Source: a virus. From it: a DNA stretch of 64,000 nucleotides. The notes below the pieces were generated by a model that was given only the letters and a program-made list of their open reading frames with translations, was not told the origin of the DNA and did no database searches. The first letter of the stretch is position 1. Each line of letters starts with the position of its first letter. Position numbers and translations under genes: made by a program. The DNA is taken from the IMG/VR virus record IMGVR_UViG_3300006147_000011, one strand, 5' to 3'. This document shows, piece by piece, positions 1-64,000 of the stretch.

Positions 1-74
1 GGCGTAGCACAGTTTGGTAGTGCGTATGATTTGGGATCATAAGGTCGCAGGTTCAAATCCTGTCGCTCCGACCA
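1..74 (+). tRNA. tRNA-Pro (anticodon TGG), 5' end cut by the window edge, CCA encoded
   Basis: T-arm GCAGG-TTCAAAT-CCTGT, 3' acceptor CGCTCCG + A + CCA, anticodon stem TATGA/TCATA with loop TTTGGGA (anticodon TGG), D-arm GCAC/GTGC. Confidence 0.75.
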
Positions 75-123
75 ATCAATAACGACGAATGAGCTAATTA
101 TTCGTCGCAAAACTTTTCCGCGC

Positions 124-363
124 ATGGAGGCGTATATGATAACACCAAACGATTTGAATAACTATTTAACCAAAGAACAAATTGACCGCATTTATGATGT
201 TTTTGTTTTCGAGGACGATGAAGAAATCGAAGCCGCTTGGTATGAAAATGGTCAATTATATGTGGACTACAATTCACCTGACGGTGGCAACGTTTATCAA
301 CCCTCTATGGATACACCGGAAGATCAAGCAAAACTTAAATACATTCTAACAGGACAAAAATAA
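124..363 (+). CDS. small highly acidic hypothetical protein (79 aa)
   Basis: ORF with RBS-like GGAGG upstream; about 20 D/E versus 5 K/R; no recognisable domain. Confidence 0.4.
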   Translation: MEAYMITPNDLNNYLTKEQIDRIYDVFVFEDDEEIEAAWYENGQLYVDYNSPDGGNVYQPSMDTPEDQAKLKYILTGQK

Positions 364-517
364 TGGAAAACTATTTAATAACTTTCTACGAGCTGGACAA
401 GAATAGCTTTTCGACGGAAAATATCAAGGCTTCTTCATTCGAGGATGCGCTTGAATATGCTCGACGCATACAAACAAAAGAGCAAGTATTACAAGAAATA
501 AAAATTCAGGAGGAACA

Positions 518-1288
518 ATGAAAGTTTTAGTTGTTGTCGATATGCAGAACGATTTTATCGACGGTTCGCTGGCTAATCCTATGGCACAGGCAATCGTTAA
601 TAAAGTTGCTAACTATGTATCGAACTTTGAAGGTCTGATTGTTTTTACAAGAGACACACACGAGGAAGATTATCTCGACACTCGCGAGGGCAAGAACCTA
701 CCAGTCCCCCACTGCATCGCCTTAACTGAGGGATGGAACATCAATACAGAAATCTACGCGGCGGCAGAGCGCAACCCTAAGGCAACAATCCTTAAAGTGA
801 ACAAAACCACATTCTCAGCGGGTACACCGCTGTACGTTGCAATTAAAACAAAGTGCGAGTTCCCAGAAGAAATTCAACTATGCGGAACCTGTACCGATAT
901 TTGCGTCGTATCTAACGCTCTTAACCTTGTAACCTTGTTCAGCAAAGCAAACATACTTGTTCTTGCCGACTTATGCGCAGGGCTAACAAAAGAGAAGCAC
1001 GAAGCCGCGTTGGAAGTTATGCACAGTTGCCAGATTGCAGTTATTAACTCAAACGATGAGTTAAGGGCATTTGTGCATAGCTGGGCACAAGAACACGGTT
1101 ATCTTAACGGCGAAGGAACATTATCCGATTGTGCTTTGTATGACGTCGGTTATGACCTAAAGCCAGACATCGAAGCAAGCAAGTTCAACGAAGCAACAAA
1201 GGACGCATTCGACGAGTGGTATGACATTTTCTTGGAAGATGAACTCGTACCAATTTTATTAGAACTCGGCGCTGTATCCGAAGACTAA
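518..1288 (+). CDS. pncA: isochorismatase-family cysteine hydrolase, nicotinamidase (PncA)-like
   Basis: VVVDMQNDF motif (Asp), conserved Lys in KVNKTTFSA, Cys in GTCTDICV (D-K-C triad); RBS AGGAGG before ATG. Confidence 0.6.
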   Translation: MKVLVVVDMQNDFIDGSLANPMAQAIVNKVANYVSNFEGLIVFTRDTHEEDYLDTREGKNLPVPHCIALTEGWNINTEIYAAAERNPKATILKVNKTTFSAGTPLYVAIKTKCEFPEEIQLCGTCTDICVVSNALNLVTLFSKANILVLADLCAGLTKEKHEAALEVMHSCQIAVINSNDELRAFVHSWAQEHGYLNGEGTLSDCALYDVGYDLKPDIEASKFNEATKDAFDEWYDIFLEDELVPILLELGAVSED

Positions 1289-1309
1289 GACATATAACGG
1301 AGAAACACA

Positions 1310-2119
1310 ATGATTAAAATCGAAGACACGATTATTAAACAAGAAACATTTGGCGACGGAACGCTTAAATGCCCTATTCCACCAATTGCAGCGGCGCGTG
1401 GTTTTATCTATATTACGTGGTGCTACGACAATGACGCAGAGCTGTTTTGCCTGTGGAGTCTTGTAGGACACATTCGCCAGCAACACCCTACACTTCTCAT
1501 AAATCTTTGTATGCCGTATATTCCTCATGCACGGCAAGACAGAAACGTCAGCAATAGACTGTTTACCCTCAAATATTTTGCAGAACTCATAAATCTTATG
1601 AAGTTTAACAAAGTGTTTGTACTCGACCCCCACTCCGATGTTTCAATGGCACTCATTGATCGTGTGGAAGAAAGTGACTTACCGTTCAGGGTTTCGCCCA
1701 AAGATGAGCAAGCAACCATTATGTTTCCTGACAACGGAGCTGCAAAGAAGTACGCTCCTCGTTATCATCTTGAGCCGACAGACAACCCTTTCATTATCGG
1801 AAATAAACACCGCAACACGGATGGTCGTATTGAAAGCTATGAGTTGATGAACTTCGTAGAAGGGACAAAGAGCGTTATCATTCGTGACGACATTTGTAGC
1901 TACGGTGGAACATTCGTTGCGGCGGCGAAAGAATTAAGAAAACGCGGTGTCGAACATATTACCCTCGTTGTATCACATTGCGAGAATAACATTCTTAAGG
2001 GTGAGGTGTTCGATCATATAGATGCAGTGTTCACTACCGACAGTATTTGTACCGTATCACATCCAAAACTCAAAGTCACAAGGTGTTACAGGGAGGGCTT
2101 ACTAAATGTACAGAATTAA
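1310..2119 (+). CDS. ribose-phosphate pyrophosphokinase (Prs) homolog; candidate ADP-ribose pyrophosphokinase (Adps-like) of a NARP1-type pathway
   Basis: PYIPHARQDR (Prs PYxxYARQDRK), VFVLDPHSD (DLHA region), IIRDDICSYGGTF (PRPP-binding DDxIDTGGT-like). Confidence 0.7.
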   Translation: MIKIEDTIIKQETFGDGTLKCPIPPIAAARGFIYITWCYDNDAELFCLWSLVGHIRQQHPTLLINLCMPYIPHARQDRNVSNRLFTLKYFAELINLMKFNKVFVLDPHSDVSMALIDRVEESDLPFRVSPKDEQATIMFPDNGAAKKYAPRYHLEPTDNPFIIGNKHRNTDGRIESYELMNFVEGTKSVIIRDDICSYGGTFVAAAKELRKRGVEHITLVVSHCENNILKGEVFDHIDAVFTTDSICTVSHPKLKVTRCYREGLLNVQN

Positions 2120-3599
2120 CCCGCTTTTAGAAAGCGATTTTTATAAACAAGTTCATTGGAACCAATATCCAAAAGGCATCACGAAGGTCGTAAGCTATTT
2201 TGTGCCAAGAATGAGCAGATTAAAGAACGATAAACACCTTATAATGTTTGGGTTACAGTCTTTCATCAAAGAATATCTTATCGAAGACTTTAACGAGTTC
2301 TTCTTTTCCCGTCCTAAGGAAGACGTTGTACGCGAATACAAACATCTCCTCAACAACACACTCGGTGAAGGGTTGTACGGCATTGAGCGCATCGCAGAAC
2401 TACACGACTTGGGCTATCTGCCCATTGAGATTAAGGCACTCGCAGAAGGCACTCTCGTTCCAATCGGCGTTCCTATGTTCGAGATAAGCAACACTCACCC
2501 CGATTTTGCTTGGCTTACAAACGCGCTCGAATCTGTCATCAGTTGCGAAATGTGGCACGCCATGATTTCGGCAAATGTCGGGTACAAATATAGGAAAATT
2601 GTAGATCACTTCTATGATTTAAGTTGCGACGACAATATCCCTCGTAGAAAAGCTCTTGGAGATTTCTCAATGAGAGGACAAGAGTCAAAACGTAGTGCAT
2701 ATAAATCTTCCGCCGGTTGGCTGTTATCATTCGTGAACACTGCCACCGTTCCTGCGGTAGATTATATGGAAAGATATTATAACTGCGACTGTTCAAAAGA
2801 GGAAGTCGGCTTTGGTTCTGTGTCAACTGAGCACTCTGTAATGTGCAGCAATTTCGCGGTTGACGGTGACGAAATCACAATGATTAAGCGTCTGCTCACA
2901 GAAATCTATCCTAATACGTCTTTCAGTATGGTGAGCGACAGCTACGATTACTGGAACTTGGTAGACAACATCTTGCCAATGTGTAAGAAAGAAATCCTCG
3001 AGCATAACGGATGTCTCTTGGTGCGCGGCGACTCTGGCGACCCCGTTGAGGTCGTCACAAAGACCGTGTTCCACCTTTGGGAGCAGTTCGGTGGAACAGT
3101 CAACTCAAAGGGCTACAAGGTTCTAAACCCCCATATCAAGGCAATATACGGCGATAGCATTACGCCTCAAAGAGCAGAAGCAATTTACACGATATTGGTT
3201 GACAACGGATTTGCAGCAAGCAATGTTGCTCTCGGTGTTGGTAGCTTCTCTATGCAATGCCTTGAGTCTTACGAGGAACACGCTGCTATCCCGACGTTCA
3301 ACCCCTACACAAGAGATACGTTCGGAATTGCCATCAAGGCGACTTATGCTGAAGATAAAGACGGAAAGCCTATAATGATTTTCAAAAATCCCAAAGAGGC
3401 TTCGTTCAAAAAGTCTCACAAAGGCTGTGTGCTCGTTTTAACGGGGGCTGACGGCGCGTTAACAAGCGAAGACGAACACGACTTCAAAGAGACTTATCGT
3501 GCCGACAATGCCCTAAAGACGGTCTTTAACGACGGCAAGATGACGCTCGAATATAGTCTTGCCGATGTCCGCAGAAGGCTTTATGGAGATAAATTTTAA
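2106..3599 (+). CDS. nicotinamide phosphoribosyltransferase family protein (Nampt/NadV-like; candidate Namat)
   Basis: N-terminal SDFYKQVHWNQYPKGITKVVSYFVPR matches Nampt [25 protein letters not shown]; 497 aa, typical size. Confidence 0.8.
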   Translation: MYRINPLLESDFYKQVHWNQYPKGITKVVSYFVPRMSRLKNDKHLIMFGLQSFIKEYLIEDFNEFFFSRPKEDVVREYKHLLNNTLGEGLYGIERIAELHDLGYLPIEIKALAEGTLVPIGVPMFEISNTHPDFAWLTNALESVISCEMWHAMISANVGYKYRKIVDHFYDLSCDDNIPRRKALGDFSMRGQESKRSAYKSSAGWLLSFVNTATVPAVDYMERYYNCDCSKEEVGFGSVSTEHSVMCSNFAVDGDEITMIKRLLTEIYPNTSFSMVSDSYDYWNLVDNILPMCKKEILEHNGCLLVRGDSGDPVEVVTKTVFHLWEQFGGTVNSKGYKVLNPHIKAIYGDSITPQRAEAIYTILVDNGFAASNVALGVGSFSMQCLESYEEHAAIPTFNPYTRDTFGIAIKATYAEDKDGKPIMIFKNPKEASFKKSHKGCVLVLTGADGALTSEDEHDFKETYRADNALKTVFNDGKMTLEYSLADVRRRLYGDKF

Positions 3600-4075
3600 T
3601 GATCACATATAAAAACGGAGATTTGCTTAAAAGCAACTGCAATATCATCTGCCACCAAGTAAACTGTCAAGGAGTTATGGGTTCAGGCATCGCAAAACAG
3701 ATACGCGCCACTTACCCCCATATCTTTTCAAAATATAAACAGCTATGCGAGCAGAATAAACTGGAATACCTAATGGGAGTTGCTCAAATATGCGCAATTT
3801 CAGAGGCTAAGACCCACTACATTGCTAATATGTTCGCACAGCTTCATTACTTGCCGCGTGGCATTAACCATACGAACTATGAGATGTTTAGGCTATGCTG
3901 CCAACAACTTAAAACCCTTATTCCGATAGAGATTGCCGATACAGAATTTACTATTGGCTTCCCTTATGGCATCGGTTGCGGACTGGGTGGCGGCGACTGG
4001 AACATAGTGAGAAAAATCATCGAAGAAGAATTTGCCGACGATAAATGGAAGGTTGAAATATGGAAGCTAAACTAA
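3599..4075 (+). CDS. macro domain protein (ADP-ribose binding or processing)
   Basis: GDLLKSNCNIICHQVNCQGVMGSGIAKQI resembles the macro-domain GDIT..DAIVNAAN..GGGGVDGAIH core; 158 aa. Confidence 0.6.
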   Translation: MITYKNGDLLKSNCNIICHQVNCQGVMGSGIAKQIRATYPHIFSKYKQLCEQNKLEYLMGVAQICAISEAKTHYIANMFAQLHYLPRGINHTNYEMFRLCCQQLKTLIPIEIADTEFTIGFPYGIGCGLGGGDWNIVRKIIEEEFADDKWKVEIWKLN

Positions 4076-4815
4076 AAGAAATATTAGACTGGCTTGAACA
4101 GTACAAAGAAATTACAAGATGTCGCGGAGTTGTTCTTGGAATAAGTGGCGGCAAAGATAGCACCGTTGTAGCAATGCTTGCGAAGAAAGTTTGGGGGGAC
4201 AATGTGCTTGGCGTTCTTATGCCAAATCACAACCAATCCGACCTTGACGACTCTCTCAAAATTGTTGAAACCCTTGGGATAAACTTCAAGGTAGTTAATA
4301 TCGGAAAAGTTTATGACTCATTGCTCGAGGTTGTCGAAGACGAAGGTTCTGGCTCGGATTATTGTAACGGTAAGGTATTTAATATCTCAAGAAAATCACT
4401 TACCAATATCCCTCCTCGTATTCGTATGACAGTGCTGTACGCCATTGCCCAAACCCTTGGATACAGGGTTATTGGAACAGGCAATGCAAGCGAGGCTTAT
4501 ATCGGTTGGACAACCAAATGGGGCGACAGCGCATACGACTTCAACCCCATTGCCCATCTAACCTGTACCGAGGTTATTGCTCTCGGCGAACTGCTTGCTG
4601 AGGAGTTCGGATTAGATAAAAAGTATGTCGTTAAGACACCGTCCGATGGATTATGCGGCAAGAGTGACGAAGATAGTTTCGGCTTTACATACTCAACGCT
4701 TGACGGGTATATCACGGGTGGAACTTCAAACACGGATTACGAAACCGCTCTAAAAATAGAGCAAATGCACCAAGCGTCAGAGCACAAGAGAAATATGCCC
4801 GCTACGTTAGAGTAA
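4060..4815 (+). CDS. nadE: NH3-dependent NAD+ synthetase (NadE)
   Basis: PP-loop VVLGISGGKDSTVVA followed by the LGVLMP motif typical of NadE. Confidence 0.7.
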   Translation: MEAKLKEILDWLEQYKEITRCRGVVLGISGGKDSTVVAMLAKKVWGDNVLGVLMPNHNQSDLDDSLKIVETLGINFKVVNIGKVYDSLLEVVEDEGSGSDYCNGKVFNISRKSLTNIPPRIRMTVLYAIAQTLGYRVIGTGNASEAYIGWTTKWGDSAYDFNPIAHLTCTEVIALGELLAEEFGLDKKYVVKTPSDGLCGKSDEDSFGFTYSTLDGYITGGTSNTDYETALKIEQMHQASEHKRNMPATLE

Positions 4816-4825
4816 CAACTTCTCA

Positions 4826-4870
4826 GTCCAAAGAGACTGACTTAACTAAATATAAATCTTCTCTTTGGAC
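4826..4870 (+). terminator. 11-bp inverted repeat GTCCAAAGAGA / TCTCTTTGGAC with about 23-nt AT-rich spacer after nadE
   Basis: Read directly; large loop, so terminator function is uncertain. Confidence 0.25.
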
Positions 4871-4894
4871 AATGAGCCAAATAAGGAGATTTAT

Positions 4895-5503
4895 ATGCCA
4901 GTAAAGATATCAACTACCAACAGCAAACTTGGGTTGATACCGTCGGTGAACTTGCCGCCGATAACAACCTGCCGACCACATTGCCCATGCGCAAAAGATT
5001 GCTATGCCACAAAGGGACGCTTTCGTTTTCAAAACGTAAAGGACAATCTAACAAACAATTACAAGCTTTACTTTCACGATCCTGCGTCATACTTTGAAGA
5101 AATTAAACACGCAATCAACAACGGAATGGTTTCATATTCTTACTTTCGTTGGCACGCTTCGGGCGATTTCGTAGATAAAGAATATTTTGAGGGCGTCGTT
5201 AAAGTCGCCAATGAACTTCCCCTCACATCCTTCCTTGCGTTTACTAAAAAGTTTGAACTTGTAAACGAATACATACAAAATGGCGGCACTATTCCCGATA
5301 ACCTGCACATCGTATTTAGCGCTTGGGGTGACGATTTCAAAGTTGAAAATCCATACTCCTTCCCTGTTGCGTATGTTCGGTTTAAGGAAAGCGAAAACAA
5401 ATCTATACCGGAAAGCGCGGCTGAATGCTCTGGCGATTGCACGAATTGCTTGCAGTGTTGGAACATTAAGAGCGGCGAGTCCGTTGTATTTAATAAGCAC
5501 TAA
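4895..5503 (+). CDS. Cys-rich hypothetical protein (about 202 aa from ATG 4895)
   Basis: AAGGAG RBS 6 nt before ATG 4895; conserved cysteines (CRPHCPCAKDC ... CSGDCTNCLQC). Confidence 0.4.
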   Translation: MPVKISTTNSKLGLIPSVNLPPITTCRPHCPCAKDCYATKGRFRFQNVKDNLTNNYKLYFHDPASYFEEIKHAINNGMVSYSYFRWHASGDFVDKEYFEGVVKVANELPLTSFLAFTKKFELVNEYIQNGGTIPDNLHIVFSAWGDDFKVENPYSFPVAYVRFKESENKSIPESAAECSGDCTNCLQCWNIKSGESVVFNKH

Positions 5504-5527
5504 TTTTTTAAGGAGATTTACACAATA

Positions 5528-6637
5528 ATGGCAATAGCATTAACACTTGGTTTTTTATTTGCTGCTCTTTGTGTGGCTGGCTGGGTAGTATTCGGCATAA
5601 GCGCATACAAAGTGTATGATGGCGAGGACGCTATCGGCTGGAAAGTTAGCAAATGGGGATGCCTATGTCTTGGCATTGCATTTGCATTGCTTACATTCTT
5701 TATTCCTGGAAGTTTTCACACAGTAGATACTGGTGAAATTGCCGTAGTAAAGCATCTCGGACAGATAAAAGACGTACACACAGCAGGGACGTACTACGAT
5801 TTCTGGATCACGGAAAAATACGAAAAGTACGATACCAAGGTACAAACGCTCGACATACAAGATTCCGCCTATTCAAAAGATGCCCAAACAATGGACTTGA
5901 CAATGACAGTTCAATATCAAATCGATACAGATAAAGTCAAAGAAATTGCAACAACCTACGGCTCTCTTGATGCTTTATCAAGTAGAATTCGCAGCGTATC
6001 GATTGAACGTGCCAAATCTGTTCTATCAAACTATTCGGCGATGACAATTATTGAAACCAGAGCTTCAATATCACCAGAAGTTGAAGACGCAATTAAGCTT
6101 GTTATATCGGAAAATTATTTCGTAACCATAAATACCGCCGTTCTGACAAACATCGACTTTTCGGATGCTTTTGAACAAACTGTCGAACAAAAAATGATTG
6201 CTGAACAACAACAATTGCAAGCACAATATGAGGCGGAGAAAGCCAAAATTGAAGCGGAAGCCGCAGCTCAAATAGCAAAGATTGAAGCGGAAGCTTCGCT
6301 CGCTGTTGCAAAGTTAAACGCCGAAGCAAAGATAGCCGCCGCCGAAGGTGATGCCGCTGCGCAAGTAACAATAGCGCAGTCAGAGGCGAGAGCAACAAAA
6401 CTTAAGTCTATCGAAGTTGCTCGTATGCTTGGGTTTACTATTCTTGAAAATGAAGTTACAGACAATGATGGAGAAACAATCATTGAATACACTATCGACT
6501 TCACGGGCAAAAGTGCTGAGGAAATTTCTGTCATTTCTGATTATCTCAAGTATATCGAATATCTATCAAAATGGAACGGAGAACTGCCAGATGTTATGAG
6601 CGGTGACTCTGCAACAATAATCATACCTAAACCTTAA
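5528..6637 (+). CDS. SPFH/band-7 (prohibitin/HflKC-like) membrane protein
   Basis: N-terminal TM helices, SPFH core (HTVDTGEIAVVKHLGQI), long Ala/Glu/Gln coiled-coil (AEQQQLQAQYEAEKAKIEAEAAA). Confidence 0.7.
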   Translation: MAIALTLGFLFAALCVAGWVVFGISAYKVYDGEDAIGWKVSKWGCLCLGIAFALLTFFIPGSFHTVDTGEIAVVKHLGQIKDVHTAGTYYDFWITEKYEKYDTKVQTLDIQDSAYSKDAQTMDLTMTVQYQIDTDKVKEIATTYGSLDALSSRIRSVSIERAKSVLSNYSAMTIIETRASISPEVEDAIKLVISENYFVTINTAVLTNIDFSDAFEQTVEQKMIAEQQQLQAQYEAEKAKIEAEAAAQIAKIEAEASLAVAKLNAEAKIAAAEGDAAAQVTIAQSEARATKLKSIEVARMLGFTILENEVTDNDGETIIEYTIDFTGKSAEEISVISDYLKYIEYLSKWNGELPDVMSGDSATIIIPKP

Positions 6638-6650
6638 ACGGAGAATAATT

Positions 6651-7016
6651 ATGAGCCTCGACAAAGCAATTCAACACGGTAAAGAAAAGAGAAAACCTTA
6701 CTATGGCGAGAAAGCATTTGATCCAGCGTGCCGCAATCACGGCGGTGACGATTGGAGTAAAAGCAATCGTACAATTCAGCGTCAGCGTGCCGAACAGCAA
6801 GCAAATTCAAAAATTCAAGAGGCTCAAACCGAACCCGTTTTAACCAACCGCGAATGGCTTGAAAGTCTCACCGATGAACAATTAGCGGAAATGTTAATTG
6901 GTTCATTCAAAATTTTCGTCGCGGTTGACAGAAGCATAGGAACGAAAGAAAATGACAGTCGTCAAGACAGCATTAAAAAACATATTCAATGGCTTCGTTC
7001 CAAACACAAAAAATAA
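6651..7016 (+). CDS. hypothetical protein (121 aa)
   Basis: ORF with RBS GGAGAA; no recognisable motif. Confidence 0.4.
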   Translation: MSLDKAIQHGKEKRKPYYGEKAFDPACRNHGGDDWSKSNRTIQRQRAEQQANSKIQEAQTEPVLTNREWLESLTDEQLAEMLIGSFKIFVAVDRSIGTKENDSRQDSIKKHIQWLRSKHKK

Positions 7017-7029
7017 TTTGGAGTGTATT

Positions 7030-8168
7030 ATGAGAAAACTTGCTCACATCGAACAAATTGCATGGCTCCGCCCCATCGAAGGAGCTGACAAAATCGAGCT
7101 CGCCGGCATACTCGGCTGGCAGTGTATCGTAAAAAAGAATGAATTTAAGGTTGGCGATCTTGCAATCTACGTTGAAATTGACAGCATTATGCCTTCCGAC
7201 AATCCTGACTTCGCGTTTCTTGAGTCTAAACATTATAAAATTAAGACAATGAAAATGCGCGGCGTCATATCTCAAGGCATCATCTTCCCCCTCTCTGTTC
7301 TCCATGACGAAAAAACACACGGCATCGGTGACGATGTTACCGACATCCTTAAGATTAAACAGGTCGAAGATGATGTTCCCAAGCAACAGGTCAAAGACCC
7401 CGCGGCGGCAATTAAGCAACGCCACAAAAAACTCTTCAAAAATAAAGTATTTTTATGGTTTATGAAGTTCAAGTGGTTTAGAAAAACCGTTTATAAACTT
7501 CTCGCACCGAAAAAGAAACCGAAAAACTTCCCCGACTGGATCGTTAAAACGGACGAAACACGTTTGCAAAATATGCCTTTCGTTCTCGATACATACAAGG
7601 ACAAGCCAATGGTCGTCACTGAAAAGCTGGACGGCACCTCTACGAGCTTTGGGTTGAGAAAAGAAAAGAAAAGAAAAGAAAATATGACTTCGCGGTGTGT
7701 TCACGGAACGTGCGCCAAGCCGACATCAACCAAAAGTGTTTCTACGACGACAATGTGTACCACCAAATCGCCAATAAGTACGACATCCGCAACGTGCTTA
7801 TGCAGATACTTGAAAAATATAAAGCAACTACTGTCGTTCTTCAGGGCGAAACCATTGGCGAGGCAATTCAAAAAAATAAATACGGTCTCAAGGGAATTGA
7901 TTTCTATGCCTTCAACCTTGTAATCGACGGGGTAAAAATGGACAGCGCAGTCGCAACAGATGTGATGCACGACTTTGGAATCAAGTGGGTTCCGATTATT
8001 AACGCGAACTTTAAGCTGCTCCCCACTGTCGATGAAATGATTGCTTATGCTGACGGAAAGTCCACATTGTGCGATACGCTTAGAGAAGGCGTTGTTATAC
8101 GAGACCACGACAACAAAATTAGCTTTAAGTGTATCAGCAATCAATTCTTACTTAAACACAATATATAA
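7030..8168 (+). CDS. Rnl2-family ATP-dependent RNA ligase, split by a frameshift inside a (GAAAA)5 repeat
   Basis: Adenylation motif KLDGTS (frame 1), then CSRN, LQGETIGEAIQKN (Rnl2 GIQKN motif) and REGVVIR in frame 3 (7695..8168); ATG 7030 with RBS GGAGTG. Confidence 0.6.
7658..7682 (+). repeat. pentanucleotide simple-sequence repeat (GAAAA)x5 at the ligase frameshift
   Basis: gaaaagaaaagaaaagaaaagaaaa read directly; gain or loss of one 5-nt unit shifts the frame by -1 or +1. Confidence 0.9.
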
Positions 8169-8181
8169 GGAGTCGTGAGAT

Positions 8182-8406
8182 GTGAACAGAGAGAGAAGAA
8201 AACGAATTAACAAAGTCATAGCTACAATCAATGGGTGTGCCGATGAGCTTGACGATATAAAGTTTGACGAAGACTACGCAAGAGAGAACACACCCGAAAA
8301 TTTGCAAGGGGGCGACGCTTATTGTACATCGGAAGACTGTAGTGATAAAATAGAAGATGCAATCTCTGACATTCGACAGGCGGCAAGTACCTTGGAAGAA
8401 ATTTAG
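8182..8406 (+). CDS. putative antitoxin partner of MazF-like toxin (basic N-terminus, acidic C-terminus)
   Basis: 74-aa ORF ending 15 nt before the MazF start; RERRKRINKV basic N-terminus, very acidic C-terminus. Confidence 0.3.
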   Translation: MNRERRKRINKVIATINGCADELDDIKFDEDYARENTPENLQGGDAYCTSEDCSDKIEDAISDIRQAASTLEEI

Positions 8407-8420
8407 AGGCGGTATCAATT

Positions 8421-8762
8421 ATGCACCGAGGCGAAATATATTTAGTCGATTTAAGTAATCAGGTAGGCTCGGAACAAACCGGTATTCGCCCCGCTTTGAT
8501 AGTACAGAATGAACAAGGGAACCAACATTCCCCTACTACTATCATTTGCCCTCTCACATCTCAAGATAAAACACCGATAGAAACTCACGTTACGCTGACG
8601 CCAAGCGATGCAGGAATACTTAAAGTTTCTACGGTGTTATGTGAGCAGGTCAGAGTTGTAGACAAAACGAGACTTAAGAAAAAGTTGGGCGAAGTTGTTA
8701 ATAGAAGTAAAATTGACGACATTAACAGAAAACTTATGATTTCTATCGGTATAGGAGTTTAA
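8421..8762 (+). CDS. mazF: MazF/PemK-family mRNA interferase toxin
   Basis: RGEIYLVDL ... GSEQTGIRPALIV ... ICPLTS, the classic MazF/PemK N-terminal signature. Confidence 0.7.
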   Translation: MHRGEIYLVDLSNQVGSEQTGIRPALIVQNEQGNQHSPTTIICPLTSQDKTPIETHVTLTPSDAGILKVSTVLCEQVRVVDKTRLKKKLGEVVNRSKIDDINRKLMISIGIGV

Positions 8763-8763
8763 T

Positions 8764-8961
8764 ATGAGCTACGAACCATTAACTAAAATAGTAATCGACG
8801 ATAACGGCAACCAGATGGCTGCTTGTCGGTTATATGGCACCAATGAGTGCCTCATACATAAGCCTAACGGTTGCACGAATTGCCCAATGCTTAAGGCAAT
8901 TTTTACCCAATTAAATACATTTGAAAAAATATATATGGAGGGAGATGACGATGCGAACTGA
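8764..8961 (+). CDS. small Cys-rich hypothetical protein
   Basis: 65-aa ORF with CRLYGTNEC ... CTNC. Confidence 0.3.
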   Translation: MSYEPLTKIVIDDNGNQMAACRLYGTNECLIHKPNGCTNCPMLKAIFTQLNTFEKIYMEGDDDAN

Positions 8962-9940
8962 TTGTAGCCGCGACTCAGTTGTATTAAACTTTCCCGTTCC
9001 AAGGGCATTTGAAACAGACGCAGAAAGAGCAGATCGCCTTGAACTGGAAAACAAACAGCTCGTTGAAGAGCTTGCGGTTGAACGTATCATGAGACGTGAT
9101 GCAGAAGATCGCGTAGATAAACTACAACGGCAAATTTGCGAGCTTGAAAATAAACCACGTCGTAAGCGTCGAACAAAAGCCGAAATGGAAGCCGCGGAAC
9201 CCATAGTATTCTCTGAATTTAAGTCCGACGGCAAAAGGAAACCACGTCCGGCAGACCCGATACGTTCATATGAAGACTTTGCGTCAATCCAAAATTATTT
9301 TTTGGAGCAAGGCAAAATACGTGATTGGGCGTTGTGGACAATCGGAGTAAGCCTTGGATTGCGTATCTCGGACTTACTATCGCTAAAGATAAGTTACTTG
9401 CTCAATGACGATAGAACATTTCGTCAAAGAATGTATATCGTCGAACAAAAAACTTTGAAGATAAATAATTGCCTGATAACCCAATCAGTCAAAGACGCGG
9501 CGACGAAGTTATTTGACTCAATAAATTGGGACTTCGAGTTAGACGATTACCTCTTCAAAAGTAATAAGACGAAGGGCAAAATGTTTGAGGAATATGGGTG
9601 GAAGATTTTGTCCGACGCCGGCAAAGCTTTGAACCTACCAATTATAATAGGCTCACACACAATGCGTAAAAGCTTCGCCAACATTGCTGCTTGTGTAGAT
9701 AAGTCAAGTATCGACATGAACGCAATCACGAAAATCCAAGGGCTTTTGAACCATAGCGACCAGCGCGTCACTATGAGATATCTGGGCACTTATCAACAGA
9801 TGTTTGACAAAGCCCGTGAGTCCGTGAGCGAGTTCGTTCTGGGAAAGACTGACATACACGAAATCGTAGCAGGCAATAACTATACAATCGATGATATAGT
9901 TTCAAAGATTGACCAACTCGAAAAAAAATTATCAAATTAG
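8921..9940 (+). CDS. tyrosine site-specific recombinase/integrase (339 aa) with coiled-coil N-terminus
   Basis: Catalytic boxes LGLRISDLLSL (Arg), HTMRKSFANI (HxxR), RVTMRYL (Tyr). Confidence 0.6.
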   Translation: MKKYIWREMTMRTDCSRDSVVLNFPVPRAFETDAERADRLELENKQLVEELAVERIMRRDAEDRVDKLQRQICELENKPRRKRRTKAEMEAAEPIVFSEFKSDGKRKPRPADPIRSYEDFASIQNYFLEQGKIRDWALWTIGVSLGLRISDLLSLKISYLLNDDRTFRQRMYIVEQKTLKINNCLITQSVKDAATKLFDSINWDFELDDYLFKSNKTKGKMFEEYGWKILSDAGKALNLPIIIGSHTMRKSFANIAACVDKSSIDMNAITKIQGLLNHSDQRVTMRYLGTYQQMFDKARESVSEFVLGKTDIHEIVAGNNYTIDDIVSKIDQLEKKLSN

Positions 9941-9953
9941 GAGAACATCAGAG

Positions 9954-10490
9954 ATGAAACTTTTCAGTACAAACAGAAACTCAAAGGGCAAGCAGCTTGT
10001 ATGCGACGATGCTGTATTTGACCCCAACCTTATTATGACGCTACACGCCGATGCGGATGAAAAAGTCGTAACATTCCAGTACGACTTCGAGGAATGTGGA
10101 CATCCACTCAACCTCCCTTTTGACGTTCAGTCAGTCAGCTTCCTTGTGAAGTTTACAAAGCACGATATACATATTTGCGCAATAGCCGAGGCGTCTGACG
10201 AAATGGACGAGCAGTATGACGAATTTATTGGCGGCATAGGCGATGAAATTGAGTTCGACGTAAGGATGAGCGTTGAAGAAAAATATGCACTCCTCCTCTC
10301 ACTTTTCAATCCTTTGCTGTCAATGGTTAAGACAAAAGAAAAGTCGCCCACACCCAATGTTGCGCCGAACAAAGCAGACGCAAAAACATTGAAAAAGGAA
10401 TATCCTTTCGATGACAACACATTCAAGGCGGCGATGGCAGAATTGTTTACAAATATCTTTAACGGAAGCAATTTAGAGAACAAAAAGTAA
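9954..10490 (+). CDS. hypothetical protein
   Basis: ORF; RBS AGGAGA upstream of ATG 9954 (track start 9909 also possible). Confidence 0.4.
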   Translation: MKLFSTNRNSKGKQLVCDDAVFDPNLIMTLHADADEKVVTFQYDFEECGHPLNLPFDVQSVSFLVKFTKHDIHICAIAEASDEMDEQYDEFIGGIGDEIEFDVRMSVEEKYALLLSLFNPLLSMVKTKEKSPTPNVAPNKADAKTLKKEYPFDDNTFKAAMAELFTNIFNGSNLENKK

Positions 10491-10548
10491 GCCTGACAAA
10501 CTTCCCCCATTTTTCCTATCTTATACATAAAATTTAACTTATACGGCA

Positions 10549-10577
10549 TTGACTTATGTCTAATAATGTTGTATAAT
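10549..10577 (+). promoter_or_regulatory. sigma-70/SigA-type promoter TTGACT-17nt-TGnTATAAT
   Basis: TTGACT 10549-10554, 17-nt spacer, TG 10570-10571, TATAAT 10572-10577; GGAGG RBS 10583-10587, ATG 10597. Confidence 0.55.
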
Positions 10578-10596
10578 AAAATGGAGGTATAAGACA

Positions 10597-11508
10597 ATGA
10601 TAAACCAACAAGAATTTGTGGAAAGGTATTACCCTTCCGCGAACGCTTCACGCAAAAGCGACGTTATTAGATTCCTTGACAATCTTAGCGAGTTGGTTGG
10701 TAACACGCCAATCGCCGAGGCATTGAAAAGCAAGCAACTATTATGCAACGCTTTTTATGTACAAAAAGCGGGTAACAGCATATCTCGTCCGCACTATCAA
10801 AAAATCAAAGAGTATTTGCTTAACGTTTTTGAGTATGTGGGCGTCAACTCCGAAGTGCCGAGCCGCGATGAAGTAATTGCTTCTCAGGAAAGCGTTTGCT
10901 ATTTTAGAGGCATCAACGAACTTCTGTCATTTATAGATGCTGTTGGCGATGAAGTATTGACAGGTTACAACCCCACACAAGACCTTGTAAGAGTTAAGGC
11001 GGTGTGTGTATTGGGCTGGCTTGGGTTTACACCCGAAGACATAGCAAACCTTACTGTTCGAGACCTCACCCCTATCGGACTTGATGGTTATAAGATTTCT
11101 GGTAGAGGAGGCTCATTTGAGATTTACGGACAGCCATTCGCGGCAATATACTACTTATCAGATTTAGAGTCTTATAAAGGTTTACCGTCGGGCAGAAAGG
11201 TAATCTTAAAGGGCAATGATGATTACCTGTTTAGACCGACCGATGCGAATTGTGAGAAACTCGACGGCGGGCAAATAATCCAAATAATTAAGCGGTTTAA
11301 TATGAGCGTCCCTCGCTCAATGAAGACATCGATTATCTTCCGTAATTTGCACAAGAATGCTTTATTCCTTGAAATCTATAACGATAAAAGTGAGCAAAGC
11401 CTTATCAATAAAATTACGTCAATAATGGGTTGTACACTAAACTATGCCTTTAACTACCGCGATCAATACGTAGAGTTTGTTAAGACACTTGAAAACAACG
11501 AAATATAA
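10597..11508 (+). CDS. hypothetical protein (303 aa), possibly degenerate integrase-like
   Basis: Strong promoter and RBS; region VLGWLGFTPEDIANLTVRDL vaguely resembles the recombinase box but lacks the Arg. Confidence 0.45.
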   Translation: MINQQEFVERYYPSANASRKSDVIRFLDNLSELVGNTPIAEALKSKQLLCNAFYVQKAGNSISRPHYQKIKEYLLNVFEYVGVNSEVPSRDEVIASQESVCYFRGINELLSFIDAVGDEVLTGYNPTQDLVRVKAVCVLGWLGFTPEDIANLTVRDLTPIGLDGYKISGRGGSFEIYGQPFAAIYYLSDLESYKGLPSGRKVILKGNDDYLFRPTDANCEKLDGGQIIQIIKRFNMSVPRSMKTSIIFRNLHKNALFLEIYNDKSEQSLINKITSIMGCTLNYAFNYRDQYVEFVKTLENNEI

Positions 11509-11532
11509 GATTACGGTCTTATATTTTTAACG

Positions 11533-11555
11533 ATTATAAAACATATTTAGACATA
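11533..11555 (+). promoter_or_regulatory. copy 1 of the recurrent ATTATAAAACATATTTAGACA motif (-10-like TATAAA plus conserved leader)
   Basis: Identical core to copies at 14088, 15407, 15473 and 17072; immediately upstream of RBS AGGAGA and ATG 11567. Confidence 0.45.
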
Positions 11556-11566
11556 TAGGAGATTAC

Positions 11567-11812
11567 ATGGCATCACTTGAAGAACTGAACGTAAACTTGG
11601 ACGACGTATCATTCGAGCCCATAACAAATGTCGTATTCATTATGAAAAACGGCGCACAGATCGGCGTTGGAACACCTCTTACGGTTTCCGCCTTTACAGA
11701 AATTTGGAACACACGCAAGAGAAAACTCAAAGTTATAACGGGCAAAGACAGCTATGCGTACATCAACAAAAGGCGCGTAGATTTCTACCACGTCTTCCCC
11801 GTAACAAAATAA
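11567..11812 (+). CDS. hypothetical protein (81 aa)
   Basis: ORF with RBS. Confidence 0.4.
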   Translation: MASLEELNVNLDDVSFEPITNVVFIMKNGAQIGVGTPLTVSAFTEIWNTRKRKLKVITGKDSYAYINKRRVDFYHVFPVTK

Positions 11813-11950
11813 AATAATTGCGCCGCCATATGCGGCGAGGATTAAACGGATTAAAAGGTCATTAAATATCGAGAGGTTAATAAGATGAAATTTGATGACG
11901 ACCGTTGCGCTACTCAGCCTATACATAATAAAATCAATATAGGAGACAAT

Positions 11951-12160
11951 ATGTTATTTACAGTAGCTGAAGTAGCGGCAATCTTAAAGACAAATGTGGA
12001 TTACGTCCACAAACTCAGAAAAGCGAAATTATTGCCATTCATCAAGCTCGGCTCCTTCAAGGTTAGGAAAGAGTCTTTGGAAATCTTCCTGCAAAAGTAT
12101 GAAGGAAAAGACTTAACAGAGCCTACCAATATTAAGGAGCTCGACGATGGCAAAAATTAA
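11951..12160 (+). CDS. xis: excisionase-family helix-turn-helix DNA-binding protein
   Basis: MLFTVAEVAAILKTNVDYVHKLRKAKLLPFIKLGSFKVRKESL (HTH_17/Xis-like); overlaps the integrase start; RBS AGGAGA before ATG 11951. Confidence 0.55.
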   Translation: MLFTVAEVAAILKTNVDYVHKLRKAKLLPFIKLGSFKVRKESLEIFLQKYEGKDLTEPTNIKELDDGKN

Positions 12161-13445
12161 CGTAAGAGACAGGAACAGAAACAAGCCCGACAAGAAACCA
12201 AACTGGGAATACCGATTTGAGGCAGCTCGGGTTGATGGCAAAAGAAAGCACATATCCAAGGCTGGGTTCAAAACAAAAAAAGAAGCCTTGGAAGCAGGTG
12301 CTTTGGCGATGTCGGAGTATAATACGGCAGGACTTCACTTTGAACCCTCCGAGATTGGTGTTAATGATTACCTTGATTATTGGTATGAACAGTATTGCGT
12401 TACAAACTTAAAATATAATACGCTCGTGACATATCAAAACCTTATCAAGAAACACATTAAACCACACATAGGAATGTACAAACTTAAAAGTTTGAACCCT
12501 TCCGTATTGCAAGACTATGCAAACGAATTAAGCAAGAAAGGATATTCCATTTCTTATGTTTTTGGGATACTTTCCACCTTAAAGGTTGCTCTTGATTACG
12601 CAGTATTTCCCTTGAAATATATTCGAGACAACCCTATCACTTATATCAAGTTCCCTACTAATGGCAAGCGAAAACGTGCAAGGCAAGTAATAAGTCGCGA
12701 AGAATTTGAAAAAATAATGCAACGGTTCCCTTTTGGAAACCGCTTCCACATCCCCCTTCTCTTTGGGTGGTACTGCGGATTGAGAATATCAGAGGCGTTC
12801 GCTGTTACGTGGGAAGACATTGACTTTGAAAATAAAACCTTGAACGTTGACAAACAGATCATTAAGCGCAACTATGGTTTGGAAGAAAAGACTTCATTGC
12901 GCTACCGCAGAAACAACGAGAAATCTGCTTGGTATTTTGCTCCTCCAAAATATGACTCGTGTAGAGTGATAAAGATTGGAGACCACCTTATAGATATTCT
13001 CCGCCAAGAAAAGCAACGCCAAGAAAGTAACGAGCAACTCTATAGAGAATATTACACCACCTATGTGGCAGTAAATGAGATTGACGAGAAAGGTAATGAG
13101 ATTACGAGAATTGTGCCGGTACAAAAATGTATTGAAACGGTTCAACCTCATATTAACTTCGTATGCGTTGAAGAGAATGGAATCTTCTCTACAACAGACA
13201 CGTTCAAGTATGCGACTCGCGTCATTCAGGGACTAATAGAAACACCTTTTGACTTCCACTCGCTTCGTCATTCGCACGCTACGCTCCTTATAGAGAACGG
13301 TGTAAGCCCGAAAGCAGTACAGCAGAGACTTGGTCATAGAAGCATCGTTACGACGCTCCAGACCTACGTTAAAGCCACAGAGCATATGCAACAAGAAGCC
13401 GCTGACGCCTTTGAAGAGATAATGGCAACACCGCCCGCGGCATAA
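12147..13445 (+). CDS. int: tyrosine integrase (Tn916/phage Int type) with N-terminal arm-binding domain
   Basis: N-terminus MAKINVRDRNRNKPDKKPNWEYRF (arm-DNA-binding fold); GLRISEAFAVTWEDID, HSLRHSHATLL (HxxR), TTLQTYV (Tyr). Confidence 0.8.
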   Translation: MAKINVRDRNRNKPDKKPNWEYRFEAARVDGKRKHISKAGFKTKKEALEAGALAMSEYNTAGLHFEPSEIGVNDYLDYWYEQYCVTNLKYNTLVTYQNLIKKHIKPHIGMYKLKSLNPSVLQDYANELSKKGYSISYVFGILSTLKVALDYAVFPLKYIRDNPITYIKFPTNGKRKRARQVISREEFEKIMQRFPFGNRFHIPLLFGWYCGLRISEAFAVTWEDIDFENKTLNVDKQIIKRNYGLEEKTSLRYRRNNEKSAWYFAPPKYDSCRVIKIGDHLIDILRQEKQRQESNEQLYREYYTTYVAVNEIDEKGNEITRIVPVQKCIETVQPHINFVCVEENGIFSTTDTFKYATRVIQGLIETPFDFHSLRHSHATLLIENGVSPKAVQQRLGHRSIVTTLQTYVKATEHMQQEAADAFEEIMATPPAA

Positions 13446-13455
13446 AGGAACAAAG

Positions 13456-13896
13456 ATGAGACAGTTAATAATTGCAAGAAAGGATTTGAATATGTCAGCG
13501 GGTAAGTTGGCAGCGCAATGCTGCCACGCCTCTATGGCATTTATCACAAGCCCAATGCGCAACGGAAATTGCCAATGGGTTGGAACAGGCGGAATCACGT
13601 ACAAAGCGGACATAGATACCGACGTGTACAAGGAATGGATTTGCGGTATTTTCACGAAAACAATTTGCGAGGCAAAGAACCGCAACCAACTTATGAAAGC
13701 TGTTACTATGGCAAACGAACTTGGTCTGATTGAGGGCAAAGATTTCTTTCTCATTAAAGACAGTTGTCTTACCGAGCTTGAACCAGAAGAAATTGATGAG
13801 AATGGCATCGGCAGAACACTCACTTGTATAGGTTTTCGTCCACTCCCTGATGATATTGCTCATCTCATCAGCAAAAAGTACCAGCTTTACAAATGA
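13456..13896 (+). CDS. PTH2-family peptidyl-tRNA hydrolase
   Basis: RQLIIARKDLNMSAGKLAAQCCHASM matches the PTH2 core (vvRtDLkMgkGKiaAQcsHAa). Confidence 0.6.
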   Translation: MRQLIIARKDLNMSAGKLAAQCCHASMAFITSPMRNGNCQWVGTGGITYKADIDTDVYKEWICGIFTKTICEAKNRNQLMKAVTMANELGLIEGKDFFLIKDSCLTELEPEEIDENGIGRTLTCIGFRPLPDDIAHLISKKYQLYK

Positions 13897-13898
13897 TT

Positions 13899-14290
13899 TT
13901 TGTCCACCCGCTCTACAACCAGTGGACAATACGTGGACAAAAAGAAAAAGCGTGGACAATGCCACACTATATATTGTGTTTATCTATGCCGTTTTAACTA
14001 TATCTTGTGAATTTAGCGAAAATAAGTGAAAGTGTTTCCTAATAAATTTGTTTTACTCAACAAAAAGATTAGGTTTCACTACGCAACATATTTAGACACT
14101 CACAACAGAAAAAAAGTGCCGCAATTAGCGACACTAAATCATATATTAACATTAAAAAACATCCACGCTCACCTACTGTTACTTAGGCGGCGTGGACAAA
14201 TGGTGGACATAGAGAACTTTTACCCTTCTCACAGGCTCTTGACTACTTATCTCCATTATGATATAATGGAAATGCGTTGGCGGTGGACAC
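13899..14290 (+). promoter_or_regulatory. cluster of 7 GTGGACA(A/T/C) repeats (one inverted); candidate integrase arm-type sites / attP region
   Basis: TTGTCCAC 13899-13906; GTGGACAA 13922, 13933, 13952, 14192; GTGGACAT 14203; GTGGACAC 14283; non-coding AT-rich context right after int and pth2. Confidence 0.45.
14088..14100 (+). promoter_or_regulatory. copy of the CATATTTAGACAC motif
   Basis: Exact 13-mer shared with the other four copies. Confidence 0.35.
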
Positions 14291-14320
14291 AGTCTCCGCA
14301 CAGCAAAAGGAGAATTTAAT

Positions 14321-15043
14321 ATGACATTAGCACTTGTCGTGCTCATAGTCTTCTTGGTTGTGTGGTTCTTTGACTCCGCAAAGAAAAAAGAAGACAAGCG
14401 CACATATAGAGAAAAAACAATAACGAACGTAAAGCGCCAGGATGAACTTTGGTGTAATAACTTTTCCAAAGTCATGTCTGACTTAGAAGAGATTAGTCAA
14501 TCGATGACAGTAGACGGCAACTCAATAATGGAAACTATTGAGTCTCTATTTGTTAAATACGATATCCCTGATACGAGATCGGAAAGCGAAAAGATATCTG
14601 CGCTACAAAAACATTCGCGCCTATATAAAGAAGCTTGTAAATCAATTGCCGAAAACTATGAAGATGATTGTGCCTTTGCAAAAATTTTAGGCAATCAGCA
14701 ACCAGCCCAACAACAATTGGGATTGCATGATTTAATATGGTATTATCCTTGGCAGCCACCGTATATTGATAGACCCGAACTATTCTTTGGTGAACCGAAC
14801 GCCTCAATAACAATAGATGATATCGTATATAAATATGATAATTATGGACGTGCATCTAATTTGTTTGCAACAGAACCGGCTCGTTTAATTTTGCGTATAT
14901 GCAACTTGCTAACTATAAGAGCGTTAGACGAAGAGAAGGTAAATTATAGTTGGAATAGGCAAGAGTCACCTTGGCAGCAATCCGATATGCGCATTAAGCA
15001 ATACGAGGAAAATAAAAAACGCTATCCTTGGCTCTACAAATAA
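14321..15043 (+). CDS. membrane-anchored hypothetical protein (N-terminal TM helix)
   Basis: MTLALVVLIVFLVVWFF TM segment; RBS AAAGGAG upstream. Confidence 0.45.
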   Translation: MTLALVVLIVFLVVWFFDSAKKKEDKRTYREKTITNVKRQDELWCNNFSKVMSDLEEISQSMTVDGNSIMETIESLFVKYDIPDTRSESEKISALQKHSRLYKEACKSIAENYEDDCAFAKILGNQQPAQQQLGLHDLIWYYPWQPPYIDRPELFFGEPNASITIDDIVYKYDNYGRASNLFATEPARLILRICNLLTIRALDEEKVNYSWNRQESPWQQSDMRIKQYEENKKRYPWLYK

Positions 15044-15247
15044 TCAATCGCAATTTTGAGGCTTGCATCCCATTGCAACTCTCATTGCATCGGTCATTAT
15101 CTTCCACTCGTCTTCGCTTATAATTATAGCCTTGCCTGAATTGGTTTTAACGGAATAGAAATCCTCCCCCATTGACGCATTATTTATAAAATCGTCGGCA
15201 CGGTCAAGGAATTCATTTAGTTTTAACTCTGTCATAGGGCACCTCAT
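15044..15247 (-). CDS. small protein with Phd/YefM-antitoxin-like core (orphan)
   Basis: EDFYSVKTNSGKAIIISEDEWKIMTDAM resembles the Phd/YefM pattern; no adjacent toxin on the same strand. Confidence 0.3.
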   Translation of the reverse strand: MRCPMTELKLNEFLDRADDFINNASMGEDFYSVKTNSGKAIIISEDEWKIMTDAMRVAMGCKPQNCD

Positions 15248-15373
15248 TTGAAATTTGTATATACATTATATAATAAATGAGCATTAAAGGCAAGGTAAAA
15301 ACTATCGCTTTTGAAAACGTAATTGAAAGTGGCGAAAATGTAAAAAATTTTTTAGGAAATTGCCGAAAATCTC

Positions 15374-15420
15374 TTGACAATTTCCTTTACATATGGTATT
15401 ATAAAACATATTTAGACACA
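15374..15420 (+). promoter_or_regulatory. sigma-A-type promoter (TTGACA-17-TATTAT) fused to the conserved AAAACATATTTAGACACA leader motif
   Basis: TTGACA 15374-15379, TATTAT 15397-15402, motif 15403-15420. Confidence 0.5.
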
Positions 15421-15462
15421 TAATAGGATAAGTGCCGCCATTTGTGCGGTAATAAATATAAA

Positions 15463-15486
15463 TATTATACGACATATTTAGACACA
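15463..15486 (+). promoter_or_regulatory. second tandem copy TATTATACGACATATTTAGACACA about 65 nt downstream
   Basis: Read directly; followed by RBS GGAGAG and a 28-codon hydrophobic mini-ORF (15499..15585). Confidence 0.4.
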
Positions 15487-15627
15487 ACGGAGAGAATTAT
15501 GCTTTACTTTATGTTAGGTCTTATGTGCGGGGCTTTGCTTGCCCTGCTATACATAGATGGCGACAACAGACCGCCAAGATTTTAATTAAAAGTCTGAATA
15601 AAACTGATATTTTATTGAGGTGAAAAT

Positions 15628-15876
15628 ATGGACAAAAAGTTAACCTGTCCCTTTTGCGGCAGAGAAGTAAGAATTGTAGTCTGTGATGACGAAGGCAATA
15701 TCCATCCAGACGAATACGAAGACGATCCGTGGAGCGGCTTAGGCTATATGTTAGTTCACGAGGAAGCCGACGGTGTTCACTGTCCTATCGCAACAGAACC
15801 AGATGAACCATTAGGTCGTTTAATTTATGACTCACGCGAAGAAGCTATCAAAGTTTGGAGTACACGAAATGGCTAA
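15628..15876 (+). CDS. Lar-family restriction-alleviation-like zinc-ribbon protein
   Basis: N-terminal CPFCG, second Cys pair (VHCP), C-terminal EEAIKVWSTRNG matching the Lar eeAi.aWNrR ending. Confidence 0.5.
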   Translation: MDKKLTCPFCGREVRIVVCDDEGNIHPDEYEDDPWSGLGYMLVHEEADGVHCPIATEPDEPLGRLIYDSREEAIKVWSTRNG

Positions 15877-16828
15877 TACGTTGGTAGTTAATCTATTTGG
15901 CGTTCCTGGCGCAGGCAAAAGCACGGGAGCCGCATACATATTCTCCTGCATTAAAATGGCAGGCATCAATGCAGAACTTATAACCGAATATGCAAAAGAT
16001 AAAGTTTGGGAACGAAACGATGAAGCGTTCCGCAACCAAGCCTACATATTTGGAGAGCAATCTTATAGGATAAGCCGCTGCGCCGGTAAGGTTGATGTTA
16101 TCGTTACCGACAGCCCGCTTCCTTTAAGTGTAATGTACAACAACGACGAACGACTTACAGAAAACTTTAACAAAGCCGTAATGGATGTGTTCAACACATA
16201 CGACAACCTTAACTACCTCTTGCTGAGAGTTAAGCCGTACAATCCCGTTGGGCGTAAGCAGACTGAAGCTGAGTCAGACGCACTTGGTGCATCGGTTATC
16301 TCGCTCCTCAAAGACAGAAACATCCCCTACCGCTCCATTGAAGGCGATGTGAAAGGATATGACGAGATTGTTCGAGAAATTCTTTTAAGGATAAACGGAG
16401 AACAAATTATGAATGACATCACAGAGTTCAGAGGAAACAATTACTACCTAAGCAACTTCTACGAAAGAGACGTTACCTGTTTCGGTCTTACATTTAAGAA
16501 TAATGAAGCGGCGTTCCACGCAATGAAGTGTCCCGAAAGAGCAAGCGAGTTTTGCGACCTCGACCCGTCGGCGGCAAAGAAACTTGGGCGACACGTCCAA
16601 CTTCGTTCCGACTGGGAGCAAGTCAAAGAAGACATCATGCTCGAGGTTTGCCGCGCTAAGTTTATGCAACATCCTGACCTAAAAGAAAAACTACTCTCCA
16701 CTGGTTCCGTACAACTCATCGAGGGTAACGATTGGAACGACAGAGAATGGGGTGTATGCAACGGTGAGGGCAAAAACAAGCTCGGAAAAATTCTTATGCG
16801 AATCAGAGAGGAACTTTCAAATGCGTAG
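15869..16828 (+). CDS. fusion of N-terminal P-loop kinase domain and C-terminal NADAR (YbiA-like) domain
   Basis: Walker A GVPGAGKST; C-terminal YYLSNFY ... NNEAAFHAMK ... EGNDWNDREWG, the NADAR/DUF1768 signature; ATG 15869 overlaps the Lar stop. Confidence 0.6.
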   Translation: MANTLVVNLFGVPGAGKSTGAAYIFSCIKMAGINAELITEYAKDKVWERNDEAFRNQAYIFGEQSYRISRCAGKVDVIVTDSPLPLSVMYNNDERLTENFNKAVMDVFNTYDNLNYLLLRVKPYNPVGRKQTEAESDALGASVISLLKDRNIPYRSIEGDVKGYDEIVREILLRINGEQIMNDITEFRGNNYYLSNFYERDVTCFGLTFKNNEAAFHAMKCPERASEFCDLDPSAAKKLGRHVQLRSDWEQVKEDIMLEVCRAKFMQHPDLKEKLLSTGSVQLIEGNDWNDREWGVCNGEGKNKLGKILMRIREELSNA

Positions 16829-17054
16829 CACAAAGAAGATTACTGCGAGAGACGCCGGATGGGACGCTCGCCTTGATAGCGTTACCCCATCGCTGAAAAG
16901 AACAGCAAGACGACAGCTTAACCATAAATTGCGGCAACAGCAAAAACTTGAGCTTCGTAATATGTCGGAAATATGCGTTTGTTGCGGAGCTCCTCTTGGC
17001 GACGCCGAACTTGGAAAGATGATCTGTAGCGAATGTAGTAAATCTGACACATAA
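16821..17054 (+). CDS. small basic protein with C-terminal CxxC...CxxC zinc ribbon
   Basis: CVCCGAPLGDAELGKMICSECS; RBS GGAGG before ATG 16821. Confidence 0.4.
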   Translation: MRSTKKITARDAGWDARLDSVTPSLKRTARRQLNHKLRQQQKLELRNMSEICVCCGAPLGDAELGKMICSECSKSDT

Positions 17055-17063
17055 TTTTTTATC

Positions 17064-17086
17064 ATTATAAAACATATTTAGACACA
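17064..17086 (+). promoter_or_regulatory. copy of the ATTATAAAACATATTTAGACACA motif upstream of the HD-domain gene
   Basis: Exact match to copies at 11533 and 15399. Confidence 0.45.
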
Positions 17087-17096
17087 AGGAAACAAT

Positions 17097-17669
17097 ATGA
17101 CAAACAAAGAAACATTCCTCGCTATCTGTAAAGAAGATATCAAGCGAGACGGTATAAACGATTTATTGAAGTGGCTTGAAGACAGCGACTTCTTCACTGC
17201 TCCAGCAAGCACAAGATTTCACGGAAACTATGAAGGCGGTTTGTGCGAGCACTCGCTAAACGTTCATAGAGAATTGGCAAGGCTGAACGACATCTACCAA
17301 CTCGGCTATTCAAAAGAAACAATTGCAATCACCGCTCTCTTCCATGACCTTTGCAAGGTTAATTACTATAAGCGCGGAACACGAAATGTCAAAGACGAAA
17401 ACGGCAACTGGGTTGTCAAGGAAGTCTACGAAGTTGACGAGAGAGTTCCACTTGGTCACGGTGAAAAGAGCTGCATCATTTTGCAGTGGTACATAAAGCT
17501 TTCACTTGAAGAATTACTCGCTATACGTTGGCACATGGGCGGCTTCGATTCCGCCACCAAGGGCGGCGATTACAGCTTGAGCAAGGCACAAGATAACTCG
17601 AAACTCGTAACGTTAATCAGCGTCGCTGATTTGTTAGCATCAAACCTATTTGAAGAAACAAAAAAATAA
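17097..17669 (+). CDS. HD-domain metal-dependent phosphohydrolase
   Basis: H...HD motif (ITALFHDLCKV) with upstream His residues (FHGNYEGGLCEHSLNVH). Confidence 0.55.
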   Translation: MTNKETFLAICKEDIKRDGINDLLKWLEDSDFFTAPASTRFHGNYEGGLCEHSLNVHRELARLNDIYQLGYSKETIAITALFHDLCKVNYYKRGTRNVKDENGNWVVKEVYEVDERVPLGHGEKSCIILQWYIKLSLEELLAIRWHMGGFDSATKGGDYSLSKAQDNSKLVTLISVADLLASNLFEETKK

Positions 17670-17680
17670 GGAGATAAATT

Positions 17681-18001
17681 ATGGACGAAATGTTGGAAAA
17701 TTTCAGACGCCATCTTGATAGATGCGTTGTCAACGAAATCCTCAAAACCCCAAGCTACACTGTACCCATTGGCGTAATAGGACTTGACCTTGCCGACAAG
17801 ACAAGAAACATGAGGGTTATCTTTAACGACCCTACCACCATCTTAATTGTCGGCAACAAGAAGTACATTTCAAAGGCACACGATGAAAAGTTCGACGAAG
17901 AAAAAGGACTACTTATGTGTCTTGCCAAGGCGAGCGGTTATACTCACGCAAACCTTAAAAAGTTGCTTGCCAATGCACAACGCCAAACCAAGAAAAAATA
18001 A
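17681..18001 (+). CDS. hypothetical protein (106 aa)
   Basis: ORF with RBS AAGGAG. Confidence 0.4.
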   Translation: MDEMLENFRRHLDRCVVNEILKTPSYTVPIGVIGLDLADKTRNMRVIFNDPTTILIVGNKKYISKAHDEKFDEEKGLLMCLAKASGYTHANLKKLLANAQRQTKKK

Positions 18002-18016
18002 TTTAAGGAGGCAAAA

Positions 18017-18799
18017 ATGCCAGATACAGAAAAGTTAAACATTCATCAAAAGATTTTGAAGATTGCCGATGCTGCCGGTGTGCTTCAAAAAACAAAAGCG
18101 GGCTTTAACTACAGGTATGTACCCGAAGAGGAAATTCAAGCAAAAGTTACGGCTTGTATGCAGAAGTACGGAGTTATGCTCTACCCTTCCATCGTGCCAG
18201 GAACTTTGACCGTAGAACCCTATACATACCAAAAACCTAAAACGAAAAAAGGAAAAGATGACAAAGGCAAGGACATCATCATCGACTATACAGTTCCCGT
18301 TAACGAAGTCATCGTAAAAGCAGAAGTCGTTTATACGTGGGTTAACACAGACGACCCAAACGATAAATTTGAATGCAGATGGGCTTACATCGGGCAAATG
18401 GAAGACGCGGCACAAGCATTCGGCGCGGGCGCAACATACGGCAACAGATATTATCTGATGAAAGCATTGCAACTCGCAACAACTGAAGACGATCCCGACG
18501 AGTACAGAAGCAAGCAGAAAGAAGCCGAAAATTACGATTTGGAAAAGGGACAAAAAGCTGCGGCTGAAGAACTTGCAAAAGCTGTTAAAGAAGTTGTCAG
18601 CAAAGGCTCGGAGCTCATAAAGAAAGGATTTGTCCGCGAAGATGTTATGGCTGTTGTAGGAAAACTCAACGACGGCAACTCGAACCCTTCAAGCATTAAG
18701 ACGCTTGAAATATGCGCGGCGGTTATGGAAGAGTTTAAGAAACTCGAAGCATCCAAAGACGATAAAAAGTCAGGCAAACCAAAAGGAGAAACAAAATGA
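18017..18799 (+). CDS. erf: ERF-family single-strand annealing protein
   Basis: IHQKILKIADAAGVLQKTKAGFNYRYVPEEEIQAKV fits the ERF N-terminal consensus; charged low-complexity C-terminus. Confidence 0.55.
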   Translation: MPDTEKLNIHQKILKIADAAGVLQKTKAGFNYRYVPEEEIQAKVTACMQKYGVMLYPSIVPGTLTVEPYTYQKPKTKKGKDDKGKDIIIDYTVPVNEVIVKAEVVYTWVNTDDPNDKFECRWAYIGQMEDAAQAFGAGATYGNRYYLMKALQLATTEDDPDEYRSKQKEAENYDLEKGQKAAAEELAKAVKEVVSKGSELIKKGFVREDVMAVVGKLNDGNSNPSSIKTLEICAAVMEEFKKLEASKDDKKSGKPKGETK

Positions 18800-19194
18800 T
18801 TTTTAACGAAAATAAAATCTACGCAAAGGTATGGAAAGTAACGCCGTCCGAAAACGGTAAATATGTCGATCTGCAAATCACAACATCGGAAAAAGACAGC
18901 GACGGCAACTACGTCAACTCGTCGTGGTTCCCTCGCGTTATCGGCAAAGCGGTCAATACTCTCAAAGGATTAAAACGCGAAGACCGCATCATCATCACAA
19001 AATCGAAATTTACGAACGAGCGCAAGGATACAGAGAACGGCAAAAAATCCTTCTTCCGCTTCCTCATTCTCGAAGCAGAAATCGAAGGCAGCGAAAGAGC
19101 CGGCGGCAACACTCCCGCAAAAGAAGCTAAAAAGAACGATAAGCCGCAAGACGAACCAAGTACCGCGGCGGCTGAGGACGCTTGCCCTTGGTAA
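18796..19194 (+). CDS. OB-fold SSB-like protein (tentative)
   Basis: Position between erf and nuclease, OB-fold-like hydrophobic periodicity, acidic C-terminal region; no strong motif. Confidence 0.35.
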   Translation: MIFNENKIYAKVWKVTPSENGKYVDLQITTSEKDSDGNYVNSSWFPRVIGKAVNTLKGLKREDRIIITKSKFTNERKDTENGKKSFFRFLILEAEIEGSERAGGNTPAKEAKKNDKPQDEPSTAAAEDACPW

Positions 19195-19937
19195 GCGGCG
19201 AGCCAAGAAAAGAACGGTATAGCTTTTCAAAGTTGTCGGCATTTCATACTTGTAAATACGGTTACAAGTTGACATACATAGACCACAAAAAAGGAATTGG
19301 AAATTGCTTCAGTTCCTATGGTCTTGAAGTCCATTCCATTATGGAAAGGTACGCAAAAGGTGAGCTTTCACTTTGGGATTTGGTTGGAATATATGAGTGG
19401 GAATTTGACGCGGCGGTGCCCGAAAAGTTCCCCTCCACCAAATATTGCAAAGATATGCGTAAGCTGTACTACGACCAAGGACTTGAATATCTTAAGAATT
19501 TTGCAGGATATGACGACAGAAAAATTTTAGAAGTCGAATCTCAATTCGATTTAGAAATTGATGATTGGATTTTTAATGGAATAATCGACTTAGTTTTTGA
19601 AGACAAAGATGGAAAACTTATAATACAAGACTATAAATCCAAGAGTTCTTTCAAAAATAAACGCGAGCAAGCGGAATACGCAAGGCAATTATATCTTTAC
19701 GCATTGTATGTGAAGCAAAAGTATGGTAGATACCCAGATACACTTCGCTTTATGCTGATAAGGAAAAATAAAGCCATTGATATACCGTTCGTCGAAGCCG
19801 ACTTAAACGAAGCGTTAAGTTGGGCGAAAGAGACGGTGAAAGAAATCCGTGAGTGTTGGGATTTCACACCGACGTGCGACGAGTTCTTTAGCGAGAACTT
19901 GTGTAATCATCGCGAATATTGCGAGAGCAAAATATAA
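19182..19937 (+). CDS. PD-(D/E)xK Cas4/RecB-like exonuclease with 4-Cys cluster
   Basis: IIDLVFED ... IIQDYKS (D..D/ExK), N-terminal Cys (HTCKY) plus C-terminal CDEFFSENLCNHREYC. Confidence 0.6.
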   Translation: MPLVSGEPRKERYSFSKLSAFHTCKYGYKLTYIDHKKGIGNCFSSYGLEVHSIMERYAKGELSLWDLVGIYEWEFDAAVPEKFPSTKYCKDMRKLYYDQGLEYLKNFAGYDDRKILEVESQFDLEIDDWIFNGIIDLVFEDKDGKLIIQDYKSKSSFKNKREQAEYARQLYLYALYVKQKYGRYPDTLRFMLIRKNKAIDIPFVEADLNEALSWAKETVKEIRECWDFTPTCDEFFSENLCNHREYCESKI

Positions 19938-19955
19938 CATTGGAGGTATAGGCTT

Positions 19956-21917
19956 ATTCTTGTCGAGAAAGAACAAATCATAAAAGCAAAGACAAAACTC
20001 GGCGAACGAAACGCCGAAATAATTGCGAACCTATTAAACCTCGAAAAGTACGATGCTGTAAATAAAAAAGCACTATGCCCGTGGCATTTGGAAGACTCAC
20101 CGAGTTTCATATATAACCCAAAGACGTTCAGTTTTCACTGTTTCGGTTGTGGGAGGAATACAGACATCATCGATGCGTACACACACACGGGAATGACATA
20201 TCTCGAAGCACTGCAAAAACTTTTTGAGGAAGCCAAAATCCCTATCTCTTTTGGAGAAAAGGGCGTAAGAACAAAGTATCAGTACAGATACCCGAAAGAA
20301 GAACCGTTGAACGACAAAGAACACGTCTATACATATTTGGCTCAACGGCACATATCAAAAGAAACGGTAGATGCGGTTGACGTAAGAGAAGACGCACACG
20401 GAAATATTGTCTTTAATTATTACGATACAAACGATGTGCTCTGTACAGTCAAGTACAGACCTTCGCATAAAATCGATAAGACACGTGGCGATATAAAGGC
20501 TTGGTGTCAGAAAGACGCCGACGTCACTCCACTATTGTTTAATATGAATAGAGTAAACACAACCTCTCCCCTATTGATTTGCGAGGGCGAAATTGATTGC
20601 ATGGCTGCTATCGAAGCAGGCTTCACAAATGCAGTATCCGTCCCACTTGGCGCGAACAATTATGGCTGGATTGAGGAAAACTTTGACTGGCTCGAGCAAT
20701 TCGATAACATCATCATATGTTCGGATAACGACGAAGCTGGTATTAAAATGCAAAAAGAATGCGTCTTCCGTCTCGGTTCTTGGAGAACAAAGTTTATTGA
20801 TATACCTCCGTTTCATTATGATGCGGAACAAGATAAGAAGTTCCCAATGAAAGATATCAATCATGTTCTTTACTATGAGGGTAAAGACGCGGTTCTCGAA
20901 CTCATACATAACGCGAAAGACTCTCCTGTTGATAGCGTCGCAGATTTTGCCGACATTACGAACATAGACCTCGACCAAATTGACGGAATAAAAACAGGCA
21001 TACCAGAACTCGATAAGCGTTTAATGAAGTTGTTCTACGGAACATTCACTATCGTAACGGGCGTTAACGGTTCTGGCAAATCTTCGTTCCTGTCGCAACT
21101 TGTGTGCAATGCGATAGACGAAGATAAGAATGCGTTTCTCTATTCTGGTGAGTTGCCAAACTTCCAAAGTAAAAACTGGATTAACTACATTCTCGCCGGT
21201 CAACGTAACGTTCGAGAATATAGTTTCAACGGAGCAACTTACTGGAAAGTAACACCAGATGCACAAAAGAAAATGAACGAACATTATCGCGGCAAACTCT
21301 TTATTTACAAGGACGGCTATGATCACAAAGTAGACTCCATTCTAAAATCTATGGAAGACTCCACAAGAAAATATGGATGCAAGCTACATATCATAGACAA
21401 CTTGACGTCAGTAAACCTCGAAGCAAACGAGCAGAACAAGTATCAAAAGCAAGAAGAATTTGTTACACGGCTCATAGATTTTGCAAAGAAATATAATGTC
21501 GCGGTTCTCTTGGTTGTGCATCCACACAAAATCGAGCAAATGCGTAGGCTCAACAAAATGGACATTCAGGGTATATCGGCAATTATCGATTTAGCCCACA
21601 GAATTTTAAGTTTGTATAGAGTTACGCAAGAAGATAGGCGCGGCGTTCCAAATAAGCGCGGCGGCTGGTACAAAGAGCCAATTAAGTTCGATGTCTTATG
21701 TGACATCTTAAAAGATAGATTACTTGGCTTCGAGGGCAGTTCCGCCGGTTTGTATTATGACAAACCATCAAGACGCTTCTTTGTTGACGAAGAGTCTCTC
21801 GATAAACGATATGGTTGGGATGACGAAGAGTACGCTGGCGCACTCCCCTTCCCACCGCCTCAACTTTATCAGCAAGATGAAGAAGAGATTTATGGACACA
21901 TTTCTGGAGAAGGCTAA
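19956..21917 (+). CDS. bifunctional DNA primase-helicase (zinc-binding domain, TOPRIM, DnaB/gp4-like helicase); start codon uncertain (ORF-track start TTG 20088; alternative non-canonical ATT 19956)
   Basis: Zn finger CPWH...CFGCG, TOPRIM (ICEGEIDCMAAIEAGF...SDNDEAG), Walker A GVNGSGKSS; the in-frame open stretch 19938-20087 encodes the primase N-terminus but contains no ATG/GTG/TTG. Confidence 0.6.
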   Translation: MLVEKEQIIKAKTKLGERNAEIIANLLNLEKYDAVNKKALCPWHLEDSPSFIYNPKTFSFHCFGCGRNTDIIDAYTHTGMTYLEALQKLFEEAKIPISFGEKGVRTKYQYRYPKEEPLNDKEHVYTYLAQRHISKETVDAVDVREDAHGNIVFNYYDTNDVLCTVKYRPSHKIDKTRGDIKAWCQKDADVTPLLFNMNRVNTTSPLLICEGEIDCMAAIEAGFTNAVSVPLGANNYGWIEENFDWLEQFDNIIICSDNDEAGIKMQKECVFRLGSWRTKFIDIPPFHYDAEQDKKFPMKDINHVLYYEGKDAVLELIHNAKDSPVDSVADFADITNIDLDQIDGIKTGIPELDKRLMKLFYGTFTIVTGVNGSGKSSFLSQLVCNAIDEDKNAFLYSGELPNFQSKNWINYILAGQRNVREYSFNGATYWKVTPDAQKKMNEHYRGKLFIYKDGYDHKVDSILKSMEDSTRKYGCKLHIIDNLTSVNLEANEQNKYQKQEEFVTRLIDFAKKYNVAVLLVVHPHKIEQMRRLNKMDIQGISAIIDLAHRILSLYRVTQEDRRGVPNKRGGWYKEPIKFDVLCDILKDRLLGFEGSSAGLYYDKPSRRFFVDEESLDKRYGWDDEEYAGALPFPPPQLYQQDEEEIYGHISGEG

Positions 21918-24900
21918 TGAAAGTATTTCAAAACTACCATCGTCATGCGATGTACACAAACGTAAGAATATCCGACTCGGCTGTAACCCCTAAAGATTAC
22001 GCCGAGAGGGCGAAAGCCCTTGGACACGGTATCCTATCATCTGCTGAACACGGATGGCAAGGTAACTACTTTGAAACGGTTCGGCTTGCGAAAGAATACG
22101 GTCTCAAACCACTCATAGGCGCCGAGGCGTACTGGGTTAAAGACAGAACAGAAAAAGATAGAACAAATTGCCACATCTTCTTGGGAGCTAAAAATGAGCG
22201 CGGCAGACAGGCGCTGAACGACGTTTTGTCTGAAGCAAACCTTACAGGCTTCTACGGGCAACCACGACTCGACGTACCACTGCTCCTCTCGCTCCCAAAG
22301 GATGACTTAATTGTAACAACAGCTTGTATAGCATATTGGCGTTATGAAAACATTGAAGAGATAACAGCTATGCTTGCAAAGCACTTTGGCAAAAATTTCT
22401 TCCTTGAAGTTCAGTATCACAACACAGAGTCTCAGCGCGAACTCAACAAAAGAATATTGCGCTTACACAACGAACTTAAGATACCCCTCATTATGGGGTG
22501 CGATAGCCACTACATAGGCGCAGATCAAGGTCAAACACGAACCGACTTCCTCGTATCGAAAGGGTTAACATACCCCGACGAGGAAGGCTGGTTCCTCGAC
22601 TATCCTGACGGCGACACTGCATATGAAAGATTTGCAAACCAATGTGTGTTAAGCCATAACGAAATTAACGACGCTATGGACAACACAAGCGTGTTTCTTG
22701 AAGTCGAAGAATATGACAGTCCCATCTTCAACACCGAGATTAAAATGCCCTCGCTCTTCCCTACTTTGTCGCAAGAAGAAAAAAATGAGAAGTACAAGAG
22801 CTTAGTGTGGAGTGGTTGGGAAGAATACAAAAAGCAAGTGCCCGAGGATAAATGGGCTTTGTATGAGTCTGAGATTGAGAAAGAAATTAAGACAGTCGAA
22901 GACACCAAAATGGCTGACTACTTCATCGACAATTATCATATCATCCGCAAAGGAAAAGAGAACGGCGGATGGCTAACAAAAAGCGGACGTGGTTCCGCAG
23001 TATCGTTTATCACGAATATGCTGCTTGGTTTTACTGAAGTTGACAGAATTGCAGCCAAAGTACATATGTATCCCGAGCGTTTTATGAGCGCAACAAGAAT
23101 TCTACAAAGTGGTTCCTTGCCCGATATCGACTTCAACTGTGCACCAGTAGAACCATTTGCAAGAGCGCAACAAGAGATACTTGGCGAAGATCACGCCTAT
23201 CCTATGGTAGCTTACGGCACGATGCAAAAATCTGCCGCATGGAAACTTTACGCTAAATCACAAGGCATTTCTTTTGAAATAGCCAATGCGGTTTCCGAGC
23301 AGATTAAAAAATACGAGACAGCCGTTAAACACGCTCCCGAAGATGAAAAAGACGACATTAACGTCTTTGATTACATCGACAAAGAGTTCCACGAAATTTA
23401 TGAACGAAGCAAGGAATACCTTGGTTTGGTTACGTCGTGGAGTATTGCGCCTTGCTCCTATCTGCTTTATGAAGGCAGCATAAGAAAAGAAATTGGACTG
23501 GTTAAAGTTAAAGATCATATTTGCTGTATAGTTGATGGTCATGTAGCAGAAGCAAACCATTTCTTAAAGAACGACTTGCTGAAAGTTTCGGTAGTTGATC
23601 TTATCTACCGCGCTTACCATCGCATTGGTATAGAACCTCCGACCGTAACAGAACTTTTGAAAATGTGCCCGCCGGAAGATAAGGCGTGGGAAATCTATGA
23701 AAAAGGTTGCACGCTCGGCATTAACCAATGCGAGCAGACTGGTACTGCCTCAAGAGTGACGAAGTATAAACCGAAGAACATATCTGAGCTTGGAGCATTT
23801 GTGGCAGCAATCCGCCCAGGGTTCAAGTCGATGTATAAAACATTTGAAGAACGCAAGCCGTTTGCTTATGGTGTAAAAGCATTCGACGAATTGATACAAA
23901 CGGATGAAATGCCGAGTAGCTTCCTACTCTATCAAGAGCAGGAAATGGCAGCATTAAACTACGCAGGAATTGATATGAGCGACTGCTATACCGCGATAAA
24001 AAACATCGCAAAAAAACGTGTCGATAAAGTTCTTGCATATAAAGAGAAGTTCATCAATGGCTTCTCAAAAGTAATGATTGAAGATGAGCACAAGGCTCCA
24101 GAAGAAGCAGCGCAATTGTCGCAAGAACTGTGGCAGATTATCGAAGACTCGTCAAGATACTCATTCAACGCATCACACTCTTATTGCGTTGCTTTGGACA
24201 GTCTTTATGGGGCTTGGCTTAAAGCACACCACCCGTTAGAGTTCTATGAAGTGTTGCTCACCCTTGCAGAACAAAAGGGCGACAAGGATAAAATGAACGC
24301 CCTTAAAGAAGAAGCAGAAAGCTACTTCAATATAAAGTTCCCACCATTTAGATTTGGACAGGACAACCGTTCAATTAAGGCAGACATTGAAAATAATTTG
24401 ATTGTAAACTCTCTTTCCGCAATAAAGGGATTTAGCCTTTCAGTTGGCACAGCCCTATATGATTGCAGTAAAAATAACTTTACTTCTTTCGTTGACGTGC
24501 TTGCGTGGCTGGATAAAAGAGCGCTTAAAGCCTCAAAGGTTAGACCCCTCATTACAATCGATTACTTCCAACAGTTTGGCAACATTAACGAGCTTCTTGC
24601 CATCCTTGATATGTGGGAGCTGTTCAAGCAAGGTGAAGCAAAATCAATAAGAAAGGACAAAGTAACTTCTATCGTAGTTCAAAGGATATTAGAAAAACGT
24701 TGTTCTACCAAAAATAAAGATGGAAGCGACTCTGCGGCATACAAGATGGAAAGCAACCAAACTGCTATGTTATGCTTGTATGATTTTGAACAATACATAA
24801 AGCAACATTCAATTAAGGCACCGAGTATGAAAGAACAAATCCAATATAGTATGGATGTGCTCGGTTACGCAGATGTTGTTACAAATCGCGAGGAAGATCG

Positions 24901-25132
24901 GCGCAGACTTTTGATAACCGATGTCGTTCCCTTATCCAGTTCAAGCGGTGAAGTATGGTCTTACAGGGTTGGAACGCGCAGCCTCGGCAGCGGTAAGACA
25001 GCTCGACTTACAGTTAAAGCAAACATATATGACAAGAAACCAATTAAGGCTGGCGACATTGTTTATGCCGCCGACCTATACAAAAACCAAACAGGCTACT
25101 GGTATTTGTTAGCCTACAATAAGGAGGCTTAA
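21917..25132 (+). CDS. dnaE: DNA polymerase III alpha-subunit-like replicative polymerase (DnaE family) with PHP domain
   Basis: N-terminal PHP motif (HRHAMYTNVRISDS), polymerase-core GRGSAVSFITNMLLGFTEVD; 1071 aa. Confidence 0.7.
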   Translation: MKVFQNYHRHAMYTNVRISDSAVTPKDYAERAKALGHGILSSAEHGWQGNYFETVRLAKEYGLKPLIGAEAYWVKDRTEKDRTNCHIFLGAKNERGRQALNDVLSEANLTGFYGQPRLDVPLLLSLPKDDLIVTTACIAYWRYENIEEITAMLAKHFGKNFFLEVQYHNTESQRELNKRILRLHNELKIPLIMGCDSHYIGADQGQTRTDFLVSKGLTYPDEEGWFLDYPDGDTAYERFANQCVLSHNEINDAMDNTSVFLEVEEYDSPIFNTEIKMPSLFPTLSQEEKNEKYKSLVWSGWEEYKKQVPEDKWALYESEIEKEIKTVEDTKMADYFIDNYHIIRKGKENGGWLTKSGRGSAVSFITNMLLGFTEVDRIAAKVHMYPERFMSATRILQSGSLPDIDFNCAPVEPFARAQQEILGEDHAYPMVAYGTMQKSAAWKLYAKSQGISFEIANAVSEQIKKYETAVKHAPEDEKDDINVFDYIDKEFHEIYERSKEYLGLVTSWSIAPCSYLLYEGSIRKEIGLVKVKDHICCIVDGHVAEANHFLKNDLLKVSVVDLIYRAYHRIGIEPPTVTELLKMCPPEDKAWEIYEKGCTLGINQCEQTGTASRVTKYKPKNISELGAFVAAIRPGFKSMYKTFEERKPFAYGVKAFDELIQTDEMPSSFLLYQEQEMAALNYAGIDMSDCYTAIKNIAKKRVDKVLAYKEKFINGFSKVMIEDEHKAPEEAAQLSQELWQIIEDSSRYSFNASHSYCVALDSLYGAWLKAHHPLEFYEVLLTLAEQKGDKDKMNALKEEAESYFNIKFPPFRFGQDNRSIKADIENNLIVNSLSAIKGFSLSVGTALYDCSKNNFTSFVDVLAWLDKRALKASKVRPLITIDYFQQFGNINELLAILDMWELFKQGEAKSIRKDKVTSIVVQRILEKRCSTKNKDGSDSAAYKMESNQTAMLCLYDFEQYIKQHSIKAPSMKEQIQYSMDVLGYADVVTNREEDRRRLLITDVVPLSSSSGEVWSYRVGTRSLGSGKTARLTVKANIYDKKPIKAGDIVYAADLYKNQTGYWYLLAYNKEA

Positions 25133-25351
25133 TATGAAATTTATTTCTCCGATATACTGCATAAAATTCCCACCTGCTGGGTCGGTGAGCAAAGGCACAC
25201 TCAATGCCTTGGGTTGACATCCTTTATTGCGAATTGGTGATTAAGATATCCGTAAAGCTCTGATTCAAATAGCGTCGTAAAGTCTACTGCGGCACGGGAA
25301 GCCATCGGAGCATCCTTAATAGATTTGAGAAAAATTTATTAAGGAGATTTT

Positions 25352-26098
25352 ATGAGGTATATCGCAAGTTGTAGCTGTGGCAAGGACAGTCTTGCTATGG
25401 TCTACAAAATTATAGAACAACAACTCCCACTCGATGAAATTGTTTTTTACGATACGGGAATGGAGTTTCAATCAATCTATCACAACTGGGAACAGTTAAC
25501 AAGATATGCGCAAGAGCGCGGAATTAAATGCACTACCCTTCGCCCCAAGTGTCCGTTCTTATATACGATGTTTGAGCAACCGCACAAGTCTCGCAAAGAC
25601 GGAGTTGTAAGGTACGGATATGCTTGGTGCGGCGGACGTTGCCGTTGGGGTACAAGTGAAAAACTGAAAGCAATTGACAAGTATTGCGAACAAGAAGACA
25701 CAATTTGCTATGTCGGTATCGCTGCCGATGAAACGCTGAGACTTCAAAAGGAGCGCAAAGATTATAAGCGCTTCCCTCTCGCAGATTGGAATATGAGTGA
25801 AGCCGACTGCCTGCAATATTGTCAATCACACAATATCAAATGGATTGAAAAATGCCGTGATGGATACATCGACCTTTACTCAATCCTTGACAGAGTTTCG
25901 TGTTGGTGTTGTGCAAACAAAAACCAATGGGAACTTTACAACTACTGGAAGTACCTACCAGAATATTGGAATAAGCTCAAGGAGCTTCAAAGCAAGATAG
26001 CACGACCATTTAATAGGTACACAATCTTTGAATTGGAAAAACGCTTTGAACAAGGCTATATACCAATTCACCGCATCAAAAAACAAGGAGATACATAA
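25352..26098 (+). CDS. PAPS-reductase-family PP-loop ATPase
   Basis: SCSCGKDSLAMV PP-loop (SGGKDS-type) at the N-terminus. Confidence 0.55.
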   Translation: MRYIASCSCGKDSLAMVYKIIEQQLPLDEIVFYDTGMEFQSIYHNWEQLTRYAQERGIKCTTLRPKCPFLYTMFEQPHKSRKDGVVRYGYAWCGGRCRWGTSEKLKAIDKYCEQEDTICYVGIAADETLRLQKERKDYKRFPLADWNMSEADCLQYCQSHNIKWIEKCRDGYIDLYSILDRVSCWCCANKNQWELYNYWKYLPEYWNKLKELQSKIARPFNRYTIFELEKRFEQGYIPIHRIKKQGDT

Positions 26099-26349
26099 TG
26101 AAATCATTTCGCCTAAGCATTACAAGAGATGGCAAGTTGTCAATAGCTTGTCCAGAGTGTGGCTCTACCAAGGTGGAAGTTACCAACTACCCCGCTAACG
26201 AGGTTGACAAGATAAAGTGTCGCCACTGCGGTCACACGCTGTATAGACCATTCCCACAACCTAAAGGTTACCACCAATTTACGATAGACGAACTTGATAA
26301 GAATGACGAAGAGGAAAATAATGAAATTCGAGAACACACAAGTATTTAA
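26098..26349 (+). CDS. zinc-ribbon protein (83 aa)
   Basis: CPECGS ... CRHCGH. Confidence 0.4.
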   Translation: MKSFRLSITRDGKLSIACPECGSTKVEVTNYPANEVDKIKCRHCGHTLYRPFPQPKGYHQFTIDELDKNDEEENNEIREHTSI

Positions 26350-27034
26350 TTTTGAGGGCGCGTTGCGTGGTATGCGCAACCCCAAAAATAGCTGGAATAA
26401 GAGCGACAGTTGGCGGGACTATGATTGCGATAACGGCGACATTTATATGATTGGAGCGAATGATATGAAGCTCGCCACCACGCTCATCAAGGCTGGTAGC
26501 GAACACCGTAAATTTTTACGGCAAATCTTTGTGTCTGTGGATATTACCGCTCCCCTTTATTGGTGGAAAGAATTCGACACATATAAAGTCGGGACTGTTG
26601 CAAACTCAACCTCAACAATGCACAAACTGGCGTCCACTCCTATCACCATCGATTGCTTTGAAACTGACGATTATCACAGCATTGTCTTTGACACAGAAGA
26701 GCAAAACCCTCTCGCGCAAAAGATAAACGTTTTCAACGCTATTGAAAATGATCTCATTCCGTTCCTTGAAACGTTGAGGGTTGTGTACAACAAAACTCAG
26801 AACAAGCAAATTTGGAAGGAACTCATCCGCTGGCTTCCAGAGAGTTGGCTACAAACACGAACAGTAACGTTAAATTACGAAAACCTCTTGACTATTTGTA
26901 GGCATAGACGACATCACAAATTGAACGAGTGGTCTGGAGCCGACAAAATAGACCTTCCGAACTTTATATCGTGGGCACGTTCGCTCCCATATGCAAAAGA
27001 ATTCATCTTCTACGACGAAGAAACACAACAATAA
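26321..27034 (+). CDS. divergent ThyX-fold protein; canonical RHR motif replaced
   Basis: LIKAGSEH...ITAPLYWWKEF aligns with ThyX LMKHGHE...VKAPIFVARQWF, but where ThyX has RHRIASY this protein has DTYKVGT; C-terminal RHRRHHKLNEWS aligns with the ThyX R.D.HAQ.E region. Confidence 0.4.
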   Translation: MKFENTQVFNFEGALRGMRNPKNSWNKSDSWRDYDCDNGDIYMIGANDMKLATTLIKAGSEHRKFLRQIFVSVDITAPLYWWKEFDTYKVGTVANSTSTMHKLASTPITIDCFETDDYHSIVFDTEEQNPLAQKINVFNAIENDLIPFLETLRVVYNKTQNKQIWKELIRWLPESWLQTRTVTLNYENLLTICRHRRHHKLNEWSGADKIDLPNFISWARSLPYAKEFIFYDEETQQ

Positions 27035-27046
27035 GGAGAATACATA

Positions 27047-27595
27047 GTGCGCAATTTTATTTGTATATCTGGTAAAGCACAAAACGGTAAAGATACATCG
27101 GCGGAAATTTTTAAGAACGAACTCGTTATACGCGGACATTCTGTTCTGGTTATCCACCAAGCAGACTTACTCAAATATATATGCAAGTCATTCTTTAATT
27201 GGAACGGCGAAAAGGATGATGCGGGCAGAACACTTTTGCAACAGGTCGGCACAAACGTCATTCGCAAGGTTGAACCTGATTTTTGGGTTGATTTTATAGC
27301 GAAAGTCACGAGCTTCTTCAAAGACACATGGGACTATATCATTATTCCAGATACACGGTTTCCAAATGAACTCGAAAAACTCAAAGCTGATGACGCCAAC
27401 GTTTTTCACGTCCGCGTCATACGAAAAGACTTCGTTAGCCCATTAACAGAAGAACAACAACGACATCCTTCGGAGACGGCGCTGGATGGCGTTGAGAGCG
27501 ACTTTACGCTTGTCAACGATAAAGCAATCGAAGACTTATACAGCGGCGTTGTAGACATCCTTGACGCCATTGAGAAAAGAGTTAAGGAGAACTAA
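27047..27595 (+). CDS. deoxynucleoside monophosphate kinase (T4 gp1-like P-loop kinase)
   Basis: ICISGKAQNGKDT matches the T4 dNMP kinase LSGVKRSGKDT; GTG start with AGGAGA RBS. Confidence 0.55.
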   Translation: MRNFICISGKAQNGKDTSAEIFKNELVIRGHSVLVIHQADLLKYICKSFFNWNGEKDDAGRTLLQQVGTNVIRKVEPDFWVDFIAKVTSFFKDTWDYIIIPDTRFPNELEKLKADDANVFHVRVIRKDFVSPLTEEQQRHPSETALDGVESDFTLVNDKAIEDLYSGVVDILDAIEKRVKEN

Positions 27596-28207
27596 ATGAC
27601 AAACAATTACTCTAACATCACGTTGCTGGTAGATATGGATGATACCATTGAAAATCTAATACCGGCGTGGGTTGAGTGGCTCAATAATAAGCACAGCACA
27701 AACGTCAAACCAGATGACGTTACGGACTGGAATATGCAAAAATTCTATCCGAAGTTGAGTATTGACGAGGTATATGCTCCGCTTTATATCGATGAGTTTT
27801 GGACGACAATTGAACCCAAGCAGGACGCTATCTACTACCTATCCAAAATTAACGAAATGGGGTTTAACCTATATATTTGCACGAACTCAAATTATAAAAC
27901 TATTCGATGCAAATTGGAACACATTATTGATCAATATTTCCCTTTTATTTCTTGGAATCAAGTAATCAACATTGCCCACAAACAATTGATAAATGCAGAT
28001 ATTTTGGTTGACGATGGCATTCATAATTTGATTGGCGGGTCGTACAGAAAAATATTGATGACCGCATACCACAATAGAGATTACGACGCACAAAGCAACG
28101 GTATGGTTAGAGTACATAATTGGGAAGATGCGTTCGATAAGATTATCGAATACTCTGACCAACTATTAAAAAGTAAACACGGAGAACAACTAAATGCAGA
28201 TTATTAA
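27596..28207 (+). CDS. HAD-superfamily 5'(3')-deoxyribonucleotidase (NT5C-like)
   Basis: LLVDMDDTIENL (DxDxT motif I) and overall NT5C pattern. Confidence 0.55.
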   Translation: MTNNYSNITLLVDMDDTIENLIPAWVEWLNNKHSTNVKPDDVTDWNMQKFYPKLSIDEVYAPLYIDEFWTTIEPKQDAIYYLSKINEMGFNLYICTNSNYKTIRCKLEHIIDQYFPFISWNQVINIAHKQLINADILVDDGIHNLIGGSYRKILMTAYHNRDYDAQSNGMVRVHNWEDAFDKIIEYSDQLLKSKHGEQLNADY

Positions 28208-30329
28208 AAAAGACGGAACATTATCGGAATATAATGACGAAAAAATTGTGAGCGCGATAAGCAAATCTGCCGAGCGCGTAATGGTTAATTTCACCGACGA
28301 AGAAGTTAAAAAAGTTTGTGATAAGGTAAAATCAAGGCTGCCACAACAAAACGAGATTAGCATACTTGAAATGCACCGACTGGTTGAAACCGCACTCGAT
28401 GAGGTAAACCCAAAGGTTGCAAAAAGTTATCGTGACTACCGCAATTACAAGCAAGATTTCGTTCACATTCTCGATAAGGTATTTAAGAAATCTCAGACAA
28501 TTCGATACATAGGTGACAGAGATAACGCGAATACAGACAGCGCACTCGTCCCCACTCAAAGAAGCCTGATCTACAATGAACTCAACGGAGAACTATACAA
28601 GAAGTTTTTCCTTAACGTAGAAGAACGTGCGGCAATGAATGAAGGGTTTATTTATATCCACGACAGATCGGCACGTTTAGACACGATGAACTGTTGCCTG
28701 TTTAATATAGCCAAAGTTCTTGCCGGCGGCTTTGAAATGGGCAACGTGTGGTACACCGAACCAAAGACGCTTGACGTTGCGTTTGACGTTATCAGCGACA
28801 TCACTATCAGCGCGGCGGCTTGCCAATATGGCGGTTTCACAATCCCAAGGGTTGACACTATCTTGGCACCATATGCACAAAAAAGCTATGAAAAATACAA
28901 ACGCGAGTTTTATGCTATCGCATCGGCATTGAACAATTCGGGTAAGACAGTAGACGAGCAAGCCGACGTATATGCCGAACGTAAAGTACGCCGCGATTTT
29001 GAACAAGGCTTCCAATCTTGGGAGTATCGTTTCAACACCGTCGGCAGTAGTCGCGGCGACTACCCTTTCATTGCCACATCCTTTGGAATTGGAACAAGCC
29101 GCTGGGAGCAAATGGCTACGGAAGTTATCTTAAAAACTCGAATGGGTGGTCAGGGCGCGGACGGTCATAAGAAACCCGTTCTCTTCCCCAAACTCACATT
29201 CTTGTATGATAAGAACTTACACGGCGAAGGTAAGCCTATGGAATATCTGTTTGATGCGGCGGTTGAATGCTCAAGCAAATCTATGTACCCAGACTTCCTT
29301 TCCCTTACGGGCGAAGGTTACATACCGAGTATGTACAAAAAGTACGGCAAGGTTGTATCTCTCATGGGGTGTCGTGCATCTCTCTCGCCTTGGTATGAAC
29401 GCGGCGGAATGGAACCGGCAGACGACAATGATGTTCCCGTGTTTGAAGGCAGATTCAACCTCGGCGCAATTAGTCTGCACCTCCCTATGATACTACAAAA
29501 ATCAAGACAAGAAAACAGAGATTTTTATGAGGTGCTTGACTACTATCTTCAACTCATAAGGGGACTGCATAAAAAGACTTACGATTATCTGGGCGAAAAA
29601 CTTGCCTCTACAAATCCGCTTGGATATTGTCAAGGCGGTTTCTACGGCGGGACACTTAATCCTGACGACAAAATTAAACCCCTGCTCAAACCTATGACAA
29701 TGAGCTTCGGTATCACTGCCTTGAACGAACTTCAACAACTATACAACAAAAAATCGATTGTGGAAGACGGCGAGTTTGCCTTAGAAGTAATGACCTACAT
29801 CAACAAAAGAGTCACAGAATTTAAGAAAGAAGACAACATTCTATATGCGATCTACGGAACGCCGGCAGAGAGTTTGGCTGGGTTGCAAGTTGAACAATTC
29901 AGGAAGAAATACGGAATAATTCAAAACGTTTCCGATAGGCTATATGTTTCAAACAGCTTCCATTGCGGAGTTTGGGAAGACATCACACCCATCGAAAAGC
30001 AAGATTATGAGCGCCGCTTCTGGGATTTATTTAACGGTGGCAAGATACAATACTGCCGCTACCCTGTCGCCTATAATAAAGATGCCATTAAGACGCTCAT
30101 CAGACGCGCAATGGACTTTGGCTTCTACGAGGGTGTAAACCTTTCGCTGTCCTACTGTGAAGATTGTGGTTACGAACAGTTAGATATGGATAAATGCCCG
30201 AAGTGCGGCAGCGAACTCATCACAAAGATTGACCGAATGAACGGCTATCTTGGTTACACGAGAGTACACGGACGCACGAGATACAATGACGCAAAGAACG
30301 CCGAAATCAAAGATAGGATTTCAATGTGA
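28194..30329 (+). CDS. nrdD: anaerobic ribonucleoside-triphosphate reductase NrdD (class III RNR)
   Basis: N-terminal ATP-cone (MQIIKKDGTLSEYNDEKIVSAI), C-terminal zinc ribbon CEDCGY...CPKCGS and glycyl-radical-like RMNGYLGYTRV. Confidence 0.75.
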   Translation: MQIIKKDGTLSEYNDEKIVSAISKSAERVMVNFTDEEVKKVCDKVKSRLPQQNEISILEMHRLVETALDEVNPKVAKSYRDYRNYKQDFVHILDKVFKKSQTIRYIGDRDNANTDSALVPTQRSLIYNELNGELYKKFFLNVEERAAMNEGFIYIHDRSARLDTMNCCLFNIAKVLAGGFEMGNVWYTEPKTLDVAFDVISDITISAAACQYGGFTIPRVDTILAPYAQKSYEKYKREFYAIASALNNSGKTVDEQADVYAERKVRRDFEQGFQSWEYRFNTVGSSRGDYPFIATSFGIGTSRWEQMATEVILKTRMGGQGADGHKKPVLFPKLTFLYDKNLHGEGKPMEYLFDAAVECSSKSMYPDFLSLTGEGYIPSMYKKYGKVVSLMGCRASLSPWYERGGMEPADDNDVPVFEGRFNLGAISLHLPMILQKSRQENRDFYEVLDYYLQLIRGLHKKTYDYLGEKLASTNPLGYCQGGFYGGTLNPDDKIKPLLKPMTMSFGITALNELQQLYNKKSIVEDGEFALEVMTYINKRVTEFKKEDNILYAIYGTPAESLAGLQVEQFRKKYGIIQNVSDRLYVSNSFHCGVWEDITPIEKQDYERRFWDLFNGGKIQYCRYPVAYNKDAIKTLIRRAMDFGFYEGVNLSLSYCEDCGYEQLDMDKCPKCGSELITKIDRMNGYLGYTRVHGRTRYNDAKNAEIKDRISM

Positions 30330-30336
30330 GGCAGAT

Positions 30337-30846
30337 ATGAATTACCATAATATTTTGCATGACAATATGCTGAACGGCGACGGCTTACGTGTTGTTCTTT
30401 TTGTGTCGGGTTGCGAGCACAACTGCAAAGGGTGCCACAACCCACAAACCCACGACCCATTGTCTGGAATTGAGTTCACACAAGCAGAAGAAGACGAGAT
30501 TTTTGAACAACTTTCTAAGCCGTATATTCAAGGGTTGACACTCACGGGCGGCGATCCCTTACATCCCTGCAACTACGAAACCCTTCTTAAACTTTGCAAG
30601 ACAATTAAGAAAAAGTTTCCGAATAAAAACATTTGGCTCTACACTGGATATCGTGTTGAAGATATCCCAGAGGAGATGAAAGAAATCTTCCAATATATCG
30701 ACACTGTCGTTGACGGACGATTTGTTGAAGAATTGAAAGACGTTAATCTCCCTTATATTGGTTCATCCAATCAAAGGATTATCCGCTTAAATAAACGAAT
30801 ATCTGCCACGCTCAACTTTGGCATTTTTAATGGAGTACATAAGTAA
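30337..30846 (+). CDS. nrdG: anaerobic RNR activating enzyme NrdG (radical SAM)
   Basis: GDGLRVVLFVSGCEHNCKGCHN (CxxxCxxC) right after nrdD; ATG 30337. Confidence 0.7.
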   Translation: MNYHNILHDNMLNGDGLRVVLFVSGCEHNCKGCHNPQTHDPLSGIEFTQAEEDEIFEQLSKPYIQGLTLTGGDPLHPCNYETLLKLCKTIKKKFPNKNIWLYTGYRVEDIPEEMKEIFQYIDTVVDGRFVEELKDVNLPYIGSSNQRIIRLNKRISATLNFGIFNGVHK

Positions 30847-31329
30847 ATGATAAAATTTGAAAAGATAAGCAAAAAGCAATTTAACATCGACGTCAAAGAT
30901 AATGAAATTCCTTGCTCTTACTCGCAGATTATATTGCCGCGCAGGGCTACGAAAGCAAGCGCTGGTTATGATTTTTTCTCACTCGTTTCATTCAGTCTTG
31001 CCCCAGGTGAACAAATAAAAATTCCAACTGGTATTCGCATCATATTGCCAGAAGATAGGTTCCTAATGATAGTGCCGCGTAGTAGCTTGGGGTTTAAGTA
31101 CAGGCTCCAGCTCAACAATACGGCAGGCATCATAGACTCCGATTATGCTTACTCCGATAACGAAGGACATATATGGATTAAGATTACAAACGACTCTAAA
31201 GACGGCAAAAAATTACATATCACCACCGGTGATGCAATAGCTCAAGGGATAATTCTTCCCTTCTTCAAAACTGATGATGACACCACGGACACAGCAAGAA
31301 ATGGCGGTCTCGGTAGCACCTCAAAATAA
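30847..31329 (+). CDS. dut: dUTP diphosphatase
   Basis: RRATKASAGYDF, IKIPTGIRI, GIIDSDY motifs of trimeric dUTPase. Confidence 0.75.
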   Translation: MIKFEKISKKQFNIDVKDNEIPCSYSQIILPRRATKASAGYDFFSLVSFSLAPGEQIKIPTGIRIILPEDRFLMIVPRSSLGFKYRLQLNNTAGIIDSDYAYSDNEGHIWIKITNDSKDGKKLHITTGDAIAQGIILPFFKTDDDTTDTARNGGLGSTSK

Positions 31330-31499
31330 GACTTTAGAGCGACATTAACTGGCTTTGATAACTTCTTCGAGAAACTCAATGAAGTGTCACAGCGGTTAAA
31401 TGGCGCAGCCAGAATGGCAATTAAGCGGCATTATTATAACACGCGGTAAGCTCAATAATCCGCTTGCAGTTTCATTTTCAGCATAAATATTAAAAAATA

Positions 31500-31534
31500 A
31501 GGGCGACCATTAAAAAAGGTACGCCCTATTTTTA
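31500..31534 (+). terminator. rho-independent terminator (GGGCGACC ... GGTACGCCC + T-run)
   Basis: Stem 31500-31509 / 31518-31527 followed by TATTTTTATT. Confidence 0.5.
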
Positions 31535-31611
31535 TTCACATAAAAGTCATCTTTTATTTAGAATTTTTACCCGCTCCTCTCATACATAAAAAATCTAAGG
31601 AGCATTAACTT

Positions 31612-32316
31612 ATGAAGAACAACCAAAACATCCCACGCAACTTGCCCGAACTCGCCGAGATAATGAAGCTTATAACCAGCGGTTCATACTCGGTTAGCCA
31701 AAGCAAATTCATCGGAGACATTTTTGAGTGTGGTGCCATTACGATATCGAACATCGTAAATCTATTCGAGAAGAAAGAACGCAGCGAAAGATACGCTCAA
31801 ATTATGGACTCCTACTCTGAACGAGACCGCTCGCTTATGCGCACGATATTGGGAAAGATATTTGACCTCTTATCGTCTGTCGTCGAAGACAACGGAAGAT
31901 TCCACGATTATCTTGGCGAACTCTATATGTGTTGTAATCAAGGCAACGACAGAACAGGACAATTCTTCACTCCGTATGATGTATCAAAGTTTATGGCTAA
32001 GGTGTCAATAGGCAGTGATATCGTCGAAGTAGCCAAGCAAGACAAAGTAATCTCGATAAGTGACCCGTGCTGTGGAGCTGGCGGAATGCTACTCGCCGCG
32101 ATTGATGTTATAAAGAATGATTATGGTATCAATTATACGCGAAGTTGTCTGTTTGAGGGATGCGACATTGATATACGATGTGTGCATATGTGTTATCTAC
32201 AGCTCTCACTCGCCGGCGCGTCTGCCATAGTTAAACATCAAAACACTTTAACTAATGAGCAATGGAGTATCTGGCGTACACCCGCATATATGCTGCAATA
32301 TCCGCATTTCAAATAA
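31612..32316 (+). CDS. truncated N6-adenine DNA methyltransferase (HsdM-like) fragment lacking catalytic motif IV
   Basis: GQFFTPYDVSKF (FFTP) and SAM motif I ISDPCCGAGGMLLAA present; ORF stops before any NPPF/NPPY motif; own terminator follows. Confidence 0.5.
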   Translation: MKNNQNIPRNLPELAEIMKLITSGSYSVSQSKFIGDIFECGAITISNIVNLFEKKERSERYAQIMDSYSERDRSLMRTILGKIFDLLSSVVEDNGRFHDYLGELYMCCNQGNDRTGQFFTPYDVSKFMAKVSIGSDIVEVAKQDKVISISDPCCGAGGMLLAAIDVIKNDYGINYTRSCLFEGCDIDIRCVHMCYLQLSLAGASAIVKHQNTLTNEQWSIWRTPAYMLQYPHFK

Positions 32317-32324
32317 GAAAAAGA

Positions 32325-32366
32325 AGGCGACCTGTGGAAACTAATCCATAGATCGCCTATTTTTTT
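32325..32366. terminator. bidirectional intrinsic terminator (AGGCGACC ... GATCGCCT + T7)
   Basis: Hairpin 32325-32358 flanked by A-run upstream and T-run downstream; lies between convergent genes. Confidence 0.5.
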
Positions 32367-32790
32367 ATTCATTAAAATACTTATCTCCGAGCCGCGTAGC
32401 CCAACCCTCAAACCAAATACTGTCGTAATCTGGCAATTCGTGATACGTCTTTTTACCGCTCCGTACAACTATCTCTCGGTACCAATATCGAATACAAGAC
32501 GGTATGCTTACCAAGAACGGCATAAATACGCCCAGCATTATGTTCTGTAAGCCGTGCCCGCTCTCGTGGCGTCTGATACTATAAGTCGGGTTCTTGTTAG
32601 TTACGAAGAAGCACCCACACTCAAAGCCGCCCCAATTCTCTCCTACTTCAAAATATATGAAATAATGAAACCTATGAGGCTTGTGCCCCGTCACCATCAA
32701 TGCGATAGCAACAAGGCAGCCCACCAATGTCATCGGCAGCCCCCACGTAAAGGATGCCACCCAAAATCCAATAGCTTTAAGCGTTTTCAT
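32365..32790 (-). CDS. integral membrane protein (2-3 TM), unknown function
   Basis: Hydrophobic segments FWVASFTWGLPMTLVGCLVAIALMV and LGVFMPFLVSI. Confidence 0.45.
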   Translation of the reverse strand: MKTLKAIGFWVASFTWGLPMTLVGCLVAIALMVTGHKPHRFHYFIYFEVGENWGGFECGCFFVTNKNPTYSIRRHESGHGLQNIMLGVFMPFLVSIPSCIRYWYREIVVRSGKKTYHELPDYDSIWFEGWATRLGDKYFNE

Positions 32791-33181
32791 TTGTGCTCTC
32801 GCTTATGGTCTTATTCTTCAAGTCGTAGATAACAGACTCAATTGTGTTAGAAATCCACGTCTTAATATCACCGAAGTTGCTCTCAATCCATTTCTTCGAG
32901 TCATCCGTCAGCTGCGCCAATGCCATTTCACCAGCTTTCGATAGTGCTTCTTTTTGCGCTTCTGCTGTAAACATATTCTTGTCTTTCAACGATTGCACGT
33001 AAGTTTGATATGTGGTTTTGACGGCGCGTGTAATCACGTCTACCGCACTTGTGAGATACTTTGCATATTTGCTATTAGCCAGTTTGGAGTTAATTAACGC
33101 AATAAGGCGTTCTGCACCCCAGCTCACCAAAGCAGTCAAAACGATGCCGATGATTGAAAGTAAAATTGCTTGCCAATCCAT
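32777..33181 (-). CDS. holin-like protein (N-terminal TM plus hydrophilic coiled tail; LL-H-holin-like architecture)
   Basis: MDWQAILLSIIGIVLTALVSWG TM then charged region; overlaps the downstream membrane protein. Confidence 0.4.
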   Translation of the reverse strand: MDWQAILLSIIGIVLTALVSWGAERLIALINSKLANSKYAKYLTSAVDVITRAVKTTYQTYVQSLKDKNMFTAEAQKEALSKAGEMALAQLTDDSKKWIESNFGDIKTWISNTIESVIYDLKNKTISESTNENA

Positions 33182-33235
33182 ATACTACCTCCTAATTATA
33201 AAGCGAGTACCCAAGGCGGCACTCGCTGTTTCTGT

Positions 33236-34354
33236 TTACGACCAATAGAATAATCGCACATAAAGGTCGTGTATTCTTTGCCTTGCCCAATATGAGTTAA
33301 ATTTGAGCTGATGACCACGCCACGAACACCACGATGTCGTAACATCTTCAAATGTCATCTTACCCTCTTCAACCCAACGCTTGAACTTTTTAAGTTTTCT
33401 GCGCATAAGCGTAATATTTTTCTTGTGCGGCTTGCGTATTATCTTTCCCGTTTTCGTTAAAATGAAATGTGTTTTGAGAAAATTGATACCACGACTTAAT
33501 TTAATTATCTGGGTTTTCTTTGGATTTAGCTTTATACCAAGTTCGGTACAAATCTCCGTAATCTTTTGCAGACAGTATTTTAAGTGTTCTTTGTCGTGGT
33601 GTATTAAGCATCCATCGTCCATATAACGACAGTAATACTTAATACCTAAATCTTCCTTTATATAGTGATCCATTTTATTTGGGAGAGCTAACGCGCAACT
33701 CTGCGATATTTGACTACCTAACCCAAGTCCGTTCTCGCCGAAGTCGTCAACAAGTTGTTTGACGATAGCATACAACCTATCGTCCGTGATTTTCTCGCGC
33801 AAAATTTTCAACAGCGCAACGTGGTTAATGCTGTTAAAGTATTTCGAGAAATCAAAAACGAGGGCGTAACCCTCGCTGCCGTGTTGTCTATAATACTTTT
33901 CCAAATGTCTGTTCATTCGGTTAAGTGCAAAGTCTATTCCGCGAAGTTTAATGCAAGCTCCGTTATCATAGATAAAAGAACGCTTCAAAATCGGAACAAG
34001 ACTGTAATCGCATAGGCACCGTTGAACAACTCGCTCACTAATATGAACGCTTTGTATATGTCTTGCCTTGCCTCGTTCGATTATATTAAACTCATAAAAT
34101 CCTTTGCTTTTGAATGTTCCGTCACGCAACATTTTATATGTAGAATTTACGTTGAGCAGAGCATTCGTTCTGTATTTGTGGGTGCTGGATTTCCAGCCCA
34201 CCCCTTTGCAACATTGTTTGTAACTGTGATACAAGTTATCAAACGTGAAAACTTTATCGTAATCACAATAAATTTCATCAAATTTCCTTTTCTTCTCGAG
34301 ACGTCTTTGTTTGCGTCTCTGATACCTTAATTCATGTCTTTCCTTGCTATTCAT
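33236..34354 (-). CDS. diversity-generating retroelement (DGR) reverse transcriptase
   Basis: RT motifs including YCRYMDDGCLI (YxDD), 372 aa; located immediately 3' of the TR/VR pair. Confidence 0.8.
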   Translation of the reverse strand: MNSKERHELRYQRRKQRRLEKKRKFDEIYCDYDKVFTFDNLYHSYKQCCKGVGWKSSTHKYRTNALLNVNSTYKMLRDGTFKSKGFYEFNIIERGKARHIQSVHISERVVQRCLCDYSLVPILKRSFIYDNGACIKLRGIDFALNRMNRHLEKYYRQHGSEGYALVFDFSKYFNSINHVALLKILREKITDDRLYAIVKQLVDDFGENGLGLGSQISQSCALALPNKMDHYIKEDLGIKYYCRYMDDGCLIHHDKEHLKYCLQKITEICTELGIKLNPKKTQIIKLSRGINFLKTHFILTKTGKIIRKPHKKNITLMRRKLKKFKRWVEEGKMTFEDVTTSWCSWRGHQLKFNSYWARQRIHDLYVRLFYWS

Positions 34355-34570
34355 AAAAATTATATACCTTGTACAGTGAAATCATTGTGGGAAAATAACT
34401 GCATAGTGATACCTACCATTAAACGCGCTACCACAATCACGCGCAATGCAAGAAGCGTCCGGTAGACCACATCAAAATATTCATTTATCCTTGCGGAAAG
34501 GTCATAAACCCCTTTTGTACTTGCGCTGATTTCGTTCCTCTATGGGAATTACTGTGTCTGGCATTATCGT

Positions 34571-34695
34571 ACAAAATCCGAAAGCGACGCCGTTACTGTT
34601 GTTGGCATTGTTGTTATTGCTGTTACCGTTGCTGTTGACATAGCAGAAGTTGTTGCTATTATTGTAATACGGAGAGCGAAGCCACCAGTTGCACG
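34571..34695 (-). repeat. DGR template repeat (TR), about 125 bp
   Basis: 108/125 identical to VR 35590-35714; all 17 mismatches fall on + strand T (TR-strand A); Asn-codon-rich when translated. Confidence 0.85.
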
Positions 34696-34742
34696 CCACG
34701 ACAAATGTAAATCGGTTCATAACCTATATATAAAAAATCGCC

Positions 34743-35162
34743 TTAAGACTCGTTTGGAGTTTCTTTAAGACGTTCTTTATCTTTTTTCTTTACTGCGGAA
34801 ATCAGTTTGGCTTCTTTTTCGATTAAGTCCATCCAAGCACACCAAGTGTTCGACTTAACTTCTTCTCCAAACATTTCTTTCGCAACATCAAGTTGGGAAA
34901 TTAAGCATTGCAAATCGCAATTTGCCCTCGTGAGATAATCTCTACGCATCTGTATTTCCAGCTCACCGGAAGGGAAAACGCTGTTTGCTGCTTTGACATT
35001 GTTGTACACCGATTGCGATAGTCTCACAATTTCGGTAGTAATAAAAAAGGTATATCGTTTAGGAAATTTGACACAATTTCGTAAGGTGAAAATCTCTAAC
35101 TGTCTTGCAGTGTCTATGAATTGTAATTGTGATTCATTTCTGTTACTTTTAAGTACCGCCAT
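34743..35162 (-). CDS. avd: DGR accessory variability determinant (Avd)-like small helical protein
   Basis: 139-aa helical, basic ORF placed between target and TR as in canonical DGR cassettes. Confidence 0.55.
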   Translation of the reverse strand: MAVLKSNRNESQLQFIDTARQLEIFTLRNCVKFPKRYTFFITTEIVRLSQSVYNNVKAANSVFPSGELEIQMRRDYLTRANCDLQCLISQLDVAKEMFGEEVKSNTWCAWMDLIEKEAKLISAVKKKDKERLKETPNES

Positions 35163-35194
35163 CTTTATCTCCTTATTGTGTCAGTATTATTTTT

Positions 35195-35515
35195 TTATTC
35201 TTCTGTTTCTTCCCGATCTTCATTTTCGGGTTGAACATACTTAATTGCCTCAAAATATTCGTTATCTTTGATGTCTATATCTCCTATCAGAACAGACGGA
35301 CTCGCGCCGAGACCAAGATATCTATCGACGTTATCTTGAGGGTTCTTCATATACCATCCGACATTATCGCCCGAAAATTTATATATCAAGTGATAGTTGC
35401 CGCATATATGTAGTTCGTTGTTAGCAATATACCCTTGTCCGTTCGCCGCGACGAAGATTAACTTCTCTGCTTCGTTGTGCGGTTCGAGCGTAGGTTTGAA
35501 ATAGAATTGCTCCAT
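35195..35515 (-). CDS. hypothetical protein (106 aa) inside the DGR cassette
   Basis: ORF with acidic C-terminus; RBS GGAGG upstream. Confidence 0.4.
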   Translation of the reverse strand: MEQFYFKPTLEPHNEAEKLIFVAANGQGYIANNELHICGNYHLIYKFSGDNVGWYMKNPQDNVDRYLGLGASPSVLIGDIDIKDNEYFEAIKYVQPENEDREETEE

Positions 35516-35531
35516 ACTTGTCCTCCTTGTT

Positions 35532-35552
35532 AATTTTTAATTCCGCCACATT
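35532..35552. other. perfect 8-bp stem / 5-nt loop hairpin (TCCGCCAC-ATTGC-GTGGCGGA) 38 nt past the VR end
   Basis: Read directly; no T-run on the coding (-) strand, so not a canonical terminator; position matches DGR VR-flanking hairpins. Confidence 0.5.
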
Positions 35553-35583
35553 GCGTGGCGGATTTCTTTGTTTTGATATGAGA

Positions 35584-36621
35584 TTAAATACAAAAGCCGA
35601 AAGCGACGCCGTAACTGTAGTCGGCACCGCTGCCATTGCTGTAACCGTTGCTGTAGACATAGCAGAAGAGGTAGCTATTACTGTAACACGGAGAGCGAAG
35701 CCACCAGATGCACGAAGTTGTTGCGCTATCCCCTTGCGCCTTTGCATTGTTATAATTGTAATAATAGTTCTTTGATGTGCCCTTTTCTTGACCAAATCTA
35801 TTATCATACTTTTGAGCAACGGCTGTATCCGTAGTATAGAAGCAACCTGTACCATCCAAAACAGAGAATGTGCCCGTACCACTCTTTGGTGCCGGAATTT
35901 TTGCGCCCTTAAAATAGTCGTATTGAGTCCCCTCACCAGCGAACGAGTTCTGGTACTGTGTAGTGTACATATGGGTTCCCATTACTTCCTCTTGAGAAAA
36001 CAAAAATAGTTTATCGTCTGTTTCGAGCATATCGCTTGACATACAACCCTTCGATGTCTTTTTCTTTACGGTTTTAATAACTGCCCGTACTTCCTCTGGT
36101 AAATAACTAAGCAATAACGGCATCGTATTATTTCGCATCTCACAATTTAACCATCCGCCCGCATTGTAACCAGATTGCCCATCATAGTCTTTCGACGAAG
36201 CATTCATCATATAGTTGGTCGCCAATGCGTTTTTCATACCAAGAGTTATGCCCGCTTTTCCGCTTCCATCAGACAAATCATCGTGGTCAAATCCAAGTAT
36301 GACCATCGTAATTTTCTCACCCGTAGAAAAAGTGATTTGCTTCTCGTCGCCAATCTTAAACGCAGACGACGCTTTGCCGCTCTCGGAAATCGTTTTGATA
36401 GTTTCCCAATCGCAATCAGCAAACGACACCATACCCGACGAAGCAAGTAACAAATCCAGTTGACCACCCATCGTTCCAAGCTTCGCCATTATCGCTTCGT
36501 ATTCTGTCTTTGCGGCATAATGTTGTTGTATATTATTCCCTGCCGCATCGTATGTTGCGGCTAACGGAACATCCACCATAGTTCCGTCCGCGGTTTTACC
36601 TTGTAATGTATATCCCGCCAT
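35584..36621 (-). CDS. DGR target protein with C-terminal C-type-lectin-fold variable region (receptor-binding candidate)
   Basis: C-terminal CIWWLRSPCYSNSYLFCYVYSNGYSNGSGADYSYGVAFGFC parallels the TR-encoded CNWWLRSPYYNNSNNFCYVNSNGNSNNNNANNSNGVAFGFC with N->X changes. Confidence 0.75.
   Translation of the reverse strand: MAGYTLQGKTADGTMVDVPLAATYDAAGNNIQQHYAAKTEYEAIMAKLGTMGGQLDLLLASSGMVSFADCDWETIKTISESGKASSAFKIGDEKQITFSTGEKITMVILGFDHDDLSDGSGKAGITLGMKNALATNYMMNASSKDYDGQSGYNAGGWLNCEMRNNTMPLLLSYLPEEVRAVIKTVKKKTSKGCMSSDMLETDDKLFLFSQEEVMGTHMYTTQYQNSFAGEGTQYDYFKGAKIPAPKSGTGTFSVLDGTGCFYTTDTAVAQKYDNRFGQEKGTSKNYYYNYNNAKAQGDSATTSCIWWLRSPCYSNSYLFCYVYSNGYSNGSGADYSYGVAFGFCI
35590..35714 (-). repeat. DGR variable repeat (VR) at the 3' end of the target gene
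   Basis: Aligned to the TR; 17 differences, all at TR adenines; GC-rich GGCGTCGCTTTCGG at its 3' end (IMH-like). Confidence 0.85.
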
Positions 36622-36633
36622 ATTTTTACCTCC

Positions 36634-37464
36634 TTAAAGTAACTTGAAAAATAGCCCACCGATAGCTAAATTCTGACTTGGAGTTGTTTGACCGGCTGTT
36701 CCCACCTCAAATGCTTGTGAACCGCCAGTTACTCTCCCTTTTTCATCTACCTCAACAGCGGAGTAAATTCCCGCCGCCACACCTGTTTTACTTAACAATG
36801 CAACGATATTGCTATCCTTAGAGCCATCAAAAGTTGTCTCGCCCGTAATGTCTCCCGATATAGATATCTTCCTTGCCGTTGACAGTTTATCCGCCGCCTC
36901 GGCTGTTTTTATCGCTGCTGCATCAATCAATTCCTGTACTCGGGCTTCCGTAACGAATGAAGATATTCTCGCGTTTACCCAAGTCTCTGTAGCATAGCCG
37001 TCGAGATTGAGTGACTGCGTTCCAAGCATCTCCCACGCGGAGTTGACATAAATATATTCGGTGTATAAGTTGTCATCACCGTCGCCAGTTTTAAGTAAGT
37101 ATATCGTTGTTTCGCTTATATCCGCAGATGGAAGCTCCGTAACAACACTTACCGAAAATTTAGGAATTGCACTGACCTTTCCTTCAAGGTCAGTAATCTT
37201 TTCATCGATTGCGGATATCGTATAGTAATTGATAAGATCGTTTACCGCCCGCGTTATAAATTGACTGACATCAGGAATGTCTGCCGCACCCGCCTTTTCG
37301 TCAAGTGCAGATTTCATTTCCGCGAACGCGCCTCCCGCGTCTTTTGCATTTATACCGTCAACGTCAACTATGACATTGCCAGCATTTGTTTCGGGATGTA
37401 AAAGTAGAAACTCATCATCCCCAAGTTTTTGCATAACTTGATAATCTTTTTGTGTTACTGCCAT
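36634..37464 (-). CDS. tail fibre protein with phage tail-fibre repeat
   Basis: ISISGDITGETTFDGSKDSNIVALL resembles the side-tail-fibre repeat; adjacent to other fibre genes. Confidence 0.5.
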   Translation of the reverse strand: MAVTQKDYQVMQKLGDDEFLLLHPETNAGNVIVDVDGINAKDAGGAFAEMKSALDEKAGAADIPDVSQFITRAVNDLINYYTISAIDEKITDLEGKVSAIPKFSVSVVTELPSADISETTIYLLKTGDGDDNLYTEYIYVNSAWEMLGTQSLNLDGYATETWVNARISSFVTEARVQELIDAAAIKTAEAADKLSTARKISISGDITGETTFDGSKDSNIVALLSKTGVAAGIYSAVEVDEKGRVTGGSQAFEVGTAGQTTPSQNLAIGGLFFKLL

Positions 37465-37466
37465 AG

Positions 37467-37856
37467 TTAGTTACCCCTTTTCTTTTCTACAAACCGATAG
37501 GAACCGACATCCATATTCTCATCAAGTTCCTCGGTTGTTTTTATTAAAGACAAAGTTTTCGCAACTGTATTAGCTGGAACCTTTGCCGTTGTTTCATCGT
37601 CCCCAACGAGTACGAAATATTTCCCTTCGTCATTTCCTTCTCCGAGATTATGTTCCTCATATTCATCAGCCACCGAAGACAGAATGCTCAAATCCTTTGA
37701 AGTAAGATCGCCGCTCACCTCAACACCGTTTAATGTGGGTAAATTGATTAACCCTCTATAGTCGCTTGGCAAAAGCGAGAGGACTTTCTTAACTTGTTGT
37801 GGTTTCTTTGATTCGCCGCGAACTATCTTCGCGGTTATTTTTTTACTCACTATCAT
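37467..37856 (-). CDS. hypothetical tail-associated protein
   Basis: ORF; start taken at MIVSKK (track start 38039 overlaps the upstream gene by about 200 nt). Confidence 0.35.
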   Translation of the reverse strand: MIVSKKITAKIVRGESKKPQQVKKVLSLLPSDYRGLINLPTLNGVEVSGDLTSKDLSILSSVADEYEEHNLGEGNDEGKYFVLVGDDETTAKVPANTVAKTLSLIKTTEELDENMDVGSYRFVEKKRGN

Positions 37857-38403
37857 TTTCGTCCCCTCCATCGGTTGGCGGTGTTTCCACCTCTGAACCA
37901 CCCTCGGGCGGAGTTGGCGGATTATCATTGCCATCGCCACCTGTCGGATTGTCAGGTTCTGTTTCGTCGGGCGGAGTTTCGGGCTCTGTCGGCTCAGTGT
38001 TGTCACCTTCGCCAGTGTTATCATCGCCATCGGTTTCACTGTCTTCTATGTAAGCATCTTCAGACAATGTATTCCTCTTTTTCAGAACTATGAAATCTTC
38101 GTTGTGTAATAATGTAATCTTACTTCCATCGACAAGCTCCAAAGTCACATCGTATGTATAGAACCCAGGCTTAACTTCATCGGATATTTTTGAAGGGAAA
38201 CGCAAACAAAACGCTTCTTGCTCTTCTGAGTAAGGCAACTCGCATAAAATCTTTGCGCCAATGCAAGAGAAATAAACTTGTGCAATATACTCGACTTCGA
38301 GGTCTTCGACGGCGAAATATATTTCAAGGACGTCACCTTTAATAAACTTAATTTCGTTTTCTGTTCCTTCACAACATCCCATGTTAGTCCTCCAATGCGA
38401 CAA
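37843..38403 (-). CDS. hypothetical protein with acidic Pro/Thr/Gly-rich C-terminal tail
   Basis: C-terminus ...TEPTEPETPPDETEPDNPTGGDGNDNPPTPPEGG. Confidence 0.45.
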   Translation of the reverse strand: MSHWRTNMGCCEGTENEIKFIKGDVLEIYFAVEDLEVEYIAQVYFSCIGAKILCELPYSEEQEAFCLRFPSKISDEVKPGFYTYDVTLELVDGSKITLLHNEDFIVLKKRNTLSEDAYIEDSETDGDDNTGEGDNTEPTEPETPPDETEPDNPTGGDGNDNPPTPPEGGSEVETPPTDGGDENDSE

Positions 38404-39721
38404 AGTTCAACGCTATAAATGGCGTGGTAACTTCACCGTCAATTTTATTTGTAGGGCACGGAAGCGCATCTAATAAATCTCTTACATCTCGTGCGGCACT
38501 ATTAGCATCATTTGTTGCGCTCTCGCAATCCTCTTTTGCTGCCTGAAAATCTTCTTCTCTCTTGGTCTCAGCAGCCACCCTTGCCGTCTCTGCCGATACA
38601 CGTTGTGCTTCTGTTGTCTCGCGGTTTGTTTCGTTCGATTGTCTTGTTTGTTCTGCGGTGCTCCTATCCGTTTCAGCTTGCGCTCTGCTTGTTTCTGCGG
38701 ATACCCTTGACGCCTCGGCTAATACGCGGGCATCTTCCCCATCAGCGCGGGTTTCTTCAGCTTCTATGCGTTCAAGCTCATTTGTTTCACGCTCGTCCTC
38801 GCTCGTCTGACGTGCAGTTTCTTGCGTTTGCCTGTCTGTCTCAGCGTTTTTGCGAGATTCTTCTGCGGCAACTCTTTCATCTTCGTTGGTGGCGCGTGTA
38901 TTTTCTGCACTTTCACGCATCGTCTCTGATGCTTTACGCTTGTCTTCATTCTCGTTCCTTTTGGTTTCCGCCATGGCACGTTCATCTTCGGCGTCTTCTC
39001 TCGTACTCTCTGCGGTCGCCCTATCGGACTCCGCGGATACGCGAGCATCCTCAGCTGTTGCACGGTTTGACTCGGAGTCCTTACGCGCATTTTCATTTGT
39101 GATGCGTTCCGCCTCATTATCCTGTCTGATTTTTTCTTGCGCAACTCGAGTATCTTCTGATTGTTTTCTTATGCTTTCAGCTTCTGCTCTTTTTGATTCT
39201 GCGCCGGAGCGAGCAGTCTCCGCTTCCACCCTACTATTTTCCGCTTCCTGTATTCTGCTTTCAAGTGAGCTCACCTCTTTCAAAAGCGTTAATAGTTCAT
39301 TATAATCATCATCATTTTCGGTGATTATTTTCCCCGATTGAGATTCTGACACAATTACATAAAATGTTTGTGTTGTTAGACATACCGTAGCATCCGAATT
39401 TGTAAACATAATATCGCAAGCGACACGTCCAGTTCTTGCAGTAAATCCACCACCAAATTGAACTATAACCGATTTTTTATCGTCGCTTATCTCGCATTTT
39501 GTGGATGTAAGCACTACGCCCGATGGTGTTGAACCACTAAGTATTGCTTTATTATAAATGCTTAAATCCATATCGCCACGATCATCATACATTGTTATTT
39601 CAAAATATCTTGAATTAACATCACCTTCTTGTACGGGGATTATAATTACTGGGGCACCTATGTAATCGGCTGCCGGCAAGCGGAAACGTCTTACGGCTTT
39701 ACCCAATAAATCAAATTGCAT
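38384..39721 (-). CDS. fibre-like protein with about 20 tandem 11-residue (hendecad) E/R/A-rich repeats
   Basis: Repeats AETARSGAESK / RAEAESIRKQS / ... / SAETARVAAET read directly; globular N-terminal domain. Confidence 0.55.
   Translation of the reverse strand: MQFDLLGKAVRRFRLPAADYIGAPVIIIPVQEGDVNSRYFEITMYDDRGDMDLSIYNKAILSGSTPSGVVLTSTKCEISDDKKSVIVQFGGGFTARTGRVACDIMFTNSDATVCLTTQTFYVIVSESQSGKIITENDDDYNELLTLLKEVSSLESRIQEAENSRVEAETARSGAESKRAEAESIRKQSEDTRVAQEKIRQDNEAERITNENARKDSESNRATAEDARVSAESDRATAESTREDAEDERAMAETKRNENEDKRKASETMRESAENTRATNEDERVAAEESRKNAETDRQTQETARQTSEDERETNELERIEAEETRADGEDARVLAEASRVSAETSRAQAETDRSTAEQTRQSNETNRETTEAQRVSAETARVAAETKREEDFQAAKEDCESATNDANSAARDVRDLLDALPCPTNKIDGEVTTPFIALNFVALED
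38554..39229 (-). repeat. degenerate 33-bp tandem repeat array encoding the hendecad repeats
   Basis: Periodic 11-codon units; causes the spurious + strand ORFs in the ORF track. Confidence 0.6.
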
Positions 39722-39722
39722 A

Positions 39723-40100
39723 TTATCCCTCCTCTATTATGAATTCATCAAGCGAGTACAGCTCTGATACTGAAAAATTGATTGGCGTAAGTTCACGAAC
39801 AGTGAAGGTTATAGTGGGTGCATCAATTTCGGTCTCACCTAATTCCCTTATTGCTTTTTGACATTCATCAATATTTTCGCTGTTGACACTTACACGACCA
39901 TTTGCATAAGTTATATTCCCATTTTCATCTTTTTTGCCAAACTTTTCAATTATCTCTTGTAGCTTGGCGTCATAAAAGGCGCCTTCTGTATCGGACGCCT
40001 TCATAAATTTCAGTATCTTATAAGCCAACATTGTTGGAATTGGCTCGTTGGCGTGCTCCGAAAGAACACGTCTCGCTTGTAATAATTTGTTTAGCTTCAT
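39723..40100 (-). CDS. hypothetical protein (125 aa)
   Basis: ORF with RBS GGAGA. Confidence 0.4.
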   Translation of the reverse strand: MKLNKLLQARRVLSEHANEPIPTMLAYKILKFMKASDTEGAFYDAKLQEIIEKFGKKDENGNITYANGRVSVNSENIDECQKAIRELGETEIDAPTITFTVRELTPINFSVSELYSLDEFIIEEG

Positions 40101-40216
40101 TGATTGTCTCCTTTATTTCCTTGTTGACTTATAAATACTCGACACAAAAATGCGTCGAGTATCCTATATACATTGATTTTCCGCAGAAAAAGTGTTATAA
40201 TTAAACAGTCTTTTCA

Positions 40217-40744
40217 TTGGAGGTTATTATGAAAAAATTTAGTTCCATGTTATTAAGTCTTATTTTATTTTTTACTTGTCTCGGTATCGCTGGCTGTTCA
40301 GACGATGAATACGATAACTACACCGTAGACCTTTCTAAAATGGAAGTTGGAGATGCTATCCCCGTCTACCCCAACTGTGAGTTCGACTATATACTGACAC
40401 CAAACAGTGAAATCCATCCGGAAGTAGACAAAGAATATACATTCCATATTTCATCCATCACGGCTAAATTAGTCAAGAAAAATATAATTAGTACTAACGA
40501 TGTTGTTAGTGAACAGTTTTATCCTTTTGAAATACGAATAGACACAGCTGGATATACATCCTTAGAGTTGGCGGGATATACGTTCTCCATAAAAGTATGT
40601 TGCCAAACATCGTTTATTGATATAGCAAGCATAGATTGTGTAATCTCGCCAACTGGAGAATTTGAAGGCTTTGTTGTTTTTGGAATATATGACGCAAAGC
40701 CCTCGCCGCTTTATTTTTCTCTTATCTCTAAATATTTTTGGTAG
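40217..40744 (+). CDS. lipoprotein (signal peptide with lipobox IAGC), oppositely oriented moron within the tail-fibre region
   Basis: MKKFSSMLLSLILFFTCLGIAGCSDDE lipoprotein signal; RBS GGAGG; TTGACT -35-like upstream. Confidence 0.6.
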   Translation: MEVIMKKFSSMLLSLILFFTCLGIAGCSDDEYDNYTVDLSKMEVGDAIPVYPNCEFDYILTPNSEIHPEVDKEYTFHISSITAKLVKKNIISTNDVVSEQFYPFEIRIDTAGYTSLELAGYTFSIKVCCQTSFIDIASIDCVISPTGEFEGFVVFGIYDAKPSPLYFSLISKYFW

Positions 40745-43700
40745 TATTCCGCAATGAAGAGATTTCTTTTTCAAGGCTGTTTACTTTAGATTTCAACTGT
40801 TGTATTTGTGCCGTATTGAGCGCAATAAATTCCTCATATCTCAACATATAATATAGCTCGCCCTCGGATGGCACACACAAACCAGCAAAATCTTTAGTAT
40901 CTATATCAGCTTTATTTAGGCTGGCTTCTACATCTTGCGCAATAAAGCCTATGTGCTTTCTATGAGAAGTCCCATTGTTTAGGATGTAACTTACTGGAGT
41001 AAGATTGTCGAAGAACGCATTGTACCTATCGGACAGTTTTTCTATTGAATTTTTTAATCTAATGTCGCTACCTACTTGTGTGCCACTGTACAAGTAAAGG
41101 TTGCCCCACGCATTACCGTTTGCGCCCAATGAGTATTTTCTATCTTCTTGTGGGCTAAAATTGCCAAGAGAGTATAGAGTATTATTTGTGGAACTAAAAG
41201 AAGTAACTGTGGAGCTCGCTTGATTAGTGCGGCTTCCATATGAAGAAAAATATACGCCCGTTTCAAAACGACTATCATTGGGATTGTAACGAGTTTTAAC
41301 CTCATCTAACGAATCTAAGTTAGCGCTACCGCTTATACTTGTTGTAAACGCCGGAAAGCTTAAAGTTATTGCCTTGACGCGATATTCGGTTTTGACAATG
41401 TTATATAAATATCGAACGTACACCGTTTTTGAATATGGATATGGTAATGCCGCGGATAATGATGCAGTATAATTAAAATCGTAACTATAAGCCCACCCGC
41501 CAGACGGTGATGGAATACTATGGTTAACGACCAATGCGTTCCCCATATCGCCAGCACCCGATAAATTCGGACCATTAAAAGTTAAGGTAATCGTTTGAGT
41601 AACGGCGGTCTTATCTTTACTAAACTTTATTCCGGCTCCCGTTAAGTTTTGAATAACGAAGTCCGATGTGTTTACTGTTGTAATATACGAAGTGTTTACG
41701 CCCCCTGCCTGAGATGTGTAAATCGAAACCTCATCATTTAGATTAAAACTTGACTGTATAGGAAACCGGATTTCTTTGCTGTTTAATTTAATGTATTCGC
41801 TTTCCAATCCATCGTTAGTTATTTCAAAAGCGCCTATTGAACCGCTTGTTGCATTGACATTTCCAGTAAAAGAACCGCTTGAAGCATTTATCGTTCCCGA
41901 GAACGTCCCCGAACCATTTATTGTAATTCCATCTTTATCGCAATTAAAAACTATGGAATTACCATTTCTAAGAGTAAACCCAGTAGGCGCTAAAACATAG
42001 CTAAACTCATCTGATGTGTCGCCCTCTTTCTTTTTTGCGTATGCGGTGATTTCGTTTGCGGTTTGCTGTATAGCTGTTTCGGCATTGCCAACCCTCTTTC
42101 CAAGCGCGTCAAGGTCTGACTGAGAGGCTTTTAATGTAATGGCTTGAGCATTTGCTTCTATAGAAGTTTCAGCCGCGCCAACCCTCTTTCCAAGCGCGTC
42201 AAGGTCTGACTGAGAGGCATAGTTCTTGATGGTTATATTGCCATTATTAAGTGCTTCAAGCACCACATCGCCAGATGCGTTCTTGATGACTATTCCATTT
42301 CCGGTTAAAGTTACGCTACCGTCGTTATTTGATGCGATAACGTTATCACCAAGAATAATATTGCCAATTATTGTTTCCGCTATTAGCCCATAAGACGCCG
42401 TACCATCAGGTAGAACAATTTCCCCAAGCGCTGTCTTCGCGGTTTCCCAATTGTCATCGGTAAAGATTATAACGTTATTCATTATGCGCAATTGCTTTGG
42501 CGACAATGTTCCATTAGACTCATCAAAATCAGTATCATACTTTCTACCAAGGATACCTGTATCGTCAATTATAAATGCTTGCGATGCCATATTCGCCTGC
42601 GCGGCTCGTAACGTTCTGTCTAACGGTGCCTCAATCATGTTCGTAATACTTTCTTTGTTGCGCGTATAATCAGTCAAGTTCGACCAGTTCGCGGCTACAG
42701 TCCTTGAAGTTGAAGACGACTCCTTAATAAGGTCTGCAAACGTCATTGCTGTATCGCCAGGCTTCGATGCGTTTGAGAATGTCATCGTGAAGCTATCCGC
42801 TACATCCAAGTCATACTCAATCGACATTAACGCTGGGCGATAGTACACGCCATCCGATTTTTCGATTGTTATTGTTTTTCCAAGGACGAGCTCCTGCGTA
42901 AATTGCCTGAACTCGTACATCTTTATAAAGTTAATTGCATCAACGCTCATCTCGAATTTCGGTTGAGCGCTTTTACTTAAATCGATTTCTCCCGCCGCCA
43001 TTAACCCTTTAGCGAGATCAATACGTTCTGACATTGTTGTCGAATCATGCGTAGCGATATTATCGTTTGTATATTCGCCTTCTATCCAATAGTTTGAAAG
43101 TTCGTCGTATAACCCATCTCCCTTTCTTTTGATAAACTTTTGGATGTTGCAGATTTCGCTTATGCGATTCATTTCCTGTGTGATACTATTTATTTGTGTG
43201 TTAATCGCATTAAGAGTTGCAGCAAGAGTAGTCTTTATATAATTTTCCCATATATCACACCAACCGCCAACACCGGCGGTTTCTTTATATGTTGTGAATC
43301 TATCAAACCCAGAAACATAGTAGCGGTACAAGGAAACAATACCGTCGGCACTTGCCAAAACCCTATAACGTACTCCGTTGTAAACAAAATACGAATTTGA
43401 TGTAAATCTCACCGACAAAGTACCACAAGATATAGTGAATACATCAGTGGTGCTTGATTTTGATACGACAAATTCTGTACCGTCTATGCTGATATAGCCA
43501 GTTTTTGCACCCAAACCATCACCAGATTTGTGCGTGAAATACATTGGGTCGCCATTATTATCTTTTGCGACCTCAACAATACTATCAATATTTAGCTTGC
43601 AATAGCTACGGCTATCTCCGTCCATAAAATACATCGGTATAGGGACGCCATCGAAACCACTTTCTTCTTCATAGTAGTTTTGTATCAAGCTGTTAGCAGT

Positions 43701-45032
43701 TCCACGAGTGCCATCGGCTAAAAATGAAAACGTATAAATGCCATCGTCGCTCTTTGTCATCTTTGGCATTTCTGTGTAGCCAATTATAACCGAGTTTTCG
43801 GTAAATTCAGAGTTGTAAAATGTTGTTCCTTGTTTTAGGCTTTTTGAACCAATAGCAACAACTTCGCCGGTGATAATACCCGCACCCTCAATATCTTCAT
43901 CTTCATTATTGATATATTGATCGCGTGCCGCCTGCATATCGGTTAACTTAAGGTTTGACGTTCGTATTTCTTCGTCAGCCTTTGATTGTTCGACATACAA
44001 AGCCTGTAATCTTGTGACGAGATTGCTATAGCTATCTTTCCATTTACCCCACTCTGCTTTCCATTCGTCGAGTGCGTTAATTAGCTCTTCTGACATCCAA
44101 GGAAATTTTATTTTACCATCATCGCTTTCTCTTTTTTTATAATACTCAAAATCAACGATATAATTTGTCCCCATTGGATTAACGGTTCTTATATCAAGGC
44201 TGCCTCCGTTACAGGACATTACAGTTACAATATCCTCTGAGTTCTCTTTAATCGTTAAATTATTTATAATATTGTCAAAAGATAGATATATATCTGTAGG
44301 TAGCGTAATCGCGTCAAGTGTTTTAATTTTGATTGTGTGATAAAGAAAATCAAACTCAAATATAACCTCAAACGCCGCTTCCACGTTATTTATGATAAAA
44401 TCGTATCCGTTTAGGTTTTCATTCGCTTCAAAGCTACGGCATACGTTTTCATAACCATCTGCGGACTCATACATTTTTCCATAGCTTTTAGCCTTGAATT
44501 TAAGAATGGGGTCAACATAGGTTATAGTCCACTCTATTTTATCTTCCGTTGCTTCAATATCGGCTGTGTTCAAGGCAATTTTTATTCCCGCCTGCTGATA
44601 AAGCTGTCCAACTACGGACGGCATTGCCGCCAGATTACCACTATCATATTTTTCGTCAAAAGGGTCATTGGGGTTATAGAACATATAAACTCTTTCTTCT
44701 GTAATGAACCCTCTATTCTTTAACGCATATTGATGTGACTGTGCTGTAACCTCTTTCTCACACTGCTCGCCATTTGTAGTTTCGTGCACGCTTTCAATTT
44801 GAAACCAGCCAATTTTTTCGATAAAGAGTAAGCGCTTAGACTCGACCAAAGCATAATTATCCTCGGTACCAGCAATTTTAGGAACGGTAAAAGTCAACTG
44901 TGATAAATCGTTAAACCGTAATATCAAGTGCCTATTTTCCGCATTCAAAGCACAAATAGGTCGCTTGTCTGGATTACACAAGTACATATTCGGGCTCTCA
45001 ATTTTCTTGTAGTAATCAAAACTACTTATCAT
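40728..45032 (-). CDS. large tail fibre / tail-associated (Tal-like) protein with C-terminal peptidase-S74 intramolecular chaperone domain
   Basis: 1434 aa after the Dit-like gene; C-terminus HIGFIAQDVEASL...LYYMLRYEEFIALNTAQIQQLK matches the S74 autoproteolytic chaperone. Confidence 0.6.
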   Translation of the reverse strand: MISSFDYYKKIESPNMYLCNPDKRPICALNAENRHLILRFNDLSQLTFTVPKIAGTEDNYALVESKRLLFIEKIGWFQIESVHETTNGEQCEKEVTAQSHQYALKNRGFITEERVYMFYNPNDPFDEKYDSGNLAAMPSVVGQLYQQAGIKIALNTADIEATEDKIEWTITYVDPILKFKAKSYGKMYESADGYENVCRSFEANENLNGYDFIINNVEAAFEVIFEFDFLYHTIKIKTLDAITLPTDIYLSFDNIINNLTIKENSEDIVTVMSCNGGSLDIRTVNPMGTNYIVDFEYYKKRESDDGKIKFPWMSEELINALDEWKAEWGKWKDSYSNLVTRLQALYVEQSKADEEIRTSNLKLTDMQAARDQYINNEDEDIEGAGIITGEVVAIGSKSLKQGTTFYNSEFTENSVIIGYTEMPKMTKSDDGIYTFSFLADGTRGTANSLIQNYYEEESGFDGVPIPMYFMDGDSRSYCKLNIDSIVEVAKDNNGDPMYFTHKSGDGLGAKTGYISIDGTEFVVSKSSTTDVFTISCGTLSVRFTSNSYFVYNGVRYRVLASADGIVSLYRYYVSGFDRFTTYKETAGVGGWCDIWENYIKTTLAATLNAINTQINSITQEMNRISEICNIQKFIKRKGDGLYDELSNYWIEGEYTNDNIATHDSTTMSERIDLAKGLMAAGEIDLSKSAQPKFEMSVDAINFIKMYEFRQFTQELVLGKTITIEKSDGVYYRPALMSIEYDLDVADSFTMTFSNASKPGDTAMTFADLIKESSSTSRTVAANWSNLTDYTRNKESITNMIEAPLDRTLRAAQANMASQAFIIDDTGILGRKYDTDFDESNGTLSPKQLRIMNNVIIFTDDNWETAKTALGEIVLPDGTASYGLIAETIIGNIILGDNVIASNNDGSVTLTGNGIVIKNASGDVVLEALNNGNITIKNYASQSDLDALGKRVGAAETSIEANAQAITLKASQSDLDALGKRVGNAETAIQQTANEITAYAKKKEGDTSDEFSYVLAPTGFTLRNGNSIVFNCDKDGITINGSGTFSGTINASSGSFTGNVNATSGSIGAFEITNDGLESEYIKLNSKEIRFPIQSSFNLNDEVSIYTSQAGGVNTSYITTVNTSDFVIQNLTGAGIKFSKDKTAVTQTITLTFNGPNLSGAGDMGNALVVNHSIPSPSGGWAYSYDFNYTASLSAALPYPYSKTVYVRYLYNIVKTEYRVKAITLSFPAFTTSISGSANLDSLDEVKTRYNPNDSRFETGVYFSSYGSRTNQASSTVTSFSSTNNTLYSLGNFSPQEDRKYSLGANGNAWGNLYLYSGTQVGSDIRLKNSIEKLSDRYNAFFDNLTPVSYILNNGTSHRKHIGFIAQDVEASLNKADIDTKDFAGLCVPSEGELYYMLRYEEFIALNTAQIQQLKSKVNSLEKEISSLRNTTKNI
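42087..42219. repeat. perfect 43-bp direct duplication (period 90 bp) inside the fibre gene
   Basis: gccaaccctctttccaagcgcgtcaaggtctgactgagaggc at 42087-42129 and 42177-42219; encodes the duplicated SQSDLDALGKRVG.AET segment. Confidence 0.8.
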
Positions 45033-45050
45033 ACCTTACCTCCCTTTGTA

Positions 45051-45827
45051 TTAAAAACTTATTTTGATATATCTTGGACAGGTGATTGTAATAGCTCCAT
45101 TGATACGAACTCGCAAACGGTTTTTCCCACGAAGAATGCGTAACCAATTCTTTGTAAACTTCTCGAGCAAATTTCTGCCCTCACCTGTAATAATTTTTAA
45201 TTCATTATCGACGACATATTGCGTGTTAGGGTTTAGTCCCGAGAAAGCAAATTCTCGCACGCGGTCATCTGTTGTATTTATAATTGACACGGCACCATCC
45301 GAGGTATCGAATTCCACCTTCGGGAAAATGTAAGTATCAATATTATCAGAATCGTTGTACAAATCAACATCTTGCGGTTCACCGTTGCCAAATAAAATTA
45401 TCTCTATAGGTTTGCCTAAAACATAATTAGAGTCAAACGTTGCCGATAAGTTTAAGCCGACGCAATATCCTGCGTGATAAATTAAACTTGTTACCGTAAA
45501 GATGCAGTTATAAGTCAAATCGTCGAACCCTTGTTGCATTACTATGAACGGCTTAAATCCCCTACGAGCATCCAGCCAAATTAGCACTTCTCTCAATATT
45601 TCTTCATGAATACTTTCCTCGCTAACAATAGAGAAGTCAAATGTCGGTGGGCTATCGTATGTCCTGTCAAGATAATGAAATTTTTTTGATGCCGCCGCTT
45701 TTGCGACTGCAATATTTGGCACAATGTATGGTGTTTCTTCAAGCACAGAACCATCAAAGCTTGCAATTTTTAATCCATATTTTGCTGAACATACACCATC
45801 GTAGATAAATTCCGTAGCAGTTAACAT
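45051..45827 (-). CDS. distal tail protein (Dit)-like
   Basis: 258-aa ORF directly downstream of the tape measure and upstream of Tal, the canonical siphovirus order. Confidence 0.45.
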   Translation of the reverse strand: MLTATEFIYDGVCSAKYGLKIASFDGSVLEETPYIVPNIAVAKAAASKKFHYLDRTYDSPPTFDFSIVSEESIHEEILREVLIWLDARRGFKPFIVMQQGFDDLTYNCIFTVTSLIYHAGYCVGLNLSATFDSNYVLGKPIEIILFGNGEPQDVDLYNDSDNIDTYIFPKVEFDTSDGAVSIINTTDDRVREFAFSGLNPNTQYVVDNELKIITGEGRNLLEKFTKNWLRILRGKNRLRVRINGAITITCPRYIKISF

Positions 45828-45891
45828 CTTATGCCCTCCTTTTTAATTTTATATATTAGAGAGCAGACCACATAAGCCTGCTCTCGCAACA

Positions 45892-48800
45892 TTAGTATTT
45901 TTTCTTGTACCCCGTTCTTGCCAACGCTGTTTGCATATTTTTCTCAATCTTTGCAACAGCTTGATCTACAAGAGATTTCAATTGTGGCATCGAATCCTTA
46001 TCAATATCGCCACACTTTATTTCTATCAGCGGAGAATTATTGTTGATAATTGCAGCGCCACCACTGTTATAAGCGAGCATACTCGGTAGAGTCTTTTTCA
46101 TAAATGTGTCCATTTGTTGTGATGTCACTACCAGCTCACCCTTCAGCAATTTAGCAAATTCTTCATTACTTCTTAAAGAGGCAACATCTCCGACAAACCC
46201 GCCACTATGATGTTGTTTAATGGTATAGCTTCCGTCATCGTTTGGAGTAAAATCAATTTTGAACGTCGATGCAAGATTGGCAATTTCATCAATTATCCTA
46301 TCGATTTGCTCTTGTAGGAATATTTCATAAGCATCGTAATCTTCATCAAGCTGCTTTGTTAAATCCTCAATCGCCCTGTTAAGAGTGTATTCGTCCAACT
46401 CGTCTCTCGCATCGGTTAATTGCTCTTGCAAGTCTCTGACCTTAGATTGACCAGCAGCAGATTTATCGAGCATAGCCAATGATAGTTGCGTCTGTAAATC
46501 TGCTACATTCTTCTGCTTCTGCGCCAATTCTTTTTGATATTTGATCTCATCCTTGTATGTTTCAAGTAAATCCTTACGGATATCAATCAATTCCTTATAT
46601 TTGTCGCCCTGCTCTTCAAGCGCATCTTGCAACTTATTTAACCTATCGGTTTCATCTTCGATTGCTTGTTCACGAAGTAACGTTGCCCACTCCGTAATTT
46701 TCGTATTGAGATTTTCCTGGGCGACTGCAACATTGTTCGTTGCTGTTGCGTAATCCTCGTCGTCGGCTTCCATTGAGGCAAGTATGTCTTGTGCCTCGCT
46801 GAGTTCGTCTGCGTAGGCTTGTATTTCATCTCGCGCCATAGCATTGAAGATTTCTGACTTTGTTTTATTAGCCCACTCGTCAGCCAATTGGTAACCAATA
46901 CCATCAACATATTTGAAGTATTTAGCAAGAAGAGTAGGATATCCTTCGGCATCTTTATCAATAATTTTGGCAATATTATCCATCGAAATTATGCCAGTTT
47001 TATCAATGTCTTTTAAGCCGTTGTTGAGACTATCGAATTTGTCTTGCATTATATCGATATCATCGGTAAATGTAATTTTGGTTTTAGCCTCAAGACGCTT
47101 TCTTAACTCTTTTATGCTTTCAATTAGCGCATTAGTAGACTCTGTATCGCCATCCGTATATACACCTATTTGTTTCAAATAGTCTAAGAACTGTGGAGCC
47201 GCTGCTGTAATAGCGTCCATGGATACGCCTTGTGAATCAGCAAGTTGTTGTAGTTTCTCCACTTCTGACGAAAATCTTGAATCAGCGAGAACCCTCTTCC
47301 ACGTCTGCGCAGCATTGCCTGTTTGGAGATTGTAACTATCAATCATCCTGTAATATTGCGCTAAATATGTATCAAGCTCGGCACTATCACCAAATTCAAA
47401 TCCATCAAGCATTTCACCGTATTCTTTAAGTGTGCTCGTAATAAAATCTTTATCTTCCTGCGAAGCGCTTTGGTAATTCTTTAAGATTTCATTGAATTTT
47501 TCTTCGTATGTGTCTGAGCCCCAAGCGATTCCCTGATGTATAAACGCAAAGGGTCCAATTAACAACCACTCCCACCACGGAGCGTCGTCAACCGTATGTG
47601 TATCATTATATTTTCCAAGAGCACCCGCAGCATCACTCGCTGCCTTTTGTTTAGCTCTCTTGGCTTCTTCTGCCTTTGTTGCCTCGATAGCTTCAAGGTT
47701 AGCCTTCTGCTCTTCAAGATATTTAAGCTCCTCTTTATCGACGAGGCTTATATTATCTTTTTTATTGATCGCATCAATTTGTTCGTTAATTTCTGCAAGT
47801 TTATCTTTAACTTCATCAAGCTCGTCTTCTGCATCTTTCCAAGCGTCAATTGATTCTTTAGCTGCTTCTTTGAGTGTTTCATATGAAGGATTAAATGCTT
47901 CAATCAGGTCAAAAATGCCTTTTACTACGGAGACAACAGCAGATATCGCAAGTAAAATCCAGCCTATTGGGTTGGTTGCCATAAACCCTTTGATGGTTGC
48001 GTCAACTCCCTTTACAGCAATGATTATTGCCGTTGCGATAAGAGCCACGGCGCCGGCAATTAGTTCTGCCCAGCCTCTCGCTTGACCGCTCAATGAAGTC
48101 ATTAAGGTAAGTATCGTTGTGATAATTAAGATAGGCGCATTTTTTGCCAAAAATTTCTGAATAGCTGTCCCAACCGTTGCGAAAAACCCTTTTATTCCAG
48201 TTGCCGTTACCCCAAGCTCTGTTTGTAGAAGTTTGAACTGTAAGCGCATATTCTTGAACGCTGGAATTAACTTGTTTATCATAGCGATAACGCCAATAAC
48301 GGCTGCTGCCATTATTGCGCCATTTGCCATAAACCCATTGCCGAGAGATAAGATTGCATTTAGAACTTTTGCTATAACAGACAGTAAGTCTATGAAAAAT
48401 TTAACGATACCACTATCTAATAAAGATGTTGAAAACTCTTCCCACGCCGCCTTTAACTGATTTGATTTTCCCTCAATGGAGTCAATGTATATCTCTTGCG
48501 CGTCTTGTAATGCCCCAACACCTTGGGTTGCATTTTCAACGACACTGGCAGCATCGTTCCAGTTTTGCATTATGCTATAAAAAGCATTTTGCTGCCTTGT
48601 ACCAGCAAGCATATCAGCAATAGCAGCCCGTTCAGCATCGTTAAAGTCTCCCCACTTAGCAGCAAGGTCTCCAAGTATAGCATATGTCGAGCGTAGCTCT
48701 CCGTTGGCGCCCGAGATAGATACACCAAATGCACGCATCTTTCTGTCGAGATCAGCGGTTGATAATATGTCGCCTGCATCTTCACCAAGCTCTTGTAATT

Positions 48801-50253
48801 CAGCTGTGCTGGCAGAAATACGAGCAGCTATTGTACGAACTGCCGTAGATGATTTGCTTACATTCTGTAATGACGCATTTGCGGCAGTAACTATACCAAT
48901 AGCCTCTTGAAGCGTATTCCCGTTTGATGCTAATGCACTTGCCGCGTTATTCATTGCCTCACCAATTTCTGCTTGTGAAATAGCAAAACTATTGCCGACC
49001 CAAATCATCTGGTCTAAAACGTTTTCAAGACCTTCCGCGCCGATGTTATAAGCTTTAATAATACCAGTAATATTTGTCGTTGCTTCATCTACGTTAACAC
49101 CAGAAATGTTGGCGTACATAGTTGTTTTCTTTGCAAGTAATTCGGCGTCCTCTAAGCCAAACCCAAGTCTCGCATATGTGCTTGTAGAGTTGGTGAGATC
49201 AACAACGCTTGCACCTATTTCTTTGGCTGACTTTGCAATACTTCTTGCCGCAGCATCCATTTCTTTTGCGGTAGCACCCGTAATTATTCTTAGCTCCGTC
49301 ATTGCAGCATCTATCTTTTTAACGTTATCGTAGACCTGTTTCAAAGCACGTAATAACAAGAGTAACAGCGTTTGTGCGATACGTTGAATAACTCGAGAGT
49401 CGAAAGCTTCCTTAATTTTATTTCCAAGCGTATCAGTTTCTCTCTGTATTTCTTTTAGACGTGCTTGTGTCTGCATGAATTGAGCATTAAGTTCCTTAAC
49501 CTTTTCTTTGGTTAATTGACCTCCACCCTGATTAAGCGCTTCGTTCAAACTCGCACTAAATTCGTCTACAAGCTTTTTCGCTTCTTTACTTCGAGCTATA
49601 ACATCATCGAAACCATTATCAACATAAAGAGATGCCGACATTCTTTGCAACTTAGCAATATCGGTAGGTGTTGCCATCTGTACTTGTTGTTGAATAGGAG
49701 TCTCCGCCGCCTGCTTTTGAAGTTGGTAGGCTTGTTCTAATTGCTCCCTGTATTCTTTGATATACTGAACTCTTTCTTTATCCACGCCCTCAAGTTTCTC
49801 AAGGGCTTCAAGCTGTTCTCTAAATTGTTTGTCAAGATTATTTGCATCCGCGTTTGCCTTAACGCCTGCCACTGACGAAAAACTACCATCATCCGCCTTA
49901 GGCAATTTTAATAATTTAACCTTTGTTTGATATAATCTTTCAAGAGCCTTTGTTACAGATTCGTAGCTTGCAACTTGCTCTTGTTTGTCGCCACCGCCGC
50001 CAGAGGAGCCGCCTTGACCTTCCGTCTTAACATTGGCTCTTACATTGATATTTAGATCACCGAGCGTTTTATCGAGCTCTTTTTTAAGCGCGGTTAATTG
50101 GCTTTTGAAGTAGGTCTTGTTTATGTTGACTTTTAACTTTATTCGATTTGCTATGTATTCAAGTTGTTCTTTTATCAATGCGCCAGATGAACCAGCAAGA
50201 AAACCTTTGCCGCCAGCGACACCAAACTTAATGCCAATTACATTATCAGCCAT
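45892..50253 (-). CDS. tail tape measure protein
   Basis: 1453 aa, long coiled-coil segments, central hydrophobic TM-like block, position after tail chaperones. Confidence 0.8.
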   Translation of the reverse strand: MADNVIGIKFGVAGGKGFLAGSSGALIKEQLEYIANRIKLKVNINKTYFKSQLTALKKELDKTLGDLNINVRANVKTEGQGGSSGGGGDKQEQVASYESVTKALERLYQTKVKLLKLPKADDGSFSSVAGVKANADANNLDKQFREQLEALEKLEGVDKERVQYIKEYREQLEQAYQLQKQAAETPIQQQVQMATPTDIAKLQRMSASLYVDNGFDDVIARSKEAKKLVDEFSASLNEALNQGGGQLTKEKVKELNAQFMQTQARLKEIQRETDTLGNKIKEAFDSRVIQRIAQTLLLLLLRALKQVYDNVKKIDAAMTELRIITGATAKEMDAAARSIAKSAKEIGASVVDLTNSTSTYARLGFGLEDAELLAKKTTMYANISGVNVDEATTNITGIIKAYNIGAEGLENVLDQMIWVGNSFAISQAEIGEAMNNAASALASNGNTLQEAIGIVTAANASLQNVSKSSTAVRTIAARISASTAELQELGEDAGDILSTADLDRKMRAFGVSISGANGELRSTYAILGDLAAKWGDFNDAERAAIADMLAGTRQQNAFYSIMQNWNDAASVVENATQGVGALQDAQEIYIDSIEGKSNQLKAAWEEFSTSLLDSGIVKFFIDLLSVIAKVLNAILSLGNGFMANGAIMAAAVIGVIAMINKLIPAFKNMRLQFKLLQTELGVTATGIKGFFATVGTAIQKFLAKNAPILIITTILTLMTSLSGQARGWAELIAGAVALIATAIIIAVKGVDATIKGFMATNPIGWILLAISAVVSVVKGIFDLIEAFNPSYETLKEAAKESIDAWKDAEDELDEVKDKLAEINEQIDAINKKDNISLVDKEELKYLEEQKANLEAIEATKAEEAKRAKQKAASDAAGALGKYNDTHTVDDAPWWEWLLIGPFAFIHQGIAWGSDTYEEKFNEILKNYQSASQEDKDFITSTLKEYGEMLDGFEFGDSAELDTYLAQYYRMIDSYNLQTGNAAQTWKRVLADSRFSSEVEKLQQLADSQGVSMDAITAAAPQFLDYLKQIGVYTDGDTESTNALIESIKELRKRLEAKTKITFTDDIDIMQDKFDSLNNGLKDIDKTGIISMDNIAKIIDKDAEGYPTLLAKYFKYVDGIGYQLADEWANKTKSEIFNAMARDEIQAYADELSEAQDILASMEADDEDYATATNNVAVAQENLNTKITEWATLLREQAIEDETDRLNKLQDALEEQGDKYKELIDIRKDLLETYKDEIKYQKELAQKQKNVADLQTQLSLAMLDKSAAGQSKVRDLQEQLTDARDELDEYTLNRAIEDLTKQLDEDYDAYEIFLQEQIDRIIDEIANLASTFKIDFTPNDDGSYTIKQHHSGGFVGDVASLRSNEEFAKLLKGELVVTSQQMDTFMKKTLPSMLAYNSGGAAIINNNSPLIEIKCGDIDKDSMPQLKSLVDQAVAKIEKNMQTALARTGYKKKY

Positions 50254-50311
50254 ATTCCTCCTCCTTTATTTATTATTAAAAAACTCGCATAAGCGAGCAT
50301 AAAATTCGATA

Positions 50312-50899
50312 TTAAACATCGGAACCATCTTTGTAAATGCCTACGAGTTCCGCTTTTGCTATTCCTTTTCCCGCGCCATTATTAAATTCATTAACGGCTT
50401 GCGTCAAAAAGTCATTAGGCTCCCTGTCTTTACGGCTTCGCACGTTGCCGTGGTTGCCATATTGGTCATACCACCATCCATATACATAATCTCTCGCATG
50501 GTATCCTTTTGTAAACAATAGAACAATGTTGTGCAATCCCTCTGGATAGGTTTCCAAGTCAAGAGAGTCTCTTTGTAATGACCCCTCGCGAAACGATACT
50601 TCCAATCTCCACAATCCGTCATTCCCTTGGTATGGTTTTTCTACAATTATGTCGTCGGGTATGATTGATTTAATAAGCGGATTGATATGCTGATAAAGTA
50701 TCTTCTTCATCTGTTCTCCGTATGCCATCAACATTGCCGACGGGTCTTTATCGGTATATGTAATACCTGTTTGCTTTTTAATTGCTGCCTTGCCCGCGGG
50801 GGACTTGGCATATTGCTCGATAAGCTTGTTAATATATTCCTCTGTAATCATTAGCCCCTCCGTTGACACCACAGAACAAGGGCTGGATGATTTATTCAC
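50312..50899 (-). CDS. hypothetical protein (195 aa) between tape measure and chaperone genes
   Basis: ORF; no motif. Confidence 0.4.
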   Translation of the reverse strand: MNKSSSPCSVVSTEGLMITEEYINKLIEQYAKSPAGKAAIKKQTGITYTDKDPSAMLMAYGEQMKKILYQHINPLIKSIIPDDIIVEKPYQGNDGLWRLEVSFREGSLQRDSLDLETYPEGLHNIVLLFTKGYHARDYVYGWWYDQYGNHGNVRSRKDREPNDFLTQAVNEFNNGAGKGIAKAELVGIYKDGSDV

Positions 50900-50928
50900 C
50901 CAGCCCCACTCTGTATCAAACTATTCTT

Positions 50929-51237
50929 TTATTCGTCAATAGTCCAAGTTTGAACCTCATCCCAAATCTTGTCTACGAACGAATTCCCCTTTAACTTTTT
51001 ATATTGAAAATAAAGCTTTTCTAAGTCTTCGTATTCGTAGAGCCGCATCTGACGTTCATGATAGTGCTTGTAATAAATCTCGGTAATTCTATCCCTCAAC
51101 AAACATCTGTCGGTTTCTTGTCCACGATAGCGACCTAAAAGCCACGTTCTAAATGGTTTACACACTGATGTTAAGAGGACGATAGCAGCACTCGGTAAGC
51201 TTATTACAAGGCTTATAATTTGCAATGTTTGCATCAT
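50929..51237 (-). CDS. small membrane protein (N-terminal TM)
   Basis: MMQTLQIISLVISLPSAAIVLL hydrophobic N-terminus. Confidence 0.4.
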   Translation of the reverse strand: MMQTLQIISLVISLPSAAIVLLTSVCKPFRTWLLGRYRGQETDRCLLRDRITEIYYKHYHERQMRLYEYEDLEKLYFQYKKLKGNSFVDKIWDEVQTWTIDE

Positions 51238-51282
51238 TCTGCTCTCCTCCGATATTCCTTACGGAACATCTTAAACTAAGTA

Positions 51283-51888
51283 TTAACCTTGAACATCCTT
51301 TTTTCCAAATAAACCACTTATAATATCCTGCAACGAACCATTCGGAGCCAAATCCTTGATTTTAGAGGTTATCGCATCAATGTCTTCTTGCGGAACTCTC
51401 CCTTCAAAGTCACTTAGTACGCCGCCTATTTTATTCATGAGCGAGTTGACATCAGTCTTGGCGACAAGATATTGCCTATATGTATCGATTGCATTGTTCG
51501 CCGCATCGAATATATCCTCTATATCTGCCTCGCCTACGAGTTTGACAACATCATCATAAATGGTTGTATATTTCAAAACCAGCCACATATCGTCCAACTT
51601 TGTAGGAAGAGTCAAGTCGGTGAAAAACTTGATTACCGTATATCTTTCGAGAAGAGTACGATATTCGGGTACGTATGTTTTTACGGAGTCTTTCTCATCC
51701 ATAAAGACGCCGTCTACAATTTCCCGCACCATCTCCATTCTTTTCGTAAACGGCAGAACAGGGTAAACCTTAACCACGAGTTCCGTCTCGCCTTCGCCAT
51801 ACTTAAGTTCCCCCACCCTTGGCGCAGTCGCCTCAACGAGCGCCCTAATTTGTGCTGTGTTGTTGTTTTCGCTTTTTGATTTTTTCAT
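51283..51888 (-). CDS. putative tail assembly chaperone
   Basis: Acidic 201-aa ORF between major tail and tape measure genes (positional). Confidence 0.35.
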   Translation of the reverse strand: MKKSKSENNNTAQIRALVEATAPRVGELKYGEGETELVVKVYPVLPFTKRMEMVREIVDGVFMDEKDSVKTYVPEYRTLLERYTVIKFFTDLTLPTKLDDMWLVLKYTTIYDDVVKLVGEADIEDIFDAANNAIDTYRQYLVAKTDVNSLMNKIGGVLSDFEGRVPQEDIDAITSKIKDLAPNGSLQDIISGLFGKKDVQG

Positions 51889-52348
51889 TATATTCCTCGA
51901 TCTCCTTTAATTTCTGTGCTTTTTCTTTCCTGCGCTGCTTTCGCCCAGCGTTAATTGCTTCATATGTAGTCCATCCCCCGTCGATCTTCGAGTACCCTAT
52001 CCAAACATAATCAAGGTCTGGATAAGTAAACCAGAACATTTTTCGTTTCAGCTTTGCTACATTATCAGGACACCCTTTGATGTCTATAACGGTTTCTTTT
52101 CCGTCTTTACTCACTGTATAAAAATCCGCCTTATATTCGATAGCCTGAACTTTCTTACCATCTCTTATGAAGGGCGGTTGCAATATATATTTTTTTTGCA
52201 TCTCGTAATGTGTTATTTCCCCACTTTGTACCGCTGGCAATATTACATCACGATAATATTTCATTTCAACGACGCTATCAAACACAATACCGTCGTATGT
52301 ACGTTCATAGGTTTTTTTGCCTACATTGTATTTTGACCTTTCATTCAT
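51845..52348 (-). CDS. DUF1064-like (resolvase/VRR-NUC-fold-like) protein
   Basis: GKKTYERTYDGIVFDSVVEMKYY...YKADFYTVSKDGKETVIDIKG matches the DUF1064 pattern. Confidence 0.5.
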   Translation of the reverse strand: MNERSKYNVGKKTYERTYDGIVFDSVVEMKYYRDVILPAVQSGEITHYEMQKKYILQPPFIRDGKKVQAIEYKADFYTVSKDGKETVIDIKGCPDNVAKLKRKMFWFTYPDLDYVWIGYSKIDGGWTTYEAINAGRKQRRKEKAQKLKEIEEYNEKIKKRKQQHSTN

Positions 52349-52418
52349 ATTGGTAAATAATTAGAGTCGTAGCCGCGACATATAGCCGCGGCTATTTCTC
52401 TAAATGCCTAATACTTAT

Positions 52419-53090
52419 TTATGGATTCTCGGTGCCGCCGCCAGTTTCTCCACCCGTTTCGTCACCGGTATCGGGATTGGGCGTATCCGCACCGCCCTCA
52501 TTGCCGTCGCCTTCTCCGCCTTGAACGGGAGTATCGGGCGTAGTCGTGCCGCCTTCGGTAGATTCCTCGGGAACGGGGTCTTTGTCGCGCTTGATATCGA
52601 CAAAGTTCTTTTCTTTGTCCTCTGCAAGCTCAAACTCAATATCGATGCTCACAGGGTCTCCCGAACCGTTATACGTAACACTGTAGTTGGGTTTTACGAG
52701 AGCCTTGTAAACGATGACATTCTCCGTGTAAACGTTGCCGTCCTCGTCCTGCCAAAGCGTATCGCCCTCGATTTTGTAATAACGGAATTTCTTCATCTTG
52801 CCGTTGAACGAAGCGACGCCGCTATCGTCGGTAAGTTTCTGACCGGAAATCAAATTCATGATACCGCTATCTGTAACCTGAGTGGAAACCTTCAGCGTTC
52901 CCTCAAGCGGGTCTTTGAACCCTATCATTTTTACGTGTCCCTGACCACCGGTAGCCCACGTAATTTCACCGGTTACTTCAAGGCTGACTTCGTTCGCGAA
53001 ATCGATAACCATCGTATCGGTGTCGTCCGTTATATTGGTAAGCTTCAAATTCAAGCCATAACGGTTAGCCATTTTAATTGATGCACTCAT
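52419..53090 (-). CDS. major tail protein with Gly/Thr/Pro-rich C-terminal extension
   Basis: 223 aa, beta-rich, position upstream of chaperones; C-terminus GGEGDGNEGGADTPNPDTGDETGGETGGGTENP. Confidence 0.5.
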   Translation of the reverse strand: MSASIKMANRYGLNLKLTNITDDTDTMVIDFANEVSLEVTGEITWATGGQGHVKMIGFKDPLEGTLKVSTQVTDSGIMNLISGQKLTDDSGVASFNGKMKKFRYYKIEGDTLWQDEDGNVYTENVIVYKALVKPNYSVTYNGSGDPVSIDIEFELAEDKEKNFVDIKRDKDPVPEESTEGGTTTPDTPVQGGEGDGNEGGADTPNPDTGDETGGETGGGTENP

Positions 53091-53091
53091 A

Positions 53092-53871
53092 TTATTTCTG
53101 CTCCTTTTCTAAATTTGTTATTGGTTTTAACCAAGCCTGTACGTCAAAATCTTTTCCACCGTGATTGCTATAAGCCATTTCACTTAAATCCATAGCTCGT
53201 AAGTATCCATACTGGAAGAATTGATCATACAACTGAAACACGGTTAAATCGTATATGTTTAATAGGGTATATCCAACGGAGACGCAACTTAATTTTGAGA
53301 TAATGTTTCCAAGTTGCATTCGCTTGTCTGGTGTTGCTTTTGTAGCTTCCTTTTTTAAGTGTTGCTGTGCAATTTCCCAAAGAGATTGAGCCTTACCAGA
53401 CGCAAACTTGGCTGGTTTAGCAGAACGCCCCAAGTTAATGTAGTTTGCTTGAAGCATCATATCTCGAACATCGTCAAAATTATCTCTATTGATTTTCCCT
53501 ATCTCGTTGTGGTTGTCTTTTGATTTGGTAATAAAAACGCGCTTTCGCTTATCCCATTCCAAATCCTCGTCAATAAAAAAAGCCATTGCGTCTTGCAATA
53601 GCTGTCTTGGTTGATCGAGGAGTGTAGCGACATCAAAGGCATTAAGTTCATCTTTGCCATTCAAGCTTCTTAATTGCTTACCGCTTGAAACTTTCATAAA
53701 CTTAATTATATCGTCCTTTTCCCAGCTCAAAATATTTAAGTACAAATTATAAGTCCACATACCGATACCTTTCGTGGGCTTTAATTCGCGCAACAGCGGA
53801 GACCTTATATGCCCAACACCATCAACGGGTATTGAGTCACCACTGATTAAGTCCTCATAACTAAACTTCAC
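53092..53871 (-). CDS. hypothetical head-tail/tail completion protein
   Basis: Positional only. Confidence 0.35.
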   Translation of the reverse strand: MKFSYEDLISGDSIPVDGVGHIRSPLLRELKPTKGIGMWTYNLYLNILSWEKDDIIKFMKVSSGKQLRSLNGKDELNAFDVATLLDQPRQLLQDAMAFFIDEDLEWDKRKRVFITKSKDNHNEIGKINRDNFDDVRDMMLQANYINLGRSAKPAKFASGKAQSLWEIAQQHLKKEATKATPDKRMQLGNIISKLSCVSVGYTLLNIYDLTVFQLYDQFFQYGYLRAMDLSEMAYSNHGGKDFDVQAWLKPITNLEKEQK

Positions 53872-54374
53872 TCGTTAATCTCCACGATATTAAAATCGGG
53901 AACTTCGTATGTTATCTCTCTTATCGCAAAACCGCTTATCGGTGTCACGGTTTTAACGGAGTTCAGTTTTAGTTTTCCAATTCCAAGAAATTCAGAATTG
54001 TTTAATACTCTATCGACATATCTAACAAGGTTATCTCTGCGGTTCCCGATGACTCCCTTGAATGTCTTTCTATTTAGCGCCATATAATTTTTATGGCAAG
54101 CAACCGTAACGTAGAGTCGTATGCCTTTTATAGTTCTATTATCTACGCGATTTACCTCCATTTCTACCCATATATAGGCAGCCACCTCTTGTGATGTTTC
54201 GTCGATATATTGATAATCTTTGATGTTGGTTTCCATAGTTTTATCGATGTCATCTTCACCAACATCGTCGAACGCTTTATTTACGATTAACCCCGTACAA
54301 TATTTGTCTTCGGCTATGCGGAGTATAACCTTTGCGGGATATTCTACTATTTGGTCTAAATAAGTTTTTGCCAT
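53868..54374 (-). CDS. hypothetical tail terminator / head-tail joining protein
   Basis: Positional only. Confidence 0.35.
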   Translation of the reverse strand: MAKTYLDQIVEYPAKVILRIAEDKYCTGLIVNKAFDDVGEDDIDKTMETNIKDYQYIDETSQEVAAYIWVEMEVNRVDNRTIKGIRLYVTVACHKNYMALNRKTFKGVIGNRRDNLVRYVDRVLNNSEFLGIGKLKLNSVKTVTPISGFAIREITYEVPDFNIVEINE

Positions 54375-54375
54375 A

Positions 54376-55464
54376 TTAGGTTACCTCCACTTCGTATTTT
54401 GCTTCTATATATTCCCCTGTCGTACAAATGCAGGTTATTGTAAAAATCGAGCCAACCAAATCATCATCTTCTTTAACGCTTATTTTGCACGTTGCTCCAC
54501 TCGGTTTTATGGATACGCCTTCCCCTTCAACGCTCCACTCAACTTCCGCCGGAGGCTCGATGCTTTCGCCGCTTTCTTTATCTATTGCGGTTAAAGAATA
54601 CGTGCGAGCACTGCCTGAACGTATGGTTTTTCTACCGTCAATCACCAATCTGCCTTTGATTACAACCGTTTCCTCTCCTGGATTTTCATCTGGGTTCTCA
54701 TCTGGATTATCTGGGTTATCTGGTTCAACCGGCTCTGGCTCAATGGGTTCTGGCTCTTCGGGCAATTCCTCTTTCGGTTTTTCTTTATAATCGCATATTA
54801 GCAACTCTATATTGTCTGACTCAGGATTGAATGGGTCGTCGTTAATACCGAAAACCATTAAATGACTACCCTCGCCAAAGTTGCGACTCTTAATATCAAT
54901 CCATTTAATTTTACCTGCCTCGAGAACTTCTTTGCCGTCTTTGTCGTAGATAACGCTTATACCAAGTCGCTTATCTATAAACAACGAGCGGCTTTCGTCA
55001 TCCAAAGAAATATAGCAGTTGAAACTGTTATCGGTAACGACAAGCGCTTTATCGTTCCCTTTTGAATACGAGCCATCGTCAAGAATTGCGTACTTGTGAA
55101 TTGTGTTGAGCTCAAAATCTTGATAATGGAATATATGGTTACACATCCAAAGCTCACCGTAATACATACCGAACTCATCCACATACATCTCTACACAAAT
55201 CCAGTACTCATTAAATACCTTTACCAAATCCCCTATGTACAGTCTATCCCCAGGGATAACCGTAACATCACATTTGTTGGTCTCTTTGCGCGTTGCAACA
55301 ATAGGTTGCGGATTGCCATTTACAAGCGCATCTTTTTGATACGCAGAGCTTTGTTGTATTGTTTCAGCAAAACTTTCTTGAACATAGTTCTGCTCTTGGC
55401 ACTTTTCTTTTTCTAAGCCGCAAGCCAACCAGCGGCGATATAATGCGAGTTCATCATTTGCCAT
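54376..55464 (-). CDS. structural protein with C-terminal Ig-like (Big_2-type) domain
   Basis: C-terminal beta-rich segment TYSLTAIDKESGESIEPPAEVEWSVEGEGVSIKPSGATCKISV; acidic Pro-rich linker. Confidence 0.4.
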   Translation of the reverse strand: MANDELALYRRWLACGLEKEKCQEQNYVQESFAETIQQSSAYQKDALVNGNPQPIVATRKETNKCDVTVIPGDRLYIGDLVKVFNEYWICVEMYVDEFGMYYGELWMCNHIFHYQDFELNTIHKYAILDDGSYSKGNDKALVVTDNSFNCYISLDDESRSLFIDKRLGISVIYDKDGKEVLEAGKIKWIDIKSRNFGEGSHLMVFGINDDPFNPESDNIELLICDYKEKPKEELPEEPEPIEPEPVEPDNPDNPDENPDENPGEETVVIKGRLVIDGRKTIRSGSARTYSLTAIDKESGESIEPPAEVEWSVEGEGVSIKPSGATCKISVKEDDDLVGSIFTITCICTTGEYIEAKYEVEVT

Positions 55465-55771
55465 CCGTCTCCCCTCCGTATAGCACGCAAAGATTATCGA
55501 TGTTCCTTGTTGAATTCAGGATAATCTTTCTCCACTGCTTGAAGTCAACGGAATGACCATGTATGTACTGCATATTGTTTACTACATATAGGTATTGTTT
55601 TTGGGATGCAAGAATCGGATATGTTGTCATTGCACCCGTTAGATTTATAATAAGCGACTCGATGTATTCGCTCATGTGGTTGTTAACGCCACTCATTTCA
55701 GCTTCTTTCATAGGAAGTAGCTTAAATACATCGCCTCGTAAACTTGATAGATAGTTCCTTAACTGTTCCAT
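55454..55771 (-). CDS. hypothetical head-tail connector protein
   Basis: Positional. Confidence 0.35.
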   Translation of the reverse strand: MEQLRNYLSSLRGDVFKLLPMKEAEMSGVNNHMSEYIESLIINLTGAMTTYPILASQKQYLYVVNNMQYIHGHSVDFKQWRKIILNSTRNIDNLCVLYGGETDGK

Positions 55772-55780
55772 GTCTTCACC

Positions 55781-56215
55781 TCACACCTTCAAAGTATCAA
55801 ACGAGCCGTATCTGAATGAGTACGTGTTGATCTTGCCTCTATACTCTTGCTCTAATCCGTCACGCAAAGTTCTTATTTCTTTAAGCAGGTTTGCAGGAGA
55901 ATACGATGTATAATCTTTGTTGTGTATCATATTCTTCAGATGCTGTCTATTCAACGCTTGTGCGCTTAACCAGTGGAACGCTATTCCAAGCGAGAGTATC
56001 TCTATAACCTCATTGTCCAGCTCGATGTTAAACTGTTCATTTTCCAAATCGTAATCATTCAAATCTAATTTACAAGAGTGTTGAAAATCGACAATTGATG
56101 ATAGAAGATATTTCTGAAGCACAGCCTCTTTTAAGTCAGTGCAGGTGTTAATGAATGAATAGTCAGTGAACTTAAACAACGCCCTTCCGTAAATCTCCTC
56201 AAACTTTGTAGGCAT
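55781..56215 (-). CDS. hypothetical head-tail connector protein
   Basis: Positional. Confidence 0.35.
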   Translation of the reverse strand: MPTKFEEIYGRALFKFTDYSFINTCTDLKEAVLQKYLLSSIVDFQHSCKLDLNDYDLENEQFNIELDNEVIEILSLGIAFHWLSAQALNRQHLKNMIHNKDYTSYSPANLLKEIRTLRDGLEQEYRGKINTYSFRYGSFDTLKV

Positions 56216-56226
56216 ATTTCACCCCT

Positions 56227-56814
56227 TTAATCGTTTACTTGAAGCTCACACCCAAGAGCCTTTTCAAATGCCTTTATCTTGCGACGAGAATCGAGCGTAC
56301 CGTCCTTAATAAATCCGTTGAGAGCAACTACAAGATTTTGTCTTGCGCCGTCGGTCAATGTTGAAACCTTTTCCGCGATCTCACCATCTGTCCAACTGCA
56401 AGCCTCGTCAAAGGTTGTGGGGTCGATAAAGTTCTTGTAATAAGTTTCGATAGCAAGAGCCTTATAGATATCTGCCGGTTTTGCTTTGCAATCCGAATCG
56501 TCCGACACGCCGACGATAACTATCCACTGGTTTTTGAAATAGCCTACGTCTTGTGCCTTCATAGTTTTGAGGTCTGACATCGACATGAATTGTATATCGC
56601 CGATATGTTCCCAAACAAAAGTCTCTTGGCTTCTTGGATTTTTGTAGCATAACACGCCGTAGAATCCGCTCTTAACTTTTATAGAAACGCCGTCCTCGAT
56701 CTTTACTGGTCTTGGCTGTGTTTTAGTGTTTTTTGTTTCTTCTGACATTCCCTTGTTCTCCTTATTTTTCAAAATTAAAAATGGGCAAGCGCATACTAAT
56801 ACACGCCTGCCCAC
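56227..56814 (-). CDS. hypothetical structural protein (195 aa)
   Basis: Positional. Confidence 0.35.
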   Translation of the reverse strand: MGRRVLVCACPFLILKNKENKGMSEETKNTKTQPRPVKIEDGVSIKVKSGFYGVLCYKNPRSQETFVWEHIGDIQFMSMSDLKTMKAQDVGYFKNQWIVIVGVSDDSDCKAKPADIYKALAIETYYKNFIDPTTFDEACSWTDGEIAEKVSTLTDGARQNLVVALNGFIKDGTLDSRRKIKAFEKALGCELQVND

Positions 56815-56831
56815 TTATTTTATCGTTCAGA

Positions 56832-57827
56832 TTAGGCGCTGAACGTGAATACGCCCATAGCTTCCGCGCACGCTACGCCGACGCCCATAGGCTGACCGTA
56901 AACATACTCTTTCGTCAAGTCTTGGTTATCCGTAGCTTCGCCCTCAATCATGAGACCTTCGCCTTCGTTAACCACCTTAACGGGTTTATCGCCGCCTGCG
57001 ATAATGAAGAGTTTGCTGTCGTTCATAGCGAACTTGGTAGTTCCAGGTTTGTGAACCTGTCTTAACGCAATCATTTCGTTGCCGTTAAACTTGCCGAAGT
57101 AGCCCATATTGTAAAGGTCACTCTTTGCTTCGTCGGACACAACCGCATTGGGAACCTTGCGAAGAGCCGCCTTCGTTCCGTAAATGCGGGCGGTTTTACC
57201 GGTAGCCGCCTCGATGTGCGCAATGAGTTCCAAAAGCTTGTCCTCTGCGCCCGCCACGTTGGCTGCCACTACGTAGTCTGCGTTAAGACCAACGGTATCC
57301 GTTGCGATAGCGTCGATAGCCTTGTAAGCGTCCGCAAGGATTTGCTGTTTGAAAGATTTTGCAAGACGGTCAACGAAGGTATCGAACGAGATACGTCCCG
57401 CAAGCAAGCGATTCAGTTCCTCGTACACGCGAGCAATCTTCATAGAAGTTTTAACGGTCACTTTTTGCGACTCGTCAATTCTTTGACGTCTCACGCCCTT
57501 GATGCCGGCAGCCGCGTCCGCAACGGCGAACAGAGAATTACCTTCAACCTCGAACTCCTGTTCGTCGCCGTCCGCGATATTTCTGTAGTCCACAAGCGAG
57601 AAGATAACGTCTTCGTCTTTGAACCCTTCGTCGATTATCGTAGGAATGAGTTCCTCGATAAGCGCATAAACCTGACTTCCGCGATAGAAGTTCTTGATGT
57701 TGATTTTGTTCGAGCCGCCGTTCGCCTCGATAAGCGCATTACGGATGGCGTCGGAAGTTTGACCCTTGGTATAATTTTCTTGATATGTACCTTTAACGGC
57801 ATCAATCATAACTTGTAAAAGTTCCAT
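56832..57827 (-). CDS. major capsid protein
   Basis: 331 aa, position between the scaffold/decoration gene and connector genes; RBS AAGGAG. Confidence 0.55.
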   Translation of the reverse strand: MELLQVMIDAVKGTYQENYTKGQTSDAIRNALIEANGGSNKINIKNFYRGSQVYALIEELIPTIIDEGFKDEDVIFSLVDYRNIADGDEQEFEVEGNSLFAVADAAAGIKGVRRQRIDESQKVTVKTSMKIARVYEELNRLLAGRISFDTFVDRLAKSFKQQILADAYKAIDAIATDTVGLNADYVVAANVAGAEDKLLELIAHIEAATGKTARIYGTKAALRKVPNAVVSDEAKSDLYNMGYFGKFNGNEMIALRQVHKPGTTKFAMNDSKLFIIAGGDKPVKVVNEGEGLMIEGEATDNQDLTKEYVYGQPMGVGVACAEAMGVFTFSA

Positions 57828-57862
57828 TATATGTTTTCTCCTTTCCTTATTTTAATTTTTTC

Positions 57863-58342
57863 TTAGGCTACTTCGATAACAAAATAATTGCCTTCGATAG
57901 CCATGACTTTGCCGACCGTGGTAGAGCCGCTTGTTGCAGTTTTCACGACCTTAAGCTTCGTGCCAGCCTGCGCTTCGACAACCGAACCCACAGCCGCTTC
58001 GCCGTCGAGTGCTTCTTTGGATACCGAGAAGATATCGCCGGAAGTCAAACGGTAGCAACGGATTGCTTCGCCCTTTTTGTTGGTAAATTCGCCCAAGCCG
58101 TAGTAGGTCTTGTCCTTAACAACCTCTGGAGTTGCGACAAGATACAAGTCGCGAAGTTTTGTAGTGGCGGTAGGCGCCGTAGCCTTTCTGAGTTCTCTTT
58201 CTCCTTCAAGATAATCGCCGAGCGTAACGATGTTTCCGTTTTCGATTTCTGCCTCTTCGCTGCCTTTGTAGAATTTTGCAGAAGCGAGGTCTTTAGCAAC
58301 AACTGTTCCCGACATATTATCGGTTCTTACATAAGCGTACAT
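57863..58342 (-). CDS. head decoration / scaffold-like protein
   Basis: 159-aa ORF directly upstream of the capsid gene (positional). Confidence 0.35.
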   Translation of the reverse strand: MYAYVRTDNMSGTVVAKDLASAKFYKGSEEAEIENGNIVTLGDYLEGERELRKATAPTATTKLRDLYLVATPEVVKDKTYYGLGEFTNKKGEAIRCYRLTSGDIFSVSKEALDGEAAVGSVVEAQAGTKLKVVKTATSGSTTVGKVMAIEGNYFVIEVA

Positions 58343-58366
58343 ATTTGTTTCTCCTTATTCCTTAAT

Positions 58367-60025
58367 TTATTTTTTATTTGGAGCAAGATATTTCGACATG
58401 AATTCGTCATACTCGCTCTGCTTTGATTTTGCTTCAAATCCAACGGGAATGCGCACTTTGTCAAGGGATTTCTTTTCGATATTCCCCGCATTCTTTCCGC
58501 GAATCGCATAAAGTTTTTCGGTTAAAGCCTCAACGCTTTCAAACGTCATAGCGTCTTTAACCACCGCCTTATATTCGTCAATTTCTCCAAGATCGGAGAA
58601 CTCCGAAATAACTGCGGCATATGATTGTCTTTTGTCTTCTTCCAGTCTATCGGCTTTGTACTGCACAAGTTCCGCAAGTTGCGCCTTATCCGCCGTGAGT
58701 TTATCTTCGTCTGCCTTAGTCAGCCAAACCTGTCTTACTTTTTCGTTGCGTGCCATATCAAGTACGGCTTTATCATCAGCAAAAGCATAGGGAATTCTTA
58801 TCATTCCTCTTTCTTCTGCAATATCGACGCCGGCAAAATGGAAACAAGAGTAGACATAAGTGTCATCGAAATCAACAAGACAATACCATATGTAGGATTT
58901 TTCGTCGTGCATCTCATAAGCTCCGAGAGCTTTATATAAAGCATCGCGTTTTTCCTCATAAGTAAGCTCAACCGAGAACTTCAAAGGTTCATTAGTAGCG
59001 GGTTCTCCTGTAGAGTTTTCGCCATTTTCTGTGAATGTCTCTGGTTCTTGTGCAGGTTCGTTAGCACCAGCGTCCTCGCCGGTAGCCACATCATTATCTT
59101 CGGGTTCTCCACCCTCCGCCGATGTATCTGCTTGATTGTCTTGGGAATAAAGTTCCTTGATTTTCTCCCTTAATTCATCTTCCGTCATCTCTTCCGCAAC
59201 TTCAAAAGATAAAACAGTGTCTTCGGCTAAACCGAATTCGAGTAAAATCTTTTTGATAGTTTCAGTGTTCAATGCTTTTTTTCCTCCTTTCACGACGTCA
59301 ACCGCCGAATAACTTTTTGCCAACTGTTCCTTAAATTCCGTAAACAGCTCAAGCCAATTTCCCTCGTCGGAGAATTTATATGGCTCAACCCTCGCAGACT
59401 TAAAACATGGCACCACGTTCTTGGTTGCATCATCGCTCTTACCAAGCAAACATAATGCGGAGAATTGGAATTTGTTTACTTCCAATCCCTCTGGTGTCTT
59501 CTTTGTATCAGAAGGCAAAATCTCCATACTTTGAGCAAAATAGATATCCTCATCGTAACGTGCGTCAAGCAATTCAGGGTATCTGCCCGTCCAAAGAATT
59601 ATGTCTGCAACCAAATAGGTGTTTTTAGTACCGTCTGCTTCTTCCACTTCTTCATAGTGGACATTGTCTTGCTGTGGAACTGTACCATACGGAACAGTAA
59701 CCGATGTGAATTTATATTTACCGTCGGCATCTTTCTCAAGTATTATATCGTGACCGCCGAGACGGATAACGCCGTCTTCGTCCATATATAAATGTCCTAC
59801 AACCGGAATGTTAAATAACGTAGGCAAAGCATCATCGACAGCTTCTTTCGAGATGATTGTCTTGTTGACATTTTTACCAAGCGCCATTACATAACACTTA
59901 CACAGTGTCAGTTGGTCGTTGATAGGTTTGACAGGCTTAATCTTAGCTTTGAACGTAATTTCTATAAGTTTCTTTTCCATTAGCCTATCCTCCTCAGAAA
60001 AATAACGAGCCATCTTGAACGACAA
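58367..60025 (-). CDS. prohead protease fused to acidic scaffold-like C-terminal region (tentative)
   Basis: N-terminal protease-like block, very acidic middle (EGGEPEDNDVATGEDAGANEPAQEPE), coiled-coil C-terminus; position between portal and capsid. Confidence 0.4.
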   Translation of the reverse strand: MSFKMARYFSEEDRLMEKKLIEITFKAKIKPVKPINDQLTLCKCYVMALGKNVNKTIISKEAVDDALPTLFNIPVVGHLYMDEDGVIRLGGHDIILEKDADGKYKFTSVTVPYGTVPQQDNVHYEEVEEADGTKNTYLVADIILWTGRYPELLDARYDEDIYFAQSMEILPSDTKKTPEGLEVNKFQFSALCLLGKSDDATKNVVPCFKSARVEPYKFSDEGNWLELFTEFKEQLAKSYSAVDVVKGGKKALNTETIKKILLEFGLAEDTVLSFEVAEEMTEDELREKIKELYSQDNQADTSAEGGEPEDNDVATGEDAGANEPAQEPETFTENGENSTGEPATNEPLKFSVELTYEEKRDALYKALGAYEMHDEKSYIWYCLVDFDDTYVYSCFHFAGVDIAEERGMIRIPYAFADDKAVLDMARNEKVRQVWLTKADEDKLTADKAQLAELVQYKADRLEEDKRQSYAAVISEFSDLGEIDEYKAVVKDAMTFESVEALTEKLYAIRGKNAGNIEKKSLDKVRIPVGFEAKSKQSEYDEFMSKYLAPNKK

Positions 60026-60221
60026 TTATTGCCTCTTGATAATTTTTCTCCCCACAGAAGCCGCGGATTGCCTCTATAAGTTCTGGAGACTCTTCAAAAC
60101 AATAAACTGTCTGATTGCCGTTAACTTTTTCCTCTATATATGAAAAACCGCCATCACTTAAAGCGTTGGCGATTCTTTCATCAAATAATTTTATGAATTT
60201 TGTGTTCATACTCCACCTCAC
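59994..60221 (-). CDS. small hypothetical protein
   Basis: 75-aa ORF overlapping neighbours. Confidence 0.3.
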   Translation of the reverse strand: MRWSMNTKFIKLFDERIANALSDGGFSYIEEKVNGNQTVYCFEESPELIEAIRGFCGEKNYQEAIIVVQDGSLFF

Positions 60222-61741
60222 CTATTTGCATTTGTATCGTCGTCGCGTGTTGCTTCGCCCGCGTCACCCAAATCATTGTCTGAACTCTTGGGTCTACCGG
60301 CTTCGTCATCACCGCCGCCCGACGTGTATGAAGTTTTCAATGGACGCAATTTATCGAAAGGTATAATTTCACTTTCGATATATGAAAGCCCCTCAATATC
60401 ACACTGTGGAATGCCGAGCGTGGCAGCATATTGTGACTTGCCTATGCCAAACGCAACCGCTTCCTTGTAATATTTCAAATGCTCCTCTTTGTTAAATACT
60501 GTAATAGGTAAAATGGTAATCTTAAATTTCGTTGTACCTGAAAATCCTACCTTCAAGTATCTGTTGATCACTTTCTCGACTTGTTGTACTATTCCGAGAA
60601 CGTATGTCTCATCATTTTTAATAGCCAACTTCGCTACACCGCTTGTATCGTTCTCTCTTCCGTGCAGCAAACCAGATGTACCAGCCGTTGACCAGAAGTT
60701 TGCCACAGCATTAGAAAGATCATCTACATCCGCCACACCGCTTTTATTCTCAAAACTAAATGTTTCAAATTCAAACGGAGACAAAGCGAGACCAACATTG
60801 TCGCCAAGCGCATTCGCTATATGCGCATAATACTTCTGCACAACATCGTCTGGCATTAACTGGTTGCCTTTATCATCTACTGGCACTTTACCCGCAAGCA
60901 TCTTGTAATTCTTTAATTCTGTCGCGGTCTCTTGGAGTGCTTCCGTATTGGCGATTGTGTAAAGCGACGGCATTACTGCCGCAAACGGCGGTATTGTATA
61001 ATCGATTAAGGTGCTATCTGCCTTGATACAAACAGAAATCTCAACTGGAACCTCTTGCCATTGGTCACCCGTAGCGATGTAATTGTTATACATCTTCGTA
61101 AATTCCGCTGGATAAAATTCGAGCTTGCTTGCAATTTTGGTCATATCAACCTTATATAAGAAACTTCCATCGCATATTGATGTGATTCTACAATAATCGG
61201 GGTCTATTTGCTGGATGAAAGCAGAGTTGTTGTCGCTAAGCAAAACGCCATAGAACGCCCCGTCACGTAAGGCGATGAGAATTTCCTCTCTTAGGATAGT
61301 TGGTATATTCATAAGCTCTATCGCTTTTGAAACCTTTCTATACTGCTTAACGAAATTATCTTTTACGGCTTCACCATTAAATCCCAGCGGGGAAATAACG
61401 TAAGCACCGGTATAAAGTCCGGCATAATAATTCAACAACCTGTTGTAGTGCATCGAAGACAAATACATATAGTTCGATGCGTCGCGCAAACTCTTTTCGT
61501 TGGATGAACTCGTTGGTGATTGCAACCACTTGATGATGTTCTCTTTGGTGTAAACAGAATACGAGCGTGATTTTTTTGAAGAAGCATTCTGAGGGTTATA
61601 TGTAATTTGACGCATTAACGCTTTCGCAAAATACAACGGCATTTCAACCATTCTTTGCTGGCTGTTGCGGTTCTGATTGTTTCTTCGATTGTTTGGTCTA
61701 TTGTTGTTTCTGCGACCGCGATTGTCATTTTCTTTCGCCAT
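60218..61741 (-). CDS. portal protein with Arg/Asn-rich N-terminus
   Basis: 507 aa immediately after the large terminase; size and position typical. Confidence 0.6.
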   Translation of the reverse strand: MAKENDNRGRRNNNRPNNRRNNQNRNSQQRMVEMPLYFAKALMRQITYNPQNASSKKSRSYSVYTKENIIKWLQSPTSSSNEKSLRDASNYMYLSSMHYNRLLNYYAGLYTGAYVISPLGFNGEAVKDNFVKQYRKVSKAIELMNIPTILREEILIALRDGAFYGVLLSDNNSAFIQQIDPDYCRITSICDGSFLYKVDMTKIASKLEFYPAEFTKMYNNYIATGDQWQEVPVEISVCIKADSTLIDYTIPPFAAVMPSLYTIANTEALQETATELKNYKMLAGKVPVDDKGNQLMPDDVVQKYYAHIANALGDNVGLALSPFEFETFSFENKSGVADVDDLSNAVANFWSTAGTSGLLHGRENDTSGVAKLAIKNDETYVLGIVQQVEKVINRYLKVGFSGTTKFKITILPITVFNKEEHLKYYKEAVAFGIGKSQYAATLGIPQCDIEGLSYIESEIIPFDKLRPLKTSYTSGGGDDEAGRPKSSDNDLGDAGEATRDDDTNANR

Positions 61742-63519
61742 TACCTTCCTCCTCTATAGTTTCTGCTTATTTTTGGCGCCCTGAATTTTAGCACCAAGTT
61801 TTCTGTATTGTTTTTTGCAGAGAGTGCAATTTCTCTCTCTATGGCTTTCGCTACAAAAATATTGTAGCTTAAGCTACTATATCTATCCTTTCGCATACCA
61901 GATTTTTCTTTGACTCTGATTACATTATTCTTTGTTTCGTATTCCAAATTTACAAGCTCGTTTACGAGTAATGTGGTATGTATATAAGGTAGCTTAAATT
62001 GTAAAGATTCGGGCGTCTGCAACGAAGCATATCCCTTGATAATATTGTGCAGGAACTCGTCCGCATCAAACTCCGAAACCAAGAGCCTAACTTGCCCTTG
62101 TTTCAATGCCTCGCGTAATCCAAGCGCACAAGAGGAGTTAAACTCTGGAGCGCCCTTAACTGCCCAAATCATTTTGGGTGCATTCGGTACGGCGCAACGT
62201 TTTGCTATTTCTTCATCATTACAACAAGACAATGCTCCATATGTGTCGCCTGTCGCTTGATCGTATATATCGCCCATTAGCGCATCGACAACGCCAAGAC
62301 CAAGCCCCGTTCTATCGATAACCAAGTAATCGCAATCAAACTCTGCGAATAACTTACGTATGACAAGAGCCTGCGCCTCAGTTCGCAAGCCCTCGTTGTT
62401 TTCAGTATAGACAATGTTGTTAATATACCTACCCGACGATGTTGGTAACATCTGGTTGATAAAGATCGACGTAGCGTCGTTCTTGTTTTTCCCAGAAGCC
62501 ATCAACGCTATATCGGCAGATAAAATACGTTTTTCGCCCTCTCGTTTTGGAGGTATGCGCAACTGTTTGTCTTGATGTTTGCCAATTATATAGCTCGGAT
62601 AGAATGGATGTTGAATGAGCCGGTTCTTATCTATCTCATCAAAACTGTACAACCCGCTGCTTGCCTGCGACCAGAACAAAGCACACATTTCCATATGGAA
62701 CTGAACTTCGTTAAAGTCGGCTTCCGACATTTCGTCTTCGACCCTCTCTTTATCAAGTAAATTCTCTTTAATGGCAAGCTGATATGGCATTGAGCAACAG
62801 AAGTAACTTCTGCCGCGCATCATTTGGACGACGTAAGATTGAACGTGTTTGTAGCTCCAGTGAGCCTCATACCAACAACTACTTGCATAAAGTTCTTTTG
62901 TTCTCTCAATCGGATAATTTGCATATTCCGGCTTATCCATAAACCCTGGATGTCTTGGCGACGTTAAGAATTTACGGAGGACTGTATCAATAGTGTTTTT
63001 GTCCACCATACGATATTCGTCCACTATGAGTATTGTAGCCCTATTATGTCTTGCCGAGTCTGCGGCAGTAACAACTTTGATTATCGATCCGTTCCTAAAC
63101 CCGACGAATGACTCCGCTTGGTTTGATTTTACTTCCCCTATCTCCATCCGCAAATTTGCAGACATAGGCATAAGTATTGTTTGTATCTTATCTATAATTT
63201 CGATTGCTTGTCCACGTGTTTTCGACGCAAGACAAATAGTCGTACCTGGAAATAGAATACAATAGCAAACACAAAATATCGAAAGTAAAAATGATTTACC
63301 ACCACCACGACTTGCAAGATAAATCGAGTTGACCTTTCTGAACATTTCGTTCAGTATTATCTGTTGGAATTTTTTCAACTTCAAACCAAGATAATCGCGT
63401 GCAAACCTATGCGGATTTGCCCGATAGAACGATGCCCAAGTAGCAACCCCTTCCATCATTCGCTTCTGTTTTTCTCTTTTAATCTCTGCGTCTGTCTGTC
63501 TTTCGGTCGCTACGCTCAT
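61741..63519 (-). CDS. terL: terminase large subunit
   Basis: Walker A ASRGGGKSFLLS, Walker B-like ILIVDEY, C-terminal nuclease-like acidic residues; 592 aa. Confidence 0.8.
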   Translation of the reverse strand: MSVATERQTDAEIKREKQKRMMEGVATWASFYRANPHRFARDYLGLKLKKFQQIILNEMFRKVNSIYLASRGGGKSFLLSIFCVCYCILFPGTTICLASKTRGQAIEIIDKIQTILMPMSANLRMEIGEVKSNQAESFVGFRNGSIIKVVTAADSARHNRATILIVDEYRMVDKNTIDTVLRKFLTSPRHPGFMDKPEYANYPIERTKELYASSCWYEAHWSYKHVQSYVVQMMRGRSYFCCSMPYQLAIKENLLDKERVEDEMSEADFNEVQFHMEMCALFWSQASSGLYSFDEIDKNRLIQHPFYPSYIIGKHQDKQLRIPPKREGEKRILSADIALMASGKNKNDATSIFINQMLPTSSGRYINNIVYTENNEGLRTEAQALVIRKLFAEFDCDYLVIDRTGLGLGVVDALMGDIYDQATGDTYGALSCCNDEEIAKRCAVPNAPKMIWAVKGAPEFNSSCALGLREALKQGQVRLLVSEFDADEFLHNIIKGYASLQTPESLQFKLPYIHTTLLVNELVNLEYETKNNVIRVKEKSGMRKDRYSSLSYNIFVAKAIEREIALSAKNNTENLVLKFRAPKISRNYRGGR

Positions 63520-63872
63520 TCCTTCTTATCTCCTTTGTTGCTATACTTTTCAAGCAAGGATATATCGACCGCATCTTCTTCCCCGTCGTATTCGGGCGGC
63601 TTAACTGTGTATTTCTCCATCTCGCGCCTATACTGTTCTTCGTTATCGTTTTTAATATCAACCAAATGGCAAAGGTGCCCAAAGAAAAATGTATCGATAT
63701 ATTTCTTGATGCCGTCAACGTCTTCCCATTCCGGCTCTGCTTGTGGTAATGGTTTTTCTTGCTCAAATTGCTTGATAAGAGTACCAAACGTGTTTTGTTC
63801 GGCGAGATCATCATTTGCATTTTGACGCGGTTGCAAATTACACGAGGCAAGCAAATCTTGGAAGGCTTTCAT
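63516..63872 (-). CDS. small protein upstream of terL (possible small terminase or accessory)
   Basis: Positional; translationally coupled to terL (4-nt overlap). Confidence 0.3.
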   Translation of the reverse strand: MKAFQDLLASCNLQPRQNANDDLAEQNTFGTLIKQFEQEKPLPQAEPEWEDVDGIKKYIDTFFFGHLCHLVDIKNDNEEQYRREMEKYTVKPPEYDGEEDAVDISLLEKYSNKGDKKE

Positions 63873-64000
63873 TGCTTCGGCTACTTTGCCGCCGCCTTGT
63901 TGAGCTTTTTGGATATTAAGTTGCGATAAGCATATAGTTCTTATCAGCTCCTCTTGCGCCTTGCTTTTACATTCGACACGCGAACGCCAATCTTCTTCTT

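What the first reader, a model, noticed from the sequence alone, without database searches (positions are those of the whole stretch)
124..4815. Expanded NAD+ reconstitution / ADP-ribose cluster: PncA-like + Prs-like (Adps) + Nampt-like (Namat) + macro + NadE in one operon
The adjacent Prs-like and Nampt-like genes look like the core of the NARP1 NAD+ reconstitution pathway, which phages use against NAD+-depleting immunity (ADPR -> ADPR-PP -> NAD+). Here the pair sits in an operon with a nicotinamidase-family hydrolase, a minimal macro domain and an NH3-dependent NAD synthetase. That combination is not the minimal two-gene system. It suggests a deamidated variant route: PncA-like makes nicotinate from nicotinamide, the Nampt-like enzyme condenses it with ADPR-PP to deamido-NAD, and NadE amidates that to NAD+. 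The macro domain could first convert cyclic or phosphorylated ADPR products of the host defence into ADPR. There is no NMNAT, PncB or NadD homolog in the window, so the encoded parts only make sense as an ADPR-based salvage.
Basis: partly seen in the sequence, partly recalled or inferred. Interest (0 to 1): 0.8.

Follow-up and report, generated by a model that had tools for sequence, protein, structure and literature searches.

The report
Deamidated phage NAD+ rebuilding operon
A gut-phage operon looks like the known phage pathway that rebuilds NAD+ after bacterial immunity destroys it, but its key enzyme has lost the nicotinamide-reading residues and always travels with a nicotinamidase and an NAD synthetase. 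That points to an undescribed route through nicotinate and deamido-NAD.

Summary
The five genes are real and tightly packed on one strand: nicotinamidase 518-1288, Adps-like 1310-2119, Namat-like 2106-3599, macro 3599-4075, NadE 4060-4815. The two small ORFs at 124-521 are not conserved and are not part of the system.

The Prs-like protein matches a validated phage Adps (137 bits) better than any solved PRPP synthetase (44 bits). The Nampt-like protein matches SPbetaL1 Namat (391 bits) better than human NAMPT (174 bits).

The decisive result is in the base pocket. The Asp-His-Gly network that reads the nicotinamide amide, plus Ala242, is replaced: H-G-D-A becomes G-N-A-S.

Across 327 loci this switch co-varies completely with the two extra genes:
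- 242 Ala/Ser-type loci: nicotinamidase and NadE both present in 208, one in 31, neither in 3 short contigs.
- 85 Asp/Glu-type loci: none has either gene.

No NadD, PncB or NMNAT is encoded in the window. The best reading is a deamidated NARP1: ADPR to ADPR-PP, plus nicotinate to NaAD, then NadE to NAD+. The macro domain probably supplies ADPR from ADPR-1''-phosphate, as in the published NARP1-AP.

I found no description of this variant in the searched literature. The chemistry is inferred, not shown.

The parts
518..1288 (+). Nicotinamidase (PncA-like), 256 aa. Inferred step: nicotinamide to nicotinate plus NH3.
   Evidence: Pfam Isochorismatase 75.5 bits. The best solved relatives are nicotinamidases/pyrazinamidases: P. 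horikoshii 1ilw 59 bits and M. tuberculosis PncA 3pl1. The catalytic triad D8/K96/C129 and the metal ligands D46/H48/H65 are present, and they are invariant in 223-225 homologues from related loci. Residues 180-256 form a C-terminal extension found in no homologue.
1310..2119 (+). Adps-like PRPS-fold kinase, 269 aa. Inferred step: ADPR plus ATP to ADPR-PP plus AMP.
   Evidence: phrog_619 E=1.7e-60. It scores 137 bits at 34% identity over the full length against SPbetaL1 Adps, 70 bits against ICP1 Adps, and 44 bits against the best solved PRPP synthetase. All NCBIfam PRPS models score below their cut-offs. The functional ICP1 Adps residues R87, H121, D161, K185 and D212/D213 align to R75, H108, D141, K166 and D193/D194 (PMC13586617).
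2106..3599 (+). Namat-like ADP-ribose transferase with a switched base pocket, 497 aa. Inferred step: ADPR-PP plus nicotinate to NaAD plus PPi.
   Evidence: 391 bits against SPbetaL1 Namat (PDB 9w5x), 174 bits against human NAMPT. The catalytic and ribose-phosphate residues are all conserved.
2658..2825 (+). Codons of the four-residue pocket signature: G185 (2658-2660), N211 (2736-2738), A213 (2742-2744), S240 (2823-2825).
   Evidence: These residues align with SPbetaL1 Namat H187, G213, D215 and A242. The first three align with human NAMPT H191, G217 and D219. The signature is HGDA or HGEA in 84 of 85 Asp/Glu-type loci. It is GNAS, AKSS or SKSS in 237 of 242 Ala/Ser-type loci.
3240..3317 (+). 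Selectivity-clamp helix region (G379 to D404), with a 15-residue insertion relative to the Namat motif GSXΦXΦXΦTRD.
   Evidence: The window reads GSFSMQCLESYEEHAAIPTFNPYTRD where SPbetaL1 reads GSFTYQYNTRD. F381 (SPbetaL1 F392), R38 (R40) and T402-R403-D404 are conserved. The equivalent of Y396 is uncertain.
3599..4075 (+). Stand-alone macro domain (Adpp-like), 158 aa. Inferred step: ADPR-1''-phosphate to ADPR.
   Evidence: Pfam Macro 30.9 bits, phrog_335 'phosphatase' E=1.6e-39. The DarG macro model scores 74 bits, below its cut-off of 250. It is homologous to macro genes that sit next to NARP1 genes in Asp-type phages: Pseudomonas phage HJ01 at E=1e-12 and Vibrio phage Bennett at E=6e-7. A macro gene is present in 129 of 242 Ala/Ser-type loci. 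It is fused to NadE in locus L062.
4060..4815 (+). NH3-dependent NAD+ synthetase (NadE), 251 aa. Inferred step: NaAD plus ATP plus NH3 to NAD+.
   Evidence: TIGR00552 184 bits (cut-off 63.65), Pfam NAD_synthase 180 bits. The best solved relative is P. horikoshii NadE 2e18 at 132 bits. The SGGxDS P-loop (S29-S34) is conserved in at least 221 of 223 homologues from related loci, apart from its variable x position.

Best explanation
This is a deamidated variant of the phage NAD+ reconstitution pathway NARP1. It adds an ADPR-1''-phosphate phosphatase, as in the published NARP1-AP.

Proposed mechanism after a host NADase splits NAD+ into ADP-ribose and nicotinamide:
1. The macro domain removes the 1''-phosphate if the host enzyme produced ADPR-1''-P.
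2. The Adps-like kinase pyrophosphorylates ADPR to ADPR-PP.
3. The phage nicotinamidase converts nicotinamide to nicotinate plus NH3.
4. The Namat-like transferase has lost its amide-reading Asp/His/Gly network and gained Asn (or Lys) and Ser. It joins nicotinate to ADPR-PP and gives deamido-NAD (NaAD) directly. NaMN and NadD are bypassed.
5. The phage NadE uses ATP and NH3 to amidate NaAD to NAD+.

Shown here: gene identities, catalytic-residue conservation, operon architecture, and the complete co-variation of the pocket switch with PncA and NadE.

Inferred: every substrate and product, and the anti-defence role.
For: 1. Family placement.
- The Nampt-like protein scores 391 bits against SPbetaL1 Namat and 174 bits against human NAMPT.
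- The Prs-like protein scores 137 bits against SPbetaL1 Adps and 44 bits against the best solved PRPS. The functional Adps residues are conserved (PMC13586617).

2. Pocket switch.
- Namat Asp215 hydrogen-bonds nicotinamide, and D215A cuts NAD+ output 8-fold (PMC12774641).
- Its human equivalent, Asp219, defines NAMPT substrate specificity (PMC7096376). With His191, Gly217 and a water it forms one hydrogen-bond network (PMC4186856).
- The window has G185, N211 and A213 at these three positions, plus S240 in place of Ala242, another nicotinamide-pocket residue.
- The stacking and ribose-phosphate residues are invariant in both types: Y15, F189, R192, H245, R306, D308, G360, D361 and T398-R399-D400.

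3. Co-variation.
- 242 Ala/Ser-type loci: PncA and NadE both within 8 kb in 208, one in 31, neither in 3.
- With at least 5 kb on both flanks: 168 of 174 have both and the other 6 have one.
- 85 Asp/Glu-type loci: 0 have either gene. Fisher p is about 6e-51, not corrected for phylogeny.
- In GenBank phages, 2021 records hold a Namat/Nampt homologue. Only 49 hold a NadE homologue and 9 a PncA homologue.

4. The association survives deep divergence.
- Phass-1, a recoded gut phage, has a Namat only 35% identical, yet carries the same PncA-Prs-Nampt-x-NadE operon with Ala at the switch position.
- Gene order is shuffled in part of the clade.
- The clade contributes about 50 of the best 150 cluster representatives at 50% identity.

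5. No NadD, PncB or NMNAT.
- None in the window. An NMNAT-like gene is nearby in only 11 of 242 Ala/Ser-type loci.
- Bacillus phage G encodes a PRPP-based deamidated route, and it does carry PncB and NadD and has no Prs gene in the 12.7-kb stretch examined.

6. ADPR logic.
- A macro domain is present in 53% of Ala/Ser-type loci against 18% of Asp/Glu-type loci. There is one macro-NadE fusion.
- The Namat-specific clamp residue F392 is kept in 160 of 162 Ala/Ser-type sequences.

7. PncA and NadE look active and orthodox. The archaeal-type single-domain NadE that was assayed, from M. jannaschii, is NaAD-specific (PMC3376133).
Against: - No biochemistry exists for any member of the Ala/Ser clade.
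- The Ala/Ser clade is nearly monophyletic in a neighbour-joining tree. The co-variation could therefore descend from one historical event, and the Fisher p-value overstates independence.
- The adenine-clamp helix carries a 15-residue insertion in the window's subclade, so the Y396 equivalent cannot be placed. R40 is Met in the [AS]KSS subclade. The ribosyl donor may therefore differ from ADPR-PP.
- The route costs one more ATP than NARP1, and hosts normally have their own PncA and NadE, so the selective advantage is unexplained.
- 49 of 242 Ala/Ser-type loci also carry a Nudix gene, which could compete for ADPR. 11 carry an NMNAT-like gene.
- Namat keeps PRPP activity in vitro (PMC12774641), so some NaMN formation is possible.
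- NadE is not exclusive to this system. Xanthomonas phage X1 has NadE near an Asp-type Nampt and a NadM-Nudix gene.
Confidence: 0.6

Rival explanations
1. A PRPP-based Preiss-Handler booster. The Prs-like enzyme makes PRPP. The switched Nampt-like enzyme acts as a nicotinate phosphoribosyltransferase and makes NaMN. Host NadD makes NaAD and phage NadE finishes. ADPR is not a substrate.
For: - The pocket switch predicts nicotinate use but says nothing about the ribosyl donor.
- Namat retains PRPP activity in vitro (PMC12774641).
- The clamp helix carries an insertion, and R40 is Met in one subclade.
- 11 of 242 Ala/Ser-type loci carry an NMNAT-like gene.
Against: - The Prs-like protein is much closer to validated Adps than to any solved PRPS, and it fails every NCBIfam PRPS cut-off.
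- 95% of Ala/Ser-type loci, and the window itself, lack any NadD or NMNAT.
- A phage that does encode Preiss-Handler salvage (Bacillus phage G) uses PncB plus NadD, and no Prs gene lies in the 12.7-kb stretch examined.
- The Namat-specific F392 is retained.
- Macro domains, which handle ADPR derivatives, are enriched three-fold in this clade.
Confidence: 0.13
2. Ordinary NARP1 (nicotinamide plus ADPR-PP to NAD+) with two independent passenger genes. PncA and NadE merely boost the host's own salvage flux, or remove excess nicotinamide. The pocket substitutions are neutral drift or tune affinity.
For: - SPbetaL1 D215A still makes some NAD+, with an 8-fold reduction (PMC12774641).
- The Ala/Ser clade is nearly monophyletic, so linkage by descent is possible.
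Against: - Four pocket positions are replaced in concert and then held fixed. Ser replaces Ala242 in 162 of 162 sequences, and Asp215 is never retained.
- A co-expressed nicotinamidase would destroy the substrate of a nicotinamide-dependent Namat.
- PncA and NadE stay in the same strand block through gene-order shuffling and across unrelated phage backbones.
- None of 85 Asp/Glu-type operons ever acquired either gene.
Confidence: 0.1
3. The chemistry is as proposed, but the purpose is general metabolic support, not counter-defence. The operon would raise NAD+ supply for phage replication in anaerobic gut Clostridia, for example by recycling ADPR from routine NAD+ turnover.
For: - No defence system was examined here.
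- The window carries many nucleotide-metabolism genes: NrdD/NrdG, dUTPase, NT5C.
- The operon also occurs in bacterial genome assemblies, including isolates.
Against: - The parent pathway NARP1, and its macro extension, were shown experimentally to counter NAD+-depleting defences (bioRxiv 10.1101/2024.02.11.579819 and 10.64898/2026.01.28.702374).
- ADPR and nicotinamide accumulate together mainly when NAD+ is cleaved.
- The same window carries other ADP-ribose-linked genes typical of conflict systems, such as the NADAR protein at 15827-16828.
Confidence: 0.12

Closest known systems
NARP1 (Adps + Namat; Osterman et al., bioRxiv 10.1101/2024.02.11.579819; structures in PMC12774641 and PMC13586617)
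   Same: An adjacent, co-oriented PRPS-fold Adps homologue and Nampt-fold Namat homologue. The functional Adps residues, the Namat catalytic core and clamp residues F392, R40 and D400 are conserved. The element is phage-borne.
   Different: The nicotinamide-reading residues (H187, G213, D215, A242 in SPbetaL1 numbering) are replaced by G, N, A and S. The clamp helix has a 15-residue insertion. Nicotinamidase and NAD synthetase genes accompany the pair almost without exception, and none of 85 Asp/Glu-type operons has either. The predicted product of the transferase is NaAD, not NAD+.
NARP1-AP (Adps + macro phosphatase Adpp + Namat; bioRxiv 10.64898/2026.01.28.702374)
   Same: A small stand-alone macro domain sits inside the operon and is homologous to macro genes in Asp-type NARP1 operons. 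The likely role is the same: ADPR-1''-P to ADPR.
   Different: Here the macro gene follows Namat rather than lying between Adps and Namat. It is far more frequent: 53% of Ala/Ser-type loci against 18% of my Asp/Glu-type sample (15% in that paper). It is embedded in the deamidated variant.
Preiss-Handler salvage (PncA-PncB-NadD-NadE), encoded in full by Bacillus phage G
   Same: It starts with nicotinamide deamidation by PncA and ends with NadE amidation of NaAD.
   Different: There is no PncB and no NadD. The two middle steps (nicotinate to NaMN to NaAD) are replaced by one predicted step that uses ADPR-PP, made by Adps from the other NAD+ cleavage product.
NARP2 (Nampt + NMNAT, e.g. Xanthomonas phage X1) and NARP3 (PnuC + NadR, PMC13464706)
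   Same: Phage-encoded NAD+ restoration.
   Different: No NMNAT, NadR or PnuC was found in the window. The X1 Nampt keeps the HGDA pocket and lacks the Namat clamp signature (GMGGGLLQKVNRD).
Human NAMPT Asp219 as the base-specificity determinant (Khan et al. 2006, as cited in PMC7096376)
   Same: The same position is altered: Asp to Ala or Ser. From my own recollection, not checked here, the D219S mutant gains nicotinate activity.
   Different: A laboratory point mutant compared with a natural, deep clade in which the whole Asp-His-Gly network and Ala242 are rebuilt.

Membership tests
NARP1 | Adjacent, co-oriented Adps (PRPS-fold) and Namat (Nampt-fold) genes | tested here: met
   1310-2119 and 2106-3599 overlap by 14 nt on the + strand. 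The same pairing occurs in 232 of 242 Ala/Ser-type loci.
NARP1 | The Prs-like protein belongs with Adps rather than with PRPP synthetases | tested here: met
   137 bits against SPbetaL1 Adps, 70 bits against ICP1 Adps, 44 bits against the best solved PRPS. All NCBIfam PRPS models score below their cut-offs. The equivalents of R87, H121, D161, K185 and D212/D213 are conserved. Several of these residues are shared with PRPS, so this rests mainly on overall similarity.
NARP1 | [quoted passage not shown] | tested here: inconclusive
   GSF and TRD are present, but 21 residues lie between GS and TRD where the motif has 6. F381 (SPbetaL1 F392) and R38 (R40) are conserved, and the Y396 equivalent is ambiguous. 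Phass-1, in the same Ala-type clade, has the canonical GAYTYQYVTRD.
NARP1 | Nicotinamide recognition by Asp215 (NAMPT Asp219) | tested here: not met
   Ala213 in the window, and Ala or Ser in 242 related loci. The partner residues His and Gly are also replaced.
NARP1 | Enzymatic conversion of ADPR to ADPR-PP to NAD+, and rescue from NAD+-depleting defence | not testable with these tools
   This requires in vitro reconstitution with LC-MS, and plaque assays.
NARP1-AP | A macro-domain gene within two genes of the NARP1 pair (Pfam PF01661, PF14519 or PF20016, as that paper defined it) | tested here: met
   3599-4075 hits PF01661 at 30.9 bits (cut-off 22), directly downstream of Namat. It is homologous to macro genes next to NARP1 genes in Pseudomonas phage HJ01 and Vibrio phage Bennett.
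NARP1-AP | ADPR-1''-phosphate phosphatase activity | not testable with these tools
   Only homology is available. The DarG model scores 74 bits against a cut-off of 250, so it is not a DarG equivalog.
Nicotinamidase (PncA) | Asp-Lys-Cys catalytic triad plus Asp-His-His metal site | tested here: met
   D8, K96 and C129, and D46, H48 and H65, align with P. horikoshii PncA. They are invariant across 223-225 homologues. The NCBIfam PncA equivalog model scores below its cut-off (21 against 174), so the protein is divergent.
NH3-dependent NAD+ synthetase (NadE) | Curated family model and SGGxDS ATP-pyrophosphatase loop, single domain without a glutaminase | tested here: met
   TIGR00552 184 bits against a cut-off of 63.65. 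The SGGKDS loop lies at residues 29-34. The protein is 251 aa with no nitrilase domain. NaAD versus NaMN preference was not tested.
Preiss-Handler pathway | PncB (NAPRTase) and NadD (NaMN adenylyltransferase) | tested here: not met
   jackhmmer with phage G PncB and NadD found no hit in the window or in any of 330 loci. No Pfam hit among 50 window ORFs.
NARP2 | NMN adenylyltransferase partner of Nampt | tested here: not met
   No NMNAT-domain hit in the window. One is present near only 11 of 242 Ala/Ser-type loci.
NARP3 | PnuC transporter plus NadR-like bifunctional enzyme | tested here: not met
   No PnuC or NadR family hit among the window ORFs scanned. The only related item is an AAA_28 P-loop domain fused to NADAR at 15827-16828.

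The most novel reading that the evidence does not exclude
The transferase is a new enzyme activity, nicotinate:ADPR-PP ADP-ribosyltransferase, which makes deamido-NAD in one step and so opens a route to NaAD that bypasses NaMN and NadD. Beyond that, the detour may have its own immune-evasion logic. The nicotinamidase would convert freely diffusible nicotinamide into charged nicotinate that stays in the cell. The pyridine nucleotide would then be held as NaAD, possibly a poor substrate for defence NADases. An irreversible ATP-driven NadE step would release NAD+ from it.
Probability: 0.25. Interest if true: 0.9.

Novelty: new variant of a known kind. Interest (0 to 1): 0.78.

Why it matters
NAD+ depletion is among the most common modes of bacterial antiviral immunity, and NARP1 is the best-known metabolic countermeasure. 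Three consequences would follow if this variant is real.

- It would add a previously unknown enzymatic reaction (nicotinate plus ADPR-PP to NaAD) to NAD biochemistry.
- It would show that phages have rewired reconstitution through the deamidated branch. The variant is widespread: about a third of the nearest 150 Namat cluster representatives, several hundred IMG/VR contigs, and 309 matches in species-representative genomes, mostly gut Clostridia.
- It gives a four-residue sequence signature (HGDA versus GNAS or [AS]KSS) that predicts base specificity and can be tested by mutagenesis in both directions.

It also raises a question for experiment: why pay an extra ATP to go through nicotinate? 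The answer may reveal host counter-measures that act on nicotinamide, or properties of NaAD in infected cells.

Tried and rejected
- Megablast of 1-6700 against GenBank phages found nothing. Relatives had to be found at protein level.
- The promoter and terminator scan of 1-7200 showed no enrichment over shuffles. The operon claim rests on junctions and synteny instead.
- The small ORFs at 124-363 and 363-521 were considered as parts of the system and rejected. They have no family hits and are not conserved.
- The macro domain as a DarG-type antitoxin was considered. It scores 74 bits on the DarG model against a cut-off of 250 and sits inside the NAD operon. Anti-DarT activity is not excluded, but Adpp-like phosphatase is preferred.
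- NadE as an NMN synthetase (Francisella type) was considered. The window NadE is closer to archaeal-type NadE (132 bits) than to Francisella NadE (108 bits). The assayed M. jannaschii single-domain NadE is NaAD-specific (PMC3376133). I could not test the specificity residues.
- Bacillus phage G gp277 was checked as a possible independent Ala/Ser-type Nampt. It proved to be a PncB-family enzyme and is not informative about the pocket.
- Cyanophage NadE-like genes sit in glycosylation clusters and are unrelated to this system.
- Structure prediction was not run. Only window sequences and homologous-protein hits may be submitted, so no deep alignment could be used. No coordinates are returned, and the active site lies at a dimer interface.
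- The searched literature held no paper with NARP1 together with nicotinamidase, NadE, NAD synthetase/synthase, deamido or nicotinate. The Phass-1 paper lists the nicotinamidase only in a gene table.

Full report
**What is in the sequence**

Between 518 and 4815 the + strand carries five genes. Their junctions are +21, -14, -1 and -16 nt, and each is preceded by a Shine-Dalgarno-like motif. Profile searches assign them as follows:
- 518-1288: isochorismatase-fold hydrolase.
- 1310-2119: PRPP-synthetase-like protein. It hits phrog_619 at E=1.7e-60 and falls below every curated PRPS cut-off.
- 2106-3599: Nampt-family protein, NF006629 454 bits.
- 3599-4075: 158-aa macro domain.
- 4060-4815: single-domain NH3-dependent NAD synthetase, TIGR00552 184 bits.

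They are not conserved in relatives. A promoter and terminator scan was uninformative.

**Which families the core pair belongs to**

The Nampt-like protein's best solved relatives are the SPbetaL1 Namat structures 9w5x and 9w5w, at 391 bits. A second phage entry, 9ke8, scores 310 bits. Human and rodent NAMPT score about 174 bits.

I retrieved the experimentally validated operons of SPbetaL1 and ICP1. The window's Prs-like protein aligns end to end with SPbetaL1 Adps (137 bits, 34% identity) and with ICP1 Adps (70 bits). The best solved PRPP synthetase scores 44 bits. The residues shown to matter in ICP1 Adps are R87, H121, D161, K185 and D212/D213 (PMC13586617). They align with R75, H108, D141, K166 and D193/D194. 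The pair is therefore a NARP1-type pair.

**The unexpected feature**

In the Namat-nicotinamide crystal structure, Asp215 hydrogen-bonds the amide. The D215A mutant lowers NAD+ synthesis 8-fold (PMC12774641). The equivalent residue in human NAMPT, Asp219, is described as fundamental in defining substrate specificity (PMC7096376, citing Khan et al.). It forms a D219-H191-water-Y188 network for which Gly217 is required (PMC4186856).

In the window the conserved G-T-D-T becomes N-T-A-T, so Ala213 replaces the Asp. Across 247 loci four pocket positions switch together:

| SPbetaL1 residue | Asp/Glu-type loci | Ala/Ser-type loci |
|---|---|---|
| H187 | His in 84 of 84 | Gly, Ala or Ser in 161 of 162, Thr in 1 |
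| G213 | Gly in 85 of 85 | Asn or Lys in 160 of 162 |
| D215 | Asp or Glu | Ala or Ser |
| A242 | Ala in 85 of 85 | Ser in 162 of 162 |

Everything that stacks on the pyridine ring or binds ribose and phosphate is invariant in both groups. This covers Y15, F189, R192, H245, R306, D308, G360, D361 and T398-R399-D400. The Namat-specific clamp residue F392 is kept in 160 of 162 Ala/Ser-type sequences.

The clamp helix is altered in the window's subclade by a 15-residue insertion (GSFSMQCLESYEEHAAIPTFNPYTRD). The more distant Phass-1 member of the same clade keeps the canonical GAYTYQYVTRD.

**Co-variation with nicotinamidase and NadE**

I collected loci in several ways:
- a scan with the window protein and a scan with a clade alignment;
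- a scan with an alignment of divergent Ala/Ser-type representatives;
- a scan with an alignment of the nearest Asp-type representatives;
- a scan of species-representative genomes;
- annotated GenBank phages.

For each locus I read the pocket residue from an HMM alignment. I searched 8 kb on either side with iterated profile searches seeded with the window proteins.

| Namat type | Loci | PncA and NadE both | One of the two | Neither |
|---|---|---|---|---|
| Ala/Ser, all | 242 | 208 | 31 | 3 (short contigs) |
| Ala/Ser, at least 5 kb on both flanks | 174 | 168 | 6 | 0 |
| Asp/Glu, all | 85 | 0 | 0 | 85 |

Adps is present in 82 of the 85 Asp/Glu-type loci and macro in 15. The Asp-type scan used a peptide pattern that contains GTD, so that set is Asp-type by construction. 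The test is whether such loci lack the two genes, and they do.

Whole-genome searches of 50,697 GenBank phage records agree. A Namat/Nampt homologue occurs in 2021 records, NadE in 49 and PncA in 9.

In 207 loci with all four genes, all four are on one strand, with a median span of 4.4 kb. The orders are:
- PncA-Adps-Namat-Macro-NadE in 95 loci (the window's order);
- the same without macro in 86;
- Adps-Namat-Macro-NadE-PncA in 15.

An exhaustive search of 1.84 billion cluster representatives returned a best-150 list with 37 Ala, 19 Ser and 1 Val against 96 Asp and 1 Glu. In a neighbour-joining tree the Ala/Ser/Val sequences form one clade of 50 with a single Asp exception.

**The accessory enzymes look functional**

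The nicotinamidase has the Asp-Lys-Cys triad (D8, K96, C129) and the Asp-His-His metal site (D46, H48, H65) of solved nicotinamidases. All are invariant in 223-225 homologues.

NadE has the SGGxDS loop. It is nearest to archaeal-type single-domain NadE. The assayed member of that type, from M. jannaschii, amidates NaAD and not NaMN (PMC3376133).

The macro protein is homologous to macro genes adjacent to NARP1 genes in Pseudomonas phage HJ01 and Vibrio phage Bennett. This matches the published NARP1-AP, in which such a macro protein dephosphorylates ADPR-1''-P (bioRxiv 10.64898/2026.01.28.702374). One related locus fuses macro to NadE.

**What is missing, and why that matters**

The window has no NadD, PncB, NMNAT, NadR or PnuC. 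Of the Ala/Ser-type loci, only 11 of 242 have an NMNAT-like gene nearby.

Bacillus phage G does encode a deamidated salvage route. It carries PncA, a PncB-family NAPRTase, NadD and NadE, and no Prs gene lies in the stretch examined. So when phages use PRPP they bring NadD. Here Adps stands in that place.

This favours ADPR-PP as the ribosyl donor and NaAD as the direct product. The stoichiometry also closes: the NH3 released by the nicotinamidase is the NH3 that NadE consumes. That last point is inference from the known reactions of the two families.

**Most likely mechanism, confidence about 0.6**

1. Macro: ADPR-1''-P to ADPR, when needed.
2. Adps-like: ADPR plus ATP to ADPR-PP.
3. PncA: nicotinamide to nicotinate.
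4. Switched Namat: ADPR-PP plus nicotinate to NaAD.
5. NadE: NaAD to NAD+.

Gene identity, residue conservation and co-variation are shown. All substrates and the anti-defence role are inferred.

The main weaknesses are these:
- There is no biochemistry.
- The clade is nearly monophyletic, so the statistical independence is limited.
- The clamp is remodelled.
- The extra ATP cost has no explanation.
- Nudix genes occur in 20% of loci, and NMNAT-like genes occasionally.

Three rivals remain: a PRPP-based route that relies on host NadD; ordinary NARP1 with passenger genes; and general metabolic support without a defence context. Each is scored with its evidence in the rival-explanations section.

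**Context and host**

The window is a phage or prophage. It carries terminase, tail genes, DNA polymerase III alpha, primase-helicase, NrdD/NrdG and two tyrosine recombinases.

The nearest genome-collection relatives are contigs binned as uncultured Christensenella (96% Namat identity, about 81-84% nucleotide identity in synteny). Most other matches are in gut Clostridia MAGs and two isolates. The IMG/VR relatives come from many samples. Phass-1, the most distant carrier, is predicted to infect Clostridia (PMC10607447).

**Novelty**

Published systems are NARP1, NARP1-AP, NARP2, NARP3 and RyDEP-assisted NARP1. Full-text searches found no paper that connects NARP1 with nicotinamidase, NadE, deamido-NAD or nicotinate. 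The library does not hold every journal, so an unseen description cannot be excluded.

I rate this a new variant of a known kind. It has a predicted new enzyme activity and a sequence signature that can be tested directly.

Noticed in passing
window 33236-36621 (- strand); TR 34570-34695, VR 35589-35714: A diversity-generating retroelement. A reverse transcriptase gene lies at 33236-34354. A 126-nt template repeat matches a variable repeat at the 3' end of a DUF6273 tail-associated gene (35584-36621). All 17 mismatches fall on adenines of the template.
   Followed up: yes
window 15827-16828 (+): A 333-aa protein that fuses an AAA_28 P-loop domain to a NADAR domain (93 bits; PDB YbiA 66 bits). 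It is a second ADP-ribose-linked gene, 11 kb downstream of the NAD operon. It may be a counter-defence or ADPR-releasing enzyme. Phass-type phages also list a NADAR protein.
   Followed up: partly
window 8182-8762 (+): A MazF/PemK-family toxin gene (8421-8762, Pfam 109 bits) is preceded by a small ORF (8182-8406). This may be a phage-borne toxin-antitoxin pair.
   Followed up: no
window 6952-8168 (+): An RNA ligase appears split into two overlapping ORFs in different frames: the PHA02142 OB-fold at 6952-7923 and the RNA_ligase domain at 7695-8168. This suggests a frameshift, programmed or mutational. A PTH2 peptidyl-tRNA hydrolase lies at 13456-13896.
   Followed up: no
window 1058-1288 (C-terminal 76 aa of the nicotinamidase): The window's PncA carries a C-terminal extension of about 76 residues that none of 225 homologues shares. 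In the closest relatives (L251, L252) this stretch does not align at nucleotide level.
   Followed up: partly
L062 9491-10711 (IMG/VR 3300045988_179865): A single 406-aa ORF fuses the macro domain to NadE. This fusion links the two accessory functions.
   Followed up: partly
Related loci, e.g. L272 11434-12324, L046 10246-10836, L131 13511-14086: 49 of 242 Ala/Ser-type loci carry a Nudix-domain protein of about 300 aa near the operon, against 5 of 85 Asp/Glu-type loci. 11 carry an NMNAT-like gene of about 190 aa. L046 lacks PncA and has the NMNAT-like gene directly after NadE.
   Followed up: partly
L003/L008 2299-4405; many cluster representatives of 540-900 aa: The Adps-like gene of L003 appears interrupted, with a second matching piece 1.2 kb downstream. 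Many Namat representatives are much longer than 500 aa, and their matches split near residue 318. This suggests insertions (inteins or homing endonucleases) or fusions.
   Followed up: no
L331 (Bacillus phage G, 200617-213348): Phage G encodes a Preiss-Handler set in one block: isochorismatase/PncA-like gp275, PncB-family gp277, NadD gp281 and NadE gp283. A Nudix hydrolase and a KptA-like RNA 2'-phosphotransferase lie alongside.
   Followed up: partly
window 3-74 (+): A tRNA-Pro (TGG) gene lies immediately upstream of the operon block. It is conserved at the same position in the closest relatives L251 and L252.
   Followed up: no

Follow-up and report, generated by a model that had tools for sequence, protein, structure and literature searches.

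In bacteria such as Neisseria, Haemophilus and Campylobacter, phase variation can arise from coding repeats: a repeat with a unit that is not a multiple of three lies inside an open reading frame, gain or loss of a single unit toggles translation, and natural alleles differ in unit number alone. The CTCTT pentamer repeat in the opa genes of Neisseria is one such case. Phase-variable genes are expected to switch at a single locus, reversibly, and at a minimal rate that is detectable without selection (PMC11868660). Contingency loci in phages are newly recognised, and have so far been described only as homopolymer runs in cultured phages: polyG tracts are described in the receptor-binding genes of Campylobacter Fletchervirus (Sorensen 2021, as cited in PMC12633550), and homopolymer loci are present in T2 and T4, for example in agt, which in T2 mediates a trade-off between defence and counter-defence (PMC12633550). 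Neither the word "pentanucleotide" nor the word "ligase" appears in that preprint (PMC12633550).

The locus considered here lies in a 64,000-nucleotide stretch of viral DNA (IMG/VR record IMGVR_UViG_3300006147_000011; the whole stretch is referred to as the window) and consists of a pentanucleotide repeat inside a gene for an RNA ligase. It is like the bacterial loci in that the unit is not a multiple of three and lies within an open reading frame, so that a change of one unit would toggle translation, and in that natural alleles differ in unit number alone. It differs from them in that the tract has two to five units rather than the typical seven or more, in that the product is a phage or prophage enzyme that acts on nucleic acid in the cytoplasm rather than a surface or restriction-modification protein, and in that the putative switch is known from its natural alleles. 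With the phage homopolymer loci it would share polymerase slippage in a coding repeat that gives rise to both functional and frameshifted progeny; theirs, however, are mononucleotide runs supported by experiment, whereas the ligase tract has a unit of five nucleotides and the evidence for it is population-genomic, from uncultured gut phages.

The ligase gene lies on the + strand. A Shine-Dalgarno-like GGAG (7020–7023, read from the sequence) precedes the ATG at 7030, which we take as the start in preference to the in-frame ATG at 6952 because all homologs begin at the matching MRKLAHIE. The 5' part of the gene (7030–7657, frame 1) encodes an OB domain (residues 4–88), a basic linker and the KLDG of motif I (EKLDGT, with the codon for Lys199 at 7624–7626). 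It is followed by a perfect 25-nt (GAAAA)5 tract, GAAAAGAAAAGAAAAGAAAAGAAAA, at 7658–7682, and then by the 3' part (7683–8168), which lies in frame 3; that frame is open from 7623, ends at a TAA at 8166–8168 and carries motif Ia (CSRN, 7698–7709), motif III (LQGE and following residues, LQGETIGEAIQKN, 7839–7877), motif IV (REGVV, 8082–8096) and motif V (FKCIS, 8124–8138). The tract is matched only once in the window, even with two mismatches allowed, and in none of 100 dinucleotide-preserving shuffles; Tandem Repeats Finder (TRF) returned it as the sole perfect repeat in the window with at least five copies. A run of seven A (7870–7876) within the IQKNK codons is a candidate second, minor slippage site.

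As the window stands, everything past motif I is out of frame. The open reading frame that begins at 7030 runs on through about 80 out-of-frame residues to a TAA at 7921–7923 and encodes 297 amino acids (OB domain, motif I and the out-of-frame tail; 7030–7923); the same 297-residue gene call is present in two independent contigs (L004 and L008). The remainder of the nucleotidyltransferase domain is left in a residual frame for 157 residues (7695–8168) that starts with a GTG, before which no obvious ribosome-binding site could be read from the sequence. Its exact product is public (P0135/P0149), and similar fragments are found on dozens of contigs. Removing one unit in silico yields a 1,134-nt frame for 377 residues with the junction ...TSFGLRKEKKRKYDFAVCSRN..., which is the junction of the closest full-length relatives; addition of one nucleotide (equivalent to a −1 slip) or of two units likewise restores the ligase frame, and a −1 slip on the five-unit allele is predicted to give the junction GLRKEKEKKRKYDF. 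The sequence and its translation bear out the anatomy given by the initial annotation, in which two frames, with the motifs they carry, meet within the repeat and are joined again when one unit is lost.

The family assignment required revision. The initial annotation had called the enzyme Rnl2-type. Judged by domain order and by its match to NgrRnl of Naegleria, the protein that defines the Rnl5 family (PMC4408790), the predicted product is instead an Rnl5-type ligase. Pfam PF21189 matches residues 4–88 (E 5e-30) and PF09414 matches residues 193–366 of the repaired protein; residues 1–114 align to residues 4–125 of NgrRnl (5cot) and the nucleotidyltransferase domain to residues 138–338, with an E value of 2e-42 over both domains. 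The order is that which characterises Rnl5 (PMC4408790): a signature N-terminal, OB-like domain precedes the nucleotidyltransferase domain and there is no C-terminal appendage, the alignment extending to residue 376 of 377 (338 of 340 in NgrRnl). The KLDG, SRN, LQGE, REG and FK motifs of the repaired frame align with those of NgrRnl, and the catalytic-motif residues are invariant across an alignment of 40 homologs. Sequence matches in the PDB at E values up to 1 comprised NgrRnl chains only, with no Rnl2 chain among them. T4 Rnl2 is an ATP-dependent ligase with the same nucleotidyltransferase motifs, but its nucleotidyltransferase domain is N-terminal and is followed by a signature C-terminal domain, a layout that the phage protein reverses. 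Rnl2 and Rnl5 enzymes alike can seal a nick whose 3'-OH strand is RNA (PMC4408790); the literature describes the natural substrates of Rnl5 ligases as unknown (PMC4408790, PMC5397189). The ligase also falls in phrog_968 ("RNA ligase"); it scored 139.3 bits against the TIGR02306 (RNA_lig_DRB0094) equivalog model, below the cut-off of 151.15, a shortfall that reflects a divergent clade and weakens an equivalog call, not the architecture at the family level. Relative to NgrRnl the phage clade, which we know here from sequence, has an inter-domain basic linker that is about 50 residues longer and a hairpin after motif I that is longer by four to five residues, rich in lysine and arginine, and encoded by the repeat. 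In an AlphaFold model the repeat-encoded RKEKKRK forms the tip of this beta-hairpin, between strands 203–211 and 217–223.

Relatives are numerous. More than 100 full-length relatives of 372–383 residues are listed, of which the closest are 97–79% identical, 377 residues long and possess the identical junction peptide. A DNA search of cultured phage genomes gave no match to the locus and hence no close cultured relative; at the protein level homologs are widespread in cultured phages, with 337 records, all below 60% identity and with the best listed matches at 32–35%. IMG/VR contains just one relative above 70% identity (L023). A clade at 45–53% identity (L117–L195) has a basic loop at the position of the tract and no perfect repeat, from which it follows that the repeat is specific to the Christensenellales-associated clade.

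Unit number, counted in assembled contigs, varies within that clade. Four units, which place the two parts of the gene in frame (ON), are found in L001, L002, L005, L006, L009, L012, L013, L017–L020, L023, L026, L027, L037–L039, L045, L049 and L051. Five units (OFF) are found in the window and in L004, L008, L010, L011, L015, L031, L196–L202, L204, L208 and L212, and three (OFF) in L048, L203, L205–L207 and L209–L211; because L196–L212 were retrieved by means of OFF-allele fragments the OFF share of this sample is enriched, and because look-ups by anchor gene merge similar places into one the allele counts are not unbiased frequencies. A product of a two-unit allele (P0130, OFF) is also on record. 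With five or two units the 3' part lies in the −1 frame; with three it lies in the other frame and the product is truncated at 215 residues. Public records list 124 contigs for the five-unit product P0123, and 328, 73 and 48 for its intact cluster mates P0122, P0124 and P0125, respectively.

Apart from the tract the OFF alleles appear intact. Resetting the tract to four units restored an intact frame for 377 residues in L004, L008, L011, L031 and L048. The sole exception among the OFF alleles is L010, which has five units and, as a secondary lesion, one extra base that is a gap in every other sequence; it corresponds to an alignment column at about window position 7870 and probably sits in the A7 run. 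The resulting frame, for 379 residues, has about 63 of them, including motif III, out of frame.

Comparison of otherwise identical gene or flank haplotypes places the difference between ON and OFF at a single locus, unit number at 7658–7682 being all that separates them, as the first of the expectations for phase variation demands (PMC11868660). Each of three flank haplotypes of 1.1 kb, with no difference beyond the tract, occurs with two different unit numbers, and one such haplotype carries both three and five units; over 2.97 kb the sole difference between L009 and the window is one 5-nt unit. A neighbor-joining tree of 39 loci requires at least 11 changes in unit number, a tally that phage-phage recombination could inflate, and several of the pairs involved show no SNPs in 1.1–3 kb. 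Subject to the effects of recombination and of the sampling of loci, the tract thus mutates far above its flanking sequence, as a contingency locus should. On these comparisons the alleles are found repeatedly, both on identical backgrounds and on divergent ones, and the frameshift is evidently a real and recurrent polymorphism. All of the changes on the tree can be explained as forward changes from four units; the haplotype with three and five units and the lesion-free OFF alleles fit reversion, and fit forward change from four as well.

The tract has been retained across deep divergence. In 10 diverged lineages, picked for carrying it, a 21-nt tract is identical and all seven of its codons are unchanged; in the same lineages, of 46 Lys/Glu/Arg columns outside the tract in which the amino acid never varies, no more than 4 keep a single codon (P about 4e-8). 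Since the lysine codons AAA and AAG are used in a ratio of 51:49, codon bias does not account for the difference. Related lineages (L028/L044, L029, L040 and L050) have lost the tract. Within the lineages compared, the tract is evidently conserved at synonymous sites. The many full-length relatives, for their part, mark the four-unit ON state as the ancestral, selectively conserved one.

We consider it probable that the ligase gene in the window, a phage gene of the Rnl5 type with a hypermutable coding repeat, is in an OFF state of a contingency locus that varies by slipped-strand mispairing. Misalignment of the two strands in (GAAAA)n during replication of the DNA would add or remove a single 5-nt unit; five not being a multiple of three, each step would displace the reading frame directly behind the lysine of motif I. 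With four units the full 377-residue ligase would result, with five or two a protein of OB domain, motif I and nonsense tail, and with three the 215-residue truncation; a further slip could bring back four units, and populations of phage or lysogens would be kept mixed, with ligase-ON and ligase-OFF genomes. A "genuine slippage-prone on/off switch" was among the readings offered by the initial annotation, and it is the one that the comparative data favor, with two, three, four and five units present in independent assemblies and alleles sometimes on identical flanking haplotypes. A return from OFF to ON, any absolute rate of switching and selection for mutability are presumed here, as are the enzymatic activity of the ligase and its target in vivo. 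A tract of four or five units is shorter than the classical phase-variable repeats, so that switching could be modest in absolute rate.

Why the tract persists is a separate matter. It is possible, and we propose it tentatively, that (GAAAA)n is an evolved bet-hedging switch under selection, by which gut phages and prophages of Christensenellales would keep a reversible mixture of ON and OFF ligase that is helpful against some RNA-targeting defences and costly or immunity-triggering in other hosts. An alternative to the switch, on the unlikely side, is that the repeat is an accidental slippage hot spot in a dispensable accessory gene, not kept for its mutability, with OFF alleles as neutral or mildly deleterious dead ends. 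The gene is indeed dispensable: L003 and L007 are without the whole block from the NAD genes to the ligase, the 5' part is missing from L204, and P0099 is internally deleted. The short tract, its interruption in several related lineages and the sufficiency of forward changes from four also fit an accidental hot spot. However, synonymous interruptions would be expected to eliminate a hot spot that carries a cost, and the perfect tract has been held at seven of seven codons despite near-saturated synonymous divergence between lineages; moreover, OFF alleles other than L010 have no secondary lesions, and unit number remains centred on four, without drift, across a deep phylogeny.

The five-unit allele would still yield full-length ligase if ribosomes shifted to the −1 frame, by programming or by leakiness, or if the transcript slipped. 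A AAG is a slippage-prone context for tRNA-Lys, and such an A_AAG, where that tRNA could slip, is present at GAA AAG 7663–7668; the 3' part is in the −1 frame in both the five-unit and the two-unit alleles, and about 80 codons can be read in the zero frame past the tract before a stop. Yet a heptamer of the form X XXY YYZ is absent from the zero frame (AGA AAA GAA AAG AAA AGA AAA GAA AAT), the 100 nt that follow fold worse than shuffled sequences (−23.2 kcal/mol against a mean of −28.8; z = +1.62), and the longest A run in the tract has four bases, fewer than transcriptional slippage requires. The majority of relatives plainly have a single in-frame gene, the two-frame arrangement is not conserved, and the common three-unit alleles could be rescued only by a shift in the other direction. 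The programmed −1 frameshift site suggested by the initial annotation is therefore unlikely on sequence grounds, and we regard recoding or transcriptional slippage of any of these kinds as very improbable.

More improbable still is an error of sequencing or assembly in a genome that truly has four units, which the initial annotation had also raised. Several contigs are of low coverage (3–5x, as given in contig names). Assemblies from JGI, ENA (SPAdes NODE contigs) and Logan nevertheless share the five-unit allele, in different samples and on at least four sequence backgrounds, and three-unit and two-unit alleles exist too. Short-read assemblers generally use k-mers of at least 31, enough to span a 25-nt tract; on that assumption the tract would fit within single k-mers and single reads, and the unit count would have been read directly from reads and not inferred. 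Contig ends were considered as a sign of heterogeneity within samples: L016 and L021 stop at 7617 and 7614, 41–44 nt before the tract. These ends were rejected as evidence because a bubble at an assumed k of 31 should break near 7677.

The least credible reading of all is that two separate frames are native and functional, as a split ligase or as an OB-domain protein with a C-terminal partner: split gene calls (257/297/215 and 157/122 residues) are common in public data, but the diverged relatives are all single chains, as is the solved homolog, the split falls inside the nucleotidyltransferase beta-sheet straight after motif I, the C-terminal frame starts with a GTG that has no evident ribosome-binding site, and unit number is the sole difference between split and intact alleles.

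The labels of tRNA-repair enzyme and counter-defence gene attached to the ligase are presumptive. The 2',3'-cyclic phosphate and 5'-OH ends that MazF produces must be healed before an Rnl5 ligase can join them. A non-systematic scan of neighboring genes in part of the window found no end-healing kinase or phosphatase. A functional pair of the ligase with the MazF-like protein was considered and set aside; L003 and L007 retain the MazF-like gene without the ligase. PADLOC gave no match for the ligase, its 121- and 74-residue neighbors, the MazF-like protein or the Band_7 protein, and so lends no support to placing the ligase in a catalogued defence system. The neighborhood also contains genes resembling those of NAD+ reconstitution and a DarG-like macrodomain.

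Public metagenomes alone have here revealed a pentanucleotide coding repeat, at two to five units, in an accessory RNA ligase gene of uncultured gut phages. Were the bet-hedging interpretation true, no phage contingency locus with a multi-nucleotide unit would precede it, and it would also be the first to control an RNA repair enzyme. Annotators of phage genomes may bear in mind that "pseudogene" calls split at a short coding repeat may represent states of a switch and not errors or decay. The locus itself offers a natural ON/OFF contrast with which to ask what an Rnl5-type ligase does for a phage, and which host defences matter.

The (GAAAA)5 tract lies at 7658-7682 on the plus strand (GAAAAGAAAAGAAAAGAAAAGAAAA, read from the sequence) and occurs once in the 64-kb window. 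No match was found in 100 dinucleotide-preserving shuffles, even with up to two mismatches allowed, and TRF detected no second perfect repeat with at least five copies in the window. The ligase gene begins at the ATG at 7030, 8 bases downstream of a GGAG; an in-frame ATG at 6952 was rejected as the start because every homolog opens with MRKLAHIE. Frame 1 covers the N-terminal domain plus motif I (EKLDGT; Lys codon 7624-7626) and then continues, out of frame, until it meets a stop at 7921-7923. Frame 3 has no stop between 7623 and the one at 8166-8168 and carries CSRN, LQGETIGEAIQKN, REGVV and FKCIS. Deletion of one repeat unit gives a 377-aa ORF reading ...TSFGLRKEKKRKYDFAVCSRN...; the initial annotation described the tract, the two frames, the motifs and this repair correctly in every detail.

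Its designation of the enzyme as Rnl2-type is wrong. The repaired protein contains PF21189 (PHA02142 OB-fold domain, residues 4-88) and PF09414 (RNA_ligase, residues 193-366), and its sequence matches in the PDB are solely chains of the Naegleria gruberi RNA ligase, NgrRnl (best 5cot, E 2e-42), with both domains aligned as far as the final residues of the two proteins. The Rnl5 family is defined by NgrRnl and Deinococcus DraRnl; in it, unlike in Rnl2, an N-terminal domain precedes the nucleotidyltransferase domain and there is no C-terminal appendage (PMC4408790). Because layout and match fit Rnl5 and not Rnl2, we assign the ligase to the Rnl5 type. It belongs to phrog_968 ("RNA ligase"), and its TIGR02306 score of 139 bits is below the 151-bit cut-off, which therefore places it in a divergent clade. 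Relatives from cultured phages (337 records) share less than 60% identity, the best among the matches listed reaching 32-35%. One 533-aa homolog (P0117; 59% identity across 53% of the query) has an intein-splicing domain, PF14890, besides the two ligase domains, and is apparently an Rnl5 ligase with an intein.

According to an AlphaFold prediction based on 40 homologs (mean pLDDT 83.9), the repeat-encoded peptide R210-K216 forms the tip of a beta-hairpin (strands 203-211 and 217-223) that follows immediately on the motif I strand (194-199). A frameshift at the tract removes motifs Ia to V; the catalytic residues invariant in a 40-sequence alignment are K199, D201, G202, S223-N225, Q270-E272, R350-G352 and K365.

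A search of 5.8 billion proteins returned 7135 homologs. Those listed at 97-58% identity are nearly all single chains of 372-383 aa, contrary to a native state of two ORFs, and the closest of those listed are in frame, 377 aa long, with exactly the junction predicted from deletion of one unit. In this comparison with homologous ligases, proposed by the initial annotation, the intact ligase is the ancestral state. The window shares 97% of residues with its relative L001, and 28% of the conserved codons differ between them, which indicates strong purifying selection on the intact protein. A second natural route to inactivation is seen in a 249-aa variant (P0099), in which an in-frame internal deletion joins ...FPEWIVK straight to MDSSIATDV... 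and removes motifs I-III.

The window is a tailed-phage genome (terminase, portal, tape measure, tail proteins, DNA polymerase, primase-helicase, NrdD), and the ligase is located in an accessory block whose gene order is kept in relatives. The block opens with NAD+-related genes (518-4815). An isochorismatase-family gene lies at 518-1288, a gene for a PRPS-like phosphoribosyltransferase at 1310-2119 overlaps one for a NAMPT-family protein (2106-3599), and genes for a DarG-like macrodomain protein (3599-4075; PADLOC E 4.5e-24) and for NAD synthase (4060-4815) come next. The PRPS-like and NAMPT-like proteins are similar to the phage NAD+-reconstitution pathway NARP1, with its Adps/Namat pair (10.1101/2024.02.11.579819; PMC12774641). 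GP88, Band_7 and a 121-aa protein follow, and then a conserved synteny of ligase, 74-aa protein (phrog_4068, function not annotated), MazF/PemK-like toxin (8421-8762; Pfam E 2e-31; phrog "MazF-like growth inhibitor"), 65-aa protein and tyrosine recombinase. Within 8182-8961, which spans the MazF-like gene and the small ORFs on either side of it, no antitoxin is recognisable. Two related loci, L003 (1-4342) and L007 (1-2824), show 100% identity to the window starting at 8275 and retain the MazF-like gene, but are without the entire NAD, Band_7 and ligase block; because a DnaB/Toprim helicase gene stands in its place, directly 5' of the MazF-like gene, the block is a swappable accessory cassette. 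Tyrosine-recombinase genes at 8921-9940 and 12147-13445 lie within 13 kb of a tRNA-Pro(TGG) gene at 3-74, the far left edge of the window. Close relatives in the genome collection were found in Christensenella, Christensenellaceae and Clostridia MAGs, with rabbit, sheep, goat, water buffalo, chicken and human cohorts as named sources; their presence on 150-470 kb contigs assigned to Christensenellaceae and Clostridia MAGs suggests that the phage is temperate and often met as a prophage.

DNA of relatives was obtained by exact look-up of neighbour proteins and homologs and by collection scans, and derives from different samples, in assemblies from JGI, ENA (SPAdes NODE contigs) and Logan. The in-frame (ON) number of four units is carried by L001, L002, L005, L006/L014, L009, L012, L013, L017-L020, L023, L026, L027, L037-L039, L045, L049 and L051. 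Out-of-frame (OFF) alleles have five units (the window, L004, L008, L010, L011, L015, L031, L196-L202, L204, L208, L212), three (L048, L203, L205-L207, L209-L211) or two (protein P0130, ...GLRKENTTSQ...). In the protein collection the five-unit product P0123 occurs on 124 contigs and its intact cluster mates P0122, P0124 and P0125 on 328, 73 and 48; C-terminal fragment ORFs (157, 122 or 119 aa) occur on dozens more.

With the repeat left out, the 1091 nt of the ligase gene show no SNPs between the window and either L011 and L015 (five units) or L006, L009, L017 and L018 (four units); the 5-nt unit is the sole difference from L009 across 2.97 kb. Each of three flank haplotypes (7560-8700), identical outside the tract, carries two unit numbers: five (window, L011) and four (L006, L009, L014); four (L027) and three (L048); five (L196, L204, L208) and three (L206, L211). 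On a neighbor-joining tree of 39 loci, unit number must have changed at least 11 times. When the tract was reset to four units, OFF alleles L004, L008, L011, L031 and L048 gave intact 377-aa ORFs. The lone exception, L010, has one extra base about 210 nt 3' of the tract (~3209-3460), placed by alignment column at or next to an A7 run (window 7870-7876); the last third of the gene returns to frame in an ORF of 379 aa, about 63 residues of which, motif III included, are garbled. The extra base reflects either an assembly error or a second site of slippage. On this comparative evidence the frameshift is a real, recurrent and well-supported length polymorphism.

Elsewhere in the family, L204 (585-1940) has the 5' 500 nt of the ligase replaced, with homology to the window beginning at 7537; upstream lies a gene for a 382-aa reverse transcriptase (RVT_1), and a group II intron or retron-like insertion may be responsible. 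In a 41%-identical homolog (L024/L032, ~3550-3645) the corresponding post-motif I loop is encoded with an A8 homopolymer (GTAAAAGAAAAAAAATTA), so the structural position is the same but the slippage-prone sequence is another one.

Slipped-strand mispairing in the coding repeat, by which translation of the ligase would be toggled, is the best-supported reading. The slippage-prone switch, one option in the initial annotation, is favoured by the recurrence of alleles of 2-5 units, sometimes on identical flanks, and by OFF alleles that are otherwise intact. Judged by the phase-variation criteria of PMC11868660, genetic switching is found at a single locus, and reversibility of unit number is only suggested; for the looser definition of a contingency locus, localised hypermutation alone, the comparative evidence is sufficient.

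The strongest competing reading is that a gene the phage can do without contains an accidental hot spot; L003 and L007, which have no such block, show that the ligase gene is dispensable. That the tract's mutability may instead be adaptive rests mainly on tract conservation. In ten diverged lineages encoding RKEKKRK, picked for carrying the tract, all seven tract codons are identical, while only 4 of 46 amino-acid-invariant Lys/Glu/Arg columns outside it use a single codon (binomial P about 4e-8). Codon bias fails to account for this because lysine codon use is balanced (AAA:AAG = 51:49). The chance that a deep lineage (L038, L039 or L023) kept all seven codons is ~0.4-1.2% each; the tract is interrupted or lost in L028/L044, L029, L040 and L050. 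Selection for a mutable tract, homogenisation via repeated contraction and expansion, or some sequence-level function could each explain the conservation; either of the first two would imply active slippage.

Low-level tRNA-Lys slippage at the A_AAG context is possible. Programmed -1 frameshifting, also offered by the initial annotation, is unlikely: no X XXY YYZ heptamer occurs among the frame-1 codons, A runs reach at most four bases, the downstream region folds worse than shuffles (z = +1.62), most relatives are in frame, and OFF alleles fall in both alternative frames (five or two units one way, three the other). An assembly artefact is very unlikely because five-, four- and three-unit alleles recur in independent JGI, ENA and Logan assemblies, unit numbers vary on identical flanks in three haplotypes, and OFF alleles are otherwise intact.

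The proposed mechanism is the same as that of classical coding-repeat phase variation in bacteria, and the general principle of repeat-based switching is already established. Hypermutable tracts on record in phages include polyG runs in receptor-binding genes of Campylobacter phages and, in T2/T4 and other phages, contingency loci made of homopolymers (PMC12633550). Neither multi-nucleotide repeats nor ligases are mentioned in that preprint, and a literature search on Christensenellaceae, prophage and RNA ligase turned up nothing relevant. What is new here is a putative pentanucleotide contingency locus in an Rnl5 ligase, in natural populations of uncultured gut phages. The locus offers a handle on the role of Rnl5 ligases.

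Follow-up and report, generated by a model that had tools for sequence, protein, structure and literature searches.

A NadR-like kinase and a YbiA-like NADAR domain joined in one gene of a temperate Christensenella phage

Introduction

Phages can use NADAR enzymes to remove the ADP-ribosylation made by DarT1, as recent work has shown. A gene that joins a NADAR domain to a P-loop kinase, carried by a temperate Christensenella(-ceae) phage whose prophage host is the gut bacterium Christensenella, raises the question of whether the two enzymes act together as one machine or are separate tools held on one polypeptide. Known NADAR fusions (plant RibD/RibA-COG3236; viral NADAR-Macro/SLOG/DUF4326) provide a precedent for the joining of enzymes of related pathways; the architectures described for them (PMC11543638, PMC9503650) do not include one with a P-loop kinase. 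The window, that is, the whole stretch of 64,000 nucleotides analyzed here (IMG/VR record IMGVR_UViG_3300006147_000011), also holds the macro domain and the NAD+ reconstitution-type cluster that a preliminary description of this DNA had reported. The phage NAD+ reconstitution genes are PncA-like, Prs/Adps-like, NAMPT/Namat-like and NadE.

518-4815: NAD+ gene cluster
3599-4075: macro domain

Results

The kinase-NADAR gene

The gene is the second of a three-gene cassette:

15374-15485, plus strand: sigma-70-like promoter (TTGACA-17-TATTAT) together with a repeated leader, ACATATTTAGACAC, present twice, ahead of the cassette
15628-15876, plus strand: Cys-rich, Lar-like ORF of 82 amino acids (PHROG 599), whose stop overlaps the kinase start
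15869-16828, plus strand: complete kinase-NADAR ORF, 319 amino acids plus a TAG stop
16821-17054, plus strand: ORF of 77 amino acids with a C-terminal 4-Cys zinc ribbon, whose ATG overlaps the kinase-NADAR stop (ATGCGTAG)

The start ATG at 15869 shares nucleotides with the stop of the preceding ORF (ATGGCTAA) and has a GGAG 8 nt on its 5′ side. An in-frame ATG at 15827, which would give a longer ORF, was ruled out as the start because the homologues begin at the equivalent of 15869, sharing that position (MANTL/MDKTL). The Lar-like ORF is a conserved upstream neighbour in four relatives (L001, L002, L094 and L095), and a further copy of the leader (ACATATTTAGACAC) is placed at 17072-17085, before the HD gene.

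The preliminary description had read the locus as one gene encoding a P-loop kinase followed by NADAR, and had named two separate genes, through a stop or frameshift, as one outcome that would disprove it. The ORF is uninterrupted in at least six independent assemblies (P0001, L001, L002, L011, L012 and L096), and that reading stands. In P0001, which comprises 193 member sequences, the ORF is 97% identical, and in L096, a Christensenella MAG, 96% identical. Each half displays a dN/dS of 0.02-0.07 at dS 0.6-1.5; hence selection is strongly purifying on the kinase half and on the NADAR half alike. The existence of relatives with truncated or deleted variants might raise the suspicion of a chimeric assembly, or of neutral read-through of recent date in which one half is dead, but the intact ORFs, the low dN/dS in both halves, the preservation of every catalytic motif and the retention of fusions down to 49% identity make this reading hardly credible, and an assembly artefact is ruled out by the independent assemblies together with the dN/dS values.

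The fusion is thus real and conserved, and it is also rare. A nucleotide-level search of GenBank phages with the locus gave no match, and of the 688 GenBank phage records matched at the protein level, not one covers at least 80% of the kinase-NADAR protein; the genes around the matches in Clostridium phage FA67 and Caulobacter phage CcrBL9 were uninformative. PADLOC detected no known defence system, its sole match being to a candidate model of NADAR type (PDC-M42C, E 2.8e-10).

The NADAR domain

The C-terminal half contains the following elements, located by alignment, with the roles of the residues in the second to fourth lines taken from PMC11543638:

16409-16825, plus strand: NADAR domain of the YbiA-like clade, residues 181-319
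16505-16528, plus strand: catalytic Glu213 (16505-16507) and phosphate-binding Lys220 (16526-16528)
16577-16615, plus strand: K237-K-L-G-R241 ... D-W249-E, pyrophosphate and adenine contacts
16721-16750, plus strand: E285-G-N-D-W-N-D291-R-E-W294, with E285 as the YbiA-subfamily Glu

Residues 190-316 match Pfam NADAR PF08719 (E 2.4e-26, 93.4 bits against a cut-off of 35.1) over profile positions 9-162 of 163, which bears out the domain assignment of the preliminary description, whose motifs YYLSNFY, AFHAMK and EGNDWNDREWG were found at residues 192-198, 215-220 and 285-295 within a complete active site. Sequence searches of the PDB returned E. coli YbiA (2b3w, E 2.3e-17) and 8bau (E 1.3e-6), and the same structures were the top Foldseek matches (TMt 0.73 and 0.62, respectively) of an AF2 model with pLDDT above 90 across the domain and a YbiA-like alpha+beta fold.

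Glu213 and Lys220 correspond to E43/K50 of the P. nicotianae NADAR and to E88/K95 of DarG1 from E. coli C7, and neither varies across 11 fusions and 70 NADARs. The segment from K237 to W249 is equivalent to K75, G78, R79 and W89 of 8bau, whereas E285 corresponds to its E125, and D291 and W294 to its D130 and W133. E213, K220, K237, R241, W249, E285, D291 and W294 are all invariant, and the NADAR half keeps the full set of ADP-ribose-binding and catalytic residues.

The site of E125 distinguishes the NADAR types, being Glu in the YbiA subfamily, Asp in the DarG1/BC4488 type and His in the T4 AdfN type (PMC11543638). With its Glu285 and a bare core devoid of DNA-binding extension, the domain is YbiA-like, E. 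coli YbiA (2B3W) being its closest PDB match both by sequence and by fold, and the NADARs of Bacillus phages SPbetaL3, phi18-2, AR9 and PBS1 are 56-59% identical to it; unlike all of these, the NADAR described here is joined to a kinase. It has in common with the DarG1 and phage AdfN NADARs the superfamily, the Glu/Lys catalytic pair and the ADP-ribose contacts, but T4-type AdfN has His at the Glu285 site, and DarG1 has Asp (D171), an N-terminal beta-beta-alpha DNA-binding extension and an adjoining DarT1, all of which are absent here: the N-terminal extension is the kinase, and the immediate neighbours are the Lar-like and zinc-ribbon ORFs.

Guanine-ADPr is an in-vitro substrate of tested NADARs belonging to several clades (PMC11543638, PMC11125620, PMC11825919). 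E. coli YbiA and T4 NADAR hydrolyse it as well, although they gave no DarT1 protection in uninfected cells (PMC11125620). Against the riboflavin-intermediate N-glycosidase model TIGR02464 of NCBIfam, the score of the domain lies at the threshold (73.9 bits against a cut-off of 73.7). The documented role of YbiA is that of an N-glycosidase acting on riboflavin intermediates; no riboflavin context for the NADAR was found in the window.

Among 27 dereplicated NADAR groups the neighbours included NadE in 6 (adjacent in 4), NAMPT-like genes in 6 and Macro in 5, and the order NadE-NADAR-kinase occurs in two divergent lineages (L054/L064 and L118). NADARs of the YbiA-like clade are thus most often located inside phage NAD+ reconstitution clusters.

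The kinase domain

15869-16408, plus strand: N-terminal P-loop kinase domain of NadR/Ttd14 AAA_28 type, residues 1-180
15899-15925, plus strand: Walker A / P-loop, G11-VPGAGKS-T19, residues 11-19, unchanged across 11 fusions and 55 stand-alone kinases
15986-16012, plus strand: acceptor-site motif after strand 2, E40-Y-A-K43-D44-K45-V-W47-E48, made up of invariant columns
16091-16117, plus strand: Walker B-like strand, V75-D-V-I-V-T80-D81-S-P83, from the alignment with relatives and NadR
16226-16261, plus strand: LID-like segment, R120-V-K122-P-Y-N-P-V-G128-R129-K-Q131, aligned with NadR NNTPWVADGLRS

The Walker A sequence GVPGAGKST was found at residues 11-19, as the preliminary description had it. 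Residues 7-161 match Pfam AAA_28 PF13521 (E 2.4e-7, 31.5 bits against a cut-off of 27) over profile positions 2-161 of 164, the domain alone scoring 33.8 bits. All 55 kinase relatives match AAA_28 (best E 3.4e-12), and for all of them it is the sole full-length Pfam match. The closest structural match is the ribosylnicotinamide-kinase (RNK) domain of NadR, ahead of other P-loop kinases, and the alignment of both is collinear, including EY[KR]D and the [DT]TD/TDS Walker B, despite a sequence identity of about 16-22%. The E40-E48 motif, which aligns with NadR EYGRDYVF, probably binds the phosphate acceptor. The basic residues K45, R120 and K122 of the kinase family stand where NadR has Y, N and T.

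The family has been named otherwise. The kinase-NADAR protein matches PHROG 1017 (E 8.6e-44) and PHROG 2107 (E 2.9e-10), the latter labelled 'thymidylate kinase'. In thymidylate kinases the Walker B strand is followed by DR[YFH], and deoxynucleoside kinases have an ERS motif. In the P-loop kinase studied here the Walker B Asp is not followed by Arg, and NadR reads IDTDF at the same place. A thymidylate kinase (PF02223) was rejected, as the site of the motif reads T80-D81-S82-P83 and the Pfam Thymidylate_kin profile was matched by 2 of the 55 family members, at E 0.03 or worse; the PHROG 2107 label is an annotation name only. The features of a deoxynucleoside kinase of dNK/dCK/TK2 type ([DE]-R-S motif, Arg-rich lid, profile) were not found, nor were the profile or structural similarity of a polynucleotide 5′-kinase of T4 Pnk / AAA_33 type. 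Other searches were of little use: the PDB search with the kinase profile gave spurious designed PPR repeat proteins, with dGK only at E 0.013, the NCBIfam search only P-loop-level matches, and the BFVD fold search only the generic names 'AAA domain', 'dTMP kinase' and 'NadR/Ttd14'.

Differences from the NadR ribosylnicotinamide kinases (E. coli 8X7F; L. lactis 6GYE; Bas30_86 of NARP3) were found as well. The kinase-NADAR protein lacks the NMNAT domain that accompanies a functional RNK and, among the window ORFs scanned with Pfam, the PnuC partner present in NARP3; moreover, the kinase has extra basic residues by the acceptor site and a family context that is mostly of dNTP metabolism.

Genomic contexts of the kinase family

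The relatives of kinase and NADAR, pooled, give 684 matches at E 1e-30 or better, and the size of the kinase family is, as an order of magnitude, hundreds of 50%-identity clusters. In 92 dereplicated kinase groups the neighbours were NrdD (20), dUTPase (18, directly adjacent in 7), NT5C (18) and NrdG (16). Direct adjacency to NADAR was found in 2 groups and to macro in 1. At about 90% of the loci the kinase stands alone, as do most NADARs. The usual home of the kinase is therefore a dNTP-synthesis operon and not a set of ADP-ribose genes. Its fusion partners, in raw counts that ignore phylogeny and how often the genes merely neighbour each other, are guanylate kinase (three times, in both orders), dUTPase (three times), MazG, RNase H, NADAR and, in one group, a TARG1/DarG-like macro domain (PDB 4j5r, E 1.9e-25).

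The preliminary description had offered a polynucleotide kinase as one option. In such a scheme a 5′-OH kinase would work in RNA repair with the RNA ligase and the HD phosphohydrolase, and NADAR would process the ADP-ribose products of 2′-phosphate removal.

6952-7923: RNA ligase; the window also holds PTH2 and an HD protein

In L074 the gene immediately preceding the kinase encodes an RNA ligase, Thg1-like genes are near the kinase in 9 of the 92 groups, and a link between NADAR and RNA repair has been proposed (PMC9503650). Nevertheless, the kinase falls short of AAA_33, the Pnk family (best E 0.021), AAA_28 being its full-length match and NadR its best structure; a separate AAA_33+HD Pnk-like protein occurs alongside the kinase in 10 of the 92 groups; and Tpt1/KptA is absent among the window ORFs scanned. 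We reject polynucleotide kinase as the identity of the domain and consider participation in RNA repair very improbable.

The similarity to NadR raises another reading, in which a stand-alone RNK makes NMN or NaMN from nicotinamide or nicotinic-acid riboside while NADAR frees ADP-ribose from conjugates, both feeding the NAD+ reconstitution genes as an accessory arm of NARP type. It agrees with AAA_28 as the sole full-length match across the family, with the Walker B Asp lacking the Arg of thymidylate and deoxynucleoside kinases, with the NAD+ reconstitution cluster of the window and with the positions of the kinase inside or at the end of NAD+ clusters in L054/L064, L118, L086, L061 and L157; the RNK-NMNAT enzyme of NARP3 is a phage precedent (PMC13464706). 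Yet NAD+ genes are near the kinase in only 6-7 of the 92 groups, as against about 20 near NrdD or dUTPase, and the guanylate kinase, dUTPase, MazG and RNase H fusions do not fit nicotinamide riboside salvage. In addition, K45, R120 and K122 would fit an acceptor of negative charge better than nicotinamide riboside, a cation, neither NMNAT nor PnuC was found among the approximately 30 window ORFs scanned with Pfam, and the identity to NadR is low. A role in NAD+ salvage is therefore possible, though unlikely.

Separability of the two domains

Close relatives have lost either half. In L003 and L004 a clean deletion removed kinase codons 1-148 with NADAR retained, in L094 and L095 (P0003, 59 contig blocks) NADAR is truncated and the kinase retained, and in L091 both are separate genes in reversed order. 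Because of these losses, the kinase and NADAR domains are separable. Regarding their arrangement in the protein, the AF2 full model gave a pTM of 0.57 although its pLDDT was 91.5, with low confidence at linker residues 178-181; no fixed interface between the domains is predicted.

These observations bear on the idea that kinase and hydrolase act sequentially on one ADP-ribosylated nucleic-acid or nucleotide substrate, where for example NADAR or macro would remove the ADP-ribose carried by a modified guanine (or thymine) nucleoside or nucleotide, which the kinase would then return to the pool by phosphorylating it again. The kinase has been fused to NADAR and also to a TARG1/DarG-like macro domain, which mirrors the two DarT antitoxin types and brings in the folds that undo guanine- and thymine-linked ADP-ribosylation, about five sequence-divergent kinase-NADAR groups exist, kinase and NADAR are adjacent in both orders, and the guanylate kinase fusions suggest guanine nucleotides. 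Against it, close relatives can dispense with either half, in more than 90% of the kinases neither NADAR nor a macro domain is adjacent, the fusion partners track the commonest neighbours, as if packed phage genes fused opportunistically, and no fixed interface is predicted. Furthermore, we know of no defence that ADP-ribosylates the nucleotide pool in these hosts, which also counts against sequential action. We regard this reading as doubtful, and distinctly unlikely to be correct.

Discussion

The kinase and NADAR halves look like separate tools rather than one new machine. We tentatively favour, at somewhat less than even chances, a two-domain early protein whose modules work independently within one task, by which the nucleotide, NAD+ and ADP-ribose economy of the phage would be kept intact early in infection. 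We infer the substrates of both domains and the absence of coupling between them, in the case of the kinase from genomic context and remote structural similarity (16% identity to NadR).

In the model, residues 1-180 would form a small-molecule kinase of NadR/Ttd14 type. ATP would be bound at Lys17/Ser18 of the Walker A motif, and the loop with E40, K43, D44 and K45 and the lid with R120, K122 and R129 would hold the acceptor to be phosphorylated, a molecule resembling a nucleoside or nucleotide. Because its neighbours and partners are NrdD/NrdG, dUTPase, NT5C, guanylate kinase and MazG, the kinase would feed or repair the (deoxy)nucleotide pool, in addition to the DNMK of the phage itself:

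27047-27595: the phage's own DNMK

Residues 181-319 would be, by analogy, a YbiA-clade N-ribosyl hydrolase cleaving ADP-ribose or phosphoribosyl from an exocyclic amino group, guanine-N2-ADP-ribose on ssDNA being the best-known substrate of NADAR type. The reaction would free base and ADP-ribose, and the latter could be recycled by the Prs-like and NAMPT-like genes.

Three observations argue against this model: (i) the nearest characterised relative of the kinase phosphorylates nicotinamide riboside and not a nucleotide; (ii) the kinase is joined to two unrelated ADP-ribose hydrolase folds and ends NAD+ clusters in several lineages, hinting at a functional tie closer than co-expression alone, and (iii) YbiA and T4 NADAR failed to protect against DarT1 in vivo (PMC11125620). 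That kinase and ADP-ribose hydrolase are coupled in a new phage pathway, either rescuing ADP-ribosylated nucleosides and nucleotides or recycling nicotinamide riboside and ADP-ribose to NAD+, nonetheless seems to us improbable; if true, the pathway would serve against a host defence in which the nucleotide pool or the replicating DNA is ADP-ribosylated. Of the second ADP-ribose-centred counter-defence activity put forward in the preliminary description, the part concerning the NADAR half is reasonable, while the coupling of kinase and hydrolase is speculative.

The locus and its relatives tie the YbiA-clade phage NADARs to phage NAD+ reconstitution clusters and also to a NadR-like kinase family that is abundant in gut phages and wrongly labelled 'thymidylate kinase'. 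A kinase acting on nicotinamide riboside, or on the products of de-ADP-ribosylation, would extend phage NAD+/ADP-ribose counter-defence by one step; with a plain nucleotide kinase, the gene would be an ordinary fusion within an operon. In both cases, the fusion protein and its natural single-domain derivatives constitute a compact experimental handle on both enzymes.

Regarding its origin, the fusion would have arisen by the joining of two genes of one operon, leaving a relic at the junction.

16397-16411, plus strand: domain junction, with a Shine-Dalgarno-like GGAG (16397-16400), 8 nt, and the ATG of Met181 (16409-16411)

This arrangement looks like the relic start of a formerly separate NADAR gene, and in L003 a GTG at the equivalent of Met181 starts a NADAR-only ORF. 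Four NADARs without kinase (P0121-P0124) are 84-87% identical to the NADAR half, but they were rejected as proof of independent fusion, P0123 being a fusion derivative by deletion and P0121 and P0122 lying on contigs of about 1 kb. The argument for independent fusion would thus rest mainly on the similarity of the kinase half to the stand-alone L091 kinase, to which it is 81% identical, as against at most 68% to the other fusion groups; alternatively, one old fusion may have been followed by fission. Once formed, the fusion would be kept by selection, though not obligatory. The zinc-ribbon peptide encoded downstream also occurs in fused form, joined to a kinase in P0021 and to a NADAR in P0130.

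A single gene for a kinase and a NADAR domain

The motifs quoted in the preliminary description are found in one 319-amino acid reading frame, at residues 11-19 (GVPGAGKST), 192-198 (YYLSNFY), 215-220 (AFHAMK) and 285-295 (EGNDWNDREWG). Pfam assigns NADAR (PF08719) to residues 190-316 (E 2.4e-26) and AAA_28 (PF13521, NadR/Ttd14 type) to residues 7-161, above the gathering score (E 2.4e-7) and covering nearly the entire profile. The two domains belong to one gene, as had been claimed: the uninterrupted ORF recurs, 96-97% identical, in metagenome assemblies obtained independently and in a MAG of Christensenella, and in comparison with four relatives dN/dS is 0.02-0.07 in both halves (dS 0.6-1.5). 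The fusion is genuine and selection acts on both halves; that the ORF is an artefact is exceedingly improbable.

15869..16828, + strand: kinase-NADAR ORF
16821-17054: 77-amino acid ORF with a 4-Cys zinc ribbon at its C-terminal end (MSEICVCCGAPLGDAELGKMICSECS)

The ATG of the kinase-NADAR gene overlaps the stop codon of an upstream 82-amino acid Lar-like ORF, and its own stop codon is overlapped by the ATG of the zinc-ribbon ORF (ATGCGTAG). Since successive stop and start codons overlap, the three genes are considered translationally coupled. In relatives the zinc-ribbon ORF comes after the kinase and/or NADAR and, because the ribbon is fused to the C-terminus of the kinase in protein P0021 and of NADAR in protein P0130, could belong to the module as its third member.

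Separability of the two domains

In the syntenic prophage L091, which carries the closest stand-alone kinase (81% identical), NADAR is a separate 137-amino acid protein encoded two small genes upstream of the kinase, the opposite order to the fusion. Loci L003 and L004, syntenic with the window, have lost about 449 bp by a clean deletion, which removes kinase codons 1-148 and joins the kinase remnant to the upstream Lar-like ORF; their NADAR-only ORF begins at the junction Shine-Dalgarno (SD) sequence with a GTG. Conversely, L094 and L095 (protein P0003, 59 contig blocks) keep the kinase and lose NADAR after about residue 230, homology jumping, past a breakpoint at window position 16557, to the integrase module (window 8990-12290).

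L003 7901-7908 and L004 514-521: deletion site, equivalent to window 15864-16312
Window 8328-13445 and L094/L095 10723-13998: module of a PemK toxin and two tyrosine integrases

In the window and L003 this module precedes PTH2, and in L094/L095, where both contigs end within it, it lies directly 3' of the shortened kinase-NADAR gene; either the module is mobile or it marks a hotspot of rearrangement. The window junction retains GGAG, 8 nt and the ATG of Met181; in a full-length AlphaFold model the domains are confident, the linker is of low confidence and pTM is 0.57. These variants, the junction and the model argue that kinase and NADAR fold and function independently.

The NADAR half

Among solved structures, E. 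coli YbiA is the best match to the NADAR half (E 2.3e-17), followed by the Phytophthora NADAR 8BAU, and Foldseek gives the same result. Residues whose roles in 8BAU and DarG1 have been described (PMC11543638) were transferred through sequence alignment: E43, K50, K75, R79, W89, E125, D130 and W133 of 8BAU correspond to E213, K220, K237, R241, W249, E285, D291 and W294. All eight are invariant in 11 fusion proteins; across 70 NADARs of this clade the core ones are likewise invariant. E285 places the protein in the YbiA subfamily, the position being Asp in the DarG1 type and His in the T4 AdfN type; the TIGR02464 match is right at the threshold score. This half is predicted to be a competent enzyme for N-(ADP-)ribosyl hydrolysis. 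Tested NADARs from several clades hydrolyse guanine-N2-ADP-ribose in vitro, yet neither YbiA nor T4 NADAR rescues DarT1 toxicity in uninfected cells (PMC11125620, PMC11825919); hence the chemistry is well predicted, the physiological substrate is not.

NADAR and the NAD+ gene clusters

The macro domain and NAD+ cluster ascribed to this phage are indeed present at 518-4815 (PncA-like isochorismatase, Prs/Adps-like, NAMPT/Namat-like, Macro, NadE). The set resembles the NARP1 pair with genes for nicotinamidase and NAD synthetase added, a combination suggestive of a deamidated (nicotinic-acid) variant; a literature search found no report combining NARP1 with nicotinamidase and NadE. The set recurs in several unrelated gut phages, NADAR often lying inside the cluster.

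L054 2984-9539: NAD+ gene set
L086 777-6043 and 11080-11853: NAD+ gene set
L118 1242-4747: NAD+ gene set
L157 13014-18377: NAD+ gene set

Among 27 groups drawn from 80 IMG/VR loci with NADAR, the genes most often found nearby are NadE (6, adjacent in 4), NAMPT-like (6), Macro (5, adjacent in 3) and Thg1 (5), then NrdD and RNA ligase with 4 each and the kinase with 3. The order ...NAMPT-like...NadE-NADAR-kinase, with overlapping stop and start codons, is found in L054/L064 and independently in the Acutalibacteraceae prophage L118; in L086, L061 and L157 the kinase is within or adjoins the same cluster.

The kinase half

The kinase half is remote in sequence from all solved kinases, the best real match being mycoplasma dGK/dAK (E 0.013). 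AAA_28 is the sole full-length match in all 55 close relatives, other families covering the P-loop only, and the alignment with NadR is collinear, pairing TEYAKDKV with its WEYGRDYV following strand 2, KVDVIVTDS with KVAFIDTDF (Walker B) and KPYNPVGRK with TPWVADGLR (lid). On these grounds the polynucleotide kinase entertained in the preliminary description is rejected in favour of a small-molecule kinase of the NadR ribosylnicotinamide kinase (RNK) fold. Thymidylate kinases carry an Arg after the Walker B Asp (DR[YFH]) and deoxynucleoside kinases one in the ERS motif at Walker B; the window kinase has neither, and NadR likewise lacks the Arg after the Asp. The family differs from NadR in the invariant basic residues K45, R120 and K122, at positions where NadR has Y, N and T, which would favour an acceptor with negative charge over nicotinamide riboside, a cation. 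A dedicated NR/NaR kinase is unlikely. One family member is interrupted in the P-loop by an intein.

L032 8918-10483: Hint and homing-endonuclease-like insert of about 340 amino acids, directly after GAGK

The neighbours within 10 kb were surveyed at 159 pooled loci, dereplicated at 90% kinase identity into 92 groups. NrdD is present in 20, NT5C in 18, dUTPase in 18 (directly adjoining in 7) and NrdG in 16; a Pnk-like AAA_33+HD protein occurs in 10, a Thg1-like protein in 9, NADAR and a TARG1-like macro domain in 8 each, and NAD+ cluster genes in 6-7. Most of these associations point to the synthesis of deoxynucleotides and to nucleotide house-cleaning, and a minority to NAD+ clusters and ADP-ribose hydrolases. 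The ADP-ribose-centred theme initially proposed is supported for the NADAR half, whose clade travels with phage NAD+ reconstitution genes. Because members across all contexts are 55-80% identical, a single substrate probably serves them all. The window phage already encodes a DNMK-type dNMP kinase, in a DNMK-NT5C-NrdD-...-dUTPase block, so the AAA_28 kinase would be an additional activity.

27047-27595: DNMK-type dNMP kinase gene (GTG start, missed by an ATG-only ORF scan; PF21448, 68 bits)
26303-27034: 243-amino acid ORF with an RHRRHH stretch (PHROG 6721, unknown function)

The 243-amino acid ORF, without a match in a Pfam search, lies between a PAPS-reductase-like gene and DNMK, and co-occurs with kinase loci in 10 of the 92 groups. 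A role of the fusion in RNA repair, also raised initially, is highly improbable. An RNA-repair-like set is found near the kinase in related phages, comprising an AAA_33 kinase with an HD protein, an RNA ligase bearing a PHA02142 OB domain and a Thg1-like enzyme for the repair of tRNA 5' ends.

L051 12454-13344, L090 10542-11396 and L074 8537-9970: RNA-repair-like set

Distribution and fusion partners

None of the 688 GenBank phage records with a match covers at least 80% of the protein. A collection of 5.8 billion proteins contains about ten kinase-NADAR clusters in five sequence groups (49-97% identity), and a 50%-identity representative library has one clear full-length fusion among the best 150 matches, with 684 matches at E <=1e-30 and 20,057 at E <=1e-3. 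Stand-alone kinases of 175-185 amino acids, 55-80% identical, abound in gut viromes and Clostridia prophages. The architecture is not among the NADAR fusions described in PMC9503650, PMC11543638, PMC11125620 and PMC11825919; it is rare yet recurrent, each domain family being already known. The kinase family, uncharacterised and currently mis-annotated, is the more valuable lead.

The kinase is also fused to guanylate kinase (three representatives, both domain orders), RNase H, MazG, DUF551 and, at three loci including two isolate genomes, dUTPase; proteins P0255, P0357 and P0325 carry guanylate kinase, P0073 MazG and P0260 RNase H.

L137 9905-11002: kinase-dUTPase fusion
L138 9998-11002: kinase-dUTPase fusion, Dysosmobacter segnis
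L139 9977-11023: kinase-dUTPase fusion, Hominicoprocola fusiformis
L042 9998-11002, also L056 and L107: kinase fused to a TARG1/OARD1-like macro domain (PDB 4J5R, E 1.9e-25)

The kinase-macro protein parallels the kinase-NADAR fusion, with the alternative de-ADP-ribosylase fold in place of NADAR. Of the findings that speak for a coupled pathway, in which de-ADP-ribosylation would be followed by re-phosphorylation, these parallel fusions are the most intriguing; however, the choice of fusion partners tracks neighbour frequencies and fusion comes easily to tightly packed phage genes, and such a pathway is quite improbable. We tentatively favour a model in which kinase and NADAR would act independently of each other in the nucleotide/NAD+ economy of the phage early in infection.

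Promoter, leader element and host

A strong promoter of sigma-70-like type precedes the three-gene cassette, as does a repeated leader motif.

11541, 14086, 15406, 15472 and 17072, + strand: the five copies of the 14-mer ACATATTTAGACAC

By chance 0.7 copies are expected, and at least five were obtained in 0 of 100 shuffles. Every copy directly follows a ATTATAAA -10-like box; in four cases an RBS-like GGAG/GGAA and a start codon come directly after the copy. The 14-mer, also present upstream of the L091 NADAR gene, probably serves as a promoter or leader element of the phage.

MAG contigs and a 96% identical fusion make Christensenella, or another member of the Christensenellaceae, the probable host; the loci considered are L096 (CAJTOY010000001.1), which carries that fusion, L094/L095 and L091. 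Related prophages are integrated next to the bacterial pta-ackA genes.
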